DNA from: Candidatus Latescibacterota bacterium
GTDB taxonomy: Bacteria; Latescibacterota; UBA2968; UBA8231
Length of the DNA: 64,000 bases
Direction of reading: 5' to 3'
NCBI GenBank assembly: GCA_965248265.1
Contig: CBDFJF010000001.1
Coordinates: 1,184,001 to 1,248,000, forward strand
The translations under genes were made by a program, and so were the position numbers. The notes below the pieces were generated by a model. It saw nothing but the letters and a program-made list of their open reading frames with translations, had not been told where the DNA came from and searched no databases. Shown here one piece after another: positions 1 to 64,000 of this stretch (positions are counted from its first letter, which is position 1; the number at the start of each line of letters is the position of its first letter).

Positions 1-999
1 GATGTCGCCGATATTGTCTTCGATCACTTCGGCCGAATCTTGCTGGATCACCAGCTCAACGCCGTCGGCCTCCAGCGACTGGTTCAACCTTGCAATCGTC
101 TCGCGCGCTGATTTGGCCAGCGCCAGCAGGTTGGCTTCCCGGTCGCTGACCAGAGAAATGGATACCGCTTCCATGCCGTTGACCCGGGAGATACTCTCGC
201 CAATGGCAGTACCGTCGAAGATGGTCGCGATCTGCCCCAGGCGCAGTCCGTCCTCGGGCCGGATGATGGTTTCTTCGAGCTCCTCAAGGGAATCGAAGTC
301 GCTGACCAGGTTGACGAAGAACCGTTGCCGGCCGTCGTAGGCCTCGCCCAAGTATTTTCGCTGCGCAGATGCCTGTTGGATTCGGTCGTTCACCGAGGAC
401 AGCGTCAGTCCGTAGCTGTGCATGACGTCCTCGTTCAGCACAACCTCGACCAGTTGCTTGCGCCCGCCGTAGATGACGACATTGGCCATACCGTCCAGCC
501 GCTCCAACTCAGGGACGACCCTTTCATCCAGCACGTGGCGAATTTGATCCAATGTCCCGACGCCGCGCGCATCCAGCGACATGAAGCGGGTCGCCATCTG
601 CTCGGTATCGATCTTGAACACCATCACGAAGAACTCATCGCTCAGATCGGCTCGCGCCGCCGCCACGCGTTCCTGCAACTTGAGAAAGGCATACTTCTGA
701 TTGCTGTCGCGCGTGTAGTAGACGAACAGCATGGCTGACTGCTGTTCTATGTAAGACTCGATCCGTTCAATTCCTTCCAAACCCGCTATGGCGCTTTCCA
801 GGGGGATTACCGCTTGACGTTCCAGGTATTGCGGATCTGATTCCTGCTGGGTCTGTTGTACCCGCACAGTCAGCATGGGTAGTTCAGCGAAGGGAATGAG
901 CTCGACGGGCAGTCGCTGGTAGGAAATAACCCCGAGTATGCTTGCCCCGATCAGGAGCATGCACACCATCACGGGTCTTCGCAGGAAGAAGGCGATCAA
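1..999 (-). CDS. AcrB/AcrD/AcrF-family RND efflux permease, 5' part only (runs off window)
   Basis: Not in the ORF track because no stop falls in the window. Manual translation from TTG at 999 gives MIAFFLRRPVMVCMLLIGASILGVISYQRLPVELIP...PLESAIAGLEGIERIES...LDGMANVVIYGGRKQLVEV, a typical RND TM1 plus porter domain. It starts 13 bp after the upstream RND stop. Confidence 0.9.
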   Translation of the reverse strand, partial: MIAFFLRRPVMVCMLLIGASILGVISYQRLPVELIPFAELPMLTVRVQQTQQESDPQYLERQAVIPLESAIAGLEGIERIESYIEQQSAMLFVYYTRDSNQKYAFLKLQERVAAARADLSDEFFVMVFKIDTEQMATRFMSLDARGVGTLDQIRHVLDERVVPELERLDGMANVVIYGGRKQLVEVVLNEDVMHSYGLTLSSVNDRIQQASAQRKYLGEAYDGRQRFFVNLVSDFDSLEELEETIIRPEDGLRLGQIATIFDGTAIGESISRVNGMEAVSISLVSDREANLLALAKSARETIARLNQSLEADGVELVIQQDSAEVIEDNIGDI

Positions 1000-1012
1000 G
1001 GAGATCTCTCGG

Positions 1013-4000
1013 TCACGCGGGGGTCACCCGCAGGCGGTCGACGCGGGCCAGCAGATGGTAGACACAGGGAATCACCACCAGGGATAGAGCGGTGGAGGTC
1101 ACCAGGCCACCGATCACGGCGATGGCCATCGGAGCACGCAGGGCCGCACCCTCTCCGGCGCCGATTGCCAGAGGCAGCAGGGCGAGCATCGTCGTCACAC
1201 TCGTCATCACGATTGGCCGGATTCGCGTCTGTCCGGCGTTGATGATCGCCTCCCTGAGTTCCTGACCGCCACGTCGGTTCTGGTTGATACGATCGACGAG
1301 TATGATCGAGTCATTGACGGAGATTCCCGTCAGCATGATGATACCGATGAAGGACATCACATTGAGCGGCATCGACAACGCCATCAACAGAACCACGGCG
1401 CCGACCCCGGCCAGGGGGATCGTCAGTAGAATCACGAAGGGATGGACCAGCGATTCGAACTGAGCCGCCATCACCATGTAGACCATGACCACGGCCAGCA
1501 ACAACGCGAAGCGCAGACTCTCGAAGGCTTCCTGCCGCAGCTGTTCCTCCCCCGTGACAGAAAAATTGTACTCCGGAGGCCACGGTATCGCCACCAGCTC
1601 GGCCCGGACCCGTGCCACCACCCGGTCAAATGGAAGCCCGGAATCCTCCACCTCGGCACTCACCGTGGTTGTGCGTACTTGGTCGTTTCGGGTAATCGCC
1701 CTCGGTGACACGGTCGGAACCAGGCTGGCCACCTCATCCAATCGCACCTTTCGACCTTCCGGACCTTCCAGCATCACGTTCTCGAGATCCTGAACCGCCA
1801 ATCGCGGCCGCCGAATCATGATATCCGTGTACTCGCCCTGTTGTTGGAGTTGCCCCGCTTCACGGCCGGAGAGCAGGTGTTCGAGCTGGGTGCCGATGTC
1901 GTCGATCTCCATCGAGTGCTGCGCCGCCCGTATGCGGTCGATCTCGACGTCGATCTGCGGGCGACCCTGTCCCGCCGTGGTCTCGACGTTGGTGAGCTCG
2001 CTCATCGACGCCAGGCGCTCCTGCACCTGCGCGGCCAGTCGTGTCAGCACCGGGAGCTCTTTGCCCTTGATCTCGATCACCAAGGGCGCCGATGTGCGCC
2101 CGAGGCTGATTTCGAGAGCCGTCTCCTGTTGTGCGAACTGGGCCTCTATATCCGGCAACCCTGCCAGTTCCGTGCCCAGGGCCGAAATCAGATCGGCGGC
2201 TGAGAGTTTACCCTCGGGTGAGAACAGGATGTGGATGACCGCAGTGCTTTCGTCGGCCAGGACTTCCAGTGCGTCTCCCGCGCTCGCGGTACCCGTAGGG
2301 CCGACCCGCGAGTACACATGGGAGAGGTGATCGGCGAAGTTGTGCAGCAGAAAGGCTTCCAGGTTGCGCACCACGCCTTCGGTGCGCTCAAGGTGTGTGC
2401 CCTCCGGCAGTGATAACTCGACGGTAACTTCGCCACGTCCCGCTCGTGGCATGAACTCGCTGCCCAACCTTGAAAGCGATGCCGCCGTGACACCGATCAT
2501 GACGAGGGTGGCGAGAACGACCAGTCCCTTGCGGGCGATGAGCGATCCGAGCAGTCCGGCGTAGCGTGGAAAACGGATTGCACTACTGACTGGTGGTGCC
2601 CCTGCCGTTTTCAACAATCGTGTACATAGCATTGGCAAAACCGCGAGCGCCACGAACAGCGAGGAAACGAGCGAAAAGGCTACCGTCCATGCCTGCTCAC
2701 GGAACAACTCACCGGCAGCGCCGTGCAGGTAGACGATCGGCAGAAAAACGATGATCGTTGTCAGCGTCGAACTGGTAATTGCACCGCCGACTTCGGCGGT
2801 GCCCTCAATCGCCGCTTCCGTCAGCGACGAACCCCCTTCCAGCTTTCTGAAGATGCTCTCGACCACAACGATGGCGTTATCGACCAGCATGCCGGCCCCC
2901 AGTGCGAGCCCGCCCAGCGTCATCAGGTTAAGAGACAGATCGCCGAAGTACATCAAATTGAAGGTGGCGACGATGGAAATCGGAATGCCGATGCTGACGA
3001 CGGCCGTCAGCCCGATCCGACGCAGGAACACGAAGAGAACGAGGACCGCCAGAGCGATGCCGATCAGTCCGGTCTGCTCCACCTCGGTAACGGCTGCCTC
3101 GATGAAGCGTGCCTGGTCCTGCACAATTTCGATCTCGTACCCCGGGAGCGTGTGCCGCAGAATCTCGAGGTGTTCGTGAATACTCTCGGCAGCGTCAATC
3201 GTGTTGTGCCGCGCCTCCTTGTAGATCTCCAGGCCGATGCAGCGCCGGCCGTCCAGGCGCACCATGTTTTCCGGTTCGCTCAGCGTCACCCGAACCTGGG
3301 CTACTTCACGCAGGGAGACGGGCACCATCTGCTCTGCGGATGCCTGATCAGATGACGACTGATCGGATGACGGCGACTGATCTTGGCCCGGCCGCAGTGG
3401 CGTCTCCGGCGTCTTCTGCATCACTATCAGGTCGTTCAACTCATCCGCCGACGTCAGCTCTCCAACACCCTTGATCACGTAGCGGCGCCCCATCTCGACG
3501 ATGGAGCCACCGGTCATGTTGCGGTTGGCGCCCTCGATCGTCGACTTCAATTGCTCCACGGTGAGGCCGTAGGCCTCCAGGCTGTAGGCGTCGGCCAGGA
3601 CCTCCACCTCGCGCCGTCGCTCACCGACGAGCTCGACAGCGGCGACACCCGGCAGGCGGATCAACTCGGTGCGGACGATGCCCTCGGCCGTCTGCCGGAG
3701 CGCATCCAGGTCCGTTACTTCTGGATGATAGAGGGCCGCCACTACCACCGGTACGGCATTGGGGTCATGCTGGCTGACGGTCACCTCGTCGAGATCTTCC
3801 TGACGCTGTGACTGATCCGCCATCGTCTTCTGCAGATCCAGAAAGGCCTCATCCATGTCGACACGGCCCCAACCGTACTCGACCGTGATCAATGCCCGTC
3901 CGGTCTGGACTACTGTACTAACACCGGCCACGCCTCGGCCGCGGACCGCCGCTGACTCCAGTTGAGTGACGAACTGCCGCTCCATCTCTTCCGGTGGACG

Positions 4001-4162
4001 GTCGCCTGCCTTGACTTCGACAAACAGGCGCGGGTTCTGCAGATCGGGAAACAGGTCCATGCCGAGACGCTCGAAGGAGAGGTATCCCAGCAGCAGAATC
4101 GCCAGGATCAGCATCAGCACCGTGGTCGGGTAGCGGACCGAAAATCGCGGCAGCGAACGCAT
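1013..4162 (-). CDS. AcrB/AcrD/AcrF-family RND efflux permease (1049 aa)
   Basis: TM4 motif GMLVDNAIVVVE, C-terminal RIRPIVMTSVTTMLALLPLA and APMAIAVIGGL, typical length. Confidence 0.95.
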   Translation of the reverse strand: MRSLPRFSVRYPTTVLMLILAILLLGYLSFERLGMDLFPDLQNPRLFVEVKAGDRPPEEMERQFVTQLESAAVRGRGVAGVSTVVQTGRALITVEYGWGRVDMDEAFLDLQKTMADQSQRQEDLDEVTVSQHDPNAVPVVVAALYHPEVTDLDALRQTAEGIVRTELIRLPGVAAVELVGERRREVEVLADAYSLEAYGLTVEQLKSTIEGANRNMTGGSIVEMGRRYVIKGVGELTSADELNDLIVMQKTPETPLRPGQDQSPSSDQSSSDQASAEQMVPVSLREVAQVRVTLSEPENMVRLDGRRCIGLEIYKEARHNTIDAAESIHEHLEILRHTLPGYEIEIVQDQARFIEAAVTEVEQTGLIGIALAVLVLFVFLRRIGLTAVVSIGIPISIVATFNLMYFGDLSLNLMTLGGLALGAGMLVDNAIVVVESIFRKLEGGSSLTEAAIEGTAEVGGAITSSTLTTIIVFLPIVYLHGAAGELFREQAWTVAFSLVSSLFVALAVLPMLCTRLLKTAGAPPVSSAIRFPRYAGLLGSLIARKGLVVLATLVMIGVTAASLSRLGSEFMPRAGRGEVTVELSLPEGTHLERTEGVVRNLEAFLLHNFADHLSHVYSRVGPTGTASAGDALEVLADESTAVIHILFSPEGKLSAADLISALGTELAGLPDIEAQFAQQETALEISLGRTSAPLVIEIKGKELPVLTRLAAQVQERLASMSELTNVETTAGQGRPQIDVEIDRIRAAQHSMEIDDIGTQLEHLLSGREAGQLQQQGEYTDIMIRRPRLAVQDLENVMLEGPEGRKVRLDEVASLVPTVSPRAITRNDQVRTTTVSAEVEDSGLPFDRVVARVRAELVAIPWPPEYNFSVTGEEQLRQEAFESLRFALLLAVVMVYMVMAAQFESLVHPFVILLTIPLAGVGAVVLLMALSMPLNVMSFIGIIMLTGISVNDSIILVDRINQNRRGGQELREAIINAGQTRIRPIVMTSVTTMLALLPLAIGAGEGAALRAPMAIAVIGGLVTSTALSLVVIPCVYHLLARVDRLRVTPA
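3344..3382. repeat. Short imperfect 15-bp tandem duplication inside the RND gene (DQSPSSDQSSSDQ insertion)
   Basis: ctgatcagatgacga / ctgatcggatgacgg / ctgatc. Confidence 0.7.
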
Positions 4163-4164
4163 GA

Positions 4165-5244
4165 TCAGCGCGCGCCTCCGGCCGCTACGTTGGTGATCTT
4201 CACCTTCGAGCGGTTGCGCAGGGTCTCGAAGCCCTCGACCACCAGTTGCTCCTCGACCTCCAGGCCACTGAGCACCTCGATCTCGAAGCGGTTGCTCAGT
4301 CCGGTCTCCAGGCTGCGCTCTATAGCAATCCCCTTGTCCACGACGAATGCGTACTTGGTCTCTCCCCGGTCGATGATGACCTCCTTGGGGATGACGAGGG
4401 CTGAATCCTTCGACGCCACCACCACATCGACCCGCATGAACATGCCCGGACGAATGGCGAGCGAGTCGTTGGCAATGCTCAAGGTCGCCTTGAACATGCG
4501 GCTCTCCGTATCCAGAACCGGTGATACCTGCGTCACCTGCCCGCGCAAGGTGTCTACTTCAGCGTTGCCGTAGTGGGTGGCCAGTACCTCCTGACCTGGC
4601 ACGATCCTGTCGATCTCCTTCCCAGGCAGGGAGACCTCGGCGTAGAGGATGGCGTAGTCCATGATCTGTCCCACGACAGCCCCGGTCTCCAACAACTGGT
4701 TCGGGCTGTAGTGCTCAACATCGACCAGGACGCCGTCGAATGGTGCCCGGACCTCCAGCTTGACCAGCTGCAGCTGAGCGTTCTCCAGGGCGTAGCGCGC
4801 ATCGATAAAGGCCCGCTCCGCCTCGGTGAGCTCGCGCAGGGTTATGCCGCCCTTGTCGAACAGGGCCTGTTGCTTCTCGTATTCACGCTGGGCCGAGGTG
4901 AAGGCAAGCTTCTTCGAGTCCATGCCGGCCTGATTCACCAGTTCCGGGTTGTCGAGCCGGACGATGAGCTCATTCTCGAATACATCGTCCCCCATCTCAA
5001 AGGGCTTTTCGGTGCGCGGATTGTCCTGTAGCCTGTACCAACCGGCCTGCAGACAGTGCAGGTTGCCTTCGCGCTGCGCCCGAGCCGTTCCCGTGGCCGT
5101 TACATACTCGGCAATCGGCCATTGCGCCACCTTCTCGACGCGCACCGGGATGGCGGATTCGACGTCTATCTGAGGTCCTTCGTCGTCGCAGCTCCAAAAA
5201 GCGGCGAGTGCGAGAACGGCAACTGATCTGGGCAAACACTTCAT
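4165..5244 (-). CDS. RND efflux periplasmic adaptor (membrane fusion protein), probable lipoprotein
   Basis: Signal ending FWSC, coiled-coil hairpin, VRAPFDGVL lipoyl motif, IRPGMF, LVIPKE..., VETGLS...EVLSGL. Confidence 0.93.
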   Translation of the reverse strand: MKCLPRSVAVLALAAFWSCDDEGPQIDVESAIPVRVEKVAQWPIAEYVTATGTARAQREGNLHCLQAGWYRLQDNPRTEKPFEMGDDVFENELIVRLDNPELVNQAGMDSKKLAFTSAQREYEKQQALFDKGGITLRELTEAERAFIDARYALENAQLQLVKLEVRAPFDGVLVDVEHYSPNQLLETGAVVGQIMDYAILYAEVSLPGKEIDRIVPGQEVLATHYGNAEVDTLRGQVTQVSPVLDTESRMFKATLSIANDSLAIRPGMFMRVDVVVASKDSALVIPKEVIIDRGETKYAFVVDKGIAIERSLETGLSNRFEIEVLSGLEVEEQLVVEGFETLRNRSKVKITNVAAGGAR

Positions 5245-6758
5245 CGTGCACTCTCCTGATATTGCAGGTCCTTAACGGGCTCGTAGCTGACGAAGTCGTA
5301 GAGTGTGTGGATTTTCAGATCCAGCAGGGCGAGGCGGTAGTTGATCAATACCCCCACCTCGTTGATCTGCTCACGCGACAACTGGGTTTGGTAGTCGGCG
5401 ATGTCCTTCGACGACAGATCACCGTTGCGATACCGTTCCAGATTGATCTCGTAGGTCAGGCGGGCGTTGACGACGTTCTTCTCTGCAATTTCGATCTGCG
5501 TTTTCTGGGTCGACAGATTTCGATGAGCCTGGCGAATGTCGGCGGTGATGCGCTTGCGCTCCTCTGAGGCCGAAAGCTCGGTGCGGTAGACCGACTCCTG
5601 GGCTGAGGCCATGCGGTGCTGCTTCTCTCCCCAGTCGAAAAGCGGAATGTTGAAGGTCAGTGTCAGTCGCTGATTTCGCGATGGGTCATCATAGGTTCGG
5701 CCCAGCTCTTTGTCGGTGCCAGTGAGACCGAAGGTGAGATCGACAGAACCCTCGAACTCGTTCTGGGCGTCCGTCGTCACCAACGCCTGCATGGCGTCCT
5801 GGATGGCGATATCCTGCTGCCGCAGTTCCATGCGGTTCGTCAGCCCGTAATGGATCGCCTGCCGCAGATCCACCGCGACGAGCTCTTTTCGAATGACGGC
5901 ATCGACCGACAGGTCCTCATCCAGGGACATGCCCAGCAACATCTTGAACTCGTCGAGGGCATTGGCATACTCGAGTTGCACATTCTGCAGGTTGCCGGCC
6001 GCGTTTGCCCGTGTCAGATCCGCCTGCAACAGGTGCTCGCGCGCCGTGATCCCGGCCTTGACCTTGCTGTCGATGATCTCGTAACGCTCGCTGGCGTTTC
6101 TCAATTCCTCTTTGACGATCTCGACATTTCGCTGCTTCAGATAGAGGTCCAAAAACCTGCGGGTGACCTGGCTCTCGATCTGCAACCGCTGAATGGCGTG
6201 ACTTAACTGGGCGCTCTCAAGGGCGAGCTCGAGTCGTTCGAGATTGAGCTTGGTGCGATTGTAGGTGAACAACGGCTGGGAATAACTCAGCAGCAGCTGA
6301 TTGCTGTAGGTCTGCCGAGTCCCTCCGCCCGCGAACGCACTGGAAGCTTCACGCCAATCGAGAGATTGGATTATGCTCAGTGTTCCGTCCGTCAACTCGA
6401 CCGGTTGCTGAATGGCGAAGCGAACCCCAAGGTGCGTCTGCTCCTGGGTGTTGTACTGTGACGTCAGGTCACTGAACACGCGGTCCTTGGTGAACTCGTA
6501 GGGTGTCACACTCAGACCGAACCGCGACTTGAGGGCCGCCCGTTGCGCCTGCAGGTTGCGGCGATTGATCTCCAGGTTGTGACGCACGTCCTGCATCGCC
6601 GGGCTGCGGTCGAAGGCTATGGTCAGGGCCCGTTCGAGTACCAGTTCCTCGCTCACGGCCTGAGACGCTGCGAGCACGGCCGAAGCCCCAAGAGCCAACC
6701 ACGTGCCCTGCAGTTGATCTCGCAGTCGATCTCTTCGTCGAGCCTGTTTCTCAATCAT
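5241..6758 (-). CDS. TolC-family outer membrane efflux protein
   Basis: YSQPLF, FNIPLFDWG and ERYRNG repeats. ATG at 6758 forms an ATGA overlap with the upstream stop. Confidence 0.9.
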   Translation of the reverse strand: MIEKQARRRDRLRDQLQGTWLALGASAVLAASQAVSEELVLERALTIAFDRSPAMQDVRHNLEINRRNLQAQRAALKSRFGLSVTPYEFTKDRVFSDLTSQYNTQEQTHLGVRFAIQQPVELTDGTLSIIQSLDWREASSAFAGGGTRQTYSNQLLLSYSQPLFTYNRTKLNLERLELALESAQLSHAIQRLQIESQVTRRFLDLYLKQRNVEIVKEELRNASERYEIIDSKVKAGITAREHLLQADLTRANAAGNLQNVQLEYANALDEFKMLLGMSLDEDLSVDAVIRKELVAVDLRQAIHYGLTNRMELRQQDIAIQDAMQALVTTDAQNEFEGSVDLTFGLTGTDKELGRTYDDPSRNQRLTLTFNIPLFDWGEKQHRMASAQESVYRTELSASEERKRITADIRQAHRNLSTQKTQIEIAEKNVVNARLTYEINLERYRNGDLSSKDIADYQTQLSREQINEVGVLINYRLALLDLKIHTLYDFVSYEPVKDLQYQESAR

Positions 6759-9700
6759 AGTTTCTCCACCCATTTCACTGCATCAGCGATTACGGTGCGG
6801 CCATCTGCCTTGTCCGTTAGCTCGACATATGCAGACCCGGCCGGCAGACGATAAGTACCGATATGATTCCAGCCCTCCTCCAACTGAGCCAGGTCCAACT
6901 TTACGGGCTCGACGCCATCGTCGTGATACACCTGCAGATTCATCTCACTGCCCTGGCGATAACGGCCGCGGTGGTGGCGCCCCCCCCGCGATTCATTCAG
7001 AAGCCCGCAGTAGAAGTAGATCTCATACTCCCCGCTTCGATCGATCTCCGTTCGCCAGGAAACGGTGCTACGCCCATCACTGGCCCTCTTGTAACGGCCA
7101 GACAGCACGAACTGCCCGTAGAAGCGGTGATCCGTCGTCGCCTCCCAGGTTCCGGGCGGATCCCAGCGCATGCCCATGTACGGGGTCTCCCGTTCGCGCA
7201 GATCGAACCAGTCTACCAACAGACGTCGCAGGAAGTTCGCCTGCTCCGCCTCATGGACCTCGAAGCCCTCATCCTCGTTGTCTACGATATACTCGCTCGC
7301 CTCCGTCGGCGGGTCATCCGCCAGCATGGAAGTCTCCTCGCCCCTGAATGGCCGGGATCGGCGGCGAAGCTTCTGCTCCGAAAATGGGATGCTGATGATA
7401 GAGGGGATGTTCTGGGAGAGGTAGGTCTCCACCATCATCTCGGCCACCGGCCGGTCTGTCAGAATACCGATTCTTTTGCGCACTCCTGCCGGCATCGCGA
7501 TGACGGTCTCGTTTTCAACCTGTGCCTGTGTTCCGCGCATCCAGGGGCGCTCGTTGTTGCTTTCGCGCTGACGGAAACTCACCTCCACCAGTCCGTTCAC
7601 GGCGGTCGGGTTGCTGATCTCCACTTCGACTTGAGTCCGCGTGCGTTCACCATCGCGGACCAGGTAAGACTCCGCCTTGTCTACCTGGTACCCAGGCAAA
7701 TCCGGTGACCTGTACCAGCGCTCGACGATCGGCTCCGGATCTTCACCACTCAATTCCGAAATGAGACGAATCAGCTCTGCTTCGGACAGCCCCCGGTAGC
7801 GGCTGTCGTCGACCGCAGTGGTGAGCCGCTCAGCGAATTCTTCGGCCCCCGAGCTGGCCGCCAGCAGCTGCAACAGATGCCGGCCCTTGGCCTGGATAGC
7901 CGCCTTGCGCGTGTCGCGCGGCAGCTCTGTATCCCTGAGCAGGTCGGCCAGGCCTAGTTCCTTCACCGCCAGACTGGCGCGCTCGGTTGCCGTCAGACCT
8001 TGCCACCGCCTGGACATCATGTTCTCTGGCGGTTCGACCCGGTCGCGGAAATACGCCTCGAAGGCGTAGTTGAGAACTGGCCAGCGCTTCGAAGGCAGAT
8101 GTGTGACGTACGACAGGAAACAGGGCAGCAGCTTGTAGCGAGTCTCGACACCGGACTCGCTATCGAGGCTGCGCCAGACTGGAATCTCCAGCCCCAACAA
8201 GTCGAGCATGGCGAAGGTGCGCACATAACCGACTTGCAGATCCTCGGCCGTCTCAGCCTGGTTGGCCGATTCCTGTCTCCGCTTGGACTGCCGCTTCTGC
8301 CGGCGGAAATCGCAGCCCTCGCACAGGGCTCCCATTTCCGGCAGGAAGACGATTTCCGGCTGCACCGACTCCTGCGCCACCGTCCACAGACGCTCATAGG
8401 CGAAGAACTGAATCGGCGTCTCCACCAACGTGAACCGGGGATGGGGGTAGTTCATGCCCAGCGTCACCTCGTATTCGTTCCTGAGTTCGGTGATGAGCTC
8501 GGGCAATGCTCCAGCCACGGAGTCCAGGTAGGTGTCGAAGTAGTCATGCCCCGGCCTGATAGCCAGTCGATAGGTGACATCCTCGACGACGAGTTGCCGG
8601 ACCTCGTATTGACCCATCGTCAGCGACACCTGGGGCAGTGGGTCATCGGTGCGAAAGCGATGCACCCCGGTGAGCGAATCGACCTCGACGGTCCCCTGAG
8701 AAAACACCGACCATCCCTCGGGTGGCGTCACCGAAATCTCGTAGTCCGCGTAGTCACGGTGTCCGGGCTCGGGAAAGGCGGTCCCGGGGGGCACCCCGGC
8801 GCGTGGATACCAACCGGTCTCCGGCGTTAGGTGCACGAAATCAGGCCCCACCATGGAATACTGTTTCGGTACCGAATGCAGCCACAACCGGTACTGCGCC
8901 TCCATGCGTTCGTCCTCGACATCCAGATAGCAGAAGCGTTCATCGATACTACCCTGGTATTCCAGCCGCAGTTGCATGGTGTCCGCGGGTGCGAGGGCTT
9001 CGAGTGGGACCACGCGCAACAGGTGTTCATCCCGACGAAAGGTGAGCGCTGTTTCCTGAGCGGTGATCTCTTCGACTCTCAATCCCGGGTTCAGCGTCAG
9101 CAACAGCGTATCCAGTTCGGACGTGCCTTCATTCGTGATAGTCAGGTCGGCCGTAATCGCCAGTTGGTTCCCGCGTTCGTCGGCCACATCCAGCCGGCAC
9201 GCCGTCATGGTTGGAGCACTCAAGCGTGCCGCTTCACTACTCAACATGCGTAGGTGCTCCCTGTAGTCTCGCTCCGACCACCGGGCTTCCATGTAGGTGT
9301 ACCCGGACCAGCCAGCACCGCCCATGCAGCAGATCGCCACAACACCAGCACCCAGGGACGCCAGTCGCGATTGTGGCAGTCGGCTGCTCAGCAATGGCGT
9401 GATTGCGATGCATCCCAGGCCGAAAAGCAGATGCGTTCCCCGCACCAGCAATAGCTGTGTTTCATTGCCTGCCCCGATGAAATCGGACCAGTTCAGCGGT
9501 ACATGGAAAGCGAACACGTCGAAGAAGAAGTGGTAGCGGTACCCGACCATCGTCAGCGACACGATACCGATGGCGACGACCAGGACGAACACCAGGGCCT
9601 GGTTGCGCAGCAGCGTCACCAGCATTACGGCTAATCCAGTGGTGAATATCAGGGTGGGAATGACGGCCACCACGATCGCCATCACGTAAGGCTGCCATAT

Positions 9701-10123
9701 GAGTGGTACCGGCGCGAAGAAATGATGCAGCACAGCAGACACCACCAGGACGATCAGTTCGAGGACACCGAACACCGTTGCGACACCCAGTACCTTGCCG
9801 AACACGTAGTCGACGTTGGTAAAGGAGTGGACGAACACCGTTTGTACCGTGTCGTCGCGACGATCCCGTTTGACGAATTCGGTGGCCAGAAAGGCGGCGA
9901 TGGCACCCATGTAGACGTTGAGCAGTTTTATATTGCCCAGGGGCAGCCCCCCGGGCAGTGACACCACGAAGTGTGGCACATGAGACTGTGGCAAACTCAT
10001 GCCCATGTTGAACATGAACAGGAAAAACAGGGCGACTCCCAGAGACAGGCGGAATGCCCATGAGCGGCCCAGGAGTTTTGCCTCGCACAGGGCGATGTTG
10101 GCGATGGCACGCAGGTTGATCAC
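6755..10123 (-). CDS. Large ABC-2-type permease fused to an M1-aminopeptidase-like extracytoplasmic region and a C-terminal golvesin/xanthan-lyase-CBD-like domain
   Basis: The N-terminal ~280 aa are multi-TM (KRDRRDDT...YVFGKVLG). LNPGLRV and LTPETGWYP motifs follow. The C-terminus is GWNHIGTYRL...VELTD...VIADAVKW. No HExxH is present. Confidence 0.7.
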   Translation of the reverse strand: MINLRAIANIALCEAKLLGRSWAFRLSLGVALFFLFMFNMGMSLPQSHVPHFVVSLPGGLPLGNIKLLNVYMGAIAAFLATEFVKRDRRDDTVQTVFVHSFTNVDYVFGKVLGVATVFGVLELIVLVVSAVLHHFFAPVPLIWQPYVMAIVVAVIPTLIFTTGLAVMLVTLLRNQALVFVLVVAIGIVSLTMVGYRYHFFFDVFAFHVPLNWSDFIGAGNETQLLLVRGTHLLFGLGCIAITPLLSSRLPQSRLASLGAGVVAICCMGGAGWSGYTYMEARWSERDYREHLRMLSSEAARLSAPTMTACRLDVADERGNQLAITADLTITNEGTSELDTLLLTLNPGLRVEEITAQETALTFRRDEHLLRVVPLEALAPADTMQLRLEYQGSIDERFCYLDVEDERMEAQYRLWLHSVPKQYSMVGPDFVHLTPETGWYPRAGVPPGTAFPEPGHRDYADYEISVTPPEGWSVFSQGTVEVDSLTGVHRFRTDDPLPQVSLTMGQYEVRQLVVEDVTYRLAIRPGHDYFDTYLDSVAGALPELITELRNEYEVTLGMNYPHPRFTLVETPIQFFAYERLWTVAQESVQPEIVFLPEMGALCEGCDFRRQKRQSKRRQESANQAETAEDLQVGYVRTFAMLDLLGLEIPVWRSLDSESGVETRYKLLPCFLSYVTHLPSKRWPVLNYAFEAYFRDRVEPPENMMSRRWQGLTATERASLAVKELGLADLLRDTELPRDTRKAAIQAKGRHLLQLLAASSGAEEFAERLTTAVDDSRYRGLSEAELIRLISELSGEDPEPIVERWYRSPDLPGYQVDKAESYLVRDGERTRTQVEVEISNPTAVNGLVEVSFRQRESNNERPWMRGTQAQVENETVIAMPAGVRKRIGILTDRPVAEMMVETYLSQNIPSIISIPFSEQKLRRRSRPFRGEETSMLADDPPTEASEYIVDNEDEGFEVHEAEQANFLRRLLVDWFDLRERETPYMGMRWDPPGTWEATTDHRFYGQFVLSGRYKRASDGRSTVSWRTEIDRSGEYEIYFYCGLLNESRGGRHHRGRYRQGSEMNLQVYHDDGVEPVKLDLAQLEEGWNHIGTYRLPAGSAYVELTDKADGRTVIADAVKWVEKL

Positions 10124-11118
10124 TGGTCCGGGCCATTCCCGGAAGAGTCGTCCGACACGATGTCGCCCGACACGATGTCGCCCGACACGACGTCGTCCGT
10201 TGCTTCCAGACTCATGTCCTGTCCGATCGACTGCATGTAATGGATGTAGGCGTCCTCGAGATTTGGATCGAGCGGCTCGGCCGATGGCGTTGGTTTTGCG
10301 TCAGCGACCATGCGGATTTCATACCCTTCAGCAGCCGGCACCATCGACACCACCGGATACCGCTCCCTCAGATGATCCGCTTCCTGAAACTCGGCCTCGA
10401 CCTTCCAGACCTTACCACGTGCCTTGGCCACCAGATCGGTCGGTGGGCCATTGTAGACGATCACTCCGTCGTTGAGCAGCGCTAGGTCAGTACAGGTCGA
10501 CGAGATGTCGCCGACGATGTGAGTGGACAGGATGATGATGATTTCGCCGCGCGCCAGATCAGCCAGTAGATTGCGGAAGCGCAACCGCTCCTGGGGGTCC
10601 AGGCCGGTAGTCGGTTCGTCGACGACCATGACGGCGGGATCGCCGATCAGGGTCTGGGCGATCCCCAGGCGCCGCTTCATACCGCCCGACAGTTTGCTGG
10701 CCTGGCGGTCACGCACCTCGAACAGACCGACCTGCTCGAGCAGGCCGTCGACACGTTCGCGCCGCTCTTTCTTGCGGTACAGACCAGCGAGCGATGCCGC
10801 ATAGTCGAGAAACTCCCAGGTCGCCAGCTTGGGAAAGCGGCTGAAATCCTGGGATAGATAGCCGATCAAGCGGCGGATCTTCGCCCGGTCTCGCTGCAGA
10901 TCGAGGTCGTCGAAACGGACCTCACCCGCCGTCGGCGTCAGCAGGGTCACCAGGATCTTGATCAGCGTCGTCTTGCCGGCGCCGTTGGGGCCCAACAGGC
11001 CGAACATGCCGTTGCCGATCGTCAGATCGACGTCGCGCAAAGCATGGTGGCCTCCTTTGTACTGCTTGCTCAGCTGCCGGATGTCGATACGCAAGAAACG
11101 ATCTCCTTCGGGGCTCAT
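10120..11118 (-). CDS. ABC transporter ATP-binding protein
   Basis: Walker A GPNGAGKTT, LSGGMKRRLGIAQ, Walker B VVDEPTTGLDP, H-loop STH. Confidence 0.96.
   Translation of the reverse strand: MSPEGDRFLRIDIRQLSKQYKGGHHALRDVDLTIGNGMFGLLGPNGAGKTTLIKILVTLLTPTAGEVRFDDLDLQRDRAKIRRLIGYLSQDFSRFPKLATWEFLDYAASLAGLYRKKERRERVDGLLEQVGLFEVRDRQASKLSGGMKRRLGIAQTLIGDPAVMVVDEPTTGLDPQERLRFRNLLADLARGEIIIILSTHIVGDISSTCTDLALLNDGVIVYNGPPTDLVAKARGKVWKVEAEFQEADHLRERYPVVSMVPAAEGYEIRMVADAKPTPSAEPLDPNLEDAYIHYMQSIGQDMSLEATDDVVSGDIVSGDIVSDDSSGNGPDQ
10147..10199. repeat. 15-bp tandem repeat (3.5 copies) in the ABC ATPase tail (DVVSG-DIVSG-DIVSD)
   Basis: gtcgtccgacacgat / gtcgcccgacacgat / gtcgcccgacacgac / gtcgtccg. Confidence 0.85.
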
Positions 11119-11247
11119 TCACATTGAATAATTAGGTGAACCCTGTCCAGGTGTGCGAATCGACTACTCTCCGTACTCGTCCGCTTCGTATCTTTGACTA
11201 TCCTGTGGGCAGTTCAGACTGGTCAGGCGCTATCGACGCGGTATCCC

Positions 11248-12471
11248 ATGCGAATCACTCGAATCATCGATCGGCTCAACGTCGGCGGCCCAGCCAAGCA
11301 CGTGGCCTGGTTGACGGTGGGTCTGGATGCGGCGAACGGCTTTGACACTGTCCTGATCACGGGCACAGTCCCCGCCGGCGAAGATGACATGAGCTACTTC
11401 GCCCGCGATGCCGGAATCGAGCCAGTAGTACTCAAATCAATGAGTCGCGAGCTCAGCTTGATGGATGTCTTCGTGGTCTTCCAACTGGTGGCCCTGTTCC
11501 GGCGGCAGTCGCCCCACATCATTCACACCCACAAATCAAAGGCCGGCGCCGTGGGACGCGTTGCCGCCTGGATCTACAAGTGGCTAACTCCTGGAACGCT
11601 GTTGTTACGGCCCAGGCAGTGCCGCGTCGTCCACACCTATCACGGACATGTACTGCACAGCTACTTCGGCCCTCTCAAGACTCGCCTCTTCATCGCCATC
11701 GAGCGCCTGCTGGCTCGCTGCACCGATCGAATCATCGTCATCAGCGAACAACAGCGACAGGAACTGTCCGAGCACTTTCGCATCGGCCGGCTGGAGCAGT
11801 ACCAGGTCGTACCGCTGGGTCTCGATCTGGAAGAAGGACAAGCTTCCTCTGGTGAGTTGCGGCGGGAGCTGGGACTGCAGCCATCGGATCTGCTCATCGG
11901 CATCGTCGGCCGCTTGAGTCAGATAAAAAACCACGGCATGCTATTAGAGGCCTCAGCGAAACTGTTTGAGGAGGCGCCTGAACTTGGCCAGCAGGTGCGT
12001 ATTGTCGTCATCGGCGATGGTGAGTTGCGCCCCCAATTAGAATCACGTGCTGAAGAGCTCGCCCTCTCCGACAAGGTCATCTTTGCCGGCTTCCGCAGCG
12101 ACGTCATATCACTCTACAACGAGTTCGACCTCATCGCCCTCACCTCGTTGAACGAAGGCACGCCACTTACCCTGATCGAAGCCATGCGCGCCGGCTGCCC
12201 CGTCGTGTCCACTGAAGCAGGCGGCGTCATAGACATTCTCGGATCGCGCGCGTCGCCCGATTCAGAATCTGCCTTCACCCTGTGGGACCACGGTGCCACC
12301 GCACCAACGCGCGACACCCGCGCCTTCACCGATGCCCTGCGTTACCTGCTCGAACAACCGGACCTGCGCCGGGACATGGGTGCTCGAGCCCGGTCCTTCG
12401 TGCAGACCCACTTTTCCAAGGAGCGGATGATCGCCGAAATCGAGACCCTTTACCGCGCGTTGAACAGATGA
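11248..12471 (+). CDS. Glycosyltransferase family 4 (GT-B)
   Basis: RLNVGGPA, IHTHKSKAG, HTYHGH, SLNEGTPLTLIEAM (EX7E). ATG at 11248 is preferred over TTG at 11194. Confidence 0.93.
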   Translation: MRITRIIDRLNVGGPAKHVAWLTVGLDAANGFDTVLITGTVPAGEDDMSYFARDAGIEPVVLKSMSRELSLMDVFVVFQLVALFRRQSPHIIHTHKSKAGAVGRVAAWIYKWLTPGTLLLRPRQCRVVHTYHGHVLHSYFGPLKTRLFIAIERLLARCTDRIIVISEQQRQELSEHFRIGRLEQYQVVPLGLDLEEGQASSGELRRELGLQPSDLLIGIVGRLSQIKNHGMLLEASAKLFEEAPELGQQVRIVVIGDGELRPQLESRAEELALSDKVIFAGFRSDVISLYNEFDLIALTSLNEGTPLTLIEAMRAGCPVVSTEAGGVIDILGSRASPDSESAFTLWDHGATAPTRDTRAFTDALRYLLEQPDLRRDMGARARSFVQTHFSKERMIAEIETLYRALNR

Positions 12472-12995
12472 ATACACTCGAGATGACCCGGTGGGAGTAC
12501 TGCCCTCGCTGCGGCCAGGCAGAAATGCAGCACCGGGGAGACGCCGCCCTCGAATGCACGAAATGTCACTACCTCTATTATCACAGTGCCGTTGCTGCAG
12601 TTGTAGGCATCGTCCAGCACGAAAGCAAGATCATCATCACCAGGCGAGCCAACGATCCGGGAAAGGGACTGCTTGCCATCCCGGGTGGATTCGTCGAACA
12701 CGGGGAGACCCTGGAGGAGACGCTGGTGCGCGAATTACACGAAGAGTTGAACCTCGACGTAACCGCGCCCAGCTACCTGGCTTCCTTTGCCAGCGAGTAC
12801 CTCTTCCGCGACGTACTCTACCGGACAGCCGTCGCCTACTTCGTCGTCACTGACACGGACATCACCCAGGCCCGGGCAGCCGACGACATCGATCACTTTG
12901 AACTCGTGAAGCCCGATGACATCGACGGCAGTAAGCTCGCCTTTGAAGTGGACAAGCTGGCACTGCTTCGGTACTGCGATTGGCGTACCCGTTGA
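12468..12995 (+). CDS. NUDIX hydrolase with N-terminal zinc ribbon
   Basis: CPRCG...CTKC and NUDIX box GGFVEHGETLEETLVRELHEELNL. ATGA overlap with the glycosyltransferase stop. Confidence 0.92.
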   Translation: MNTLEMTRWEYCPRCGQAEMQHRGDAALECTKCHYLYYHSAVAAVVGIVQHESKIIITRRANDPGKGLLAIPGGFVEHGETLEETLVRELHEELNLDVTAPSYLASFASEYLFRDVLYRTAVAYFVVTDTDITQARAADDIDHFELVKPDDIDGSKLAFEVDKLALLRYCDWRTR

Positions 12996-12998
12996 CTA

Positions 12999-14063
12999 AT
13001 GCCCAGCATGCCCGGCGTCGATAAAGCCACCATACTCGCTCGCCGCCTCGTCACCCAGGGCTTGAGTGTTCCAGCGACAAGCCGTGACGGATACCTGAAG
13101 CTCGTTCGCCGCTTACAGCCCATCACCCCTGTCGCCTTCACCATGCCAGGCCATCCACCGCGACTCGTGCATCGCACGACCTTCGATGACGGCGCCCTTG
13201 CCGACGAGTTTCGGAGTCGCCGCGAGCTCGTCAAGGGCCGCTTCCTCGGCGGCAACGTCAGCTACGTGTTAGCCGAAGATCTTCAACTCTACGCCACCGC
13301 CTTTCGCAAACCGCTCACCACGACGACGCCGATTCAGGAGCGCGTGCTGCAGGCGTTGCGCTACACAGAAGAGTTGAGCACGCGGCAACTCAGCGAAGAA
13401 ACGGGACTCAAGAACAAGCAGCTCACGCCGGCCCTTCACCGGCTGCAGCAAGCCTGTCTGGTCTTCGAGGATCAAGAAGACAGCTCGTGGGCACGCCCGT
13501 GGTCATTGATGGAACGCGCCTGGCCTAAACTCGACCTGGACCACCAACCGGCAGAAGACGCCATCGTTGAGGTGCTCTGTCGCTTTTTGCAGGGCTTCGT
13601 TTGCGCCACCTTCGAACAATTCAAGAACTGGACTCGATTGCCCGCCCGCTCTCTGCGCAAGGCGCTGGCTCAGGGCGAGCGCAACGGTGTCCTGGTGACC
13701 GGGGACGTACCTGACCTGCCCCCGGTTTGGATGTGCCCCGAGGACCGCCACGGCGATTTGTCCCAGCCCCAACCCAGCGTGTTCATGCTCCACCGGTCCG
13801 ACCCCCTCGTGCTCGCCGAACAGTGTGCCCTCAAGAAGCAATACGCCAAACACGAGGTGTTGCAGTACCTCCTCATCGATGGCGAATTCCGTGGAGCCGT
13901 GTGCGGCCACTGGCGAATCGGACCGCATGATGTCGACGACGTCATCCTCGACCTGCCCGTTGCCCAATGCACCTCACGCAGACGGGCTATTCTGGAAGCT
14001 GTGGCAGCGCACTATCACCCTCCCGGGCACCACATTCTGCGTTACACCGGGAAAAATATCTAA
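12999..14063 (+). CDS. Winged-helix protein, AlkZ/YcaQ (HTH_42) DNA glycosylase-like
   Basis: RRLVTQGL, RRELVKGRFLGGNVSYV, central wHTH, LLIDGEFRG..W near the C-terminus. Confidence 0.6.
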   Translation: MPSMPGVDKATILARRLVTQGLSVPATSRDGYLKLVRRLQPITPVAFTMPGHPPRLVHRTTFDDGALADEFRSRRELVKGRFLGGNVSYVLAEDLQLYATAFRKPLTTTTPIQERVLQALRYTEELSTRQLSEETGLKNKQLTPALHRLQQACLVFEDQEDSSWARPWSLMERAWPKLDLDHQPAEDAIVEVLCRFLQGFVCATFEQFKNWTRLPARSLRKALAQGERNGVLVTGDVPDLPPVWMCPEDRHGDLSQPQPSVFMLHRSDPLVLAEQCALKKQYAKHEVLQYLLIDGEFRGAVCGHWRIGPHDVDDVILDLPVAQCTSRRRAILEAVAAHYHPPGHHILRYTGKNI

Positions 14064-14104
14064 GGCCAGGTACCAGACAGGATCCGCTTGCAGCAGCCAG
14101 TGGG

Positions 14105-14186
14105 TGTGATGCCGATCACAAAGGACGTGATGCCGATCACAAAGGACGTGATGCCGATCACAGAAGACGTGATTTCGCACACAGAA
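14105..14186. repeat. 21-bp tandem repeat x4, each unit a (T/C)GTGA-N6-TCACA palindrome
   Basis: TGTGATGCCGATCACA at 14105, CGTGATGCCGATCACA at 14126 and 14147, CGTGATTTCGCACACA at 14168. Confidence 0.9.
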
Positions 14187-14391
14187 ATTCCCGTTTGTTT
14201 CGACGATATTGCCCCCCTGGGCCCGATCCTATTTGGTCTACTTAGCACGTTGACCACCCCTTTTACACGTTCTACCTGCTCGCTGCGAAAAAAGGACGAC
14301 GAAGGCGCGATTGTGCCATGGCATTCCATCGTCTGCCGCACGACGTTCTGGTACGTACGATGCACTCGCTTTTAACCCAAAGGTGCAGGCT

Positions 14392-15144
14392 ATGCCCGAC
14401 GAATCGGTGCTGATCGTCGAAGATGAGGCGATCGTCGCCGCACACCTTTCTGATACCGTCCAGAAATTGGGTTACGACGTTCTGGAAGTCGTCTCGTCCG
14501 GCACCACAGCAGTCACCAGGGTGGCCCAGTTGAAGCCCGATCTCGTGCTCATGGACATCACCCTTGACGGCGACAAGGATGGTGTGATGGCCGCGCAGAC
14601 CATCGGCCAGCGTTTCAAGATTCCCGTCGTCTTCGTCACCGCTCACACCGACCGCAACACCATCGACCGGGCACGCGCCACCAACCCAAGTGGCTACGTC
14701 GTCAAACCCTTTGACGAGGACACGATCGGTGCCGCCATCAGCAAGGCACTCGAGGGATCGGACCCGAAACCGGCAGCGGCCGCGAGTCGCGCTTCGATTC
14801 TCATCATCGATGACATGGCCCACACTCAGGCGACCCTCGTCGATCTGCTGGCGCGCAAACACACGGTCAAGCAATCGCCATCCGTTGCCCATGCAAGGCA
14901 GATGCTGGCCTCGGCTCCCTTCGACTTGATCGTCGTCAACATCGGTGTCTCAGACGCCCTGGGTGGCGTGGCCATCCGTGAACTTCGAAGAGAGGTACTC
15001 GTCGAGACGCCCGTGATCGTGGTAGCCGACCGCGTCGACCGTGAAATGACTGCGTTGCTCAGATCGGAAGTCTCCGCCATTCTCATGACCTCACAGCTCG
15101 CCTCCCGCCTCGAGGACTCGGTCAATCACGCACTGACGAAATAG
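14392..15144 (+). CDS. Response regulator with two receiver domains (second degenerate)
   Basis: REC1: LIVEDE, DLVLMDI, TA, KPF. REC2: LIIDD, then DLIVVNI with the phospho-Asp replaced by Asn. Confidence 0.88.
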   Translation: MPDESVLIVEDEAIVAAHLSDTVQKLGYDVLEVVSSGTTAVTRVAQLKPDLVLMDITLDGDKDGVMAAQTIGQRFKIPVVFVTAHTDRNTIDRARATNPSGYVVKPFDEDTIGAAISKALEGSDPKPAAAASRASILIIDDMAHTQATLVDLLARKHTVKQSPSVAHARQMLASAPFDLIVVNIGVSDALGGVAIRELRREVLVETPVIVVADRVDREMTALLRSEVSAILMTSQLASRLEDSVNHALTK

Positions 15145-15232
15145 CTCGATTCGTTGGTGTCCTGTCTCACGCGATTGACCGGATACTCCAAAAGCCTCTT
15201 TATCCACTGAGAGGATTTGGAGTCTCCATGTC

Positions 15233-16552
15233 TTGAATGATGCCAGTGACCCCCTTCCAAAGGAAACCCGCGAACGCGGTCAGCGCCGCCTGATACTGTA
15301 CCTGATCACGGGGTCGATCGTCGGACAATTCATCGTCTCGAACGCCCCCCTGTTCCTGCTGGCCCTCGGGGCATCCCCCTTCCACATCGGCCTGCTGGCC
15401 ACCCTGATCAAGCTTGCGAGTACCTCGCGACTGGTTGGCGCCCGAGCCCTGCCCTACTTGGGCAAGACGCGCACCCTCTACCTCGGGCGGGCGCTCGGCA
15501 GCATCGGCCCGTTCCTGCTCGTTCCGGTTGCGTTGGCGACCGATCTGGGCTCGGATGCGATCTGGCTCGCCATCGGCCTGGTGGTGCTGCGCCAACTCGT
15601 CGTACAGGCTGGCGGCGCAGGCTTCTGGCCGCTGATTCAGGACAACACCTCGACCTCGTCACTCTCCGGGTTCATAACCCGGCAAAAAATCACCCAGCGG
15701 GTGCTCGCCCTCGCCGTTCCGCTGGTCGCCGGTTGGTACCTGGGGTCACAGCTATCCGCGGCGCGATTTGCCCTTCCCTTTGCGCTGACCGCGGCCGTGG
15801 GAGTCACTGGCGCCTGGTGGGTTCGCAGCATCTCCGAGCGCACGCTACCGAAACCGACGGAACGCTACCTTTCCCGTCTACGGTCGGTCCTGAGATTCTC
15901 AGCGGTGCGCGGATACATCCTCTGTTTCGGCCTGTGTGCCTTCGTCAGCACGGCGTCCATGACCTTCTGGGTCGTTGTCCTGTACGAACGCGGCATGCCC
16001 GTGGACTACTACGTGTGGCTGACCGCCCTCGCCGCTCTGGGCGAAGTACTGACGCTGTACGGATGGGGTCGTCTCATCGAAGCTCATGGTTACCGGGCCG
16101 TGCTCACCGCGACCCTCATGTTTCTCGGATTGGCCGCGCCGGTGTGGCTGACCCTTCCCGTGGAAACAACACCCCTCATAATCTGGGGTGCCGTGTTCTA
16201 CTTCTTGTGGGGCGTGTTCGTCGGCGGCTTGAACTTCGGCGAGACGCGAGCGATGATCGACGCGGTGCCGGATGGATATCAGGGCGAGGGCTTCGCGGTG
16301 ATGGCGTTCTTCAGCTCGGTAACGGCGGCCCTTGGAGCCTTCGTCGGCGGCCTCGTTTTCGAATGGGCCAACAGTATCCCCTCTGCTACGGACGGCTCGG
16401 AGCCCACCCTCATCTATCTCACGGTCACCCAGTCGTTGTTGATCTGTGGATGGTTTCTGTGCAGGCTCTTGAAGGGTTACCGTGATCAGCCATCCCTGGC
16501 GGCCCTCCTTGGACGGCAGGCCCGGCGCTGCTTGGGGCAATCTGCCGGCTAA
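15233..16552 (+). CDS. MFS transporter
   Basis: About 12 hydrophobic segments, WGRLIEAHGYR motif-A-like loop, LGASPFHIGLL. Confidence 0.85.
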   Translation: MNDASDPLPKETRERGQRRLILYLITGSIVGQFIVSNAPLFLLALGASPFHIGLLATLIKLASTSRLVGARALPYLGKTRTLYLGRALGSIGPFLLVPVALATDLGSDAIWLAIGLVVLRQLVVQAGGAGFWPLIQDNTSTSSLSGFITRQKITQRVLALAVPLVAGWYLGSQLSAARFALPFALTAAVGVTGAWWVRSISERTLPKPTERYLSRLRSVLRFSAVRGYILCFGLCAFVSTASMTFWVVVLYERGMPVDYYVWLTALAALGEVLTLYGWGRLIEAHGYRAVLTATLMFLGLAAPVWLTLPVETTPLIIWGAVFYFLWGVFVGGLNFGETRAMIDAVPDGYQGEGFAVMAFFSSVTAALGAFVGGLVFEWANSIPSATDGSEPTLIYLTVTQSLLICGWFLCRLLKGYRDQPSLAALLGRQARRCLGQSAG

Positions 16553-17406
16553 TGCGAATCTTGAGCGTCGGCGGATTTGGCCCAGTCGCCTCGGTATTGC
16601 TCGATAAATCGTTCATAGAATCTCACCGCGGAACTGCTCAGACCTTCTAGATAGCCCTTCTCCAGAAACCATGGCTGGTCCGAGAAGTAATCGAATCGAG
16701 GCTTGGACGCACTGGAGTAGGTCAACATCAGCGTTCGCCGTAAACGGTCGGTATGATAGCGGCCGCGGTGCAGGCCGTAGGGATTGAACGCGGCGCCGTC
16801 TCCGGGCGCCAGATCCAGACGCAGAGCTCCGGGCATGTCGCAGGAGCGGTTGTGGCGCTGTCCATCACCGTGGCGGATGGCGAATTCCCGCGGCGTATCC
16901 CAGCGTAAATGGGACCCCGGTACCACCTCGACGTCGTCTGATGGCACCAGAGCCACTTGCAGCTGGAAGGAGTTCCCCCTCTCGCCCAGCGTGGTGACGA
17001 CGCGCTTCTCCTCCTCTACATCGGGATGCAGAAACTGCGAGTCACGGTGCCAGTGTCCGTCCTTGCCGGTCTCGAGCGGATTCATGAACAGACTGGTGCA
17101 GCGAAAGAGGACCTCCTCTCCCAGGATGCTGCTGCCCAACTCCAGCACTCCGGGATCCGCTGCGGCTTCCAATATGGTCACCTGGCCGGCACGATCTTGT
17201 CGATGATACTCGGGGTGGTTGAGGTGACGCATTGAGGTCGCATCGACGCCACCGGCCTCGCCCGTTTCCGGGCTGCACTGACGCCACTGCTGCAGACAAC
17301 CTTCACTGATCTCGAGCAACCTCTCGCAGACGTCCGTCCCGTACAGCGACGGCGCCACCACGTAGCCTTCTCGAGCCCATTGATCCGCGATGGTTGAGTT
17401 ACTCAA
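16549..17406 (-). CDS. Phytanoyl-CoA dioxygenase (PhyH) family Fe(II)/2OG oxygenase
   Basis: EGYVV, WHRD (HxD), VVPGSH, LHRG. The start is uncertain; TTG at 17406 was chosen. Confidence 0.88.
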   Translation of the reverse strand: MSNSTIADQWAREGYVVAPSLYGTDVCERLLEISEGCLQQWRQCSPETGEAGGVDATSMRHLNHPEYHRQDRAGQVTILEAAADPGVLELGSSILGEEVLFRCTSLFMNPLETGKDGHWHRDSQFLHPDVEEEKRVVTTLGERGNSFQLQVALVPSDDVEVVPGSHLRWDTPREFAIRHGDGQRHNRSCDMPGALRLDLAPGDGAAFNPYGLHRGRYHTDRLRRTLMLTYSSASKPRFDYFSDQPWFLEKGYLEGLSSSAVRFYERFIEQYRGDWAKSADAQDSH

Positions 17407-17533
17407 AACGATTTCCGTGAAAAATGCTTGCCAGGGTTTTGTCTCTTCAAGGAACTTCCCTTCACCCGTTGTCCGGCGATGCAGCCCGGCGCGGACAGTC
17501 ACTCCCACTAAATGTACCCAACAGCCACTGGAC

Positions 17534-18583
17534 ATGCCGAAACTGAGAACCGCGCCCAGGACTGGCGTTGCCGCGCGCGTACTGCTGGTAGCCGATACCC
17601 ATATCGGCTTCGACCTGCCGGCGCGACCCCGAGTCCAGCGCCGCCGCCGCGGTCATGACTTTCTAGCCAACTTCGAGCGCGCCCTCCAGCCGGCCATGAA
17701 CGGCCTCGTCGACGTCGTCGTCCACGGCGGCGATCTGTTCTTTCGCAGCAAGGTGGGAGCGGGGCTCGTTGAGCAGGCGATGCGGCCACTTGTCGAAGTC
17801 GCCAGGCTCGGCGTGCCCGTCTTCATCGTGCCGGGCAACCACGAACGCTCGCGCATACCGTTGCATCTTTGGGCCACCCACCCTGGCATCCACATCTTCG
17901 ATCAACCCAGAACCTTCAGCTGCCAGGTCTCCGGCCACTCATTGGCGCTGTCGGGATTCCCGTTCGTCCCAGACATCCGGCAACGATTCGAGACGACGTT
18001 GGAGGCGACCGGCTGGCGGGGGGTTGAGGCTGACGCGAGCATCCTCTGCCTGCATCAGGCCGTGGAAGGAGCGCGCGTCGGCCCGGTCAATTTCACTTTC
18101 CGCAACGGCTCGGACGTCATCCGCGGAAGCGACATCCCACGTGGCTTCGATGCCGTGTTGTCCGGGCACATCCACCGAGCCCAACGGCTCGATCGCGAGC
18201 TGAATGGCAGAATGCTGGCAGCCCCTGTCATCTACCCGGGATCCGTCGAACGCACATCATGGGCAGAGCGAGATGAAGTAAAGAAGTTTGCCATCGTGCG
18301 CATCGGCCTCTCGGGCTCCTGCAAGGACAAATTCCTCGACTCCAACTTCGTCACCCTACCGGCGCGCCCGATGGTAGACCTGGTAGTCGACTCGATGCGA
18401 TCGACGACCGAAATCCGCGCCAACCTGGGACGGCGGCTCGGTGCCGTGGACCCGAATGCCATCGTCCGGATCCACTACGAAGGGGATTGGACCACGGAAA
18501 TTGGTAGCGCCCTCAGCGCTGATAGTCTTCGAGCCTTGGCCCCCGCGACGATGAACATCTCGCTGGCGGGAACGAGGTTCTGA
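17534..18583 (+). CDS. SbcD/Mre11-like metallophosphoesterase (DNA repair nuclease)
   Basis: ADTHIG, GGDLF, PGNHE, LHQ, SGHIH, YPGS.ER motifs. Confidence 0.88.
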   Translation: MPKLRTAPRTGVAARVLLVADTHIGFDLPARPRVQRRRRGHDFLANFERALQPAMNGLVDVVVHGGDLFFRSKVGAGLVEQAMRPLVEVARLGVPVFIVPGNHERSRIPLHLWATHPGIHIFDQPRTFSCQVSGHSLALSGFPFVPDIRQRFETTLEATGWRGVEADASILCLHQAVEGARVGPVNFTFRNGSDVIRGSDIPRGFDAVLSGHIHRAQRLDRELNGRMLAAPVIYPGSVERTSWAERDEVKKFAIVRIGLSGSCKDKFLDSNFVTLPARPMVDLVVDSMRSTTEIRANLGRRLGAVDPNAIVRIHYEGDWTTEIGSALSADSLRALAPATMNISLAGTRF

Positions 18584-18805
18584 AGCGCTATCGACCGCAT
18601 CCAGTTCGGCGTGTTCCTCCAGGAAGGCCTGTACGTCCCCATTCAGCGACTTCCCAGTCACAAACACTTCATCCAACTGATCTCCCGCAGTGTTTCTCCG
18701 GATCCCGCAACACTCAGTTCGGGGTTGCCAACGACGGATCGGGCGAGGATATTCGGCGACGGCCTAATCCGGCCGTAGTGAGCATTCATGAATTGAGGGA
18801 TCGAA

Positions 18806-21394
18806 GTGGCGCGCAAGAAAAAAAGGAAGGGTCGGCCCGGCAAAGCTCGAAATCCACCACCTGTAGCGAAGACCGTTGATCCTGTAGCAGATGCCGTTGA
18901 TCCTGTAGCAGAGCCAGTCCGTCCGACAACCTGGTCAATCAGCGATCGAACAGCGGCAATCGTCCTCGGCGTTGTGTGCGCCGCCGCCTTTTTGTCGCGT
19001 GTCCTGCCCGGCTGGAATCACATCTTCCCGGAATCTGGAGAGGTTCAGCTGCTTGGCGTTGACCCCTATTACCACCTGCGCCACGCTCGTTTCGCCGCCG
19101 ATCATTTCCCGGACCTGATGCGTTGGGACATCGGCACGCACTACCCCACAGGACAACGAGCCCACACGGCCAGTCTTTTCGATCTCGGAATCGCATCGGT
19201 CGCCTATGTAATCGGGTTGGGCGACCCCAGTGAGTGGTTGGTCGACTGCGTAGCGGTATGGACGCCGGCGATCCTGGGTACGCTTTCGTTTGCCCTTCTC
19301 TATCTGCTTGCGCAATCCGTCTTCAGCCGGTTGGCTGCCCTGACGGCGACCGCGGTGTATGTGATGTACCCTGGCACCTCCCTCCACCGTACCCTTTTCG
19401 GCTTCGCCGACCACCATGTCGCGGAGATGGCCCTCGGGTTACTGACAACATGGGGATTGATCCGGTGTCTCCAAACGTGTGAGCGCGCGAGCCCGGGTTG
19501 GCGGCCGTTGTTACCGATTGTTGGCTATGCGTTGCCGGCAGCCCTTCTTGTGTACACCTGGGCAGGGGGGGCGATTTATCTGCTGATTATTCTTGTCATC
19601 CTGTGTGCAGTGAGCGCCGTTGAAATCGCCCACAATCCCGAATCCATGGCAACCGCTCGCGCTTCGCTTCTGTACGGCGGTGTTCTGTTGTCCATGATCG
19701 CGTTGCCAGGCATCATTTGGAGGGATCTGGTGATGGCCGAAGAAAGGTTCCCCCTCACCGTGCTGGGATGCCTGGTCATCGCACTCGTTCCCGCCGTGTA
19801 TGCCTACGCTGCTCGAGCCGTGGTCCGGAAGGCTGGTAACGCCCACCTCGTCGCTATCGCATCATCCGCACTGGTTGCAATCGCCGCCATCGTTTTCGTC
19901 TGGCAGCACCCGCTTGCCAATCAGATGATGTCGTTGCTGTTACAACAAAAAGTCAAAACGCTGGCTGAACATCGCACGGTTGACTGGACGCTGTACTGGA
20001 AACTGTTGGGATCGGGAGGGGTGATAGCTCTGGCTGGATTGCCACTGGCTTTGATTCAATCGATTCGATCGGCAGAGAGACGGTACAGCCTGGTCGCAAT
20101 CTTGATGGGTATGACATGGATCGGCCTCTGGATGAGTGCCAACGACTATGATTATGTGCCACCGATGTTTGTCGCCTTGCTGACGGGTTTTGTCATCGAT
20201 CAGATAATCACCCGTGCTTCGGCTCTCAGAACGGGGGCGATCCGCGTTGTGGCGGTTGCCGTCATAGCCGTCGTCCTGGTGGCCCCGATATGGCCATTCC
20301 AAAGTGTGATAATGCCGTGGGGGAAAAAGAAAGTATTTGACGAGCACCTGGTCATCAACGACGGCTGGACGCAGGCCATGGAGTGGCTGAGGAACGAAAC
20401 GCCAGAGCCATCGGTGGGAATAGATGAGCCTGTCGAACCATGGACCGAGGGTGGCGGCGGGTTCCGCTATCCGCCCGACACCTATGGCGTATTCTGCCCC
20501 TGGGATTTCGGCAACATGATCGCCGCCCTTGGCAAACGAGTCCCTGTATGGAGCCAGTGGACTTCGAAGACGACGGCCGAGTGGCTCTTATGCGAAGACG
20601 AAGTGAAGTCACGTGAGCTGCTCTGCCCGGAGTGTGAAGACGGGGAGCAGGTTCGTTACGTGGTCCTCGAAGCGCGAACCATCGCGAACCATTTTCCGGG
20701 CAAGGTACTCAATACGGGACGTCGATTGGAGGAATACGACTCGCAACGTGCAGATTGGTACGTGATCAGTGAGGAGGAGAAGATCCTTCGTCGCACCTTT
20801 GGCACCCGCTATCGCAACGCGATGGCCGTACGCATGTACGTCGACGATGCCCGTGACCTGGGGCATTACCGGCTGGTTTACGAATCCGCTCATGAAAGCT
20901 ATATCCCCTATTTGCTGGAATACGGCACTCTCCGGTTCAAGCGAGTAGCCTTCAACATTAGTTCGCAAACTAAACGGGAGGAGTATTCCAAGCGCAGTGG
21001 CGTTGGCCACATAGGCAAGACGGACGACCACTGGGAATATGACGGCATCATTACCGGGACGGTAAAAATCTTTGAACACGTGAACGGTGCGCGCCTGCAG
21101 GGAACGGCGGCGGCCAATTCCACCCTCGAGGCTCAACTAACTCTGTACTGTGGACCGGAAGGCGATGAGTTGCAATATAGCCGATCCGTCCAGGCGGGCG
21201 ATGACGGCCGTTTCGAACTCGTCGTCGCCCACGCCACTACGCTTGGCACGGGGGCGTGGAGCTGCTCGTCGAAGGGACCGTACGAGATCTTGATCGCGCC
21301 CCCGGGGAGCCGCAACGTAATCAAATCGGTTAACCTCCTGGTGGAGGATTCGCAGGTCCGCGACGGGGAGACCGTCGATCTGGGCAGGTTGTGA
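18806..21394 (+). CDS. STT3/AglB-type oligosaccharyltransferase (archaeal AglB-like)
   Basis: GVDPYYHLRH, GFADHHVAE, TLAE (TIxE), multi-TM N-terminus, W..AMEWLRNETP, YGVFCPWDFGN (WWDYG variant), LGHYRLVYES, VKIFEHVNGARLQG. Confidence 0.88.
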   Translation: MARKKKRKGRPGKARNPPPVAKTVDPVADAVDPVAEPVRPTTWSISDRTAAIVLGVVCAAAFLSRVLPGWNHIFPESGEVQLLGVDPYYHLRHARFAADHFPDLMRWDIGTHYPTGQRAHTASLFDLGIASVAYVIGLGDPSEWLVDCVAVWTPAILGTLSFALLYLLAQSVFSRLAALTATAVYVMYPGTSLHRTLFGFADHHVAEMALGLLTTWGLIRCLQTCERASPGWRPLLPIVGYALPAALLVYTWAGGAIYLLIILVILCAVSAVEIAHNPESMATARASLLYGGVLLSMIALPGIIWRDLVMAEERFPLTVLGCLVIALVPAVYAYAARAVVRKAGNAHLVAIASSALVAIAAIVFVWQHPLANQMMSLLLQQKVKTLAEHRTVDWTLYWKLLGSGGVIALAGLPLALIQSIRSAERRYSLVAILMGMTWIGLWMSANDYDYVPPMFVALLTGFVIDQIITRASALRTGAIRVVAVAVIAVVLVAPIWPFQSVIMPWGKKKVFDEHLVINDGWTQAMEWLRNETPEPSVGIDEPVEPWTEGGGGFRYPPDTYGVFCPWDFGNMIAALGKRVPVWSQWTSKTTAEWLLCEDEVKSRELLCPECEDGEQVRYVVLEARTIANHFPGKVLNTGRRLEEYDSQRADWYVISEEEKILRRTFGTRYRNAMAVRMYVDDARDLGHYRLVYESAHESYIPYLLEYGTLRFKRVAFNISSQTKREEYSKRSGVGHIGKTDDHWEYDGIITGTVKIFEHVNGARLQGTAAANSTLEAQLTLYCGPEGDELQYSRSVQAGDDGRFELVVAHATTLGTGAWSCSSKGPYEILIAPPGSRNVIKSVNLLVEDSQVRDGETVDLGRL
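18860..18915. repeat. 21-bp tandem duplication in the AglB N-terminal linker (PVAKTVD-PVADAVD-PVAE)
   Basis: cctgtagcgaagaccgttgat / cctgtagcagatgccgttgat / cctgtagcagagcc. Confidence 0.8.
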
Positions 21395-21397
21395 CTC

Positions 21398-22213
21398 ATG
21401 TCCGTAACCACCATTGACGGAAGCCCGCTATCCGCCCTTGGACTTAGCGGCAATCCGGAGATAGAGATTGACTGCGTGCCGGCCGCAGCTGCTGCCGGTA
21501 TCAATTGGTTCTTTTTTTATGACAAGACCTCCACGAACCTCATCGAAGGCCTTGTCCCACTGATGCAGTCCGAACGCAACCGCCTGTTCGTAGCCACCGG
21601 TTCCGAATCCCGCGACCGCAGCACGCTCGAGCGCTACCTGGATGAGATACGGCTGCGCCTCCGGATCGATGTCATCGATCTGTTCCTGGCCGAGTACGTC
21701 AATCCAAAGGATGATATGGATGGATTGCTGGATCATGGTGGCGTACTCGACCTGTTGGCTGAATGGAAGCGTCAGGGAAGGATCAGGTACACCGGCGCTT
21801 CGGCTCACGACCGCGACCTCGCCGTCCAACTCATCCGCAGCGGCAAGATCGACCTGCTCATGCACCGCTATAACATGGCCCACAGGAAGTCCGAAGAGCA
21901 GGTCATGCCCGAGGCTCAGCGTGCAGGCGTGCCCGTCCTCGGATTCACTGCGACGCGGTGGGGCACCCTGCTGGAGGGCCATCCCGAATGGGACGGCACC
22001 GTGCCTGATGCTGCCGATTGTTACCGCTTCGTGCTCGCGGACCCGGCGGTGCTGGCGACCTTCACCTCTCCCGCCACGGCGTCTCAGCTACACGATAACC
22101 TCTCCGTGCTGGAGAGACGGATGATAACACCGGCCGAGCGCGAGGAATGGGAGCGGTACGGCGCTCTCGTGTACGGTGAGGGCGGCGACAGCTTCGAAAC
22201 CGATTGGCCGTGA
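21398..22213 (+). CDS. Aldo/keto reductase family protein
   Basis: LRLRIDVIDLF, GRIRYTGASAH, MHRYNMAHR, CYRFVL. Confidence 0.88.
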   Translation: MSVTTIDGSPLSALGLSGNPEIEIDCVPAAAAAGINWFFFYDKTSTNLIEGLVPLMQSERNRLFVATGSESRDRSTLERYLDEIRLRLRIDVIDLFLAEYVNPKDDMDGLLDHGGVLDLLAEWKRQGRIRYTGASAHDRDLAVQLIRSGKIDLLMHRYNMAHRKSEEQVMPEAQRAGVPVLGFTATRWGTLLEGHPEWDGTVPDAADCYRFVLADPAVLATFTSPATASQLHDNLSVLERRMITPAEREEWERYGALVYGEGGDSFETDWP

Positions 22214-22262
22214 TCACGGCGGACAAGCTGGACCGCGTTGCCTGATCCGTAGGGCGGCCCGC

Positions 22263-23882
<1,620 letters not shown>

Positions 23883-23986
23883 GGTGTTTCCTCATTCGGA
23901 GAAACAGCGCGGATTCGAAGCCGGTTACAACATTGGTCGATCGGCAGTAATGTACTTGCGGGTCTGAACCTGACAAGGTCGGCGCA

Positions 23987-24994
23987 TCAGCTCACTCGCG
24001 GCATCACCCTGTCGGCGAACAGGCGCATCGAAGCAGCCACTTCACGGTGGGCCATCCCCCCCCAGCGGAACCAGCCCAGAATCTCGCCGCCACCGACCTC
24101 GGCGACATGGTTGATCTCGTCGACGACGCGTTCGGGGCATCCGGCGATCATTCGTTGAGCGAGAAACTCTGACACCTGCTCGTCAACCTGTTTGTCTGTG
24201 ACTTCCGTGAAGGCGAGTTGGTTACGCATCCGCACCAGCCACACCGAATGCTCGCGCGCCAGTCGGCGCGCCTCGTCATCATCGTCAGCCACGTAGATCG
24301 TCCGCATCACACCGGTCTGCGCCAGGCGGCGGTTCACCTCGGCCTCTGACTGCCCCACGGCGGCGGCAGCTTCGCGGTAAACCTTCAGCAAGTTCTCGAT
24401 CTGGTCAGACGCGACCAGCAATAACAGCCGCAACGCTAATTTCGCCACCTGGGTCACCGAGGCCGGGCTTCCCGCGGCAATGGCGATGGGAGGGTGGGGA
24501 CGTTGGTACGGCTTCGGCAGCACGGACACGTTGTCGAAGTCGTAGTACTGACCGTGATAACTGAATTCTTCCTCGCGCCAGGCTTTCAGAACAACCTCTG
24601 TTCCCTCACGATGCCGCTCGTGCCGCTCATCCAGAGGCACTCCGTAAAGATCGAACTCGTATGGCGCGTACCCCGGACCGAAGCCGGCGATGACTCTACC
24701 ATTGCTGAGTTGATCCACGAAAGCGACCTCCTCGGCCAGTCGCAGTGGGTGATGAAGCGGAGTGACGTTGACGGCGTAGCCGATCTTTACCCGTTGCGTG
24801 CGCATGGCCACGGCGGCACCCAGAACGGAAGCCGAGGCGCACAGGCCAAATCGGGAAGAGTGGTGTTCGGCAAGCCACACTGTATTGAACCCCATCGACT
24901 CGGCCAGATCAACCTCTTTCAGAGTCTCGTGGATAACATCGTGTGCCGTCGTCCCCTCCGGCATCGGCAGTATGTGGAAGGTACCGAACTTCAT
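23987..24994 (-). CDS. LLM-class (luciferase-like) flavin-dependent oxidoreductase
   Basis: MKFG, WLAEHH, HHPLRLAEE..DQLSNGR, PKPYQRPHPPI. Confidence 0.92.
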   Translation of the reverse strand: MKFGTFHILPMPEGTTAHDVIHETLKEVDLAESMGFNTVWLAEHHSSRFGLCASASVLGAAVAMRTQRVKIGYAVNVTPLHHPLRLAEEVAFVDQLSNGRVIAGFGPGYAPYEFDLYGVPLDERHERHREGTEVVLKAWREEEFSYHGQYYDFDNVSVLPKPYQRPHPPIAIAAGSPASVTQVAKLALRLLLLVASDQIENLLKVYREAAAAVGQSEAEVNRRLAQTGVMRTIYVADDDDEARRLAREHSVWLVRMRNQLAFTEVTDKQVDEQVSEFLAQRMIAGCPERVVDEINHVAEVGGGEILGWFRWGGMAHREVAASMRLFADRVMPRVS

Positions 24995-25160
24995 GATAGG
25001 AGCCTGTCCGAGTATTCGCTTTGAAGGCGAGGGAGCGTCATTGTCGTCGATGGCAAGGCGCGTGAGCGATCTGAATTTATGAATTCAGAGAGTGAAACGG
25101 AACGCAGGCAGCGGCGGCAATGACGCTCCCGCAGCCCAAATGGGATACTCGGACAGGCTC

Positions 25161-26444
25161 CTAATGCGAGACGACGGCCTCCAGCGACTCCCGCGCCGCC
25201 TCCAGCGTGCGGTCGATATCATCGTTCGAGTGGACGAACGACAGGTACAACTTGCCACCCGGATTGCAGAGGATACCCCGCTTGAGCATCTCGATACCCC
25301 AGAGGCGCGCCATGGCAGCGTCGGCCTGCAAACTGTCGATGTGGTTGAGAATCGTCGCTTCGGTGAAGAATGGCTGCAGGACCGGTCCGTCCCCCAATAC
25401 CTGAAGCGGCACCCCCATGTCGGCACCGATCGCCTCTAGCCCCTGACTCAGTCGATCTGCCACTTCGTACAAACGCAGGTACACGCCGTCTTTGGCCAAC
25501 TCATCCAGGCAGGCGAGACCCGCCGCGGCGCCGATCGGATTGCCGTTCACGGTGCCGCTGACGAAGGCGTACTCCTGCCCCTGCCCTTTTCGACGTGGGT
25601 CGCCGCAGTCGAGAATGTCGGCTCGTCCGCACACGGCCGCGATCGGGTAACCGCCACTGATGGTCTTGCCGTAGGTGGCAATGTCAGGGATGACGCCGTA
25701 GCGTTCCTGAGCTCCCCCCCATGCAAGACGGAAACCGGTAACGATCTCGTCGAATATGAGGGCAATTCCATGTCGGCTGGTCGATTCCCGCAGGGCCTCC
25801 AGGAATCCGGGCTGTGGGCGGACCGTGCGCTGCAACGGCTCGACCATGACGGCGGCGATGTCGTCAGCCTCCGCGTCAATCAGACGGAGTGCGGTTTCGG
25901 TATCATTGAACGGGGATACCAGTACGCTGGCGCCAACGGCACTTGGGATGCCGGCGCAATCCGGCACTGCTTCTGGATAATGGGCAGGCTCTGTGGGTGT
26001 TGTTCCCTGCTGCGCGTAGTCATGCCCGCCATGCCATCCACCCTCGAATTTGAGGATCTTCTCTCGCCCGCTTCGGGCACGCGCCATCCTCAAGGCAGCG
26101 AAGGTCGCCTCCGTCCCCGACGACACGAAGCGGATCCGTTCGCCGCAGGGAGCCGCCTCGACGACGCGCTCGGCAAGGTTGATCGTCGGCGCGCTTGGCA
26201 CATAAAAGGTCGATCCCAGCGCAGCCTGCCGTTGCACGGCTTCGACGACAGCCGGGTGGGCGTGGCCGAGAATCATCGGGCCTGAGCCCAGGATGTAATC
26301 GATGTACTCGCGGCCGTCGACGTCGAACACCTTCGAGCCCTCGCCGCGCCCGATGACAGTGGCGACCTCCTCCGGCAGCCGAAAACTGCCCAGACATCCT
26401 CCGACCAGGTACCGATCGGCTTTCTCGAGTAGCGATTGTAGCAT
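25161..26444 (-). CDS. Class III PLP aminotransferase (GSA-aminomutase-like)
   Basis: DVDGREYIDY, GHAHP, SSGTEA, LIFDEIVTGFR, YGKTISGG. It lacks the HemL PGGVNSPVR N-terminus. Confidence 0.9.
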   Translation of the reverse strand: MLQSLLEKADRYLVGGCLGSFRLPEEVATVIGRGEGSKVFDVDGREYIDYILGSGPMILGHAHPAVVEAVQRQAALGSTFYVPSAPTINLAERVVEAAPCGERIRFVSSGTEATFAALRMARARSGREKILKFEGGWHGGHDYAQQGTTPTEPAHYPEAVPDCAGIPSAVGASVLVSPFNDTETALRLIDAEADDIAAVMVEPLQRTVRPQPGFLEALRESTSRHGIALIFDEIVTGFRLAWGGAQERYGVIPDIATYGKTISGGYPIAAVCGRADILDCGDPRRKGQGQEYAFVSGTVNGNPIGAAAGLACLDELAKDGVYLRLYEVADRLSQGLEAIGADMGVPLQVLGDGPVLQPFFTEATILNHIDSLQADAAMARLWGIEMLKRGILCNPGGKLYLSFVHSNDDIDRTLEAARESLEAVVSH

Positions 26445-26454
26445 GCAGAATCCT

Positions 26455-27213
26455 CTATTTGTTGCCCCGCGCGTGACCACCACGCGTGAGATAGTCGTAG
26501 CTCTTGATGACCGCCTCCATCATGTCCGTTTCACAGCGATCGAGTTCGACGATCCACCAGTCGACGTTATCGCCTCCCGCAGCGATGAGGCCGTCGACGT
26601 CGGTGACACCATCGCCCAATGCCTGCATGTCCCTCTCGAGATCGCAGGGTCCGTCTTTGACATGGACGAGTGGAGTTCGTGGGCCCAGTTCACGGAGGAT
26701 GGGCACGGGATCCGCGCCCGCCGTCTGCACCCAGTAGGCATCAAGCTGGAAAAGTACCTCATCGTCAAGGTCTTCCAGCAGATGCTTGTACCCGAGTGCA
26801 CCCTCGACCTCCTGAAACTCCCACCAGTGATTATGGATTACGAAGGACAGGCCGGCTTGTTTACAGACATCGACGGCCTCGTTGAAGCGATGGGCCGTGG
26901 CCTTGATACTCTCCCGGCTACTGAAGTCGTCCGGTCCGCAGCCTGAGACGAGGCGCTCAATACCCAGGGTGGCCGCGGTGTCGAGAGATTCCTGACGCTT
27001 GTCCCCTACCGGCAACGGCAGGTGAGCGCTGCAGACGTCGAGGCCAAGATCTGCGAACAGCTTCGCCGCTGCTTCGGGCGTTGTGCCGGGAAAGCCGGCG
27101 GTCTCGACGCCGACGTAGCCGATTTCGGCCGCCCGCCGGGTGATAAAATCAAAACCTTGGAGTGCAGCGGTTTCTCGCAGGGTGTACAGTTGCAGTGCGA
27201 TGGGTGCTGGCAT
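26455..27213 (-). CDS. Sugar phosphate isomerase/epimerase (xylose isomerase-like TIM barrel)
   Basis: ALQLYTLR, HNHWWEF, QLDAYW, VHVKD, VELD. Confidence 0.9.
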   Translation of the reverse strand: MPAPIALQLYTLRETAALQGFDFITRRAAEIGYVGVETAGFPGTTPEAAAKLFADLGLDVCSAHLPLPVGDKRQESLDTAATLGIERLVSGCGPDDFSSRESIKATAHRFNEAVDVCKQAGLSFVIHNHWWEFQEVEGALGYKHLLEDLDDEVLFQLDAYWVQTAGADPVPILRELGPRTPLVHVKDGPCDLERDMQALGDGVTDVDGLIAAGGDNVDWWIVELDRCETDMMEAVIKSYDYLTRGGHARGNK

Positions 27214-27244
27214 GGAGATTCTCCTGTCCCCCAGTGCTGGATCC

Positions 27245-27373
27245 GGCCAGCTCACGTCCTGAAACACCCGACTCCCCCGGACCAAAGTAGCTTTCATCGG
27301 TCCCGATCTTGAGGATGAATTGATTGCGGCAGTTGACGAACGTGGGGTAGGATCTGATGTCGGTGATTTCCAT
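27245..27373 (-). pseudogene. 5' fragment of a mandelate racemase/galactonate dehydratase (DgoD-like) enolase
   Basis: MEITDIRSYPTFVNCRNQFILKIGTDESYFGPGESGVSGRELA matches the N-terminal capping domain. Homology ends after 43 codons. Confidence 0.7.
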
Positions 27374-27499
27374 GGTCAGGTGACAACCTAAGGCTTGAGT
27401 GCGGCGCGGCAAGCTTGACCCGCATTCGGCGAGGCCCATATACTCGCGCGACACCATGGGAGCGGATCGCTGGAACGCGGATCGCAGGAGAGCGGATCG

Positions 27500-27931
27500 A
27501 TGAGCTGGCTCAAACGCTTGATGTTGGGCACCCCCTCGGGGTCGGCGAAGAAGGACACTGGACCCACCCCTTCCACGGTCGCAGATTCCGCCTACGAAAA
27601 AACCGCCACCGGGTTGGAGTACTACGACATCAAGGTGGGTGCGGGTGCGGTTCCCTCCAAGGGCGCACAGGTCAAGGTCCACTACAGCGGATGGTTGACC
27701 AGCGGCAAACGCTTCGACAGCTCCGTCGTCAGAGGCAAACCCTTCAGCTTCATGGTCGGGCGTCGCAAGGTGATCAAGGGCTGGGATGAGGGGGTGATGT
27801 CGATGAAGGTCGGTGGCGTACGGCAGTTGAGGGTACCGCCGGCTCTCGGTTACGGCGCTCGTGGCGACCCGCCGGTCATACCCGTGAACGCGACCCTCAT
27901 TTTTGAAATAGAACTCCTCGAAATCGGATAG
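27500..27931 (+). CDS. FKBP-type peptidyl-prolyl isomerase
   Basis: VHYSGWL, FDSS, VIKGWDEG, LGYG, IP.NATLIFEIEL. Confidence 0.96.
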   Translation: MSWLKRLMLGTPSGSAKKDTGPTPSTVADSAYEKTATGLEYYDIKVGAGAVPSKGAQVKVHYSGWLTSGKRFDSSVVRGKPFSFMVGRRKVIKGWDEGVMSMKVGGVRQLRVPPALGYGARGDPPVIPVNATLIFEIELLEIG

Positions 27932-28171
27932 TTGTTGGGGTGAGGCGATCTACACACGGCCACCTATCCCGATTCGTCCCGCCCTGCCGAGCTGCTCCTG
28001 CCAGAGCTTGGCGCCCACCACAACCCGCCACCAACGACCTGGAGCAAACTCGGCCGTTCGGCGTAGAATGATACCCGCCAGTACGGAAAACAGGACGGCA
28101 AGAATATTGCATGATTGCCGTTGGCGCCCGGACCGTAATGGCGAAAAGGGCGTAGGCCAGTGTGCCAAGGA

Positions 28172-28816
28172 TCAGGAGAAGCATGGATACTCCTCTGGCA
28201 TCAGTATGCCATCGTCCCCGCCTATCATCTCTCCGGCCCCAAGCAGAAACCACATGCCCGCGAGTGCGGCACTGGCCGCGTCTAGTTCGTGAGCACTGGC
28301 AGATCTCGTCAGCCCGCGAAGGCCCAGACGCCGCAGACCGCGCAGCAACCCGGCCAGGTCGTGGTGCTGCCGTGGAATCCCCCACGTATCCTGGGCGGCC
28401 CCGGGATAGCATTCGACCGCGACATGACCGAGCGACTCCATCTGTTTTTTCAGGTTCAGCCCGCGCTCGGTCAACATCCGCATCGGCCCTAACGTGATCG
28501 GAAAGAAGCGGATGCCGCGCTGTTGCAGCACGCGATCGCATGGCCTCAAATGCTCGCCGCTCCGATCGTGAATGGACCGGCGGCCGGGCGGCAGACTCAA
28601 CGGTGCATCGATCGGAATCAAATCGGCGTCGCAATCACGCACCCAACCCATCAGCTCATCATCGCTGAATGCCAGGTGCGTCTGGGCCTGGTCTCCGGCC
28701 AGAATACACACTCCGGTGGGTCGGCGCGGCGATCCGGCCAGGTCGATCCCCAGCACTACCAGCTCAGTGTTTGAGATACAGGTGGCCCTTGCTCTCTGCT
28801 GGTCTCTCCCCGTCAC
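28172..28816 (-). CDS. DUF429 family (RNase H-fold) protein
   Basis: GIDLAGSPRRPTGVC, IDAPLSLP, RPCD, VECYPG, HELDA. The start is uncertain. Confidence 0.8.
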   Translation of the reverse strand: MTGRDQQRARATCISNTELVVLGIDLAGSPRRPTGVCILAGDQAQTHLAFSDDELMGWVRDCDADLIPIDAPLSLPPGRRSIHDRSGEHLRPCDRVLQQRGIRFFPITLGPMRMLTERGLNLKKQMESLGHVAVECYPGAAQDTWGIPRQHHDLAGLLRGLRRLGLRGLTRSASAHELDAASAALAGMWFLLGAGEMIGGDDGILMPEEYPCFS

Positions 28817-28852
28817 CAGCGGATATTTTCCTGCACCGGGTTGTGCCAGACC

Positions 28853-29257
28853 CTATTCAATGGTGAATCTCAACTTTCGAGCGGGTTTTTCGTGCAAATG
28901 CCCATGCCCGGGAACGGCGATGCCGACTCGGACGGATGGACCATCGCCCTTGGGGAAGATCTGGTGGAAGGTGAGGGCCGGCACGAAGACGAAGTCCCCC
29001 GCCTTGGCCTCGACCGGTCGATCTTCGCGGCCTTCGATCACCCAGTCGATCTTCCCTTCCATGACGACCCACCACTCGTCGTAGGTATGGCAGTGTCGAT
29101 CGTTCTCCTGGCCGGCATCCTGGTGAATGACGACAGCTCTGAGGTTGTCCGTCAACACAACAGAATGACTCCACGGAGGGAGTCCCATCTCCGCTTTTAT
29201 TTTTTCGAGACTGATATTGTTGAGGGTGGCGCTCAGAATTGGGTCTGCAAGAGACAT
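28853..29257 (-). CDS. Cupin domain protein
   Basis: HCHTYDEWW...GDFVFVPALTFH cupin motifs. Confidence 0.88.
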   Translation of the reverse strand: MSLADPILSATLNNISLEKIKAEMGLPPWSHSVVLTDNLRAVVIHQDAGQENDRHCHTYDEWWVVMEGKIDWVIEGREDRPVEAKAGDFVFVPALTFHQIFPKGDGPSVRVGIAVPGHGHLHEKPARKLRFTIE

Positions 29258-29269
29258 TCGGATCTCCTT

Positions 29270-30355
29270 TTACGATACATGGGGTACAGCGACACCCAGT
29301 TGATTGGCCAGCTGCGTCAATTCCAACCACAGTGAATCCGGCAGATCGATTCCCTCCACCAGACGACGCTGCCGCGTTTCCTCTTCGATTTCGCCAGGGC
29401 AGTAGACTCTGTTGACGCCGGGCAAAGGCCGGGCAGAACTGACCCACGCGGCCAGGTCTTCAACCTCGCTCTCGTAGGTCTCCAGATCGGTGAACGCGCT
29501 GATGTCGATGGCCAGCACCATGACGCCGCCACCCCTATCCCCGCCAGCATTGGTGCATCCAGCCCCGGACAGCGGTCCCACCATCATCTCCACCATCATC
29601 GCCAGGCCGAAACCCTTATGACCGAACTGAGCGCCGCCAAGTGGCGGTATCGCGGTCTCATCCGCATCGTGGTACCGGTTCGGGTCGGTGACATCGGCAC
29701 CCTCATGGTCAATCAACCAGCCGCCCGGCAGCGCTTCGTCGCGGGCGATCTTCTGTTCGATCTTGCCGCCGGCCACCGTGCTCATGGTCATGTCCAGCAT
29801 GAAGGGGGGAAGGCCATTTCGCCGTGGCGCTGAGAACGCGATGGGCTCGGGTCGCAGCCGGCGATCGGCGCTGCCGTGCGGCGGCAGAAATATCCCGCCC
29901 CCATTGTGCCAGACCATGCCGAGCATGCCTTGTACAGCAATCAGCGGCGGAAAAGCGCCGAGACGACCGATATGCCCGACGTTGCGCAGGCAAACGCACC
30001 CGAACGTCGCCTCCCGTGCCTTGTCGACGACAATCTCCACCGCCTTCGTCAACGCGATGATGCCGTGGGCGCCCTTGCCGTCGATGATCGTCATGCAAGG
30101 GTTGTCACGCACGACCTCACGCTCTTCCCAACGCACGTAGTTATTGATCATGTCGTCGGCGAGGCGGGCCAGGAAGAAAACACCATGCGAATCGTGACCA
30201 CTCAGGTGACTGTCGACGTAGTGATCACCGATAGTCAGGGCATCTTCGGCAGGGATTCCGGTTGCGGCGGCAACATCGCAGGTGAATCGGCGCAGTATTG
30301 GTTCGGAGACGGTAGGCATGCTGTCCCTATCTGGATTCGGCGCGTTTTGCTGCAC
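29270..30355 (-). CDS. Ldh_2 family (malate/lactate/ureidoglycolate-type) NAD(P)H oxidoreductase
   Basis: GHDSHG, GHIGRLG, LDM, GHKGFGL, PGEIE. The start may be a few codons downstream. Confidence 0.92.
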   Translation of the reverse strand: MQQNAPNPDRDSMPTVSEPILRRFTCDVAAATGIPAEDALTIGDHYVDSHLSGHDSHGVFFLARLADDMINNYVRWEEREVVRDNPCMTIIDGKGAHGIIALTKAVEIVVDKAREATFGCVCLRNVGHIGRLGAFPPLIAVQGMLGMVWHNGGGIFLPPHGSADRRLRPEPIAFSAPRRNGLPPFMLDMTMSTVAGGKIEQKIARDEALPGGWLIDHEGADVTDPNRYHDADETAIPPLGGAQFGHKGFGLAMMVEMMVGPLSGAGCTNAGGDRGGGVMVLAIDISAFTDLETYESEVEDLAAWVSSARPLPGVNRVYCPGEIEEETRQRRLVEGIDLPDSLWLELTQLANQLGVAVPHVS

Positions 30356-30440
30356 GGGTCGACTACAATGCGCGCCCCAAATTAGACAACACCTGTTCGG
30401 ACCTCAAACCTGCGCGCAGACACCATCCCTCTGAGTGCAT

Positions 30441-30496
30441 GTTTCCCCCGAGGAATATCCGTTGACTCAGACGAATATTCTTAATACCCTCTATAT
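30441..30496 (+). promoter_or_regulatory. Putative sigma70 promoter of a leaderless XRE gene with two tandem operator-like boxes
   Basis: TTGACT (30462)-17 bp-TACCCT (30485)-6 bp-ATG (30497). The 18-mers gtttcccccgaggaatat (30441) and gttgactcagacgaatat (30461) are 13/18 identical. Confidence 0.5.
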
Positions 30497-31132
30497 ATGG
30501 TAACGACCACGAAATTGGGCCTGCCGCCGGAGATCGATCCGGCGACTGAGGGCGCCCCGGAGAATGAGCTGGAGATCGCTATCGGCCGGCAGATGCGGAC
30601 CTTTCGCACGCAGTTGGACATGACAGTTACGGAACTCGCCAAACAGGCCGATCTGTCACCCGGCATGTTGTCGAAGATCGAGAACGGTTTGACTTCACCG
30701 TCACTGGCCACGCTCAAGTCGCTGTCGCGGGCACTCAACGTTCCGGTGACCGCGTTCTTTCGCAAGTACGAGGAGGAGCGCGACGTTTCCTTCGTCCGCA
30801 ATGGAGAAGGGTTGACCATCGAGCGCCGTGGCACCCGCGCGGGGCACCAGTATCAGCTGCTCGGGCACACGGTGAGCCGAAACGTGTTCGTCGAACCCTA
30901 TCTGATCTCGCTCACCGAGCAGTCGGATGTGTTCCCGCTTTTTCAGCACACCGGAGTGGAGTTCATCTATATGATAGAAGGCCGCGTCACCTACCGGCAC
31001 GGCAACAGCACCTACAAAATGGAACCGGGTGATTCACTGTTCTTCGATTCAGACGCTCCACACGGTCCCGAAGAACTCATCGAATTGCCCATCCGTTTTC
31101 TTTCCGTCATCATCGAACCTCGCGTCAACTAG
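30497..31132 (+). CDS. XRE-family HTH regulator with C-terminal cupin sensor
   Basis: LSPGMLSKIENGLTSPSLATL, RRGTRAGHQYQLLG, FQHTGVEFIY, GDSLFFDSDAPHGPE. This type is associated with glx/methylamine loci. Confidence 0.92.
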   Translation: MVTTTKLGLPPEIDPATEGAPENELEIAIGRQMRTFRTQLDMTVTELAKQADLSPGMLSKIENGLTSPSLATLKSLSRALNVPVTAFFRKYEEERDVSFVRNGEGLTIERRGTRAGHQYQLLGHTVSRNVFVEPYLISLTEQSDVFPLFQHTGVEFIYMIEGRVTYRHGNSTYKMEPGDSLFFDSDAPHGPEELIELPIRFLSVIIEPRVN

Positions 31133-31150
31133 AGTACTGAGAGCTGACCT

Positions 31151-32059
31151 ATGTGTGGGATAGCAGGAATCATGTTCAAGGGTGAGATCCCGTCCGATCT
31201 GAGCACCGGCCGGGCATTGGTCCAGATGCTGGACGGGTGCCAGCATCGCGGTCCTGACTCCACCGGGTTCGCCCTCTATTCCCCCGCCACCGACGGTGAG
31301 CTGCGACTGCGTTTCTTCGTCGGTGAGGGGAAGGAGGCGCAGGATGCCATCGACCGATTGGCCGGGGTATTCGACGAACACGGTGCCGCCGTTGTCGACG
31401 GTGACACCGTCGGCCACAACTACCGCGTCACCGTCAAATTCGACGGCGATCTGCAGCGCTTCGCCTATGCCGTCGAGCACGCCGCTAAGGTCGTCTCCAT
31501 CGGCTCGAGCCTGGAGATCGTCAAGGACGTGGGCAGCGCCCACGACGTCGACGAGCGCTACGACGTCGGTACCTTCGAGGGCAGCCACGGGCTCGGACAC
31601 GTGCGGCTGGCGACCGAGTCGGACGTCAAACCGGAGGCATCCCATCCGTTCTGGGCCACCGGCTTCGCCGACATCGCCATCGTCCACAATGGCCAGATCA
31701 CCAACTACTGGAAGATGCGCCGGCGCCTGGAACAGCGTGATTTCGAGTTCACGACTGACAACGACAGTGAGCTGATCGCCGTCTACCTGGCCGACAAGCT
31801 GTCCCAGGGCATCACCCTGGAAGAGGCCCTGCGCACCTCCATCGACGACCTGGACGGTACGTTCTCTTTTCTGGTCTCGACGGGAAACGAGATCGGTTAC
31901 GCCAAGGACCGGTTGGCGGCCAAACCGATGATCCTATACGAGAACGATGACCTGATCGCCGTCGCCTCGGAAGAGGTTTCCCTCAACCGACTGTTTCCCG
32001 GACAAGCCCTGGACACCCGCGAACCCCCACCCGGGACGTATGCCACATGGTCAAAGTAG
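31151..32059 (+). CDS. glxB: Class II glutamine amidotransferase, GlxB/MgsA-like
   Basis: N-terminal MCGIAG (Cys nucleophile), HRGPDS, GHVRLATES, SHPF, VHNGQITNY, NDSE. Confidence 0.85.
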   Translation: MCGIAGIMFKGEIPSDLSTGRALVQMLDGCQHRGPDSTGFALYSPATDGELRLRFFVGEGKEAQDAIDRLAGVFDEHGAAVVDGDTVGHNYRVTVKFDGDLQRFAYAVEHAAKVVSIGSSLEIVKDVGSAHDVDERYDVGTFEGSHGLGHVRLATESDVKPEASHPFWATGFADIAIVHNGQITNYWKMRRRLEQRDFEFTTDNDSELIAVYLADKLSQGITLEEALRTSIDDLDGTFSFLVSTGNEIGYAKDRLAAKPMILYENDDLIAVASEEVSLNRLFPGQALDTREPPPGTYATWSK

Positions 32060-34008
32060 ATCTCGCCGAAATCCCGGTGCGCCGGGCCAATGAGCTGATC
32101 CGCGAACATGGAGAGGCCGGTGACAGCATCGAGGTCGTCAATCCGGACGCGCGGCATCACATCGGCGTCGGCCTGACCGCGCCCGTCGACGTGCACGTAC
32201 ACGGCTCAGCCGGCTACTTCTGCGCCGGCCTGACTGACCAAGCGCGTTTCGAGGTCGACAACAATGCCGGTTGGGGCCTGGGCGACAACATGTACACGGG
32301 GTCCGTGGTGGTACGCGGCAACGCCGGCGCCATCGCCGGGGTCGCCATCCGTGGCGCCGAAATCGTCGTCCACGGCAATATTGGATCAAGAGCCGGACAG
32401 GTGATGAAAGCGGGGACTCTTTGTTGCGCCGGCAATGCCAACTTCATGGCCGGTTACATGATGTACGGTGGCCGCATCATCATCCTCGGAGACTCGGGCG
32501 ACCGCGTCGGCGAAGACATGACGGGGGGTGAGATCTTCGTCGCCGGCGAGGTGCAACAGCTAGGCTCCGACGCCATGCAGACGGACATCTCCTCCGAGGA
32601 ATTGGATGATATCCGCGCCTTTCTCGAGCGCTACCAGATCAACTTCAAGGGGTCGATTCAGAAAATCGTCAACGCCGGTCAGAAGCTGCGTTACAGCACC
32701 CAGGAACCGCAGGTGCGCAGCCTGCCTTTTTTTACCTACTCCGCCGCGTCCGAATACTGGAATCAGAAGGTGCAGGAAGACATCCACATCAAGTCGCACA
32801 GCGGCCGCTACCGCATCCGCGGTTACGGTGGGGCGCGACCGCTGCCTCACCTGGCTGACCTCGCCTTCCGCAAGGACCTGTCGGGTACGCAGGCCGATCT
32901 GGACATCACCTCCAAGATTCGCATGTACACGGAGATCGGCGGCCTACACGGCGCCGAGCCACTGAAGCTTTCGATGCCAGTCATGATCGCGCCGATGAGC
33001 TACGGGGCCCTCAGCCGCTCGACGAAACAGGCGATCGCGATCGCCTCGGGCATGTCCGACATCGCCGAGAATACCGGCGAAGGTGGCATGAGTAGCGCCC
33101 AACGCGACGCCGCCAAGCAGCTAATCTTCCAGTGTCTGGGCGGACGCCTCGGCTGGAACATCCACGACATGAAACGAGCCGACGGCCTGGAGATCTACAT
33201 CTCACAGGGGGCCAAGCCCGGCCTCGGCGGCCAGCTGATGGCCAAGAAGGTGACGCCGGAACTGGCTGAGATCCGTGGCATCCCGGCCGGCATCGACCTG
33301 CGTTCCCCGTCGCGCCATCCCGACATCCTCGGAGCCGACGATCTGGTCATCAAGATCGAGGAATTCCGCGAGGCCACCGGCTATCGACTGCCCGTCAGCG
33401 TCAAGCTCGGCGCCGGTCGTGTGCGCGATGACATCAAGATCGCCGTCAAGGACGGCTTCGATTTCGTCGAGCTCGACGGCATGCAGGGCGCCACTGGAGC
33501 CGGCAGTTCGGAGGTCATCGACCATGTCGGCATTCCGACGTTGCCGGCCATCATCGAGGCTTTGGATGCATTGAACGAGATCGGACGCCGGCAGGACATC
33601 CAGATCGTCCTCATGGGCGGCCTGCGCGACGGCGTCGACGCCGTCAAGGCATTGTGCCTCGGAGCGGATGCCGCAGCCTTCGGAACGTCCGTGTTGATCG
33701 CCGGCGGTTGCATCGCCTGCATGCAGTGTCACGTCGGAACGTGCGTTACCGGCATCGCCACCCAGGATCCCGAACACGAGAAGCGTTACCAACCGCAGGA
33801 GGAGGCCCGCAACATCCATCGCTTCCTCGAAGTCGTGCGCTGGCAGATTGCCGCCATCACCGACGGGCTCGGTTACAGCGACGTCGCCGATCTATGCCGC
33901 GATGACCTGGTGGCGCTCACCCCCGACGCCGCCACCATCACCGGTTTGCCCTACGAGCCCGAGTTGCGCGATAGAGCACAGACACCCGTGCACAGGGAGG
34001 CCGTGTAA
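32047..34008 (+). CDS. Fused GXGXG beta-helix (GlxC/MgsB) plus FMN/[3Fe-4S] glutamate-synthase domain (GlxD/MgsC)
   Basis: The N-terminal ~210 aa are Gly-rich repeats (GSAGYFCAG, GNAG, GNIGSRAG). Then APMSYGALS, NTGEGG, SQGAKPGLGG, DLRSPSRHPD, DGMQGATG, GGLRDG.DAVKALCLGA, CIACMQCHVGTCVTGIATQ. Confidence 0.9.
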   Translation: MVKVDLAEIPVRRANELIREHGEAGDSIEVVNPDARHHIGVGLTAPVDVHVHGSAGYFCAGLTDQARFEVDNNAGWGLGDNMYTGSVVVRGNAGAIAGVAIRGAEIVVHGNIGSRAGQVMKAGTLCCAGNANFMAGYMMYGGRIIILGDSGDRVGEDMTGGEIFVAGEVQQLGSDAMQTDISSEELDDIRAFLERYQINFKGSIQKIVNAGQKLRYSTQEPQVRSLPFFTYSAASEYWNQKVQEDIHIKSHSGRYRIRGYGGARPLPHLADLAFRKDLSGTQADLDITSKIRMYTEIGGLHGAEPLKLSMPVMIAPMSYGALSRSTKQAIAIASGMSDIAENTGEGGMSSAQRDAAKQLIFQCLGGRLGWNIHDMKRADGLEIYISQGAKPGLGGQLMAKKVTPELAEIRGIPAGIDLRSPSRHPDILGADDLVIKIEEFREATGYRLPVSVKLGAGRVRDDIKIAVKDGFDFVELDGMQGATGAGSSEVIDHVGIPTLPAIIEALDALNEIGRRQDIQIVLMGGLRDGVDAVKALCLGADAAAFGTSVLIAGGCIACMQCHVGTCVTGIATQDPEHEKRYQPQEEARNIHRFLEVVRWQIAAITDGLGYSDVADLCRDDLVALTPDAATITGLPYEPELRDRAQTPVHREAV

Positions 34009-36578
34009 TGGCCGTCTACGACCTGCACCGCATCGAAATGCCCGAGCCTCCGGAAGGAGCCTCCGATGACACGGCAGACTTCCACTTCGTGCCCGCCCCG
34101 TGCCAGGTCGCCTGTCCCGTAGGCACCGACGCACCTTCCTACATCGCCTTGATCTGGGAGGAAAAATACGAGGAGGCCTTTGAGGCCATCACTGCGACCA
34201 ATCCCTTCAGCTCCATCTGCGGCCGCGTCTGCGACGCTCCATGCGAACCCGCCTGCCGCCGCACCGACAGCGATGGCCCACTGCAGATCCGCAATCTCAA
34301 GCGCTTCGTCATGGACAAGGTCGGCCACTCCTACGACCCGGGACCCGTACCGGTCACGAGGGATCAGTCTATCGGGATAGTCGGATCGGGACCAGCCGGC
34401 CTCACGGCCGCCCACGACCTGTGCGCCGCTGGTTATGCCGTCGACGTCTACGAAAATAGCGACCGCGCTGGCGGCATGATGGTGTGGGGAATCCCCGCCT
34501 TTCGGCTGCCTCCCGGAATTATCGACGAAGACATCGACCGGCTCACGGGTAAATGCGAGGGTCTCAATATCCATCTCAACACGTCGCTCGGGCGCGACGT
34601 CACACTCGCGGAATTGAAAGAGCGTCACGATGCTGTCTTGCTCGCCATCGGGGCCTGGTGGGGCAAGCCCATGGGCATTCCGGGCGAAGAAGACGAGCGC
34701 GTCATCGACGGGGTTGGCTGGTTGCGAGAGATCAATGCTGGCGCCCGGCCTCAGCTACCCGAAACCGTCGTCGTCATTGGCGGTGGCGACGTGGCCATGG
34801 ATGCCTGCCGGGTGGCCAAACGCCTGCCGGGCTGCGATCACGTTAAGGTCCTCTACCGGCGCGGCCCGAACGAGATCCCGGCACGGCCTATCGAACTTGA
34901 GGGAGCTATAAAGGAGGGTGTCGAGTTCATCTACCATACGCAGCCGGTGGGTGTTGATTCAATGGAGCACGGCATCGCCCTTCGCTGTGTCGAGACCGAA
35001 CTCGGCGAGCCCGGCGAAGACGGCCGGCGGCAACCGGTCCTGGTGAAAGGGAGCGAGCACATCGTCGAGTGTGGCATGGTCATCGCCTCCGTCGGCCAGA
35101 AGGGGGTTTGCGAGGAGCTGGACCAACTCGGCATGATGCAGCCCGACCGGGTGCGGGCGGAATTCAACTCGATGCGCACGGAAGATCCCCAGGTCTTCGC
35201 GGCCGGCGACGGCGCCTTCGGCGGATCCACCATCGTCATGGCAATGCATCACGGACAGCGAGCCGCCTACTACATCAAGGCCTTCCTGGAGGGCAACGAG
35301 TCACCAATTCCGTACCGAACCCCATACCGGACCCGCCGGGTTGAGGTGGCCCAGGACATGATGTGGGAGCGATTAGCTGTCCAGCACCCCGAATTCCTCG
35401 GCCTCGGCAAGGAACCGGTGAAATTTCCGGAAATCGAGACCACCTACGATGATGAGACCGCGCGCAACGAGGCCGCTCGATGCTACCGCTGTGACGCCGA
35501 GACCGGCACGCCCGACTACTCGGTCCGCCACCGCGAAGATCTGTTCTCGATGGCGCGGACCAATCCGGCTGATCGAGAAAAAAAGGCAGCCATGCTGCAG
35601 CGGCGCCTGATCCCGCGGGACAACCCGTTTCCGGACGAGCGTCCGCCCCAGCTCGAAGACCTGGTGTTTTTGCCGGCCAACCTGTCTCGCCTCGTCATCG
35701 ACCCGTACCGGGAGGCCTGCCGCGCCGAATTCACTCTCGGCGGCCAGCTGACCCTTGAGCATCCCTTCCTCGCCACCGGATTCGACCAGGCTCCGGAGCA
35801 GATCAGGGAAGCAGTAGCACAGGGTCTGGCGCCCGATCAAACACCTTACCTGGGCATGCAGCCGCCATCGTCACAGACTCCGGTCCCCTGGTTGCAGCTG
35901 GTGAGTCCGAGCGGACTTGCGCCTGCGGCAGAGGCGGTCGGCTTGGTGCAGGTTGTTGGGGATGAATTTGAACCCATGAACCTCAAGCCCCTGCACGAAA
36001 ACCAATTGCTGGGACTCGTCGTGTCCTCCTCAGCTACCGTTGAGGAAGCGGTTGCCTTTGCCCTGGATCGGGATTACCACCTGCTGGTTCTCGACGGCTC
36101 AGGCGGTCTGGGGACAGATCGCCTGCCTGCCGATGGCCCGTCGGCCGATCAGAAGTGGCCCGAACTGTCCGGCGCTCCAGATCTTACTCTGCTGCGCGAC
36201 ACCGTTGCCACGCTTCGCCAGCTCGGGCGCGAGGAGGAGATCGACCTTGTGCATTTTGGGGGCGTGCGCTCTGGTACGGACGCCGCCAAGCTCGTGGGGT
36301 TGGGTGCCGTAGCGATGGTGATGGGAGTGACCCTGGGTCTGGCAGCCGGGGGCCGCATCGACGATGACACCATCGTCTTTGATTCTGATCTGAGCACGGC
36401 CGAACGGGCCGAGGCGATCGCCAATATCATCAAGGCCGGCACCGGAGAGGCCACCATGATGGCGCGCTGCACCGGTAAGACCGACCTGCACAACATCGAG
36501 CCCGAGGATCTACGAGCCCTGACCCTGGCCACTTCACAGAGCACGGCCATTCCCGTGGCCGGCACCCGTCCCGCCTGA
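34008..36578 (+). CDS. GltD/SudA-like FAD, 2x[4Fe-4S] NAD(P)H oxidoreductase fused to a degenerate glutamate-synthase FMN barrel
   Basis: PCQVACP, ICGRVCDAPCEPAC, GSGPAG, GGGDVAMD, YRR, FAAGD, EAARCYRC. Then LEDLVFLPANLSRLVIDPYRE, GGVRSGTDAAKLVGLGA, MARCTGKTDLHNIEPEDLRALT. TAATG overlap with the upstream gene. Confidence 0.85.
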   Translation: MAVYDLHRIEMPEPPEGASDDTADFHFVPAPCQVACPVGTDAPSYIALIWEEKYEEAFEAITATNPFSSICGRVCDAPCEPACRRTDSDGPLQIRNLKRFVMDKVGHSYDPGPVPVTRDQSIGIVGSGPAGLTAAHDLCAAGYAVDVYENSDRAGGMMVWGIPAFRLPPGIIDEDIDRLTGKCEGLNIHLNTSLGRDVTLAELKERHDAVLLAIGAWWGKPMGIPGEEDERVIDGVGWLREINAGARPQLPETVVVIGGGDVAMDACRVAKRLPGCDHVKVLYRRGPNEIPARPIELEGAIKEGVEFIYHTQPVGVDSMEHGIALRCVETELGEPGEDGRRQPVLVKGSEHIVECGMVIASVGQKGVCEELDQLGMMQPDRVRAEFNSMRTEDPQVFAAGDGAFGGSTIVMAMHHGQRAAYYIKAFLEGNESPIPYRTPYRTRRVEVAQDMMWERLAVQHPEFLGLGKEPVKFPEIETTYDDETARNEAARCYRCDAETGTPDYSVRHREDLFSMARTNPADREKKAAMLQRRLIPRDNPFPDERPPQLEDLVFLPANLSRLVIDPYREACRAEFTLGGQLTLEHPFLATGFDQAPEQIREAVAQGLAPDQTPYLGMQPPSSQTPVPWLQLVSPSGLAPAAEAVGLVQVVGDEFEPMNLKPLHENQLLGLVVSSSATVEEAVAFALDRDYHLLVLDGSGGLGTDRLPADGPSADQKWPELSGAPDLTLLRDTVATLRQLGREEEIDLVHFGGVRSGTDAAKLVGLGAVAMVMGVTLGLAAGGRIDDDTIVFDSDLSTAERAEAIANIIKAGTGEATMMARCTGKTDLHNIEPEDLRALTLATSQSTAIPVAGTRPA

Positions 36579-36582
36579 GCCC

Positions 36583-38730
36583 TCACACAGCCGTCACCTG
36601 AGCCTTGCCGTTGGTGTCAAAGGCCAGCACGTCCATCGGGCACACGTCGATGCAGATGCCACAATGGATACAGCTGGAGTTGGCATTGTCGAACGACTGC
36701 TGATTCTTCGCGAACGACATCACGTCGACGCCAACCTGACAGAACTTCGAACACTCGGCACAGGAGATGCATTTGTCGTTCGAGGTAATCTTGAGCTTGC
36801 CGTACCACTTCGACAGGATCTGGTTGTAGGCAGCCAGAGGACACCAGTAGCGACACCAGATCTTGCCGCCGAAGAATGGGTACAGCGCGATCGGAATCAC
36901 GGCTACCAGCCAGAAATCGACGAGATAGCTGTAAGCCTGCCACCAGGGATTGTTACCATCCGTCTCGTACAGACCGACGACCACCAGACAGATGATGACG
37001 CTGGCATAGAGCACGGCCACCGACTGGAATTCCCACGATCGCGACCGCTGTCCCTTGGGCGCCAGGTGCCGCCAGCGATCGCCGAGTGTTTCCGCCAACC
37101 CACCACAACCACACACCCAGGTACAGAAGCGCTTGCCGTGGTTGCGTGAGAGGATCGGGATGGCGACCAGCGTCCCCAGTACACCCGCTCCGATGAAGAA
37201 CACGGCGATCCACATCGGATCTTCCGGGTACCACCAGAAGAACGTGTTGAAGAACAGGGGAAAAGGCTGGTAGAGCCCCCAGGCCCGCCAGGCGTATTTG
37301 ACGCTGACCGCCTGCACGGCGATGACGTTGACGATCAGGAAGAACGCGAGCTGAAAAGAAATCAGAGAAGTGTAACGCCAGGTCTGATAGCGACCGTCCC
37401 GCGCCTTGCCGCGCCAGCGGATCAGCGCTTCGTACCCGAAAACAGCCATGGCGAGCGTGTAGAGCAGGCTGTAGAGATATCCCTGCTGATAGCCACGATC
37501 TCCCTGAAGATCAGCTATCGCCTCACTCGAAAACAACCAGGCAAAGGGAGCGAAGAACACGTCGAACATCGACCGCAGGGCGCCGTCGTACGCCGACACC
37601 TCGATCAGCTGCTGGTACGGCCAGGCCGCCAACCCTTTACCGTAGCTCTTGAGGGAGTAGAGCGAATAGACCAGCAGGAAGGCGCCGGTCAAAAACGCAT
37701 ACTTCCGGAGGTCCCATTCGTTGTTGAGCCTGATGCCGATAGCCTTGAAGAAGCCTAACGGCAGCTCAGCGCCGATCATCTCGAATAGGGTGTTGCTTTT
37801 GATCTTCTCCCTCTGACCTCCTGACAGAGCAATCTCCAGCGAATCGACATCGACGGATTCGACCCGCGACTCCAGCAGAATACGCAGCTTGCCCTCGGCC
37901 TCGAGCGCACGCACTGCATCGACATTGCGCATTTTCGGAAAAGTCAGCTCCTTGTCGATGGCCGACAACGTAACCGTGTTGGTCGGGTCATTGGCCAGGG
38001 CGATTGCTGCCTCGCAGGCTACGTCTCCTGCTCCGACGATGGTGATGTGCTCGTCGTGAAAATCGTCGGCATCGAGTAGCCGATGGTGAATGCGCCCTGC
38101 GTTCTCCTTCTCCCCGGGCACTTCTAATTTTCTCGGATTGCCCGCCTTGCCCAGCGCCAACACCACTCTGCGGGTGCGGTACTGCCCGCTGTCGCTGATC
38201 ACTTCGAAATTGTCGATATCCCCCTTGATATCCAGCACTTTTTCGTGCTCGTGGATCTCGAGCTTTTCCTCGGCGACCATGCCCCGCCAGCGTTCGAGCA
38301 GCTCCTCTTTCGTGCACTCCTCGAACCAGACCCGAGAGCGATTGTCGACATCGAGTGGCTCGGCGAAGAGCCATTTGCCCTTCATCATCGTCACAAAGGT
38401 GTTGGCAAAGGCTGCCGCGTCGAGGGCTACATAGCGCAAATTCTGATCGGCCGCAGCAACCGTGGCGGCCAAACCCGAGCTCCCCGCGCCGATGATGACG
38501 ACGTCGTAGAGGTCGGCGACCGCGCCACTTTCAGCCTGCAACAGCGGTCCGATCTGCTGCATCAGATCGTGACCCGCGTTCAGGCCCAATTTGACCAGTG
38601 GTGTCCCAGCCAGCTCCCCGACCACGTAAATGCCGGGGATATTCGACTGGCCGTCACTTTCTACCTGGGGTAGGACCGGGTAGGAGGGCTCTGGGGCCTT
38701 GGGGGCGAAAAGGGAGGCTGTAGCCGGCAT
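36583..38730 (-). CDS. Permuted thioredoxin-reductase-like flavoprotein fused to a NapH-like membrane Fe-S domain
   Basis: N-terminal SNIPGIYVVGEL precedes DVVIIGAGSSG. Then PRKLEVPGE, VGAGDVACE, TM helices, FCTWVCGCGG, WCRYWCP, CISCAECSKFC and CIHCGICIDVCP. Confidence 0.82.
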   Translation of the reverse strand: MPATASLFAPKAPEPSYPVLPQVESDGQSNIPGIYVVGELAGTPLVKLGLNAGHDLMQQIGPLLQAESGAVADLYDVVIIGAGSSGLAATVAAADQNLRYVALDAAAFANTFVTMMKGKWLFAEPLDVDNRSRVWFEECTKEELLERWRGMVAEEKLEIHEHEKVLDIKGDIDNFEVISDSGQYRTRRVVLALGKAGNPRKLEVPGEKENAGRIHHRLLDADDFHDEHITIVGAGDVACEAAIALANDPTNTVTLSAIDKELTFPKMRNVDAVRALEAEGKLRILLESRVESVDVDSLEIALSGGQREKIKSNTLFEMIGAELPLGFFKAIGIRLNNEWDLRKYAFLTGAFLLVYSLYSLKSYGKGLAAWPYQQLIEVSAYDGALRSMFDVFFAPFAWLFSSEAIADLQGDRGYQQGYLYSLLYTLAMAVFGYEALIRWRGKARDGRYQTWRYTSLISFQLAFFLIVNVIAVQAVSVKYAWRAWGLYQPFPLFFNTFFWWYPEDPMWIAVFFIGAGVLGTLVAIPILSRNHGKRFCTWVCGCGGLAETLGDRWRHLAPKGQRSRSWEFQSVAVLYASVIICLVVVGLYETDGNNPWWQAYSYLVDFWLVAVIPIALYPFFGGKIWCRYWCPLAAYNQILSKWYGKLKITSNDKCISCAECSKFCQVGVDVMSFAKNQQSFDNANSSCIHCGICIDVCPMDVLAFDTNGKAQVTAV

Positions 38731-39024
38731 TGTTGACTGTCTCGGAATGAGTGTGGCTTTGGCTGGCTCAGTAGATTGGATTCAAGGGACAGCCATGGGG
38801 ATTCAGCACGAAGTTATTCGAACTCGATTGACCCTCAGCGATGGTAAATGTCTTACCTCCTGAGCACAATGCCCCATACTGTCGGCGGTGCCGGCTTGGT
38901 CGAGCGAAACTTGCCAAATCCCGTCGTCAACCTTAAGCTGCAGACAGCAGGCCTCGGGGTGGTATCGGTATACGCCGCGCAGAGACCGGCCACCCATGGC
39001 TTCTCCCCCTGATGTAACTCGCTA

Positions 39025-40089
39025 GTGCTCTGTTAAGAAATCGAGCTTGTACTTTGTCGTAAGTCGTGGTATCATGGATACATATGGTGAATCCTTCAGG
39101 AGGGTGATGCTATGTGTCTCCATGCTCGTTCGCCGAACGCGGCGGAGTCTAAGGAACTGGGACGGTGGCTGAAACGGCCTCGCAACGCCGTGCAGATGCG
39201 CCGTGGGCAGTTGATCTCGTTCAGCGCCCAGGGCATGCGCGTCCAGGAGATCTCGGATACACTGCATCTGCATGAGGAGTACGTTCGCCAGTTGATCCGC
39301 CAGTACAACGAAGGGGGATTGACGGTTTTGCGCACTCGGGCACGTCCGGGGCGTCGTTGCGCAAGCTGACTGACTGCCTGGTGGGACGGCAGATGATTCC
39401 CGAGGTTTCGCATGTGACCATCGGAAAAATCCTGGATCAACATAAGGTTACCTATCAACGGACGCGCACCTGGAAAGAATCAAAGGACCCGGAGTTTGTC
39501 TCTAAAAAAAACGCATCAACCGACTCTACAAGCGGGCGCCGAAAGACACGGTCGTAGTCTGTTTCGACGAACTGGGACCAGTCCAGATCAAGCCGCATGC
39601 CGGTGCTTCCTGGGCCCCACACAAGCGCCCGGTCCGGCATCGGGCAACCTATAGCCGCCACGGCGGCGTCAGCTATTTCTTTGGAGCCTATAACGTCCAT
39701 GAGGACATCCTGTGGATGCATCACAAACCCAAGAAACACGCGTCGGTCGTACTCGATTTCCTCAAGGCCATTCGGCTCCGCTATCGCACGGCGAAGCGGA
39801 TCTATGTCGTCATGGATAATCTGTCGACGCACAAGACACCGCCGATCTTGCAGTGGTGCCGACGAAACCGGGTCTCGCCGGTCTTCACCGCCACCAACGC
39901 GTCATGGATGAATCGGCTCGAATGTCACCTCACGGCAGCCCATTACTTCGTCATCAAAAACAGCGATCCCAACGATCATCGAGAAGTCGGCCAGCGCATG
40001 CAGGAGTACCTGAGGTGGCGAAACAAGAACACCGACAACGCCAAGCTGGCCAAAGTCCAAAACTCAATGCCCACTCTTTAACAGAGCAC
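39025..40089 (+). mobile_element. IS630-family insertion sequence (internally deleted)
   Basis: Perfect 12-bp terminal IRs GTGCTCTGTTAA (39025) and TTAACAGAGCAC (40078-40089). TA duplication at 39023-24 and 40090-91, each within CTAG. Confidence 0.93.
39112..40081 (+). pseudogene. IS630 transposase (HTH + DDE), broken by an internal deletion/frameshift; also carries a -1 slippery A8
   Basis: HTH segment ...RARPGR jumps out of frame to SLRKLTD at ~39354. RTRTWKESKDPEF is followed by the A8 run at 39504-39511. The -1 frame reads VCFDELGP...MDNLSTHK...NASWMNRLE. Confidence 0.88.
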
Positions 40090-40839
40090 TAGCGCCGCGG
40101 CCCCAGCGGCGATAGTTGGCTTCTCCAGCGATCCACTATATTTGTTTTGAGATCGAGCCACGGACATCACGTCGGCATTTCGATGTGGTCTAATCCGCGC
40201 GGCACACGTGGTCAGCGCGAGGTCCTGAAGGGCATTGTAAATGTCGTCCTCATGCGGGTAGTCTCAAGTTTGAGCAGATACGTTCTGATTGCTCCAGCGT
40301 ACGGACACACGGTTCTATCATCAAACGCCTCTGATCGACCTTCTGGTAGCCAAAGGTATGCGTGCAGATTGTTCCGTCTTGCTACCTCATATTAGCGTTG
40401 CATAGCCCGCAGACTATCACACTCGGGCCGGCGCCATTGTGCGCGCACCCACCGTCTGGAGGATATGGGCGATCCATGCACAACCGGGGCTCGAGTCATT
40501 ATATGCTCGAATCAATTTGGGGGGTTATTATTGGCGAGGAGGGGGGACTTTGAGTGCACCTGACAGCAATCCTACGGAATCTGGAATGAGTTGGCCTCAG
40601 AGTGCGACCGCTCGCAACGATGGGAATAAGTTGCCGCCCAAGGCAAAGAATGCTCCGATTCGTATCGCGAAGGAATGTGCAGGAAGTGAGCGCCCGCTGG
40701 TCTGTATTTTGCCTGATGGATAGTAAAGAGATCGTCAGAAGAGTGGAACATTGCCGGGAACATCCTGCAGGATGAGAACCTGCAGCTTGAGCTGTTGCAC
40801 GTAATAACGAGAGAAATAGCGGTTCAACCCGTTGTGGAG

Positions 40840-40930
40840 ATGCTGCAGAAGTCGACCATCGCCCTACCTTGTTTAGTGGGTGGACGCTAGTCGCGTTTGC
40901 GATGTCGTCGCGCAGTCAATCGGAAAATAG
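40840..40930 (+). pseudogene. Possible C-terminal remnant of a DegT/DnrJ/WbpE-type sugar aminotransferase
   Basis: LQKSTIALPC [frameshift] VDASRVCDVVAQSIGK*, with the stop abutting the ATG at 40931. Confidence 0.35.
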
Positions 40931-42382
40931 ATGAGCGAAATTTTCATACACGAATCGGCAGAGGTGGCGCCGGATGTCAGCATCGGCGAGGGCACTAAAA
41001 TCTGGGTCAACGCCCAGATCCGAGAGGAAGTTACGGTGGGATCCGCTTGCGTGATCAGCAAAGACACCTACATCGACAAGGGTGTCTGCATCGGTAGCGG
41101 CGTCAAAATACAGAACGGAGCTTCCATCTATGCCGGCGTGACCCTGCAAGACCTCGTTTTCGTAGGGCCGAACGCCACCTTCACCAATGACAAGCTGCCA
41201 CGGGCTTTCAAGGAAGACTGGCACATCACGCCAACCGTCGTCAAAGAGGGCGCGAGTATTGGTGCCAACGCCACGATCGTCTGCGGCGTAACGATCGGTG
41301 AGTACGCGATGGTTGCTGCCGGCAGTGTTGTAACCAAGGACGTCGCTCCGTATTCACTCGTTATGGGCAATCCGGCACGTCATTTGAACTATGTCGATTC
41401 CTCCGGCGCGCGCAGGGAAAATCGCGCTGGAGAAAATGAAGTGGTTCGCTTCGGACTGATCGGACTCGGCAACATGGGAGAAAATCACCTCCGTATTCTC
41501 TCGCTGTTGAAGTCCGTGCATATGTCGTTTATCTACGATATAGACCAGCCACGGACCGCAGAGTTGGCCGCCGAGTACGATGTGACAGCCACCAATCAAC
41601 TGGACCGGGAACTGGACACGATCGACGCCTTGGTCATCGCCTCGCCGACCTCAACGCACTTCGACTATATCGAGATGGCTTCCCCCCATCTCAAGTATCT
41701 CTTCGTGGAGAAACCGTTGACCGATCAAGTCGAGACGTCCGAGGCGGTTTGCAAACTCGCGGAATCGAATGGAATCGCAGTCCAAGTGGGCTTTATCGAG
41801 CGCTTCAACCCCGCTGTGATCGCCCTGAAACGCCTTGTAGAAAACAGCAAGCGAATCATCAATGTGGACTTCACCCGTACCAACAAGCTCAGTCGGCGCA
41901 TAACGGATGTCGATGTAATCAGCGATCTGATGATTCACGACATCGATCTGGCTTGCTACTTCAATGGCCCTGTCGCCGAAGTCGAGGCTTACGGCACGGT
42001 GGAGAGAGGAAGTATCGCTTTTGCACGCGCCACGCTTTATCACGAAAACGGAACTTTTTCTAGTCTGACAGCAAGTCGTATAACGGACAAGCGCATTCGC
42101 CAGATCACGGTAACCAGTGAAGACGGCTTCGTCGACTGCAACCTGCTCCGCAAGGAGGTGCTGGTGACCAGACAATCTGTGGAACAGGCGAACCGTGAGC
42201 CGTCGATTGCGGCTACCGAGGAAACCATCGACGTGCGCCCGCAGGAGCCATTGCTCAGTGAACTCGTCCACTTCGCACAGCTGTGCCAGGGCCATGATGT
42301 GATTGTTCCGAACGCGCGGGACGGGTTGGCGACAAATCGCATCGCTGAGCGCGTTAGGGATGGAATCGAGGAGCGGCTGTGA
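40931..42382 (+). CDS. Fused WbpD-like hexapeptide N-acetyltransferase and WbpB-like Gfo/Idh/MocA dehydrogenase
   Basis: IGEGTKIW, VKIQN, FVGPNATFTND..PRA, GASIGANATIVCG, GNPAR. Then GLIGLGNMG, VEKP, GFIERFNPA, DLMIHDID. Confidence 0.9.
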   Translation: MSEIFIHESAEVAPDVSIGEGTKIWVNAQIREEVTVGSACVISKDTYIDKGVCIGSGVKIQNGASIYAGVTLQDLVFVGPNATFTNDKLPRAFKEDWHITPTVVKEGASIGANATIVCGVTIGEYAMVAAGSVVTKDVAPYSLVMGNPARHLNYVDSSGARRENRAGENEVVRFGLIGLGNMGENHLRILSLLKSVHMSFIYDIDQPRTAELAAEYDVTATNQLDRELDTIDALVIASPTSTHFDYIEMASPHLKYLFVEKPLTDQVETSEAVCKLAESNGIAVQVGFIERFNPAVIALKRLVENSKRIINVDFTRTNKLSRRITDVDVISDLMIHDIDLACYFNGPVAEVEAYGTVERGSIAFARATLYHENGTFSSLTASRITDKRIRQITVTSEDGFVDCNLLRKEVLVTRQSVEQANREPSIAATEETIDVRPQEPLLSELVHFAQLCQGHDVIVPNARDGLATNRIAERVRDGIEERL

Positions 42383-43374
42383 GACCGACCATCTCCGCAA
42401 GTACGATTCTGGTCACCGGTGGGGCCGGTTTCATCGGCAGCCACCTGGTGGACCGCCTTTACGAGGAAGGTGCCAAGCTGGTCGTCGTCATCGACAGCAT
42501 GTTTCTCGGTGATGAAGCGAATCTCGAATCTGCCTATGAACGAGGCGCCTTGCTCTACAAAGAAGATGCGGCGGCGGCAGCAGCATTGGAATCCATCTTC
42601 GCCACCCATCCAATCGACATCGTTTTCAACTGCGCGACAAAGGCGCTTGGTCACTCATTCATCAGTCCTGCCGACGCCTTCATGGTCAACCCGCAGATCG
42701 CCATCAATCTTCTTGAACTTCTAAGGGATGGGCGATTCAAGACATTAGTGCACTTTTCAAGCTCTGAAGTCTATGGCTCGGCGCAGTACGAACCGATGGA
42801 CGAAAAACATCCTCTACATCCAACGACCGCGTACGCCGCTGGCAAGGCGGCCGCCGACCTTGCGATTGAGACCTATGTTCGCATGTTTTCGTTGGACAGC
42901 TTTATCGTTCGCCCTTTTAATAATTACGGTCCGCGACAGAATGCCAAGGGCATGCTGTCCGCGGTAATCCCCCGAACCGTACAACGCCTTGCCAGAGGCG
43001 AGAAGCCAGTCATTCAAGGCACTGGTCTCCAGAGCCGCGACTTCGTCTATGTGCTCGATACTGTGGATGCCGTTGCCAAGGTTTATCCTGAGATGAAACC
43101 AGGTGAAAGCGTCAACATTTCATCCAGTGCCAAGGTATCCATCAAGGACTTGGTCGAATCGATCTGCGCAATCGTGGGAAAACCGGCCGCCATAGACTAC
43201 GAGGGGGCTCGTCCTTCGGATGTCCAATGTCATATTGGCTCTCACGAGAAGATCGATGGCTTGATCGACTATCGATTGACGCCGTTCGCAGAAGGCCTCA
43301 AGGCAACAGTCGAGTGGCTCCTCTACAGCTTGGATTGTCAGGATGTCGTGAGCATGGAAGAAACCCGAACGTGA
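42379..43374 (+). CDS. NAD-dependent nucleotide-sugar epimerase/dehydratase (extended SDR)
   Basis: TGGAGFIGSH, SSSEVYG, YAAGK, RPFNNYGPRQ, RDFVYV. Confidence 0.94.
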   Translation: MRPTISASTILVTGGAGFIGSHLVDRLYEEGAKLVVVIDSMFLGDEANLESAYERGALLYKEDAAAAAALESIFATHPIDIVFNCATKALGHSFISPADAFMVNPQIAINLLELLRDGRFKTLVHFSSSEVYGSAQYEPMDEKHPLHPTTAYAAGKAAADLAIETYVRMFSLDSFIVRPFNNYGPRQNAKGMLSAVIPRTVQRLARGEKPVIQGTGLQSRDFVYVLDTVDAVAKVYPEMKPGESVNISSSAKVSIKDLVESICAIVGKPAAIDYEGARPSDVQCHIGSHEKIDGLIDYRLTPFAEGLKATVEWLLYSLDCQDVVSMEETRT

Positions 43375-43462
43375 CTTCTGCGTTTCGGAGTGCCTGAACA
43401 GGCATGTAGTCAACGCAGCACCCTCTGCCGCCGGTGATGATCCCCCCTGCGCGGCTATAGGC

Positions 43463-44221
43463 TCACTTGGCCTCCAAAGCGGGCTTCCGCAGCTTCAAAT
43501 AGATGGTGCCGCTAAGTTGGTACGGTCCCTTCCGTGCCACGAGCAGGTCGTGTAACCGCATCAAAGAAATGGTAAAGGGGAGGGCCATACCCCAGCCGAG
43601 GACTTCGCGGAACCGGGAGTACGGTGGGAAGAAGGTTTGTCGGATATCGACGAGTTCGAAGGAAGTGGGCAGGATGACCTTTTGCAGCATCGTGTCGAGA
43701 GAGTAGAACGAACAGTGGTTCAAGATTGTGTCCTGCGTGTATCCGTGGCCCAGAGGAGGCGGGAAGTTGAGGATGAAAACGCCGCCTGGCTCTAGGAGGC
43801 GGTAGACTTCCTCGACGACAGCGAGTTTGTCCTTCAGTTGCAGGATGTGGATGAATACCCCACTCGAACATACGACCGAGTAGGACTCTGAATCGGCTTG
43901 GATGGACCGTGCGTCAGTCACGTAGACATGATCGAAGCCGCTGTGGCGTGCCTGAGCGGCCCTCTCGGGGCTAAGCTCGACACCGTGGACAGTCGTGAAA
44001 CCGAGCTTCCTCCACGTGGGATACCAGGATCCATGCGAGCACCCTACATCCAGCACCACGCTCCTATCTTCCACGTCGCGCAGGAAGAACCGAACCGCAC
44101 TCGTGTGAGCGGCATGGTAGTAGCGATTCCAACCCTTCTCACGGAACCCTTTGGCGGTAAGTACAGTGTTGCCAATCACTTCCGCGTAATCGTGGTGAGT
44201 CTTGTCGGTCAACTCAGGCAT
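43463..44221 (-). CDS. Class I SAM-dependent methyltransferase
   Basis: VLDVGCSHG, GVELS, EVYRLLEPGG. Confidence 0.88.
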   Translation of the reverse strand: MPELTDKTHHDYAEVIGNTVLTAKGFREKGWNRYYHAAHTSAVRFFLRDVEDRSVVLDVGCSHGSWYPTWRKLGFTTVHGVELSPERAAQARHSGFDHVYVTDARSIQADSESYSVVCSSGVFIHILQLKDKLAVVEEVYRLLEPGGVFILNFPPPLGHGYTQDTILNHCSFYSLDTMLQKVILPTSFELVDIRQTFFPPYSRFREVLGWGMALPFTISLMRLHDLLVARKGPYQLSGTIYLKLRKPALEAK

Positions 44222-44529
44222 GGATGTCTGGCCTCGGCTGGAATCGGGGCGGACTTGAGCAGGTGGTAATTGGTTTCGACTTCCGACTGTCCTGTAAGGG
44301 TAAGGCCAACCGCGCGGAATCGCCACCCAGAAATGCCCAGATACGCTGAAGGTACCAGTGCAGACTGATCCAGTACGGATGCCCTTCCCTCAGCACGGGC
44401 TATCGCCCTGGGAGAGCGGCCGTCAATGTGCAGAACACCGGCGCTCACCAGCATGTAGGGCGCGGTGAACCAAGGAACCCTCTTCAGACGATTCTGCGAG
44501 AGATCTTGTGCGCGACCGGCTGAGCCACT

Positions 44530-45396
44530 TCAGGTGGCCGATAGTGCCAAGAGACGTCGCAGACCCTCTGAAGGGTCCACCATTCCTTTAAGCTTGTAGG
44601 TTGATCGCATTAGGGCCGTGTCGGCTATGAAATTTCGCTCTTCGCCGCCATGGCCCACCTCAAACGACGGAGCAACTCCCAGAACGTCTCCGGCCACCTC
44701 TGCGATCTCTCGGACCGACAGCACCTGGGGACCCGATAGATTGACGGTCCGGCTACCTGGCATCTGTAGATCCATAGCCAGCATGTCCACTAGGTCGTCG
44801 ATGTAGATCGGGTTAACCGAAGGCTGGCCTCCGCGGTACAGAGACACCCCCTGTTTCCTAGCCACACGTGAGGCGATGGACTGCACCATACGCCCGTTCT
44901 GGCCTGGACCATACGGGGCAAACATCCGCAAAATGCTAACGTCGAACACCTGCTCGTAGCGGCCCAAGAGCAGCTCGGCGGCGGCCTTCGACGCACCGTA
45001 GAACTCTGTGGGACCAAGGGGGTGATCTTCTGCCATGGCCTCTATACTGGGCATGTACACGTTGCCAGTGGAGGCAAACAGGAATCGCTGAATACCGCTC
45101 CGCCATCCGTGATCGGCCAGTTGCTGGGTTGCACTCACGTTGACGGTGGTCTGCAGTGAGGCATCCTCTGGGAACCGGCCGCTGGCGAATGCCAAGTGCA
45201 CGATCGCGTCCAATCGGGTCGGCAAAGCCCGAGTGAACTGCGGGTCACTTAGGTCACCATGGATGACGCAGACGCCAGACGGCAAGGTGTGAGGCGACCC
45301 CCGACGAACGAGAACCACAACGTCGTGGGTGTCTGCGATCACCCGGGCTAAAGCGGAACCGACGAACCCGGTACCACCGGTCAGCAGTATGCGCAC
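44530..45396 (-). CDS. NAD-dependent epimerase/dehydratase
   Basis: LTGGTGFVG, HLA, ASTGNVY, YGASK, LRMFAPYGPGQ. Confidence 0.92.
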   Translation of the reverse strand: MRILLTGGTGFVGSALARVIADTHDVVVLVRRGSPHTLPSGVCVIHGDLSDPQFTRALPTRLDAIVHLAFASGRFPEDASLQTTVNVSATQQLADHGWRSGIQRFLFASTGNVYMPSIEAMAEDHPLGPTEFYGASKAAAELLLGRYEQVFDVSILRMFAPYGPGQNGRMVQSIASRVARKQGVSLYRGGQPSVNPIYIDDLVDMLAMDLQMPGSRTVNLSGPQVLSVREIAEVAGDVLGVAPSFEVGHGGEERNFIADTALMRSTYKLKGMVDPSEGLRRLLALSAT

Positions 45397-45405
45397 AACA
45401 CCCTT

Positions 45406-46518
45406 CTATTTATTGCTATGAGGTCGCTGACGCCTCACAAGCCCCTTGCGGCGCACTACCCATTCCTCACCCCAGCGCCAGGCGAACGATCGCCAACCTG
45501 AGACCTTTCGATAGGTGCAGAAGGGCACGTAGCGTGCCCCCCACTTTTCCTTGTATAGCTTGATGCCGGCTTCTTTGGCTGAACGAGGATTGCTTCGCAG
45601 AGGCGTCAGGTTGAAGGAGCGACAGCCCTGAGCCTTCGCGGTACGCATCATCTCCCAGTAGAGCAGGTCTGTCGCCGGCAACTTGCGCTGGTGGGCTTCT
45701 GGCATCGTTGCCAGAGAAATGACGGTCGCCATGCTGTTGAACTGAAACATCCCTTGCACAGCCAACGATGTTCCCACCTCATCTTCGACGACGTAGTACG
45801 AGAAATACGGCAAGAACTCCGCCTCAAAGCGAACGGTCTCCAGGGGAGGAACCGGCAACCCCGCGAGCCGGCTGGTGCGTGCGTAGGGTTCGTGAAAATT
45901 GCTCGCATAGTCGTCGGTGTCGGTGATTTTTCGGTACCGCAGTCCGGCCTTCATCGCCTTGCGAATCGCAGTTCTCGTCCGTTGCTTGAAGCGGCCCCAG
46001 ATGACTTGCTCCTCTTCGTCTATCGGCAACAAACAGCTCGTCCACGCAGCAGCCGCGTAGCCGTTGGTGTCAAAGCACGTATGCAGCTGCGGTGAGGCGA
46101 AGAGCTTGCTCGTCGGTACCAGGCCACGCCAATGAGTGACCAGTAAGCCCTGCTGACCGGCGTAACTGTCCAGCCACCGCAGCAAGGTGTCTAGAGCCTG
46201 CGGGGCAACCTCTGGACAGTGGAAAACCGGGCCGTCGTATAAACTGAGCCAGCCCCGCGTAGTTCCCTGAAGCCAATGCCGTGGGCCTCCTGTGATCCGC
46301 TGGCCTTGATCGTCATGGGGGATCTCCTGCATCGCCAGCAGACTGGCAATGCGTTCGCTACCGTCGTACACCGCCAGGTACAGCGGCTGCGCTTGATCTA
46401 GCCTTGACAACAAACTTGCCCAGCAGGGGCTCTGAAAGAAGCCGGCCTCAGGGCCAGCCTGCTGCAGAAGGGTCAACCAATCAGCCGGCGCTTCGTTCTG
46501 GCAAACCTCGACCTTCAT
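45406..46518 (-). CDS. FemAB/FemX-like GNAT (aminoacyl/acyl transferase)
   Basis: FFQSPCW, YDGPVF, RTRTAIRKAMKAG, LLYWEMMR.AK..GC.SF, GIKLYKEKWG. Confidence 0.82.
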   Translation of the reverse strand: MKVEVCQNEAPADWLTLLQQAGPEAGFFQSPCWASLLSRLDQAQPLYLAVYDGSERIASLLAMQEIPHDDQGQRITGGPRHWLQGTTRGWLSLYDGPVFHCPEVAPQALDTLLRWLDSYAGQQGLLVTHWRGLVPTSKLFASPQLHTCFDTNGYAAAAWTSCLLPIDEEEQVIWGRFKQRTRTAIRKAMKAGLRYRKITDTDDYASNFHEPYARTSRLAGLPVPPLETVRFEAEFLPYFSYYVVEDEVGTSLAVQGMFQFNSMATVISLATMPEAHQRKLPATDLLYWEMMRTAKAQGCRSFNLTPLRSNPRSAKEAGIKLYKEKWGARYVPFCTYRKVSGWRSFAWRWGEEWVVRRKGLVRRQRPHSNK

Positions 46519-46597
46519 CCCTTGACGCTCCCGTACGACCACGGCGCTGTGTGGGTCCTCTGGGGAGTGAATCGGCCGCTTGCCACACATGACGAAT

Positions 46598-47473
46598 TCA
46601 CGTTTTCTGCAGGACATCGATATAGAGCCGCGGCAGAGCCGGCAACTGCTTGTCCATCACGGTCCGTAGGAGCTGTTCGTGGACGGCGAGGTCTTCCCCG
46701 GCCGCGCGGAGGGCGTGCCGTGTGATGCCCACCCCAGCCGGCACCACGCTGCGTTGCAGCAGCCGGAATCCGGCCGCGGCGGCATGGTCGTCCATGCGCT
46801 CTTCGTCGAACACCGTCACGGACACGATGCCGTCACCTATATCCTCGGCATAGCGGGAGGTACGCGCCATATCCTCAATCAGGTCCCACCGACGGTTGAG
46901 CAGGGCGTGCACGAAGTGCCCGTGGATGGCGACGTTGCTGACAACGGCGATACCGCCTGGCCGCAACCAAGCGGCACAGCTGCGGTAACCAGATAGGGGG
47001 TCCTCCAGGCAGTAGGCGACCTCCGTCATCAGCGCGCCGTCGACACCGCCGGGCATCAAAGGTTCACCGGTCACCGAGCTTTGTACCAGTAGCATACTCT
47101 CACGCATGCTAACATCGGTGGCTTCCCACAGATTCAGCAGGTCGGCCGCATTGAAGTCTAGAGCAGCGATCCGACGCACCCCGGCTTCGTGCAACAGGCG
47201 CACACCGCGTCCGTTGCCACATCCAAGATCCAGGACCATCGGGTCGGGTGGCAGCAGGGCCATGGCCTGCGCCACGCTTGTGACGTAGTAGGGGAGATCG
47301 TAGTAGCCTGCTTGGCTTGGATCGGCGCTGCGTTCACGCTGTTGTGTGCCACCGGCCTCGCGATAGACCTGTAAGTTGGGCTCGTCTGCAGCTGCGGAGC
47401 AGACCATCGGCGGTGCCCAGCGCCAACCGCTGGGCAGATCCGCGACAAGTGCCTTCCACCATTGCGGCGTCAC
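46598..47473 (-). CDS. Class I SAM-dependent methyltransferase
   Basis: VLDLGCGNGR, ALDFN, WLRPGG. Confidence 0.8.
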   Translation of the reverse strand: MTPQWWKALVADLPSGWRWAPPMVCSAAADEPNLQVYREAGGTQQRERSADPSQAGYYDLPYYVTSVAQAMALLPPDPMVLDLGCGNGRGVRLLHEAGVRRIAALDFNAADLLNLWEATDVSMRESMLLVQSSVTGEPLMPGGVDGALMTEVAYCLEDPLSGYRSCAAWLRPGGIAVVSNVAIHGHFVHALLNRRWDLIEDMARTSRYAEDIGDGIVSVTVFDEERMDDHAAAAGFRLLQRSVVPAGVGITRHALRAAGEDLAVHEQLLRTVMDKQLPALPRLYIDVLQKT

Positions 47474-47788
47474 AGCCGAATTCCGGCAGCGGCAAGGGAT
47501 CCACGGGTACCTAGGGGGCGCATACCAGACCGATTGCTGTACGCGTAGCGCTGGGCATCAGTGATCCTCAGCGGTGCCGTAGAGCTAAGGAAGTAGGGAA
47601 GAGAACGAGATTTGAACCCCATGGGCTGTAGCTCCAGTAGGTTGGCCAGAACACGAGGGTCGGTGGCCTGGGCGTCGGATGAGTTGACCTAGGAATGAGC
47701 CAGAGCCTTGGTGGTAAGCCCATGGGTGCATCCCTGAAGAACGCGATCACGGAGACAAAGGATTCCTCCACGTGGTAGCGCTTCTCCC

Positions 47789-48526
47789 TCACGGCGCCGT
47801 CAGCCCAGAAATCGTGCAAGCACCACCATGACGCCGGACATGGTCGATAACACTCAGCAGCATGGTACGGGGCCCGGGTAGACCATCACTGAGCGCAGCG
47901 AGACGGACTTCGGCCTCCGGCGCTGTCTGCAGAGGGCGGTAGCGATCGCGGAGGCGCCGGTAAATCGAGACGTCGGCGTCGTTGAGAAAGACGAGTATCG
48001 GGTGGAAATTGAGGACCACAGGTCCCTGACGGCACTGCTGCAACAGCTCGTCCAATTGCCAGATCGGGCGGGGGCGCAGGTTCTCGAGGTCATCCTCCCA
48101 GACGAATGGTACGCGCAGCAAAGCACCGGCGTCAAACCATTGGGAGATAGGGGTCACGAAGCGGGCATGGGGCAGATAGAGGGAGCAGTCGGTGCGGACC
48201 GGCGTATGCTCGAGCACCTGTGCTTGGATGTGCGTCGACTGTACCAGGCAGTGACTTCGCACGCATCGTGCGTTGGGAACCAAGTCCATGCAATTGCGCA
48301 GGACTTCGGGGACCGTGCCACCTTGTGTCGAGCCGGGCAGGAAGTTGGGGTGGATCCCCATCTCCACGAGACCGGGATGGTCTCGCAGCCAAACTGTGCC
48401 TTCATCCTCGTGGGTCACAAACCAGGTCGAGGGGACCCCGGAGGTCTTCAGTATCGACGCCACCTCGGCCACCACGAAGGGTGGCGCCCAATCAACGTCG
48501 AAGGAGATGGCTACGTCTCTATCCAT
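47789..48526 (-). CDS. WbmS-like polysaccharide deacetylase/deformylase
   Basis: FDVDWAP, STWFVTH, GIHPNF, RSHCL, WEDD, FHPI.VFLN. ATG at 48526. Confidence 0.8.
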   Translation of the reverse strand: MDRDVAISFDVDWAPPFVVAEVASILKTSGVPSTWFVTHEDEGTVWLRDHPGLVEMGIHPNFLPGSTQGGTVPEVLRNCMDLVPNARCVRSHCLVQSTHIQAQVLEHTPVRTDCSLYLPHARFVTPISQWFDAGALLRVPFVWEDDLENLRPRPIWQLDELLQQCRQGPVVLNFHPILVFLNDADVSIYRRLRDRYRPLQTAPEAEVRLAALSDGLPGPRTMLLSVIDHVRRHGGACTISGLTAP

Positions 48527-49274
48527 GGAGGTCCTCGGTGGGCGCCGTCCAGCGACGGCGTGTTTCCAAGCGCTCGGCCTCGGTGTAGAAGTGTTGGGCA
48601 CAACGCGTCTCCAGCAGGCGATCAAGGGTCCTCGGCGACAGTCTTGCCTCGGCTCGGAAAGCGCGGCACAGGTCGGCGTACCCTTTGCCCTGAGCCACAT
48701 GCCCGATCCGCTCCCAGCGAAAGGCCTCCAAGCCGACGAAACGGGCCACCGCCTCTTCCTTGAGGGCATCGGCGAGTTCAAGGCGCTGCACCAGGGCAGG
48801 TGTGGGCACTTCGGGCGCACTGACGTGGTGGTCGAACTGACTGTGAAAAAACCCGGAAATCCAGCGATCCACCGGATTGCGCACCATGGAGATCACCTTC
48901 AAGGGACGGCGACGCTCCACCAAACCCTTGTAGTAGATCCAGCCTACGCCTCGAGGATAATGAGGCTGGCTGTCGAGGTTGGCCGGACACAGGATGTGGA
49001 CATGGAAGACGGGTCGCGCGCCCCAACGCGCCAGCGACAGGGACAGGGACGAGGTCCCGGAGTGTCCGTCGGAGTAGACCATGGTTGCCGTCTCGCCGCG
49101 CCAGCCGGTGGTCAACCGCAGGTAGGCATCGAAGAGAATGGGCAGCTGCTTGCCAACGCCGATGAAGATCGACCGCAGCGGGTCCGACGGACGGCGCCAC
49201 CACACGGTCTCAACCTTCCTTCCACACGATGTCGATGTAGAACTTAGGCGCCACCGGCAGCCCACGGTCGACAA
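48519..49274 (-). CDS. Putative capsular polysaccharide synthesis protein (NKWYS/sulfotransferase-like), probably internally deleted
   Basis: VYSDGHSGTSSL, VFHVH, KVISMVRNPVDRWISGFF, KGYADL..F, HFYTEAE...W. The middle region looks short and the start is uncertain. Confidence 0.5.
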   Translation of the reverse strand: MSTVGCRWRLSSTSTSCGRKVETVWWRRPSDPLRSIFIGVGKQLPILFDAYLRLTTGWRGETATMVYSDGHSGTSSLSLSLARWGARPVFHVHILCPANLDSQPHYPRGVGWIYYKGLVERRRPLKVISMVRNPVDRWISGFFHSQFDHHVSAPEVPTPALVQRLELADALKEEAVARFVGLEAFRWERIGHVAQGKGYADLCRAFRAEARLSPRTLDRLLETRCAQHFYTEAERLETRRRWTAPTEDLHG

Positions 49275-49331
49275 CCGCCTGCATTTGCGAGGCGGCGGCG
49301 GGCCAGCCCCCGACCCGCAGAGTGTGCGGCA

Positions 49332-50555
49332 TCAGGTGGCCTCCGCGCCGCGGCACCGCGGTCCTCTGCGGGCCGCGACCTCGCGGTAGAGATGGGCCAT
49401 CTGGGCACACACGGTGTCCCAGCTGTGGTAGCGGTCGACAAAAGCCCTGGCGCGCATACCCAAATCACGCAACTCGGCACGGTGGAAGTGGGCATAGCGC
49501 ATGGCGTCGGCGATCTCCTCGATGCTAGAAACGTTGAGCACGGGCATCGGCTCGGGATAGGCCTCGGCCTCGGCCTTGGGCGAAATATGAATCAGGACGG
49601 GTAAAGCACTGGTCATCGGCTCGAGGCAGGCGCCTCCCCAGAGGCCATACTGGAAGTGATCGGCCACGACGTGGTGACGCCGTAATATTGAAATCACCTG
49701 TGAGCGCCCCATGGGGGGCACCCACGTAACGATGTCTTCGAGGCCCAAATCGCGCACCAGCCGGCGGGCTGCCTCCAAGTCCTGACCGCGCTCCACCAGG
49801 GTCAGCCGCAGCGGAATTCCCTCGGCGCGCACCTTGGCGGCGGCGTCCAGAAAACGGTCGTTGCCCTTGTGGGCTTGCTCCGAATCAGTGGTAATGAAAT
49901 GCCAGCGACCCAAGCTGAGGTAGTGCAGGGGTTGGTCGGTGGACTGAGGGATCGAGGCGCCGCCTTCCAGGTCGGGCTGATCCATGCCCCAGGGCACGAA
50001 GGTGACGCGCTCGAGACAGCCGACACGATCCAGCAGTTGTCGGATCGGCTCATCCAGCGCCGGGGTGACGATGCGAGCCGTCCGGCGGTAGGCCCGGCGC
50101 AGAAGATAGCCAAGCAGGCCTAGCGAGGGTGCGGTCTCCCGCGCGTCCGATCCTGTCGGCGTAGCGATAAAGGGCGGGCCTGCGTCGGCGGCGAAGATCG
50201 GCATCAGCGTGAAGGCGTGGACCACGTCAAAGGATCTCAGGGTCCGCCATAGCCGCGGGGTGTGGCGTAGGTAGCCGAAGCGTTCCCGGATGCGGCTGCT
50301 CGCCGGTGTCACGTCGTCGCCAGAAGGCACATCCCACACATGGACCCAGGACAAGTCTTGGCGGCGCTCACCGAAGTCCTCGGGACTCGTGTTCTCCCGA
50401 CGCGTCGTCGCCTCTCGCCTGCTGAGGAGCAGGTGCGCATCGACCCCGCGCCAGCGCAGCTCGCGGGCCAGTTCATATGCGGCGCCCACCAGATTGCCTA
50501 GCAACGCCACGCGCACCGGTGCCGGAACCCCGGGTTCAGCCGTCACGTTGTTCAC
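49332..50555 (-). CDS. Glycosyltransferase (GT-B, family 4-like)
   Basis: TGSDAR, HKGNDRFL, VADHF..G.WGGACLEPM...PV, AFVDRYHSW. Confidence 0.85.
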   Translation of the reverse strand: MNNVTAEPGVPAPVRVALLGNLVGAAYELARELRWRGVDAHLLLSRREATTRRENTSPEDFGERRQDLSWVHVWDVPSGDDVTPASSRIRERFGYLRHTPRLWRTLRSFDVVHAFTLMPIFAADAGPPFIATPTGSDARETAPSLGLLGYLLRRAYRRTARIVTPALDEPIRQLLDRVGCLERVTFVPWGMDQPDLEGGASIPQSTDQPLHYLSLGRWHFITTDSEQAHKGNDRFLDAAAKVRAEGIPLRLTLVERGQDLEAARRLVRDLGLEDIVTWVPPMGRSQVISILRRHHVVADHFQYGLWGGACLEPMTSALPVLIHISPKAEAEAYPEPMPVLNVSSIEEIADAMRYAHFHRAELRDLGMRARAFVDRYHSWDTVCAQMAHLYREVAARRGPRCRGAEAT

Positions 50556-50943
50556 GGGAAGACGGGCACCAAGGCCGAATCCACCGGGTTATGATCGCTC
50601 AGTCCGGCGACGACCAGCATGCGGAATAAGGCCTTCAAGCTCGAGAGTTTGCGGTTTATCGTCGCGCATTTGTAGCCACACTTGCAAGACGATTCCTGAA
50701 GGCGATCACATGATGAAAGGTCGTCTGTCTCGCCGCCTCGAGGCTGGGCAGCTCAACACCCAAGTGTGTGAAGAACTCATTGAGATCAGCTGCGTAGGCG
50801 CGGCGGGTGCGCTCTGAGAGCTGCCCAGCAAGAAACTGATCCAGTGGATTGTCGGCGACAACCGCGAGCGGCGATGATGATGTGGATCGTTCTTGAACCG
50901 TTAGGGCGGCCGTTTCCTGAACGACGCCAGCAGAACTTGGCAT
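50552..50943 (-). pseudogene. Tyrosine recombinase (XerC/D-like) N-terminal SAM-like domain remnant
   Basis: LDQFLAGQLSERTRRAYAADLNEFF...HVIAFRNRL [frameshift ~50680] GYKCATINRKLSSLKALFRMLV..G....NP. No catalytic domain follows. Confidence 0.8.
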
Positions 50944-50996
50944 TCTGCGATCGGGCTGAGCGAGGAACGGGAAACCTTGGTAGCGCGGGGAGCTAT

Positions 50997-51029
50997 AATA
51001 TACCACCATATTTGGAATATACCACCATA
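50997..51029 (-). repeat. 14-bp direct repeat upstream of the integrase remnant (reads TGGTATATT, extended -10-like, on the minus strand)
   Basis: aatataccaccata at 50997-51010 and 51016-51029. Confidence 0.7.
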
Positions 51030-51094
51030 GCGGTGATTCCGCACGGCTCTCTCTTGCTACACCGCACCCAAACTTACGATAACGATAACGCTAC

Positions 51095-51123
51095 TTGGGG
51101 GTATCCATTTAACCGGACTTGGA
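51095..51123. repeat. Copy 1 of a dispersed direct repeat (IS3-end-like)
   Basis: ttgggggtatccatttaa-ccggacttgga; 18 bp are identical to 53236-53253. Confidence 0.7.
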
Positions 51124-52111
51124 ATATCTTATGAAGCACGGATCACCCGCGTGCTGGGATACACTCGTACATGGCCTCCTTAGTCAAGAGCACGTAGATC
51201 CTCCCTGGGGCGGTGTGTTTTTCACAACTCCTTCGACGAACCAGGTCCACCGTGGCACTGACTTCGTTTCTCTCATCTTGGTTGCAGCACAGTGGCTGCA
51301 CCAAACACGTATCGAGGGTCTGAACGACTGCCGACATCAACCACGTCGGCGCACAAGAAACTTACCCGTTCCCTCAGACCGACCGCGTCACTTCGAGGGG
51401 GCTCAAGAGGACCTCCTGTCCCAGTAATCTTCCGGCTCGGTAGAGGGGCAGCTCGTACGTATGGACCTGTTATGGTTGCGGCGCGGAGCCGGCGGCCAAT
51501 CAATCGGTCTGGTAAGCCCCGAACATGTGCGCAGACACGCGATCATCGGGCTCGAAATCCCATAGGAATTACCCTCAACGCTACTTATTTATCCTCGTAT
51601 ACTCTTCTCGTGAGTTGGTCAAGCGGCGTTTGAGGTTTTTCGCGGGCGTTGAGGGCCGTGCTTGTGGGTTGATCGCGGTGCGGTGAAGGATGGGGCGTGG
51701 GTAGCGTCCTTGGATCAATGCCAGCGGGTGCAGCGGCGGCCGGCAGCCAGAGATGGGGGCGCAGCGGTGTCTGGCCGGTCGGTCTCAGGCGGCAAAGTCG
51801 AACTCGTCCTGGGGCTGGGGCCGTGCCGGTGCAATGGGCGGAGTCCGTGACGGCAGTCCGACGCCCGCCAGGTAGCGCTGGATTGAGCGGGGCTCGGTAA
51901 GGGCGGCAATGAGGACCACCGCCGCCACAATTGGGGCCTATTCTGTGTACCTCCAAGCCGGACACCACCTCGACATGCCTTGGTGGTCTGAGGCGCAGCC
52001 TCGACCTTCACTTGATTCCGGGATGCTGGAGCCCTCTCACAACGGTGCCGCTAAACGACGGGCGAACACTTTGCAACCTGCTTACATTGGAGCCACTCAC
52101 GGGACCTGGAG

Positions 52112-52882
52112 ATGACAGAAGAAACGACACCCGACCTGGTAGAGCATCGCCAGGCACAGGACGCGCACTACTCGCGTGAAGACTTTGCGGCTAAACCCTG
52201 GGGATACACAAAGGAGTACGTCGACCGGATCGGGGGGCCGCGATTCGAACTGGCTGCCCGAAACCTGATCCCCGGCTCGATTCTCGATGTGGGCGGTGGG
52301 TACGGGTACCTCCGACACTTCACCCAGGGACGCTGGCAGCTGAACCTCGACATCAGCGAAGTCCTCCTCGGCCACGATTCGGGTACGCCAAAGGCCGTAG
52401 GGGCGAGCGAACAGTTACCCGTTCGGGACGACACCTTCGACAACGTTGTCAACATCGGTGTCCTAGGGCACGTGGCCGACCCCGCGGCTTGTCTTCGCGA
52501 GGCGTTCCGTGTGCTGCGTCGGGGAGGCAGGTTGGTGGTCATGACGCCCCGGGCTGACTGGCTGAGACGGCTTGCCTTCAGCAGATGGTTCCCTTTGGTG
52601 CTCATGCTCCTGATCGAGTACCTGCCAAGGAAGGTCGGCCTCCACCGCTATCGCAACTTTGCCGACCAGGCGGCGGGTGGTAAGTCCCAGACCTTCGACC
52701 GCGTCTTTCTCTCCGGCGAGATTGAGGCGATGCTGCGCGGTTGCGGTTTCCACGTCGTCGAATGGGGGTATAAAGGCAAGGACCTGCCTGGCCGCTGGGT
52801 TCCCCCTGACTGGCTGGTGGAGCGCTTCTTCGACGAGAGCAAGTTCGGGCGCTTCGTCTACTTGATCTGTGACAAGGCCTGA
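52112..52882 (+). CDS. Class I SAM-dependent methyltransferase (Methyltransf_11-like)
   Basis: ILDVGGGYG, LDIS, LPVRDDTFD, LREAFRVLRRGG. A GGAG RBS-like motif abuts the ATG. Confidence 0.9.
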   Translation: MTEETTPDLVEHRQAQDAHYSREDFAAKPWGYTKEYVDRIGGPRFELAARNLIPGSILDVGGGYGYLRHFTQGRWQLNLDISEVLLGHDSGTPKAVGASEQLPVRDDTFDNVVNIGVLGHVADPAACLREAFRVLRRGGRLVVMTPRADWLRRLAFSRWFPLVLMLLIEYLPRKVGLHRYRNFADQAAGGKSQTFDRVFLSGEIEAMLRGCGFHVVEWGYKGKDLPGRWVPPDWLVERFFDESKFGRFVYLICDKA

Positions 52883-52990
52883 CAGCTGGTCCACCTGCTG
52901 ATCGAGTCACCGGCTCCAAGGGAGGAGCCTGATCAAGGGGAGGAACGCGAAAACGCCGATTGACCCAGCCCGCTGCGTAGCGCAGGCCTG

Positions 52991-53215
52991 CTTCAGCAGC
53001 AGCATCCTGTGAACCTCCAGCCTGTAGCTCGTACAGATACACCCCCGAGGAGACGAGTACACCCGTCGCGTGGCACCCGTCCCACACCGCCGTGTGCAAC
53101 CCTCGGCGCTGCACTTCGGACACGAGCCCCCCCGCACACGCTGGCCCGCGATGTCGTACGCCACCAGCGTCACAGGGACCGTGAACTTCAGCTCGTAGCG
53201 GATCGTGACGGGTAC
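52991..53215 (-). pseudogene. Frameshifted FlgD-Ig-like C-terminal sorting domain remnant
   Basis: Across frames: VTIRYEL..PVTLVAYDIAGQRV / LVSEVQRRGLHTAVWDG....GVLVSSGVYLYELQAG / RMLLLK. Confidence 0.75.
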
Positions 53216-53235
53216 GAAGAACGATAAGGGCCCGT

Positions 53236-53289
53236 TTGGGGGTATCCATTTAAGCGGAGTGGATACCAGTTAAGCGGAGTGGATACCAG
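53236..53289. repeat. Copy 2 of the dispersed repeat, with internal palindrome and a 20-bp tandem duplication
   Basis: ggtatcca-tttaagcggag-tggatacc hairpin; ttaagcggagtggataccag x2 at 53250 and 53270. Confidence 0.8.
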
Positions 53290-53636
53290 GTCTTGTGGTG
53301 GCGTATATTGCGCCGGTTCGCTCACAATTCAAAACCGATCTCCCTACTGTCCGCCGACGCCAGCGTGAAGCCATGAAGAAGCTGCTGGAAGCCGGGCCCA
53401 CACGGACCCCAATGAGGGCGGGCATGAATAGTCCCATTTTGAGTCCCTGTGAGAATTGCGGCAAGCACATTCTCCTGCATGACGGATGGTGACGACAGGA
53501 AAGTCGTTCTCGTCTATGCTCACGTGGGTGCTGACGGGAGGCCGAAAGATCCTCACGACCAAGTTACCGCACTCGATGCATACGTCTGCGAAAGAGGTCC
53601 GGTGATCCGATGCTCTACATCGATACACTGCCGTGA

Positions 53637-54419
53637 TTAAACTCCGCCCTCTTTGAGTGGCATAGAAACCCGCTGGTCGTGTTCGCGAACACCGCTGTGA
53701 TTCGCGCACAGTCGCTTGATCAGCTTGCGTTGGGTCTCGAGAAAACCCATCCTGTGTTCAACAAGCTCGTCGATCACGTCCCACCTTGTCTCTGGAGTAC
53801 GGCACCAGTACATCGGATGCGTTAACAGCTGCAACTTCGGCGGCAAATCATCCCCCTTAACCAAGCGTACAAACTCATCTCTCCAGGCCCCGCAGCTATC
53901 CGAATAGTACGCGATATCTTTTGTAAACCTGTCTTCATAAGCGCTTACGTAGGACCCGTTTACGAATGGATCTTCCCCGCCTAAAGAGGGATTGTGCATG
54001 GCGATGGAGACAACCTCATCACCTGTAAGCACCGAAAGAAGCTCTACTTGTGCCGACAAGAGCTGCGGAAAGAGGGTAGGCTCCGTGGCGCTCTTGAACG
54101 CCCGGACATCATAGTGGAGACCAACTTCATGCCCCATCGCCATGAGTCGCCGAGGAAAATCGGCGCTATTATCGCTAAGCAGGCAATAAAACGGAGAAGA
54201 AAACAGCAGGAAGTAAGTAGCGGAAACACCCAACCGGGCTTCAAACTCAGCCATTCGTAGGGCAGCCTCCAGCGAGTAGTCTACATCGTGTCGAAGGAGA
54301 ACAAAGGGCCCGTTGCTCTCCCCATCACGGAAATCTCTAAAGCACAGACTATCACGTGACTTCAACAGCGCTCGCAAGAGCGATTCATATGTTTCGTAAG
54401 TGAATTCGTTAATTTTCAT
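53637..54419 (-). CDS. Polysaccharide deacetylase-like (CE4/WbmS-related) protein
   Basis: LLRHDVD, GVSATYF, GHEVGLHYD, MHNP, YYSDS..W, QLLTHP.YW. Confidence 0.78.
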   Translation of the reverse strand: MKINEFTYETYESLLRALLKSRDSLCFRDFRDGESNGPFVLLRHDVDYSLEAALRMAEFEARLGVSATYFLLFSSPFYCLLSDNSADFPRRLMAMGHEVGLHYDVRAFKSATEPTLFPQLLSAQVELLSVLTGDEVVSIAMHNPSLGGEDPFVNGSYVSAYEDRFTKDIAYYSDSCGAWRDEFVRLVKGDDLPPKLQLLTHPMYWCRTPETRWDVIDELVEHRMGFLETQRKLIKRLCANHSGVREHDQRVSMPLKEGGV

Positions 54420-55164
54420 ATCGAATTCCCAAAACGTTCTTGGTCATTCGAAACGATTGGCTCTTCCTGAAGTGAGCCTCAAGCTGGGCCTGAACTCCCT
54501 GTTCCAGCTCGGCCACGTAGGAACCGTGATTCGTCCACCACGACATCACAGCCTCTGCAGTCGCGAAGTCGACACTATTGGCCAACCTGTCAACTTCGTG
54601 GTTCGAGTACTGTTGGCCGATCTCAGCTATCGTGCGTGCCGAGATGAAATCCCCAACCGGCTCAATATCCTGCGCTCCGATGCGATGTAGCAGCTCGGTG
54701 AACTCATCGTTCGTTCCTCTTCCGTTTCCGCACACGAAGACCTGCCCCCCGTCCTTCAACAGCTTGACTATCGATGAAATAAGCGCGGCCATATCTGCCG
54801 AGTAGTAAATCGCGTACGTCGAGAGGACAAGGTCGAAGTTCACTCCCTCGAACTTCGACACAACATCATCGAGGTCACACTGTTCCGCCCGCACATTTTC
54901 AATACCCTTACCCTCCGCTTGCTTCATGACTTCGCACACGGCGGCTTCCGAAACATCTATGCCGACGAGTTGGCTCTGAGGGGCGACGAGTTCTTTCAGT
55001 GCAAATAGCTGCTTGCCTGTTCCGCACCCGAGATCCAAAACGTTAGCGACGGAATCGATTTTTACATGCCGAAATATCCACTCTTCCAGATTGTGTTCAG
55101 CCTCGCGGTTGGCGGCAATTCTCTGAATAAGTGCATCCGTATTTGACTCACAGCTGCCTTCCAC
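54409..55164 (-). CDS. Class I SAM-dependent methyltransferase
   Basis: VLDLGCGTG, GIDVS, FDLV, LLKDGG. Confidence 0.88.
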   Translation of the reverse strand: MEGSCESNTDALIQRIAANREAEHNLEEWIFRHVKIDSVANVLDLGCGTGKQLFALKELVAPQSQLVGIDVSEAAVCEVMKQAEGKGIENVRAEQCDLDDVVSKFEGVNFDLVLSTYAIYYSADMAALISSIVKLLKDGGQVFVCGNGRGTNDEFTELLHRIGAQDIEPVGDFISARTIAEIGQQYSNHEVDRLANSVDFATAEAVMSWWTNHGSYVAELEQGVQAQLEAHFRKSQSFRMTKNVLGIRYEN

Positions 55165-55479
55165 TTGCCTGATCTCCTCCCGAGATTCCGCTTGAGAAAC
55201 ATCCTTTGGATTTGGCGACAGAGCAGAACTCCTGTGTCACGCCTCTCGTTTGAGTCACAATATAAACTCGTATCGGTGGTCTCCAGTCAAGGTCTCGGCA
55301 TAGTCTGCTTGACCGTTTCCCCATCAAAGGGCACCTTTCGGAAGGGCAAGTGGCTGCAGATTCCGGGTAGGATAGCGGGCAGCTCAGTCCTTCTTCAGGA
55401 TCAGGTATGCACTCCTTCAAATATACCACCTTCGAAAAAACAAGGATGGGGCGAATTCGGCCATCATGCGGAGCGGCAA

Positions 55480-56025
55480 ATGCAGCTATTCGTAAAACAG
55501 AACTTCGCGGACGTCGTACGAGGTCTTATCGCAGGGTTGTGCCCTTCTGATGGCACCTCTCTCGATGTCGGCTGCGGTGCTGGTTTGTACCATGACGCCT
55601 ATCGCAATACCGTTGTGGGTGTGGACAAAAATGTTTCGTCAACTGTGAGCGGCGCGATTCGTGGAGTAGTCGAGCACCTGCCGCTAAGGCCAAATGCCGT
55701 AAACTTTGTAACTTCGTTTCAGACAATCTATTACGTGCGGAACCTGACACTCGCGCTGGGAGAAATGCACCGAGTCACCGGCCAGGGTGCTACTCTCCTC
55801 ATCAGCGTCAGCAAGCCACGAGCAATTGGGGCCGAGGATCCCTCTTATTGTTACCAACAGCACGGGGCCGCAGCCTGGATGCGGCTTTTCAGCGAAAGTG
55901 GATTCCAGCCTGAAAGACTTATGCCGCAGTGTGAATTTCGACTGCTTTTCGCAACGTTGCGGACGAAATACTTCTACTCCTTCCTCTCTCCATATTTTTG
56001 GTTTCTCTTGAGAAAAGCGCAGTAA
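55480..56025 (+). CDS. Class I SAM-dependent methyltransferase (short)
   Basis: LDVGCGAG, VGVD, EHLPLR, EMHRV. ATG at 55480 is preferred. Confidence 0.8.
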   Translation: MQLFVKQNFADVVRGLIAGLCPSDGTSLDVGCGAGLYHDAYRNTVVGVDKNVSSTVSGAIRGVVEHLPLRPNAVNFVTSFQTIYYVRNLTLALGEMHRVTGQGATLLISVSKPRAIGAEDPSYCYQQHGAAAWMRLFSESGFQPERLMPQCEFRLLFATLRTKYFYSFLSPYFWFLLRKAQ

Positions 56026-56046
56026 CCTGGACGTAGGAGACGCCAC

Positions 56047-56940
56047 TTGGCCGATGCCCCCCAGCTACCGGGTTTTGTGTTTGCGGGATTCCCGCGGACG
56101 GGTTCGCAATTCATACAGAAGTGCCTTCAAACACATCCGGAAATCGACTACCGCGCCAAACCCCGTTTCTTCAACGTAGACAAGAGCTATTTTCGCGGGC
56201 CTGACTACTACCGGTCTTTGCTCGCATACGGCGCCACGGACAAGCTCCTTGGCGAGGGAGATGAGCACTACCTCAGCAAAGAGGCGAGATTCGCCGACCC
56301 TTTGGTCATCACCGAGCGCATACACGACCTTGTGCCGGAGGCCAAGATCCTGATCTGCATAAGGAGTCAAGTCGACTTCTTGCTATCGGGCTTTCGCCTT
56401 TGGAAGAGGTCAGGTCTTACGGCGTCGTTTTCGTGTTTCATGCAAGGATGGCCGGAGCAAGGGGTTGCCTTTGCTGAAATCGCCGATTTCTATCCGTACG
56501 TCGCAAAGTACGTTTCGCTTTTCGGCGAAGAAAACGTAAAGGTGCTGCTCCATGAGGATCTGGTTGACGATCAGGGTGCGTTCCTGACCAGCATCTTCAC
56601 GTTCTTGGGGGTTTCAGCCGACTGCGTGTCACAGGTTCTCGCGCAAGTCACGTATCGCGACGTGAACCCGGCCCCATCACGAACACTGAGCCGCGTGCTG
56701 GACCTGACGAATACGGTTCGGATGAAGAACCCAGGGTTGTTCAGGTGGATTTTCCCCGTGAGACTGTACAAGGTCTTGACCGCAATTGAATACAGGTTGC
56801 TGGGCTCTTCGGCACACGATTTCCGGTCTGTTCTCTCGGCGGAAGAGATTGAGATGATTCGACAGCGGTACGCCCCCGGTAACATCGAACTGTCACAGCT
56901 GCTCGGCTCGGACCTCAAGACCAAGGGTTATCCCGTCTAA
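56047..56940 (+). CDS. PAPS-dependent sulfotransferase
   Basis: 5'PSB-like GFPRTGSQ, THPEI, 3'PB-like KILICIRSQVDFLLS, LLHEDL, FLGV. Confidence 0.88.
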   Translation: MADAPQLPGFVFAGFPRTGSQFIQKCLQTHPEIDYRAKPRFFNVDKSYFRGPDYYRSLLAYGATDKLLGEGDEHYLSKEARFADPLVITERIHDLVPEAKILICIRSQVDFLLSGFRLWKRSGLTASFSCFMQGWPEQGVAFAEIADFYPYVAKYVSLFGEENVKVLLHEDLVDDQGAFLTSIFTFLGVSADCVSQVLAQVTYRDVNPAPSRTLSRVLDLTNTVRMKNPGLFRWIFPVRLYKVLTAIEYRLLGSSAHDFRSVLSAEEIEMIRQRYAPGNIELSQLLGSDLKTKGYPV

Positions 56941-56946
56941 TCCTGC

Positions 56947-58413
56947 ATGCGTAACTACTACGGCTCCAAAGTAGCGCTCCTTTTCGGTGTGAATCTGGGC
57001 TTCTATCTACAAAACTTGCTGTTCCTGCCCCTGTTCTCTCGGGCCCTAGGGCTCGAGATGTACGGCGTATGGGCCCAGATCTCGGCCGCCCTGAGTTTGC
57101 TGGCGCCGATTGTACTGAGTCTGCATGGAGCTTTTACGAGGTTTTCTGCCGGCGAGGATGATCGTGGGCAGGTGGCTAGAAATTACTACTCGATTCTGCT
57201 GTTCACCGTCGTCGGTGGTCTTGTTCTCGCCTTGTTGCTGTATTGCTCATCTGGTCATCTGGCCAGGCACTTCATCAGGACTGAACGGGGGGCCGTCGGG
57301 CTGATCGAGGTCTCCTGCCTTTTGCTGTTGGCTCAGGTTCTGAGTCGTTACTGTCTGACGTATTTCGCGACCTTCCAACGCACCCGACTGTATTCCCTCT
57401 TTCGGCTTTTGCTGCCATCCGTGACAATTTGCTCGGCGGTTGCAACGCTCGTCCTGGGCTTTGGATTAGCGGAGGTTATCGTCGTCTTTGCAGTCGTACA
57501 CCTGCTCATTTTCGGGGCAGGCCAGTATTTGATTACCAGAGAATTGGGATTCCAGCCCCCGGATCTCGGGCTATTGAGGCCCATCTTGCTTTTTAGTCTA
57601 CCGCTGGTACCCGTTGCAATGATGATCTGGGTAACCGGTCTGTGTGATCGCTACCTGATAGGGTACTTCCTGCCAGTTCTGGAGGTGGGCAAGTACTCAG
57701 CAGCCTATACGGTAGGAATGATCGTCATGTTCTTCTATGCCCCGTTCAGGGCTTTCCTGTTTCCGAGAGGAACAGAACTCTGGGAACGTGGCGACGAATT
57801 CACGTTGAAGAAATTGCTCAATTATTCGAACAAGTTTCCACTGTTGTTGAGCATCCCGGCGGTTTTCGGGTCAATGTCTCTGTACGAGCCTATACTCCGA
57901 ATAATGACCGGGAAACAGTACGAGGTCTCTGTGTTCCTGATACCCATCATCGCCATGGGCTACATTTTCCACTACGTGGGAACGGCCTATTCTGTGGTTT
58001 TCCAGTTCGAGAAGAAGACGATATACCAGGCCTACAGCTACGGCATTGGCGCGATTGCGAATGTCGCGGGCAACATCTTGTTGTTGCCATTGTTAGGCAT
58101 TATTGGTGCCGGCGTCGCCACCATGGTGACGTTCCTGCTCATGATGATTTACTTCATCCACAAATCTCGGAAGTTTTACGACATTGAGTTGGAGTGGAAC
58201 TTCGTTTGGAAGGCAGTTGTTGCAGCGTGTGCCATGTTCGGCGTGTTGCACCTCCTGGAACCGATACTAATAAAACTCGGTGATGTGCTGCACGTGCTTG
58301 GCGCTTCATCAGTCGGTTCGGGGGTGTATTTTCTGGGGATCTGGGCATTGGGAGTTATCAACAAAGAGGAAATTGCCTACGTGAAGAGGCTTCTCGAAAG
58401 CGCCCTGAGATAG
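56947..58413 (+). CDS. wzx: Wzx/MOP-family oligosaccharide flippase
   Basis: About 14 TM segments, LPLFSRALG.EMYG, DRYLIGYF, VGKYSAAY, LLPLLGIIGAGVAT. Confidence 0.88.
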   Translation: MRNYYGSKVALLFGVNLGFYLQNLLFLPLFSRALGLEMYGVWAQISAALSLLAPIVLSLHGAFTRFSAGEDDRGQVARNYYSILLFTVVGGLVLALLLYCSSGHLARHFIRTERGAVGLIEVSCLLLLAQVLSRYCLTYFATFQRTRLYSLFRLLLPSVTICSAVATLVLGFGLAEVIVVFAVVHLLIFGAGQYLITRELGFQPPDLGLLRPILLFSLPLVPVAMMIWVTGLCDRYLIGYFLPVLEVGKYSAAYTVGMIVMFFYAPFRAFLFPRGTELWERGDEFTLKKLLNYSNKFPLLLSIPAVFGSMSLYEPILRIMTGKQYEVSVFLIPIIAMGYIFHYVGTAYSVVFQFEKKTIYQAYSYGIGAIANVAGNILLLPLLGIIGAGVATMVTFLLMMIYFIHKSRKFYDIELEWNFVWKAVVAACAMFGVLHLLEPILIKLGDVLHVLGASSVGSGVYFLGIWALGVINKEEIAYVKRLLESALR

Positions 58414-58539
58414 AGAGCCCGCGCTGGATTATCGTCCCTCTCGCCCTTCCTCTCCCTCATGAATTTCGATTCTCACGCAAACTCCCTTTGGCTCCCACCT
58501 TGCGGTTAGGCGCTTCGACGACGATTCGGTCGATATCGG

Positions 58540-59451
58540 TTATTCGCTTCCAGACGCCAGCAAGGCCTTTCGCACCACCGCTCGGGTGGTGGTCGGAAAC
58601 TCTCCGGGTTCGCAACACTGACAGATCTGGACGTCGACCGCCCCGCTCATGAGCATGTAAGCATGCTCAAAGCTGAGGCCGCCCTTCTCCTGCATCAGTA
58701 TCACCATTTCTTCGGCCGCCATGCGCGCCGCCTGGGCCAGATCCTCGTGCTCGCCCGTCGTGATCCACAACTCCGGTGTTTCGATCAGCGGCCGACGAAT
58801 GCCAGCGCCCTTCATCAGGTGGATTCGCACAGTCACTTCCGCGCAAATCTCCAGTCCGATGTAGGTGATCTCACCGTCTCCCATGGCCCCGTGCACATCG
58901 CCGAGACCGAGCAGTGCGCCATCTACGTACACGGGCAGGTAGACCTTGTTTCCCGTCGTGATGTATCGATTGTCCATGTTGCCGCCGGCGGGCGATGGCA
59001 TCCCTGTCGCTATGCCCTCACCGGCCGGCGCCGTGGAAATGACCCCGACCATCGGGTTCACCGGGAACTGGATGCGCTTGTCGAAGTGCACCTGGCCATC
59101 ACGTATCTGCACGATTCGGGTAGCCGGCTTGGTCGCCATGTGTCCGAGCAGGCCCATGCCAGTCTTGACCCCAAGGAAGCCCTGCGGCGCGAGTTCAATC
59201 CCCAGAATCTCGACGCACAGACCATCCCCGGGCTCGGCTCCCTTTATCCGAATCGGTCCGGTGGCCGGATTGGCGCCGTCGGGATGCGGTTGGTCGAGCA
59301 GATCCTGTTCTCGCAGAATGGTGCCGGTGCGAGCGTCATAGGTCTCGATCTCGACGACATCACCTGAGTCGATCTCCAGTGCTGGGGGATGGCTCTGATC
59401 GAAACTGTAGACGATGTGATCACGACTGAGATGGTGTATGCTGCCGGCCAT
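58540..59451 (-). CDS. Acetamidase/formamidase family protein
   Basis: NPATGPI.I.GAEPGD, PMVGVI, GGNMD, YLPV.VDGALLGLGDVHGAMGDGE. Confidence 0.93.
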   Translation of the reverse strand: MAGSIHHLSRDHIVYSFDQSHPPALEIDSGDVVEIETYDARTGTILREQDLLDQPHPDGANPATGPIRIKGAEPGDGLCVEILGIELAPQGFLGVKTGMGLLGHMATKPATRIVQIRDGQVHFDKRIQFPVNPMVGVISTAPAGEGIATGMPSPAGGNMDNRYITTGNKVYLPVYVDGALLGLGDVHGAMGDGEITYIGLEICAEVTVRIHLMKGAGIRRPLIETPELWITTGEHEDLAQAARMAAEEMVILMQEKGGLSFEHAYMLMSGAVDVQICQCCEPGEFPTTTRAVVRKALLASGSE

Positions 59452-59465
59452 TGCCTGTTCGCTTT

Positions 59466-60500
59466 CTATGTTTCAGGGTTGGTGGAGGTACCCGAGCACA
59501 AAGCCTGGAGCTCGGCGCCATAGGCAAACAACGCAGGGGCACCTCCGGTATGAACGAAAATCAGGATGTCCTCGGGGCCCCAATCACCCCGACGAACATG
59601 ATCCAGCAGTCCCGCGAATGCCTTACCGGAATAGACGGGGTCCAGAAGAAGGCCTTCCGTGCGGGCGACCAGAGATATCGCCTCGATCCCTTCCCGAGTG
59701 GCCACGCCGTAGGCAGGCCCCGCGAACTCGCCGTGACTCTCCAAGTCCGCGGCGCTGAACTCGAGATCGAGGTCCAACATGCCGCAGATACTGTTGGCCG
59801 TTTGAGCAAGCGCAGCATCCTTTTCGTCGTTGTCGTGTGGGCTGGGGCTGATGCCTACCGTGCGCACCTCCATACCGAGCGCCCGGGACCCGACGGCCAA
59901 ACCGACATGGGTGTGACTGCCCGAGCACACGTATATCCCCGTCGGATTGATCTCCCGGTCCTGCATCTGCTCATAGAGTTCCAGGAAGCCATCGACGTAG
60001 GACACGCCGCGCAACATAAAGCCGTCAGAGCTGGTGTCGTAGACCTTGACGCCCTTTGCCTTGAATTGCGCAATGATGGCCTGCTGTTGCTCGATGGATT
60101 CGGCCAGATGGACTTCAGCTCCGAGCAGATGGGTAACCAGCAGATTGCCGTTGATGGGGGCAACATGTTCGTCACGACGACCCACGATGACGGCTCTCTT
60201 CTGCAGTCTTGCGGCCAAGGCCGCCGTCAGCCTGGATTGATTGGATTGCGAGGCCGCACCGTGCAGGAGAACATCGTAGCCCTCATCGACGGCGGGCGCG
60301 CAGGAATACTCGAACTCGCGCACCTTGTTGCCGCCGAAAGCCAGTCCGGTAAGGTCCTCCCGCTTGATGAGTATTCTGGGGCCACCGATGGCGGCGGATA
60401 GGCGTGGACACTCATCCAGGGGCGTCGGGAAGTGACCGAGCTCGAGTTTGGAGAAACGGCCCAGCCTCTCCCGCAGTTCCTTTGGGGTGTATCCTTTCAC
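59466..60500 (-). CDS. D-cysteine desulfhydrase/ACC deaminase family PLP enzyme (desulfhydrase-type residues)
   Basis: PTPL, IKREDLTG...GGNKVR, QSNQ, LDPVYSGK, HTGG. S/T occupy the positions where ACC deaminase has E/L. Confidence 0.88.
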   Translation of the reverse strand: MKGYTPKELRERLGRFSKLELGHFPTPLDECPRLSAAIGGPRILIKREDLTGLAFGGNKVREFEYSCAPAVDEGYDVLLHGAASQSNQSRLTAALAARLQKRAVIVGRRDEHVAPINGNLLVTHLLGAEVHLAESIEQQQAIIAQFKAKGVKVYDTSSDGFMLRGVSYVDGFLELYEQMQDREINPTGIYVCSGSHTHVGLAVGSRALGMEVRTVGISPSPHDNDEKDAALAQTANSICGMLDLDLEFSAADLESHGEFAGPAYGVATREGIEAISLVARTEGLLLDPVYSGKAFAGLLDHVRRGDWGPEDILIFVHTGGAPALFAYGAELQALCSGTSTNPET

Positions 60501-60783
60501 GTGTATCCTCGCGGGTCCCGAAACCTGTTCGCCATCACGGCGGCATAGCTACCAGGCACATGAACCATGTCGGCTTGGTGTGATAACGTCAGGCAATGGT
60601 AGAGCATGATCGCCCGAGCAAGCAAGAGAGGGAAACTCCGTGCCATTTCACTGGAGCCCGCCGTGGATCCGCTCGTGGCGTGGACGGTGCAGCTGGCGTC
60701 ATTGCGTTCTCAGCGAGGTTCTTGTTACCCTAGCTGGCTCACCTGGTACTTGCTATTCCCGCCTAGTCGCCAGAGGACATTTC

Positions 60784-61632
60784 ATGGACGCCGCTTGCCT
60801 CGAGCACCGCTTGACGGATGAGGAGAGATCTCAATTCGAAGAGAATGGCTTTCTCATCGTCGAGGACGTGCTATCCGAACGGCTGGTAGGCGACCTCTAC
60901 GCAGCCGCCAGCCGAATCGTCTCCGAATATCGCCGCACTCAGGGCATAGATGACAACGTCATGGCAAACCCCTTCGACTACATCGGTCGTGATGACCTGT
61001 TCCTGGACCTGCTCGATTGGCCCACGACCTTCCCGAAGGTCTGGGGGATTCTCGGCTGGCACATCCAGCTCTACCACACCCACATGATGACGGTCCCCCC
61101 GGAGCCACGTCTCGAGAACGGCTACAAGCGCCTCGGGTGGCATCAGGACAGCGATCGCCTCAATCAGGACCTCGAGACCGACCCACGTCCGCGGGTTTCG
61201 GTGAAGATCGGCTACTTTCTCACCGATACTTCGATGCCTGATTGCGGCAGCGTCTGGGTCGTGCCGGGGAGCCACCTGTGGAATGAACTGCAGTTTCCGG
61301 AGGGAGACGAATCCGAGCCGACCGGCGCCGTGGCGCTGCAGGTCCCTGCCGGCTCCGCCATCATTTTCGATCGGCGCGTGTGGCACGCCAGCGGACGCAA
61401 TCACTCCACCACAACGCGGATCGTCCTCTACTACGGCTACAGCTATCGCTGGCTCAAACAGCGTGATGACATGACCGTCGATCACCTGCTGGACCGATGC
61501 GATCCCATTCGACGGCAATTGCTCGGAGACAGTGTCACCGGCAATCACAGCTTCACTTCGCCGAGAGACGAAGACGTGCCGTTGCGCGAGTGGATCAGGG
61601 AACACGCCGGCGAAGACGCGGTTATTCCCTGA
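60784..61632 (+). CDS. Phytanoyl-CoA dioxygenase (PhyH) family protein
   Basis: FEENGFL, WHQD, VVPGSH, FDRRVWHAS. GAGG RBS precedes ATG 60784. Confidence 0.92.
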   Translation: MDAACLEHRLTDEERSQFEENGFLIVEDVLSERLVGDLYAAASRIVSEYRRTQGIDDNVMANPFDYIGRDDLFLDLLDWPTTFPKVWGILGWHIQLYHTHMMTVPPEPRLENGYKRLGWHQDSDRLNQDLETDPRPRVSVKIGYFLTDTSMPDCGSVWVVPGSHLWNELQFPEGDESEPTGAVALQVPAGSAIIFDRRVWHASGRNHSTTTRIVLYYGYSYRWLKQRDDMTVDHLLDRCDPIRRQLLGDSVTGNHSFTSPRDEDVPLREWIREHAGEDAVIP

Positions 61633-61737
61633 TCGTCAGATAGCTCCCGCAGTCCAGCCCGCCTGCCTGGCCGCCTTCATGTTCTCGATCAGCGCGTATC
61701 GTGGCACGGCGCAGGCGCTCCCCAGGACATTGGCAGA

Positions 61738-63288
61738 TCACGAACGTCGCACCACCTGCCCCGGCAACGCACCCGTAATCACGCCTCCCTGCTTGACGCA
61801 TGTACCATTGACGATGACGTCGTCCACCCCGACGGCCAGCTCCCGGGGATCACTCCAGGTGGCGCGATCGGCGACCGTCTCCAGATCGAAAACGACGATG
61901 TCGGCGGCCATACCCTCGGCGATGACGCCCCGGTCCTTCATGCCGAAGCGCTGTGCCGGGAAGCCACTCATCTTGTGTACCGCCTGTTCGACGGACAGCA
62001 CAGCCTGTTCGCGTACGTAGCGCCGCAGAAACCGTGCATAGCATCCGACCCCGCGTGGGTGCGGGTGGGGCACCTCGTAGACACCGTCGCTGGCCACCAT
62101 CATGCGGGGATGCCCTGCGGTGGCCTCCAGAATCGCGTCGTTGTCCTCGTCGGGAGTCTGCCACGGAAAGATGAGCATCTCGTTCCCTGCTTCATCAATG
62201 ATGAGGTCGTATAGAAATTCCTCGCAGCTCTCGCTGACACTGGCAGCGGCCTCACCCAGCGTCATCCCCAGGAAACGCCCGGAACCGGTATTCGAGATAA
62301 TCTGCGAGCCCTTTCTCACCCCGAGTTTTTCGCTCATTGCCGGCAGCGACTCGGCGCGTACCGAAGGGTCCGCCATACGAACCAGCACCTCATCAAGACT
62401 GCCAGCCTGGTATTTCATCGGCAGCATCATGACGCCGTGAGTCATGCCGGCAGGGTACAGGTACGACTCGAACGTCAGATCCACTCCGTCTCTGTCGACC
62501 CGTTCCAGTTTCTCCAGCGTTTCTCCGTCGACTCGCTCGTGCGACACATGCACGGGGATTCCTGCGGCCCCAGCCAGCTCGATGATTTCGTCCCAGGCCT
62601 TGGCCCGACCGTAGTCGCAGTAGCGGAGATGGGCTGCGTAGATTCCCCCATACGAGGCGGCAACCTTGCACAGGGCGACCAGCTCGGCAAAGTCCGCGTG
62701 CGCACTCGGCTGGTAGTCCAGACCCAGATTGAGCGCCACGGCGCCAGCCTCCATCCACTCACGCGTCAGCTGCTCCATGGCCGCGAGCTCGCCGGTGTCG
62801 GGGGTACGCGGCTCCCAACCCATCACCGCCAGCCTCAGAGCGCAGTGGGGTACCTGCGGGCACACATTGGCCGGCGTATTGCCGGGGTACATGCCCATGT
62901 AGTCCTCGATCCCAGGCCAGTCCAGAGAGGGATTCAGATCACCGTAGGCGAAATGCGCGTACTCCCAGAACTCGCGTGCCCGTTGCGGCGAGAGGCCGGC
63001 CCAGCTGAATCCGTCGGGCGCCAGCAGATGCGTCGTCACCCCCTCATGAATCGTCGCCATCTGGTCGCGTCCGCCCACCAGCGACAGCTCCGAATGCACG
63101 TGGACGTCGATGAATCCCGGGCTGACGATGCGATTGGAGGCGTCGATGACGACCCCTGCTTCAGCGGTGGACAGATCACCGATAGCGGCGATGCGATCAC
63201 CGTTAATTCCCACGTCGGCGTCGAAGGGCGCGCGGGTGCCTGTTCCGTCCGCAATGCGGCCTCCGTGAACGATGCAGTCAAACTCCAT
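61738..63288 (-). CDS. N-acyl-D-amino-acid deacylase (amidohydrolase)
   Basis: IADGTG, PGFIDVHVH, HLR, SH, SDG, PHPRG.G, DRG.I.EG.AADIVVFD. Confidence 0.92.
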   Translation of the reverse strand: MEFDCIVHGGRIADGTGTRAPFDADVGINGDRIAAIGDLSTAEAGVVIDASNRIVSPGFIDVHVHSELSLVGGRDQMATIHEGVTTHLLAPDGFSWAGLSPQRAREFWEYAHFAYGDLNPSLDWPGIEDYMGMYPGNTPANVCPQVPHCALRLAVMGWEPRTPDTGELAAMEQLTREWMEAGAVALNLGLDYQPSAHADFAELVALCKVAASYGGIYAAHLRYCDYGRAKAWDEIIELAGAAGIPVHVSHERVDGETLEKLERVDRDGVDLTFESYLYPAGMTHGVMMLPMKYQAGSLDEVLVRMADPSVRAESLPAMSEKLGVRKGSQIISNTGSGRFLGMTLGEAAASVSESCEEFLYDLIIDEAGNEMLIFPWQTPDEDNDAILEATAGHPRMMVASDGVYEVPHPHPRGVGCYARFLRRYVREQAVLSVEQAVHKMSGFPAQRFGMKDRGVIAEGMAADIVVFDLETVADRATWSDPRELAVGVDDVIVNGTCVKQGGVITGALPGQVVRRS

Positions 63289-63383
63289 TGTGGGGTCCTC
63301 TCTACCGTTGGACTCTGTGGTCGAAATTCTTCAGGTTGACGAAGTTACGCCCGCACTCTCATTCATGCATGTGGAGGACGACG

Positions 63384-63420
63384 TTGACAGAGGACCCGCG
63401 AAGTGCTATCGATAGTGCTT
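63384..63420 (+). promoter_or_regulatory. Putative sigma70 promoter with overlapping palindrome upstream of the PQQ dehydrogenase
   Basis: TTGACA (63384)-17 bp-TATCGA with extended TG; palindrome aagtgctatcgatagtgctt covers the -10. Confidence 0.45.
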
Positions 63421-63460
63421 CCACCTTGAATCCGCGCCCGCAACCGAGGAGATCGACACC

Positions 63461-64000
63461 GTGAAACGCCTGACAATCCTCACTCAAGACTCAGTGCTCC
63501 ACTCCGTGCTTTGTTGTTTGCTGCTGTTCGCGCTGTCGACCGGCCCGGCAGCCTCCGAAGTCGACTCGCAGCGGCTCATCAACGCCGTCGAAGAACCTGA
63601 CAACTGGTTGACCTACGCCGGCACCTACAATGCCTGGCGCTACAGCGCTTTGGACCAGATCACGCGCAAGAACGTCGATGACCTGGCACCAGTCTGGGTT
63701 TTTCAGACAGGTACCGTCAAGGGTGGTTTCTCGGCAACTCCGTTGATCGCTGACGGCATCATGTATGTCGCGGCGCCGTGGAATCGCATCTTCGCACTGG
63801 ATGCGGTCACGGGCAAGGAGCTGTGGCATTACTACCATCCCAAGCCCACGGACTACGGCCTCATCTACCCGCCGACCAGTCGAGGCGTCGCCCTCAGCGA
63901 CGGACTGGTGTTTATCGGAACACTCGACAACCGCATCATCGCCCTCGACGCCGAGACCGGCGAGGTAGATTGGAACGTAGAGATCGAAAGCGTCGAGGAG
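63461..64000 (+). CDS. PQQ-dependent dehydrogenase (alcohol dehydrogenase family), 5' part only
   Basis: GAGGAG RBS and GTG start, signal peptide, NWLTYAGTYNAWRYSALDQITRKNV..L.PVW.FQTG, ATPLIADGIMY, FALDAVTGKELW, ALDAETGEV.W. Confidence 0.92.
   Translation, partial: MKRLTILTQDSVLHSVLCCLLLFALSTGPAASEVDSQRLINAVEEPDNWLTYAGTYNAWRYSALDQITRKNVDDLAPVWVFQTGTVKGGFSATPLIADGIMYVAAPWNRIFALDAVTGKELWHYYHPKPTDYGLIYPPTSRGVALSDGLVFIGTLDNRIIALDAETGEVDWNVEIESVEE

Follow-up and report, generated by a model that had tools for sequence, protein, structure and literature searches.

Which reaction is served by a glutamate-synthase-like complex that is encoded together with a reductase? The question is raised by four genes in a 64,000-nucleotide stretch of DNA, here called the window, from a Candidatus Latescibacterota bacterium (contig CBDFJF010000001.1, positions 1,184,001 to 1,248,000). 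A first-pass annotation, made from the sequence alone, had read them as an operon for a self-contained, NAD(P)H-driven amidotransferase that may act on gamma-glutamyl-alkylamides or on a substrate other than glutamine/2-oxoglutarate. In sea and soil, methylated amines are significant sources of both nitrogen and carbon, and the middle enzyme of the N-methylglutamate (NMG) pathway is poorly characterised biochemically.

Operon layout and predicted cofactors

All four open reading frames of the described operon (an XRE-cupin protein, an amidotransferase starting with MCG, a GXGXG plus FMN/Fe-S fusion and an 856-aa GltD-like flavoprotein) were recovered, co-oriented on the + strand (Table 1; P0004 as a whole spans 34008-36578) and with strongly phased GC at the third codon position. 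The junctions are an 18-nt gap (P0001/P0002), a 13-nt overlap (P0002/P0003) and a 1-nt overlap, TAATG (P0003/P0004). Because stop and start codons overlap, the three enzyme genes recur together across loci and a natural fusion exists (one 1486-aa protein that runs GXGXG-FMN-GltD-barrel in a single chain, n = 1), P0002, P0003 and P0004 are one unit, referred to below as the trio.

Table 1. Features of the operon, with positions counted from the first nucleotide of the window.
Feature	Position	Strand	Basis
P0001, XRE-HTH + cupin transcriptional regulator, 211 aa	30497..31132	+	Pfam HTH_3 1.2e-14, Cupin_2 4.4e-12
P0002, stand-alone class-II (Ntn) amidotransferase, MgsA/GlxB-like, 302 aa	31151..32059	+	Pfam GATase_6/7 1e-18, MCG start
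P0003, GXGXG beta-helix + FMN/Fe-S synthase barrel, MgsB+MgsC-like fusion, 653 aa	32047..34008	+	Pfam
P0003, four-cysteine Fe-S motif C-x2-C-x2-C-x4-C (C555/C558/C561/C566)	33709..33744	+	Invariant in 40 sequences
P0004 aa 1-519, GltD-like NAD(P)H/FAD/2x[4Fe-4S] module	34008..35564	+	Pfam, NCBIfam, PDB matches
P0004 aa 520-856, truncated FMN-type TIM barrel	35565..36578	+	Pfam, profile-profile, AlphaFold2 model

Domain mapping with Pfam located the GATase, GXGXG, Glu_synthase, Fer4_20 and Pyr_redox domains on P0002-P0004, with the GltD-like reductase encoded inside the operon as its fourth gene, as the first-pass annotation had it. The mapping supports the trio as having the full module set of NAD(P)H-glutamate synthase (GOGAT), split across three proteins. 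The cofactor set predicted from sequence is complete (Cys1 amidotransferase, FMN barrel with a four-Cys motif, GltD-like FAD/NAD(P)H module), and the trio is predicted to form a complete GOGAT-style electron path.

The amidotransferase was detected by blastp in 63 of 80 related loci, and an MCG(I/L)AG start is present in 59/59 of the P0002 homologues adjoining a trio. C2, R152, N180, G181, D205, S206 and E207 are invariant across 40 sequences of the family; we take the R, N-G and D-S-E among them to be class-II GATase catalytic motifs. P0003, found by blastp in 72 of the loci, carries GXGXG (PF01493) at aa 35-186 (59.8 bits, cut-off 32.5) and Glu_synthase (PF01645) at aa 300-610 (E 1.2e-94), and a Q-G-A-K-P-G loop is invariant in 40 sequences of its family. 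P0004 was found in 80/80 loci, with relatives at 64-93% identity, and has Fer4_20 at aa 30-105 and Pyr_redox_2 at aa 122-416, followed by an extension of about 430 aa. Its NCBIfam matches all fall under their cut-offs (PRK12771, 402 bits; PRK12814, 397 bits; TIGR01316, TIGR01317 and TIGR01318, 201-262 bits against cut-offs of 448-483), and its PDB sequence matches are the GltD-like modules of 9bov_A (1.6e-89) and 8oh5_C and the GltS small chain 2vdc_G (2.9e-60). Eight cysteines (C32, C36, C71, C75, C79, C83, C492 and C495) are invariant in 25 P0004 sequences.

The trio shares with GltB/GltD of Azospirillum brasilense (PDB 6s6s/2vdc) an identical catalytic module set, the N-terminal Cys1 amidotransferase included, and the predicted electron path (NAD(P)H, FAD, 2x[4Fe-4S], cluster, FMN). 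It differs in being three proteins with another domain order, whereas GltB is a single alpha chain (GAT-central-FMN-GXGXG), and in P0004 two of the GltD-cluster cysteines (C492, C495) lie after the flavin domain. The cluster motif has four cysteines in the trio, compared with three in GltB: at matching columns, the GltB of the same genome has three, and P0003 has those three plus one extra. No match to Glu_syn_central (PF04898) was found in P0002-P0004 by Pfam at E<=0.01; there is a truncated barrel on the reductase subunit instead. The curated GltB model NF008730 (NCBIfam) scored 164.4 bits against a cut-off of 1047.

Nearest relatives of the synthase subunits

The nearest relatives of the amidotransferase and FMN parts are GlxBCD/MgsABC, at 32-46% identity. 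P0002 is 32-45% identical to the GATase of the split clusters in relatives and gave no GATase match to the genome's own GltB at 1e-8. For the FMN part of P0003, identity is 67-87% within the trio group, 39-46% when split MgsC-like proteins are compared and 33% with the GltB of the same genome. The order amidotransferase, GXGXG, FMN barrel is common to both systems, and the first-pass annotation's view of GXGXG before FMN as a rearrangement did not hold up, as the usual glxB-glxC-glxD arrangement gives just this order once B and C are joined into one gene. The regulator follows the same relationship: P0001, with homologues in 14-16 of the 80 loci, matches the XRE regulator directly upstream of glxB in the Rhizobium etli cluster glxA-XRE-glxBCD-glnT at 64% identity over 190 aa (E 2e-92) and is its orthologue. 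The two systems also share their partners (GmaS/GlnT, Sox-like Mgd and Amt), and a cluster of mgsABC with gmaS is described for M. extorquens (PMC6237917).

The differences are that B and C are separate in GlxBCD/MgsABC and fused in P0003, and that only the trio has the GltD-like module and the truncated barrel, neither being present in the canonical clusters examined, those of relatives and of R. etli. The cluster cysteines also vary. FMN subunits of one split clade have four, with an insert of about 18 aa, and those of the other (Rhizobium GlxD type) have none, compared with the four of P0003. Since the four-cysteine clade occurs without a GltD-like gene in the loci examined, the motif alone is no proof of a dedicated reductase. 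In a quick FMN-domain tree of 40 rows, a single branch (SH-aLRT 92) separates 23 trio rows from 15 split rows; R. etli GlxD is represented there by an 84%-identical relative (L091), and the characterised MgsC of Methylobacterium, Methyloversatilis and Ruegeria are not among the rows. By sequence, the trio FMN subunits form a separate sister group to the sampled split MgsC/GlxD proteins. Nesting within those proteins, which would have told against the first-pass annotation, was thus not seen.

Split glutamate synthases of the archaeal/Thermotoga type likewise have separate amidotransferase, GXGXG and FMN/Fe-S proteins, a four-Cys motif and sometimes a GltD-like partner. For these, we know of no link to GmaS or Mgd and of no truncated second barrel on the reductase.

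A degenerate second barrel on the reductase subunit

The last ~300 aa of P0004 had been read as a second FMN-barrel homologue, and domain, profile-profile and structure comparison all agree. In whole P0004, this region scores 18.6 bits to Glu_synthase, under the cut-off of 20.4; excised, it scores 21.0 bits. Homologous second barrels match Glu_synthase in 49/50 cases (best 5.1e-11) and FMN_dh in 50/50. Profile-profile comparison with the P0003 family gave a probability of 98.6% (E 1.2e-15). The AlphaFold2 model (pLDDT 92.1) aligns with FMN TIM barrels at Z 20-22.5 and with the synthase domain of Azospirillum GltS (residues 821-1189) at Z 19.7 over 270 residues. The phosphate-loop motif GG-x-R-S-G-T-D is kept. 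The Fe-S cysteines are absent on comparison with the P0003 family, a Cys-free stretch taking the place of the Fe-S segment; the barrel is modelled without helices from residue 97 to residue 156; and no QGAKPG loop was seen in P0004 by eye. The P0004 C-terminal barrel is a degenerate paralogue of the synthase barrel, with 40-64% identity among 71 loci. A profile comparison with the GltB central domain gave a probability of 0.2%.

A GltD-like N-terminal module and a TIM barrel in one polypeptide are also described for dihydropyrimidine dehydrogenase (DPD; PMC8097209), which matches P0004 in sequence at 1.1e-28 (PDB 1gt8/1h7x). The barrel of P0004 is nevertheless of the Glu_synthase/FMN_dh type, with Z 14.8 to 1gt8_A compared with 19.7-22.5 to GltS/flavocytochrome b2, and is truncated, the catalytic barrel being on another subunit. 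Pfam found no Fer4 dicluster match in P0004 after aa 105, where a DPD-type C-terminal 8Fe-ferredoxin was sought. P0004 does not have the DPD-like combination of a DHODH-type barrel and an 8Fe-ferredoxin.

Distribution and association with methylamine genes

The three enzyme genes occur together in at least 566 species-level genomes from several phyla, and thousands of metagenome proteins belong to the trio variant. As had been noted, neither gmaS nor mgd lies within the window. A search of the rest of the genome, suggested at the same time, found both on contig 2, in the arrangement amt-soxBDAG-like-gmaS (i.e., amt-mgdABCD-gmaS), where GmaS scores 605.8 bits to TIGR03105 (cut-off 469.6). Besides P0002 and P0003, the genome has no MgsA, MgsB or MgsC homologues of either clade.

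In the neighbourhood survey, gmaS recurred beside the trio in 20 of the 80 related loci, and of the 65 with enough flank, 13 have it on the same strand no more than 2.5 kb downstream. Other neighbours among the 80 loci are genes for Amt (10), SoxA-like (9) and SoxB-like (8) proteins, PuuD-like class-I GATases (8), FTHFS (5) and a Tmm-like FMO (3). Of the 39 loci flanked by 5 kb or more on each side, only 16 have a methylamine-pathway neighbour of any kind; like the lack of gmaS and mgd in the window, this weighs against the NMG reading. The glutamine synthetase (GS)-like neighbour matches PDB 7cql_A at 3.8e-183 and the "glutamate--methylamine ligase" 9qur_A at 1.2e-107, compared with about 1e-59 for ordinary GS, and by these matches is assigned to GmaS, as an orthologue, and not to the ordinary GS enzymes. 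At the level of whole genomes, GmaS was matched (E<=1e-90) in 48/50 trio-bearing genomes of several phyla. With respect to the NMG pathway, the system is therefore not self-contained as the first-pass annotation had supposed, given the gmaS and mgdABCD-like genes on another contig and the recurrence of GmaS in these loci and genomes.

We also surveyed 116 genomes of the window's class. GmaS was present in all 17 with the trio, in 57 of the 61 with only a split MgsC-like match and in 1 of the 38 with neither, counts that overstate the evidence because kin are not independent. Trio and split MgsC alternate within the class; one genus (g18) has four trio genomes and three of the split type. Outside the class, a stand-alone GXGXG gene accompanies the trio system in at least 30 of 50 genomes, and three loci (L031, L012 and L099) represent a trio plus a full split MgsABC-like set. 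As the two systems co-exist there, they are not simply interchangeable, and the trio may catalyse something other than NMG synthesis. The trio is paired with the GmaS orthologue and some split sets with a different GS-like gene, of 489-490 aa, so paralogous amine-activating systems exist.

Proposed function and alternatives

On balance, we consider it probable that the operon encodes a three-subunit, GOGAT-style NMG synthase, converting gamma-glutamylmethylamide (GMA), 2-oxoglutarate and NAD(P)H to N-methylglutamate and glutamate. A gamma-glutamyl-alkylamide is the best-supported guess for the donor, judging from the sequence relationships. For NMG synthase itself, one study gives the redox cofactor as unknown, with NADH, NADPH or ferredoxin as candidates (PMC6237917). 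Of the original proposal of an NAD(P)H-driven amidotransferase for such amides, the modules and the reductase in the operon have stood and the claim of self-sufficiency has not. We infer the substrates, direction, electron path and role of the second barrel as follows. GmaS, from the other contig, would make GMA from methylamine, glutamate and ATP. P0002, through its Cys1 site, would hydrolyse GMA and hand methylamine to the FMN site of P0003, where it would combine with 2-oxoglutarate to form an N-methyl-imine that is reduced to N-methylglutamate. The two electrons would enter P0004 from NAD(P)H, cross its FAD and its two [4Fe-4S] clusters, and reach FMN by way of the four-Cys cluster in P0003. 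MgdABCD would split N-methylglutamate into glutamate and a C1 unit, so that, overall, nitrogen from methylamine would reach glutamate with no free ammonia on the way, in a cycle that resembles GS/GOGAT but serves methylamine. P0001 would be the operon's regulator, and the truncated barrel may serve the complex structurally or by lining a tunnel.

Classical NMG synthase chemistry, from glutamate and methylamine, is neutral in redox terms, so the NMG pathway does not demand NAD(P)H. In one rival reading the trio would make N-methylglutamate and ammonia from glutamate with methylamine or GMA, its GltD-like subunit only re-reducing or activating FMN upon loss of a bound 2-oxoglutarate intermediate, or tuning activity to the NAD(P)H pool. 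The classical enzyme is an FMN enzyme without external reductant, the trio is the sole MgsABC homologue in a genome with gmaS and mgd, and the way in which it and split sets replace each other in closely related genomes suggests an unchanged net reaction. However, the 856-aa subunit, conserved at 64-93% identity and translationally coupled, looks stoichiometric and catalytic, and the loss of all four cluster cysteines from the Rhizobium-type GlxD, when they are invariant in the trio, speaks for electron flow that truly differs; we hold this reading to be improbable.

Slightly less improbable, if still unlikely, is that the same architecture works on another substrate or in the other direction, transferring a different alkylamine, drawn from another gamma-glutamyl-alkylamide or supplied as the free amine, to 2-oxoglutarate or some other 2-oxoacid, or running oxidatively to feed electrons to NAD(P)+. 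This would fit the genomes with both systems, the PuuD-like neighbours and the second GS-like gene. It also counts against the main reading that members of the GmaS and Mgd families may act on further substrates (Mgd is reported in homarine catabolism; PMC13390433). Against the rival stand the close GmaS orthologue as partner, the methylamine-specific nature of the recurrent neighbours (Tmm-like FMO, FTHFS, Sox/Mgd-like) and the Q-G-A-K-P-G loop of the 2-oxoglutarate site, invariant in P0003. The least likely of the alternatives in our estimation is a second glutamine-dependent NAD(P)H-GOGAT isoenzyme (glutamine + 2-oxoglutarate giving two glutamate), co-regulated with methylamine use and re-assimilating released ammonium. 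All GOGAT modules and ligands are present, generic gamma-glutamyl-binding residues are kept in the amidotransferase and ammonium-transporter genes recur as neighbours (the Amt loci above), but the same genome already has canonical gltB (a 1599-aa frame) and gltD, so the trio is not needed as a housekeeping GOGAT. P0002 and P0003 are moreover nearer to GlxB/GlxD-type proteins than to GltB, far below the curated GltB cut-off, and the GmaS neighbour, the glx-cluster type of regulator and the alternation with split MgsC point the same way.

Implications

The trio operon is a natural form in which an electron-donating subunit is encoded alongside the synthase. Tentatively, and with less confidence than in the NMG synthase assignment, we suggest that it could be the "GOGAT of methylamine" that has been missing: a gamma-glutamylmethylamide:2-oxoglutarate amidotransferase, driven by NAD(P)H, with which GmaS and Mgd would complete an ammonia-free cycle. 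The truncated barrel would here stand in for the GltB central domain, as the docking site of the amidotransferase and part of the wall of the amine tunnel, and be an independent, sequence-traceable replay of the duplication and decay proposed for the origin of that domain. If true, this would settle the redox partner of at least one form of NMG synthase and establish a route of nitrogen scavenging that is widespread among bacteria of sea and soil. The sources consulted give generic names to P0003, P0004 and close relatives of the two, and pathway reconstructions from metagenomes may consequently mis-score methylamine use. Among the GltD-like Fe-S flavoenzymes the trio is one more architecture, with P0004 as a traceable example of a truncated barrel arising from a catalytic one.

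An operon for a putative synthase with its own predicted reductase subunit

At 30497-36578, the first-pass annotation had described a tightly coupled operon for a rearranged glutamate-synthase-like complex, consisting of an XRE-cupin regulator (P0001), a class-II amidotransferase (P0002), a GXGXG plus FMN/Fe-S fusion (P0003) and a GltD-like flavoprotein with a C-terminal barrel (P0004). The interval indeed holds four co-oriented ORFs with strong third-position GC phasing; the first two lie 18 nt apart, the next junction overlaps by 13 nt and the last by 1 nt (TAATG). The ORF coordinates together with the Pfam and NCBIfam domains show that the observation was correct where stated. None of P0001-P0004 reached a curated NCBIfam cut-off; for the N-terminal 500 residues of P0004 the nearest models were PRK12771 and PRK12814 ("putative NADPH-dependent glutamate synthase small subunit"). 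A scan of 30200-36800 gave no promoter-like site, and its 6 terminator-like sites, where 3.7 are expected, yielded nothing of use; an Rfam scan of the window found no family.

Positions of the operon genes, the P0004 barrel and other features (window coordinates unless another genome or contig is named)
Feature	Position	Strand	Description
P0001, XRE-cupin regulator	30497-31132	+	211 aa; Pfam HTH_3 plus Cupin_2
P0002, class-II amidotransferase	31151-32059	+	302 aa; Pfam class-II amidotransferase domains, MCG start
P0003, GXGXG plus FMN/Fe-S fusion	32047-34008	+	653 aa; Pfam GXGXG aa 35-186, then Glu_synthase aa 300-610 (E 1.2e-94)
P0004, GltD-like flavoprotein	34008-36578	+	856 aa; Pfam Fer4_20 aa 30-105, Pyr_redox_2 aa 122-416, then an extension of ~430 residues
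P0004 C-terminal barrel	35565-36575		last 337 residues, as aligned
Ldh_2 gene	29270-30355	-	malate/L-lactate dehydrogenase 2 family (Pfam 4.5e-82); divergent from the regulator
715-aa protein	36583-38730	-	convergent with P0004 and separated from its stop by 4 nt; Pyr_redox_3/thioredoxin-reductase-like N-terminus and, towards the C-terminus, a ferredoxin-type part of the NapH/MauN family (below the TIGR02163 cut-off, at 70.7 bits)
Overlapping ORFs	27300-29270	both	~2 kb; weak codon-position GC phasing; three minus-strand ORFs tested (177, 245, 196 aa), no Pfam family
tRNA-Pro(AGG)	12732-12818	-	single tRNA call in the window, far from the operon
Lower-GC stretches	38700-44000 and 54000-58000		GC 0.52-0.58 vs ~0.60-0.63 elsewhere in the window
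ORF-poor stretch	38.7-40.9 kb		few long ORFs
492-aa PurF-like amidotransferase	contig 2 of the window's genome (G000), locus L089, 5865-7343	-	class II, directly downstream of the GmaS gene; TIGR01134 175.7 bits vs cut-off 350
Second partial barrel copy	G080:C3:649257-649721		166-aa frame, ~5 kb from the full gene
Barrel match in two pieces	G079:C10:517024-517997		separate open frames (872 and 864 aa)

The arrangement is widespread. Of 8000 candidates scored for P0004, 2845 were significant relatives. The best 120 of the 2845 measure 816-869 aa, with identities of 64-93%, and those with a name go by labels of the kind "FAD-dependent oxidoreductase", "glutamate synthase" or [quoted passage not shown]. 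When one genome per species was scanned, at least 566 stretches were confirmed (566/596 candidates). The 80 loci kept span Planctomycetota, Alpha- and Gammaproteobacteria, Latescibacterota, Gaiellaceae, Akkermansiaceae and the cultured Aestuariivirga litoralis KCTC 52945 (locus L041), and by blastp they contain P0004 in 80/80, P0003 in 72/80 and P0002 in 63/80 cases; many of the loci stop at a contig edge. Among sequencing runs, those of seawater and marine metagenomes matched the window itself at small shares; no RNA run was listed for it.

Candidate functional residues are strictly kept across the trio of P0002-, P0003- and P0004-type genes. The MCG(I/L)AG start is present in 59/59 adjacent amidotransferases recovered. 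Invariant positions of the amidotransferase are C2, R152, N180, G181, D205, S206 and E207; also invariant are the Q-G-A-K-P-G loop and C555, C558, C561 and C566 in P0003 and eight cysteines in P0004 (C32, C36, C71, C75, C79, C83, C492, C495). Other architectures were sought in a library of 50%-identity representatives, 106 of which match the barrel at E≤1e-30. The library holds one 1486-aa single chain (GXGXG-FMN-Fer4_20-Pyr_redox_2-barrel), one 1031-aa protein (GXGXG-FMN-barrel, without the GltD module) and several stand-alone truncated barrels (~360 aa); there is also a 720-aa protein with the order GXGXG-2x[4Fe-4S]-FMN. These alternative arrangements come from proteins P0159, P0165, P0191, P0197 and P0272. 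The split or duplicated barrel matches in two relatives, genomes G080 and G079 (Table), may be frameshifts or fragments.

The C-terminal barrel of P0004

The claim that the last ~300 residues of P0004 form a second homolog of the glutamate synthase FMN barrel held up by three routes. Among 50 domains (the P0004 barrel and 49 homologous domains), Pfam matched Glu_synthase in 49/50 (best 5.1e-11) and FMN_dh in 50/50. An AlphaFold2 model (pLDDT 92.1, pTM 0.89) has eight strands, with residues 97-156 free of helices, and its top Foldseek and VIA-align matches are FMN-dependent TIM barrels, led by flavocytochrome b2 (Z 22.5) and then IPP isomerase type II. Against the alpha subunit of Azospirillum GltS, 270 residues aligned at Z 19.7 with chain residues 821-1189, which lie in the synthase domain according to the domain limits quoted in the available text of PMC8097209. 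In profile-profile comparison, barrel residues 157-318 align to P0003 residues 459-637 (probability 98.6%, E 1.2e-15); a Cys-free stretch stands in place of the Fe-S segment of the P0003 family, and the phosphate-loop motif is retained. On these grounds the barrel is a paralogue, in truncated form, of the synthase barrel of the MgsC/P0003 type; it may or may not still bind FMN.

GltB has a "central domain", described in the available text of PMC8097209 as a truncated alpha/beta barrel that lines the ammonia tunnel. Homology of the P0004 barrel to this domain was considered and rejected for lack of sequence or structural support: Glu_syn_central had no Pfam match in any of the 50 barrel domains, the best GltS alignment falls in the synthase domain (821-1189) and not in the central domain (423-780), and in hhalign the barrel profile reached a probability of 0.2% with a profile of 15 GltB central-domain sequences. 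The same barrel profile scored 1.5% against the GltB synthase profile, and the positive control, P0003 family against GltB synthase, 99.8%. A role analogous to that of the central domain is a hypothesis only. A complex prediction of P0002, P0003 residues 300-653 and the barrel scored 0.70, against 0.54 for a control with chain 2 replaced, a result that weighs neither for nor against binding. The ESM Atlas returned only clusters of ~320-630 aa with Glu_synthase-type Pfam domains (one with none), which we treat as a lead and not as evidence.

Relation to GlxBCD/MgsABC

From trio to trio, the FMN part of P0003 shows 67-87% identity; against 15 split MgsC-like proteins the figure is 39-46%, and against GltB it is 33%. 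In a quick maximum-likelihood tree built from FMN domains (40 rows: 23 trio, 15 split, GltB and a 535-aa protein of the window's genome), a single branch parts all trio rows from all split rows (SH-aLRT 92); the placement of GltB and the 535-aa protein is unsure because of their very long branches. The split clade of the classical rhizobial type includes a member, from locus L091, that is 84-85% identical to the plasmid-borne glxD of Rhizobium and Sinorhizobium. In the R. etli record, the annotated genes are soxA/D/B, glxA, an XRE regulator, glxB, glxC, glxD, glnT and purU. With this glx-cluster XRE gene the regulator of the window shares 64% identity (E 2e-92), and the trio thus stands where glxBCD does, in regulation and in synteny.

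The groups can be told apart at the columns where, in GltB, three Cys bind the cluster. The window genome's own GltB has 3 Cys there; the trio has 4, in a compact C-x2-C-x2-C-x4-C motif that does not vary across 40 sequences; in split clade 1 (8 sequences) there are 4, with an insert of ~18 residues; and split clade 2 (7 sequences, of the mgd-gmaS-mgsCBA/Rhizobium GlxD type) has 0. The two split types were drawn from loci L090-L103 and L031, and some 4-Cys split sets adjoin a different GS-like gene (~489-490 aa) that is not a GmaS orthologue. The classical type has thus lost the cluster, which fits a redox-neutral FMN enzyme, as the classical N-methylglutamate synthase (NMGS) is. In contrast to that type, the trio retains the cluster and has, in addition, a dedicated subunit for NAD(P)H, FAD and two clusters.

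Association with methylamine-pathway genes

ORFs of the 80 loci were clustered and recurrent clusters annotated. The gene most often found beside the trio was a glutamine-synthetase-like gene of ~438 aa (20/80), lying on the same strand and at most 2.5 kb downstream in 13/65 loci with enough flank. This neighbour matches the PDB entries 7cql_A ("type III glutamate--ammonia ligase", 3.8e-183), which we take to be Rhodovulum GmaS, and 9qur_A ("glutamate--methylamine ligase", 1.2e-107); ordinary glutamine synthetases match it at only ~1e-59. Also recurrent were the XRE-cupin regulator (14 by blastp, 15 by clustering), an ammonium-transporter family gene (10), SoxA-like (9), SoxB-like (8), a class-I amidotransferase (8), formate-THF ligase (5), an AraC/DJ-1 regulator (5), SoxD-like (4) and an FMO-like (Tmm-like) gene (3). 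At least one methylamine-pathway gene is present in 29/80 loci, and in 16/39 of those that extend 5 kb or more to either side. The window's own flanking genes, including the Ldh_2 gene, the 715-aa flavoprotein and a class-III aminotransferase, were rejected as parts of the system, as they have 0 or 1-4 weak matches (26-29% identity) in the 80 loci. The Ldh_2 family includes the NADPH-dependent N-methyl-amino-acid dehydrogenase DpkA; for this gene the nearest NCBIfam models were all below cut-off and the 80 loci gave no homologue. Nor is the gene for the 715-aa protein kept beside the trio.

The phyletic pattern was surveyed in the window's class, in its 116 genomes of 85% completeness or more. 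The trio (barrel at E≤1e-80) is present in 17, all 17 with GmaS (E≤1e-100); 61 have only weak barrel matches, mostly frames of ~440-570 aa of the split MgsC-like kind, with GmaS in 57; and 38 have no barrel match, with GmaS in 1. No split MgsC-like frame occurs in the trio genomes of this class among the matches listed. Within one genus of the class (g18), GmaS lies 11-14 kb away in the three of four trio-type genomes that have both on one contig, and in three split-type genomes a different GmaS lies 73-344 bases from the nearest MgsC-like gene among the matches listed. Trio-less relatives carry canonical clusters such as SoxA-like, MgsA (298 aa), MgsB (239), MgsC (444) and GmaS (435), with no GltD-like gene in them. 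Across phyla, GmaS (E≤1e-90) was found in 48/50 trio-bearing genomes, and by ORF clustering the two misses have a GS-like ORF in the locus itself. As a counter-observation, a stand-alone GXGXG frame (~220-460 aa) occurs in at least 30/50 of these genomes among the matches listed, and loci L031, L012 and L099 have a full split set near the trio. From the two surveys, therefore, trio and split enzymes replace one another in close relatives of the window's genome and occur together elsewhere.

In the window's own genome, gmaS and mgd-like genes, which the first-pass annotation had noted as absent from the window, were found on contig 2. There, Amt, SoxB-, SoxD-, SoxA- and SoxG-like genes and a 443-aa GS-like gene share one strand, the last passing TIGR03105 (605.8 bits vs cut-off 469.6), with no mgsABC alongside. 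Split MgsA, MgsB and MgsC queries from both clades have P0002 and P0003 as sole counterparts in this genome; weaker matches are the FMN barrels of GltB and the 535-aa protein, the C-terminal barrel of P0004 and two other amidotransferase loci. The 492-aa PurF-like protein beside this GmaS gene (Table) seems to be a diverged paralogue and not the housekeeping purF.

Candidate function

The best-supported reading, held with moderate confidence, is that the operon encodes an NAD(P)H-dependent, GOGAT-style NMGS that would use gamma-glutamylmethylamide, the product of GmaS, and 2-oxoglutarate. It matches a point left open in the available text of PMC6237917, where the redox cofactor of NMGS is stated as unknown and NADH, NADPH or ferredoxin are candidates. 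We found no description of a fused MgsBC with a GltD-like subunit in the literature searched, whose coverage leaves out most subscription journals and supplements; as far as its available text goes, a review of GltD-like Fe-S flavoenzymes covers GltS, DPD, Nfn and AegA without the words methylglutamate or methylamine (PMC8097209).

Three alternatives appear unlikely. Foremost among them is an enzyme for some other amide or amine substrate, or one running in reverse, to be set beside the near-constant company of GmaS. Somewhat behind comes a redox-neutral NMGS whose reductase serves repair or regulation; such chemistry is that of the classical enzyme, and the trio differs from it in its cluster motif and added subunit. 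Least probable is a glutamine-dependent GOGAT isoenzyme: the domains are those of glutamate synthases, and the window's genome has a canonical gltB (1599-aa frame), closely followed by gltD, besides the stand-alone 535-aa Glu_synthase-family gene, GXGXG being confined there to GltB and P0003. For the NAD(P)H-dependent NMGS, the main unexplained point is co-existence with split sets, which may reflect a division of labour (nitrogen assimilation versus C1 dissimilation) or different substrates. The variant is common and readily testable.
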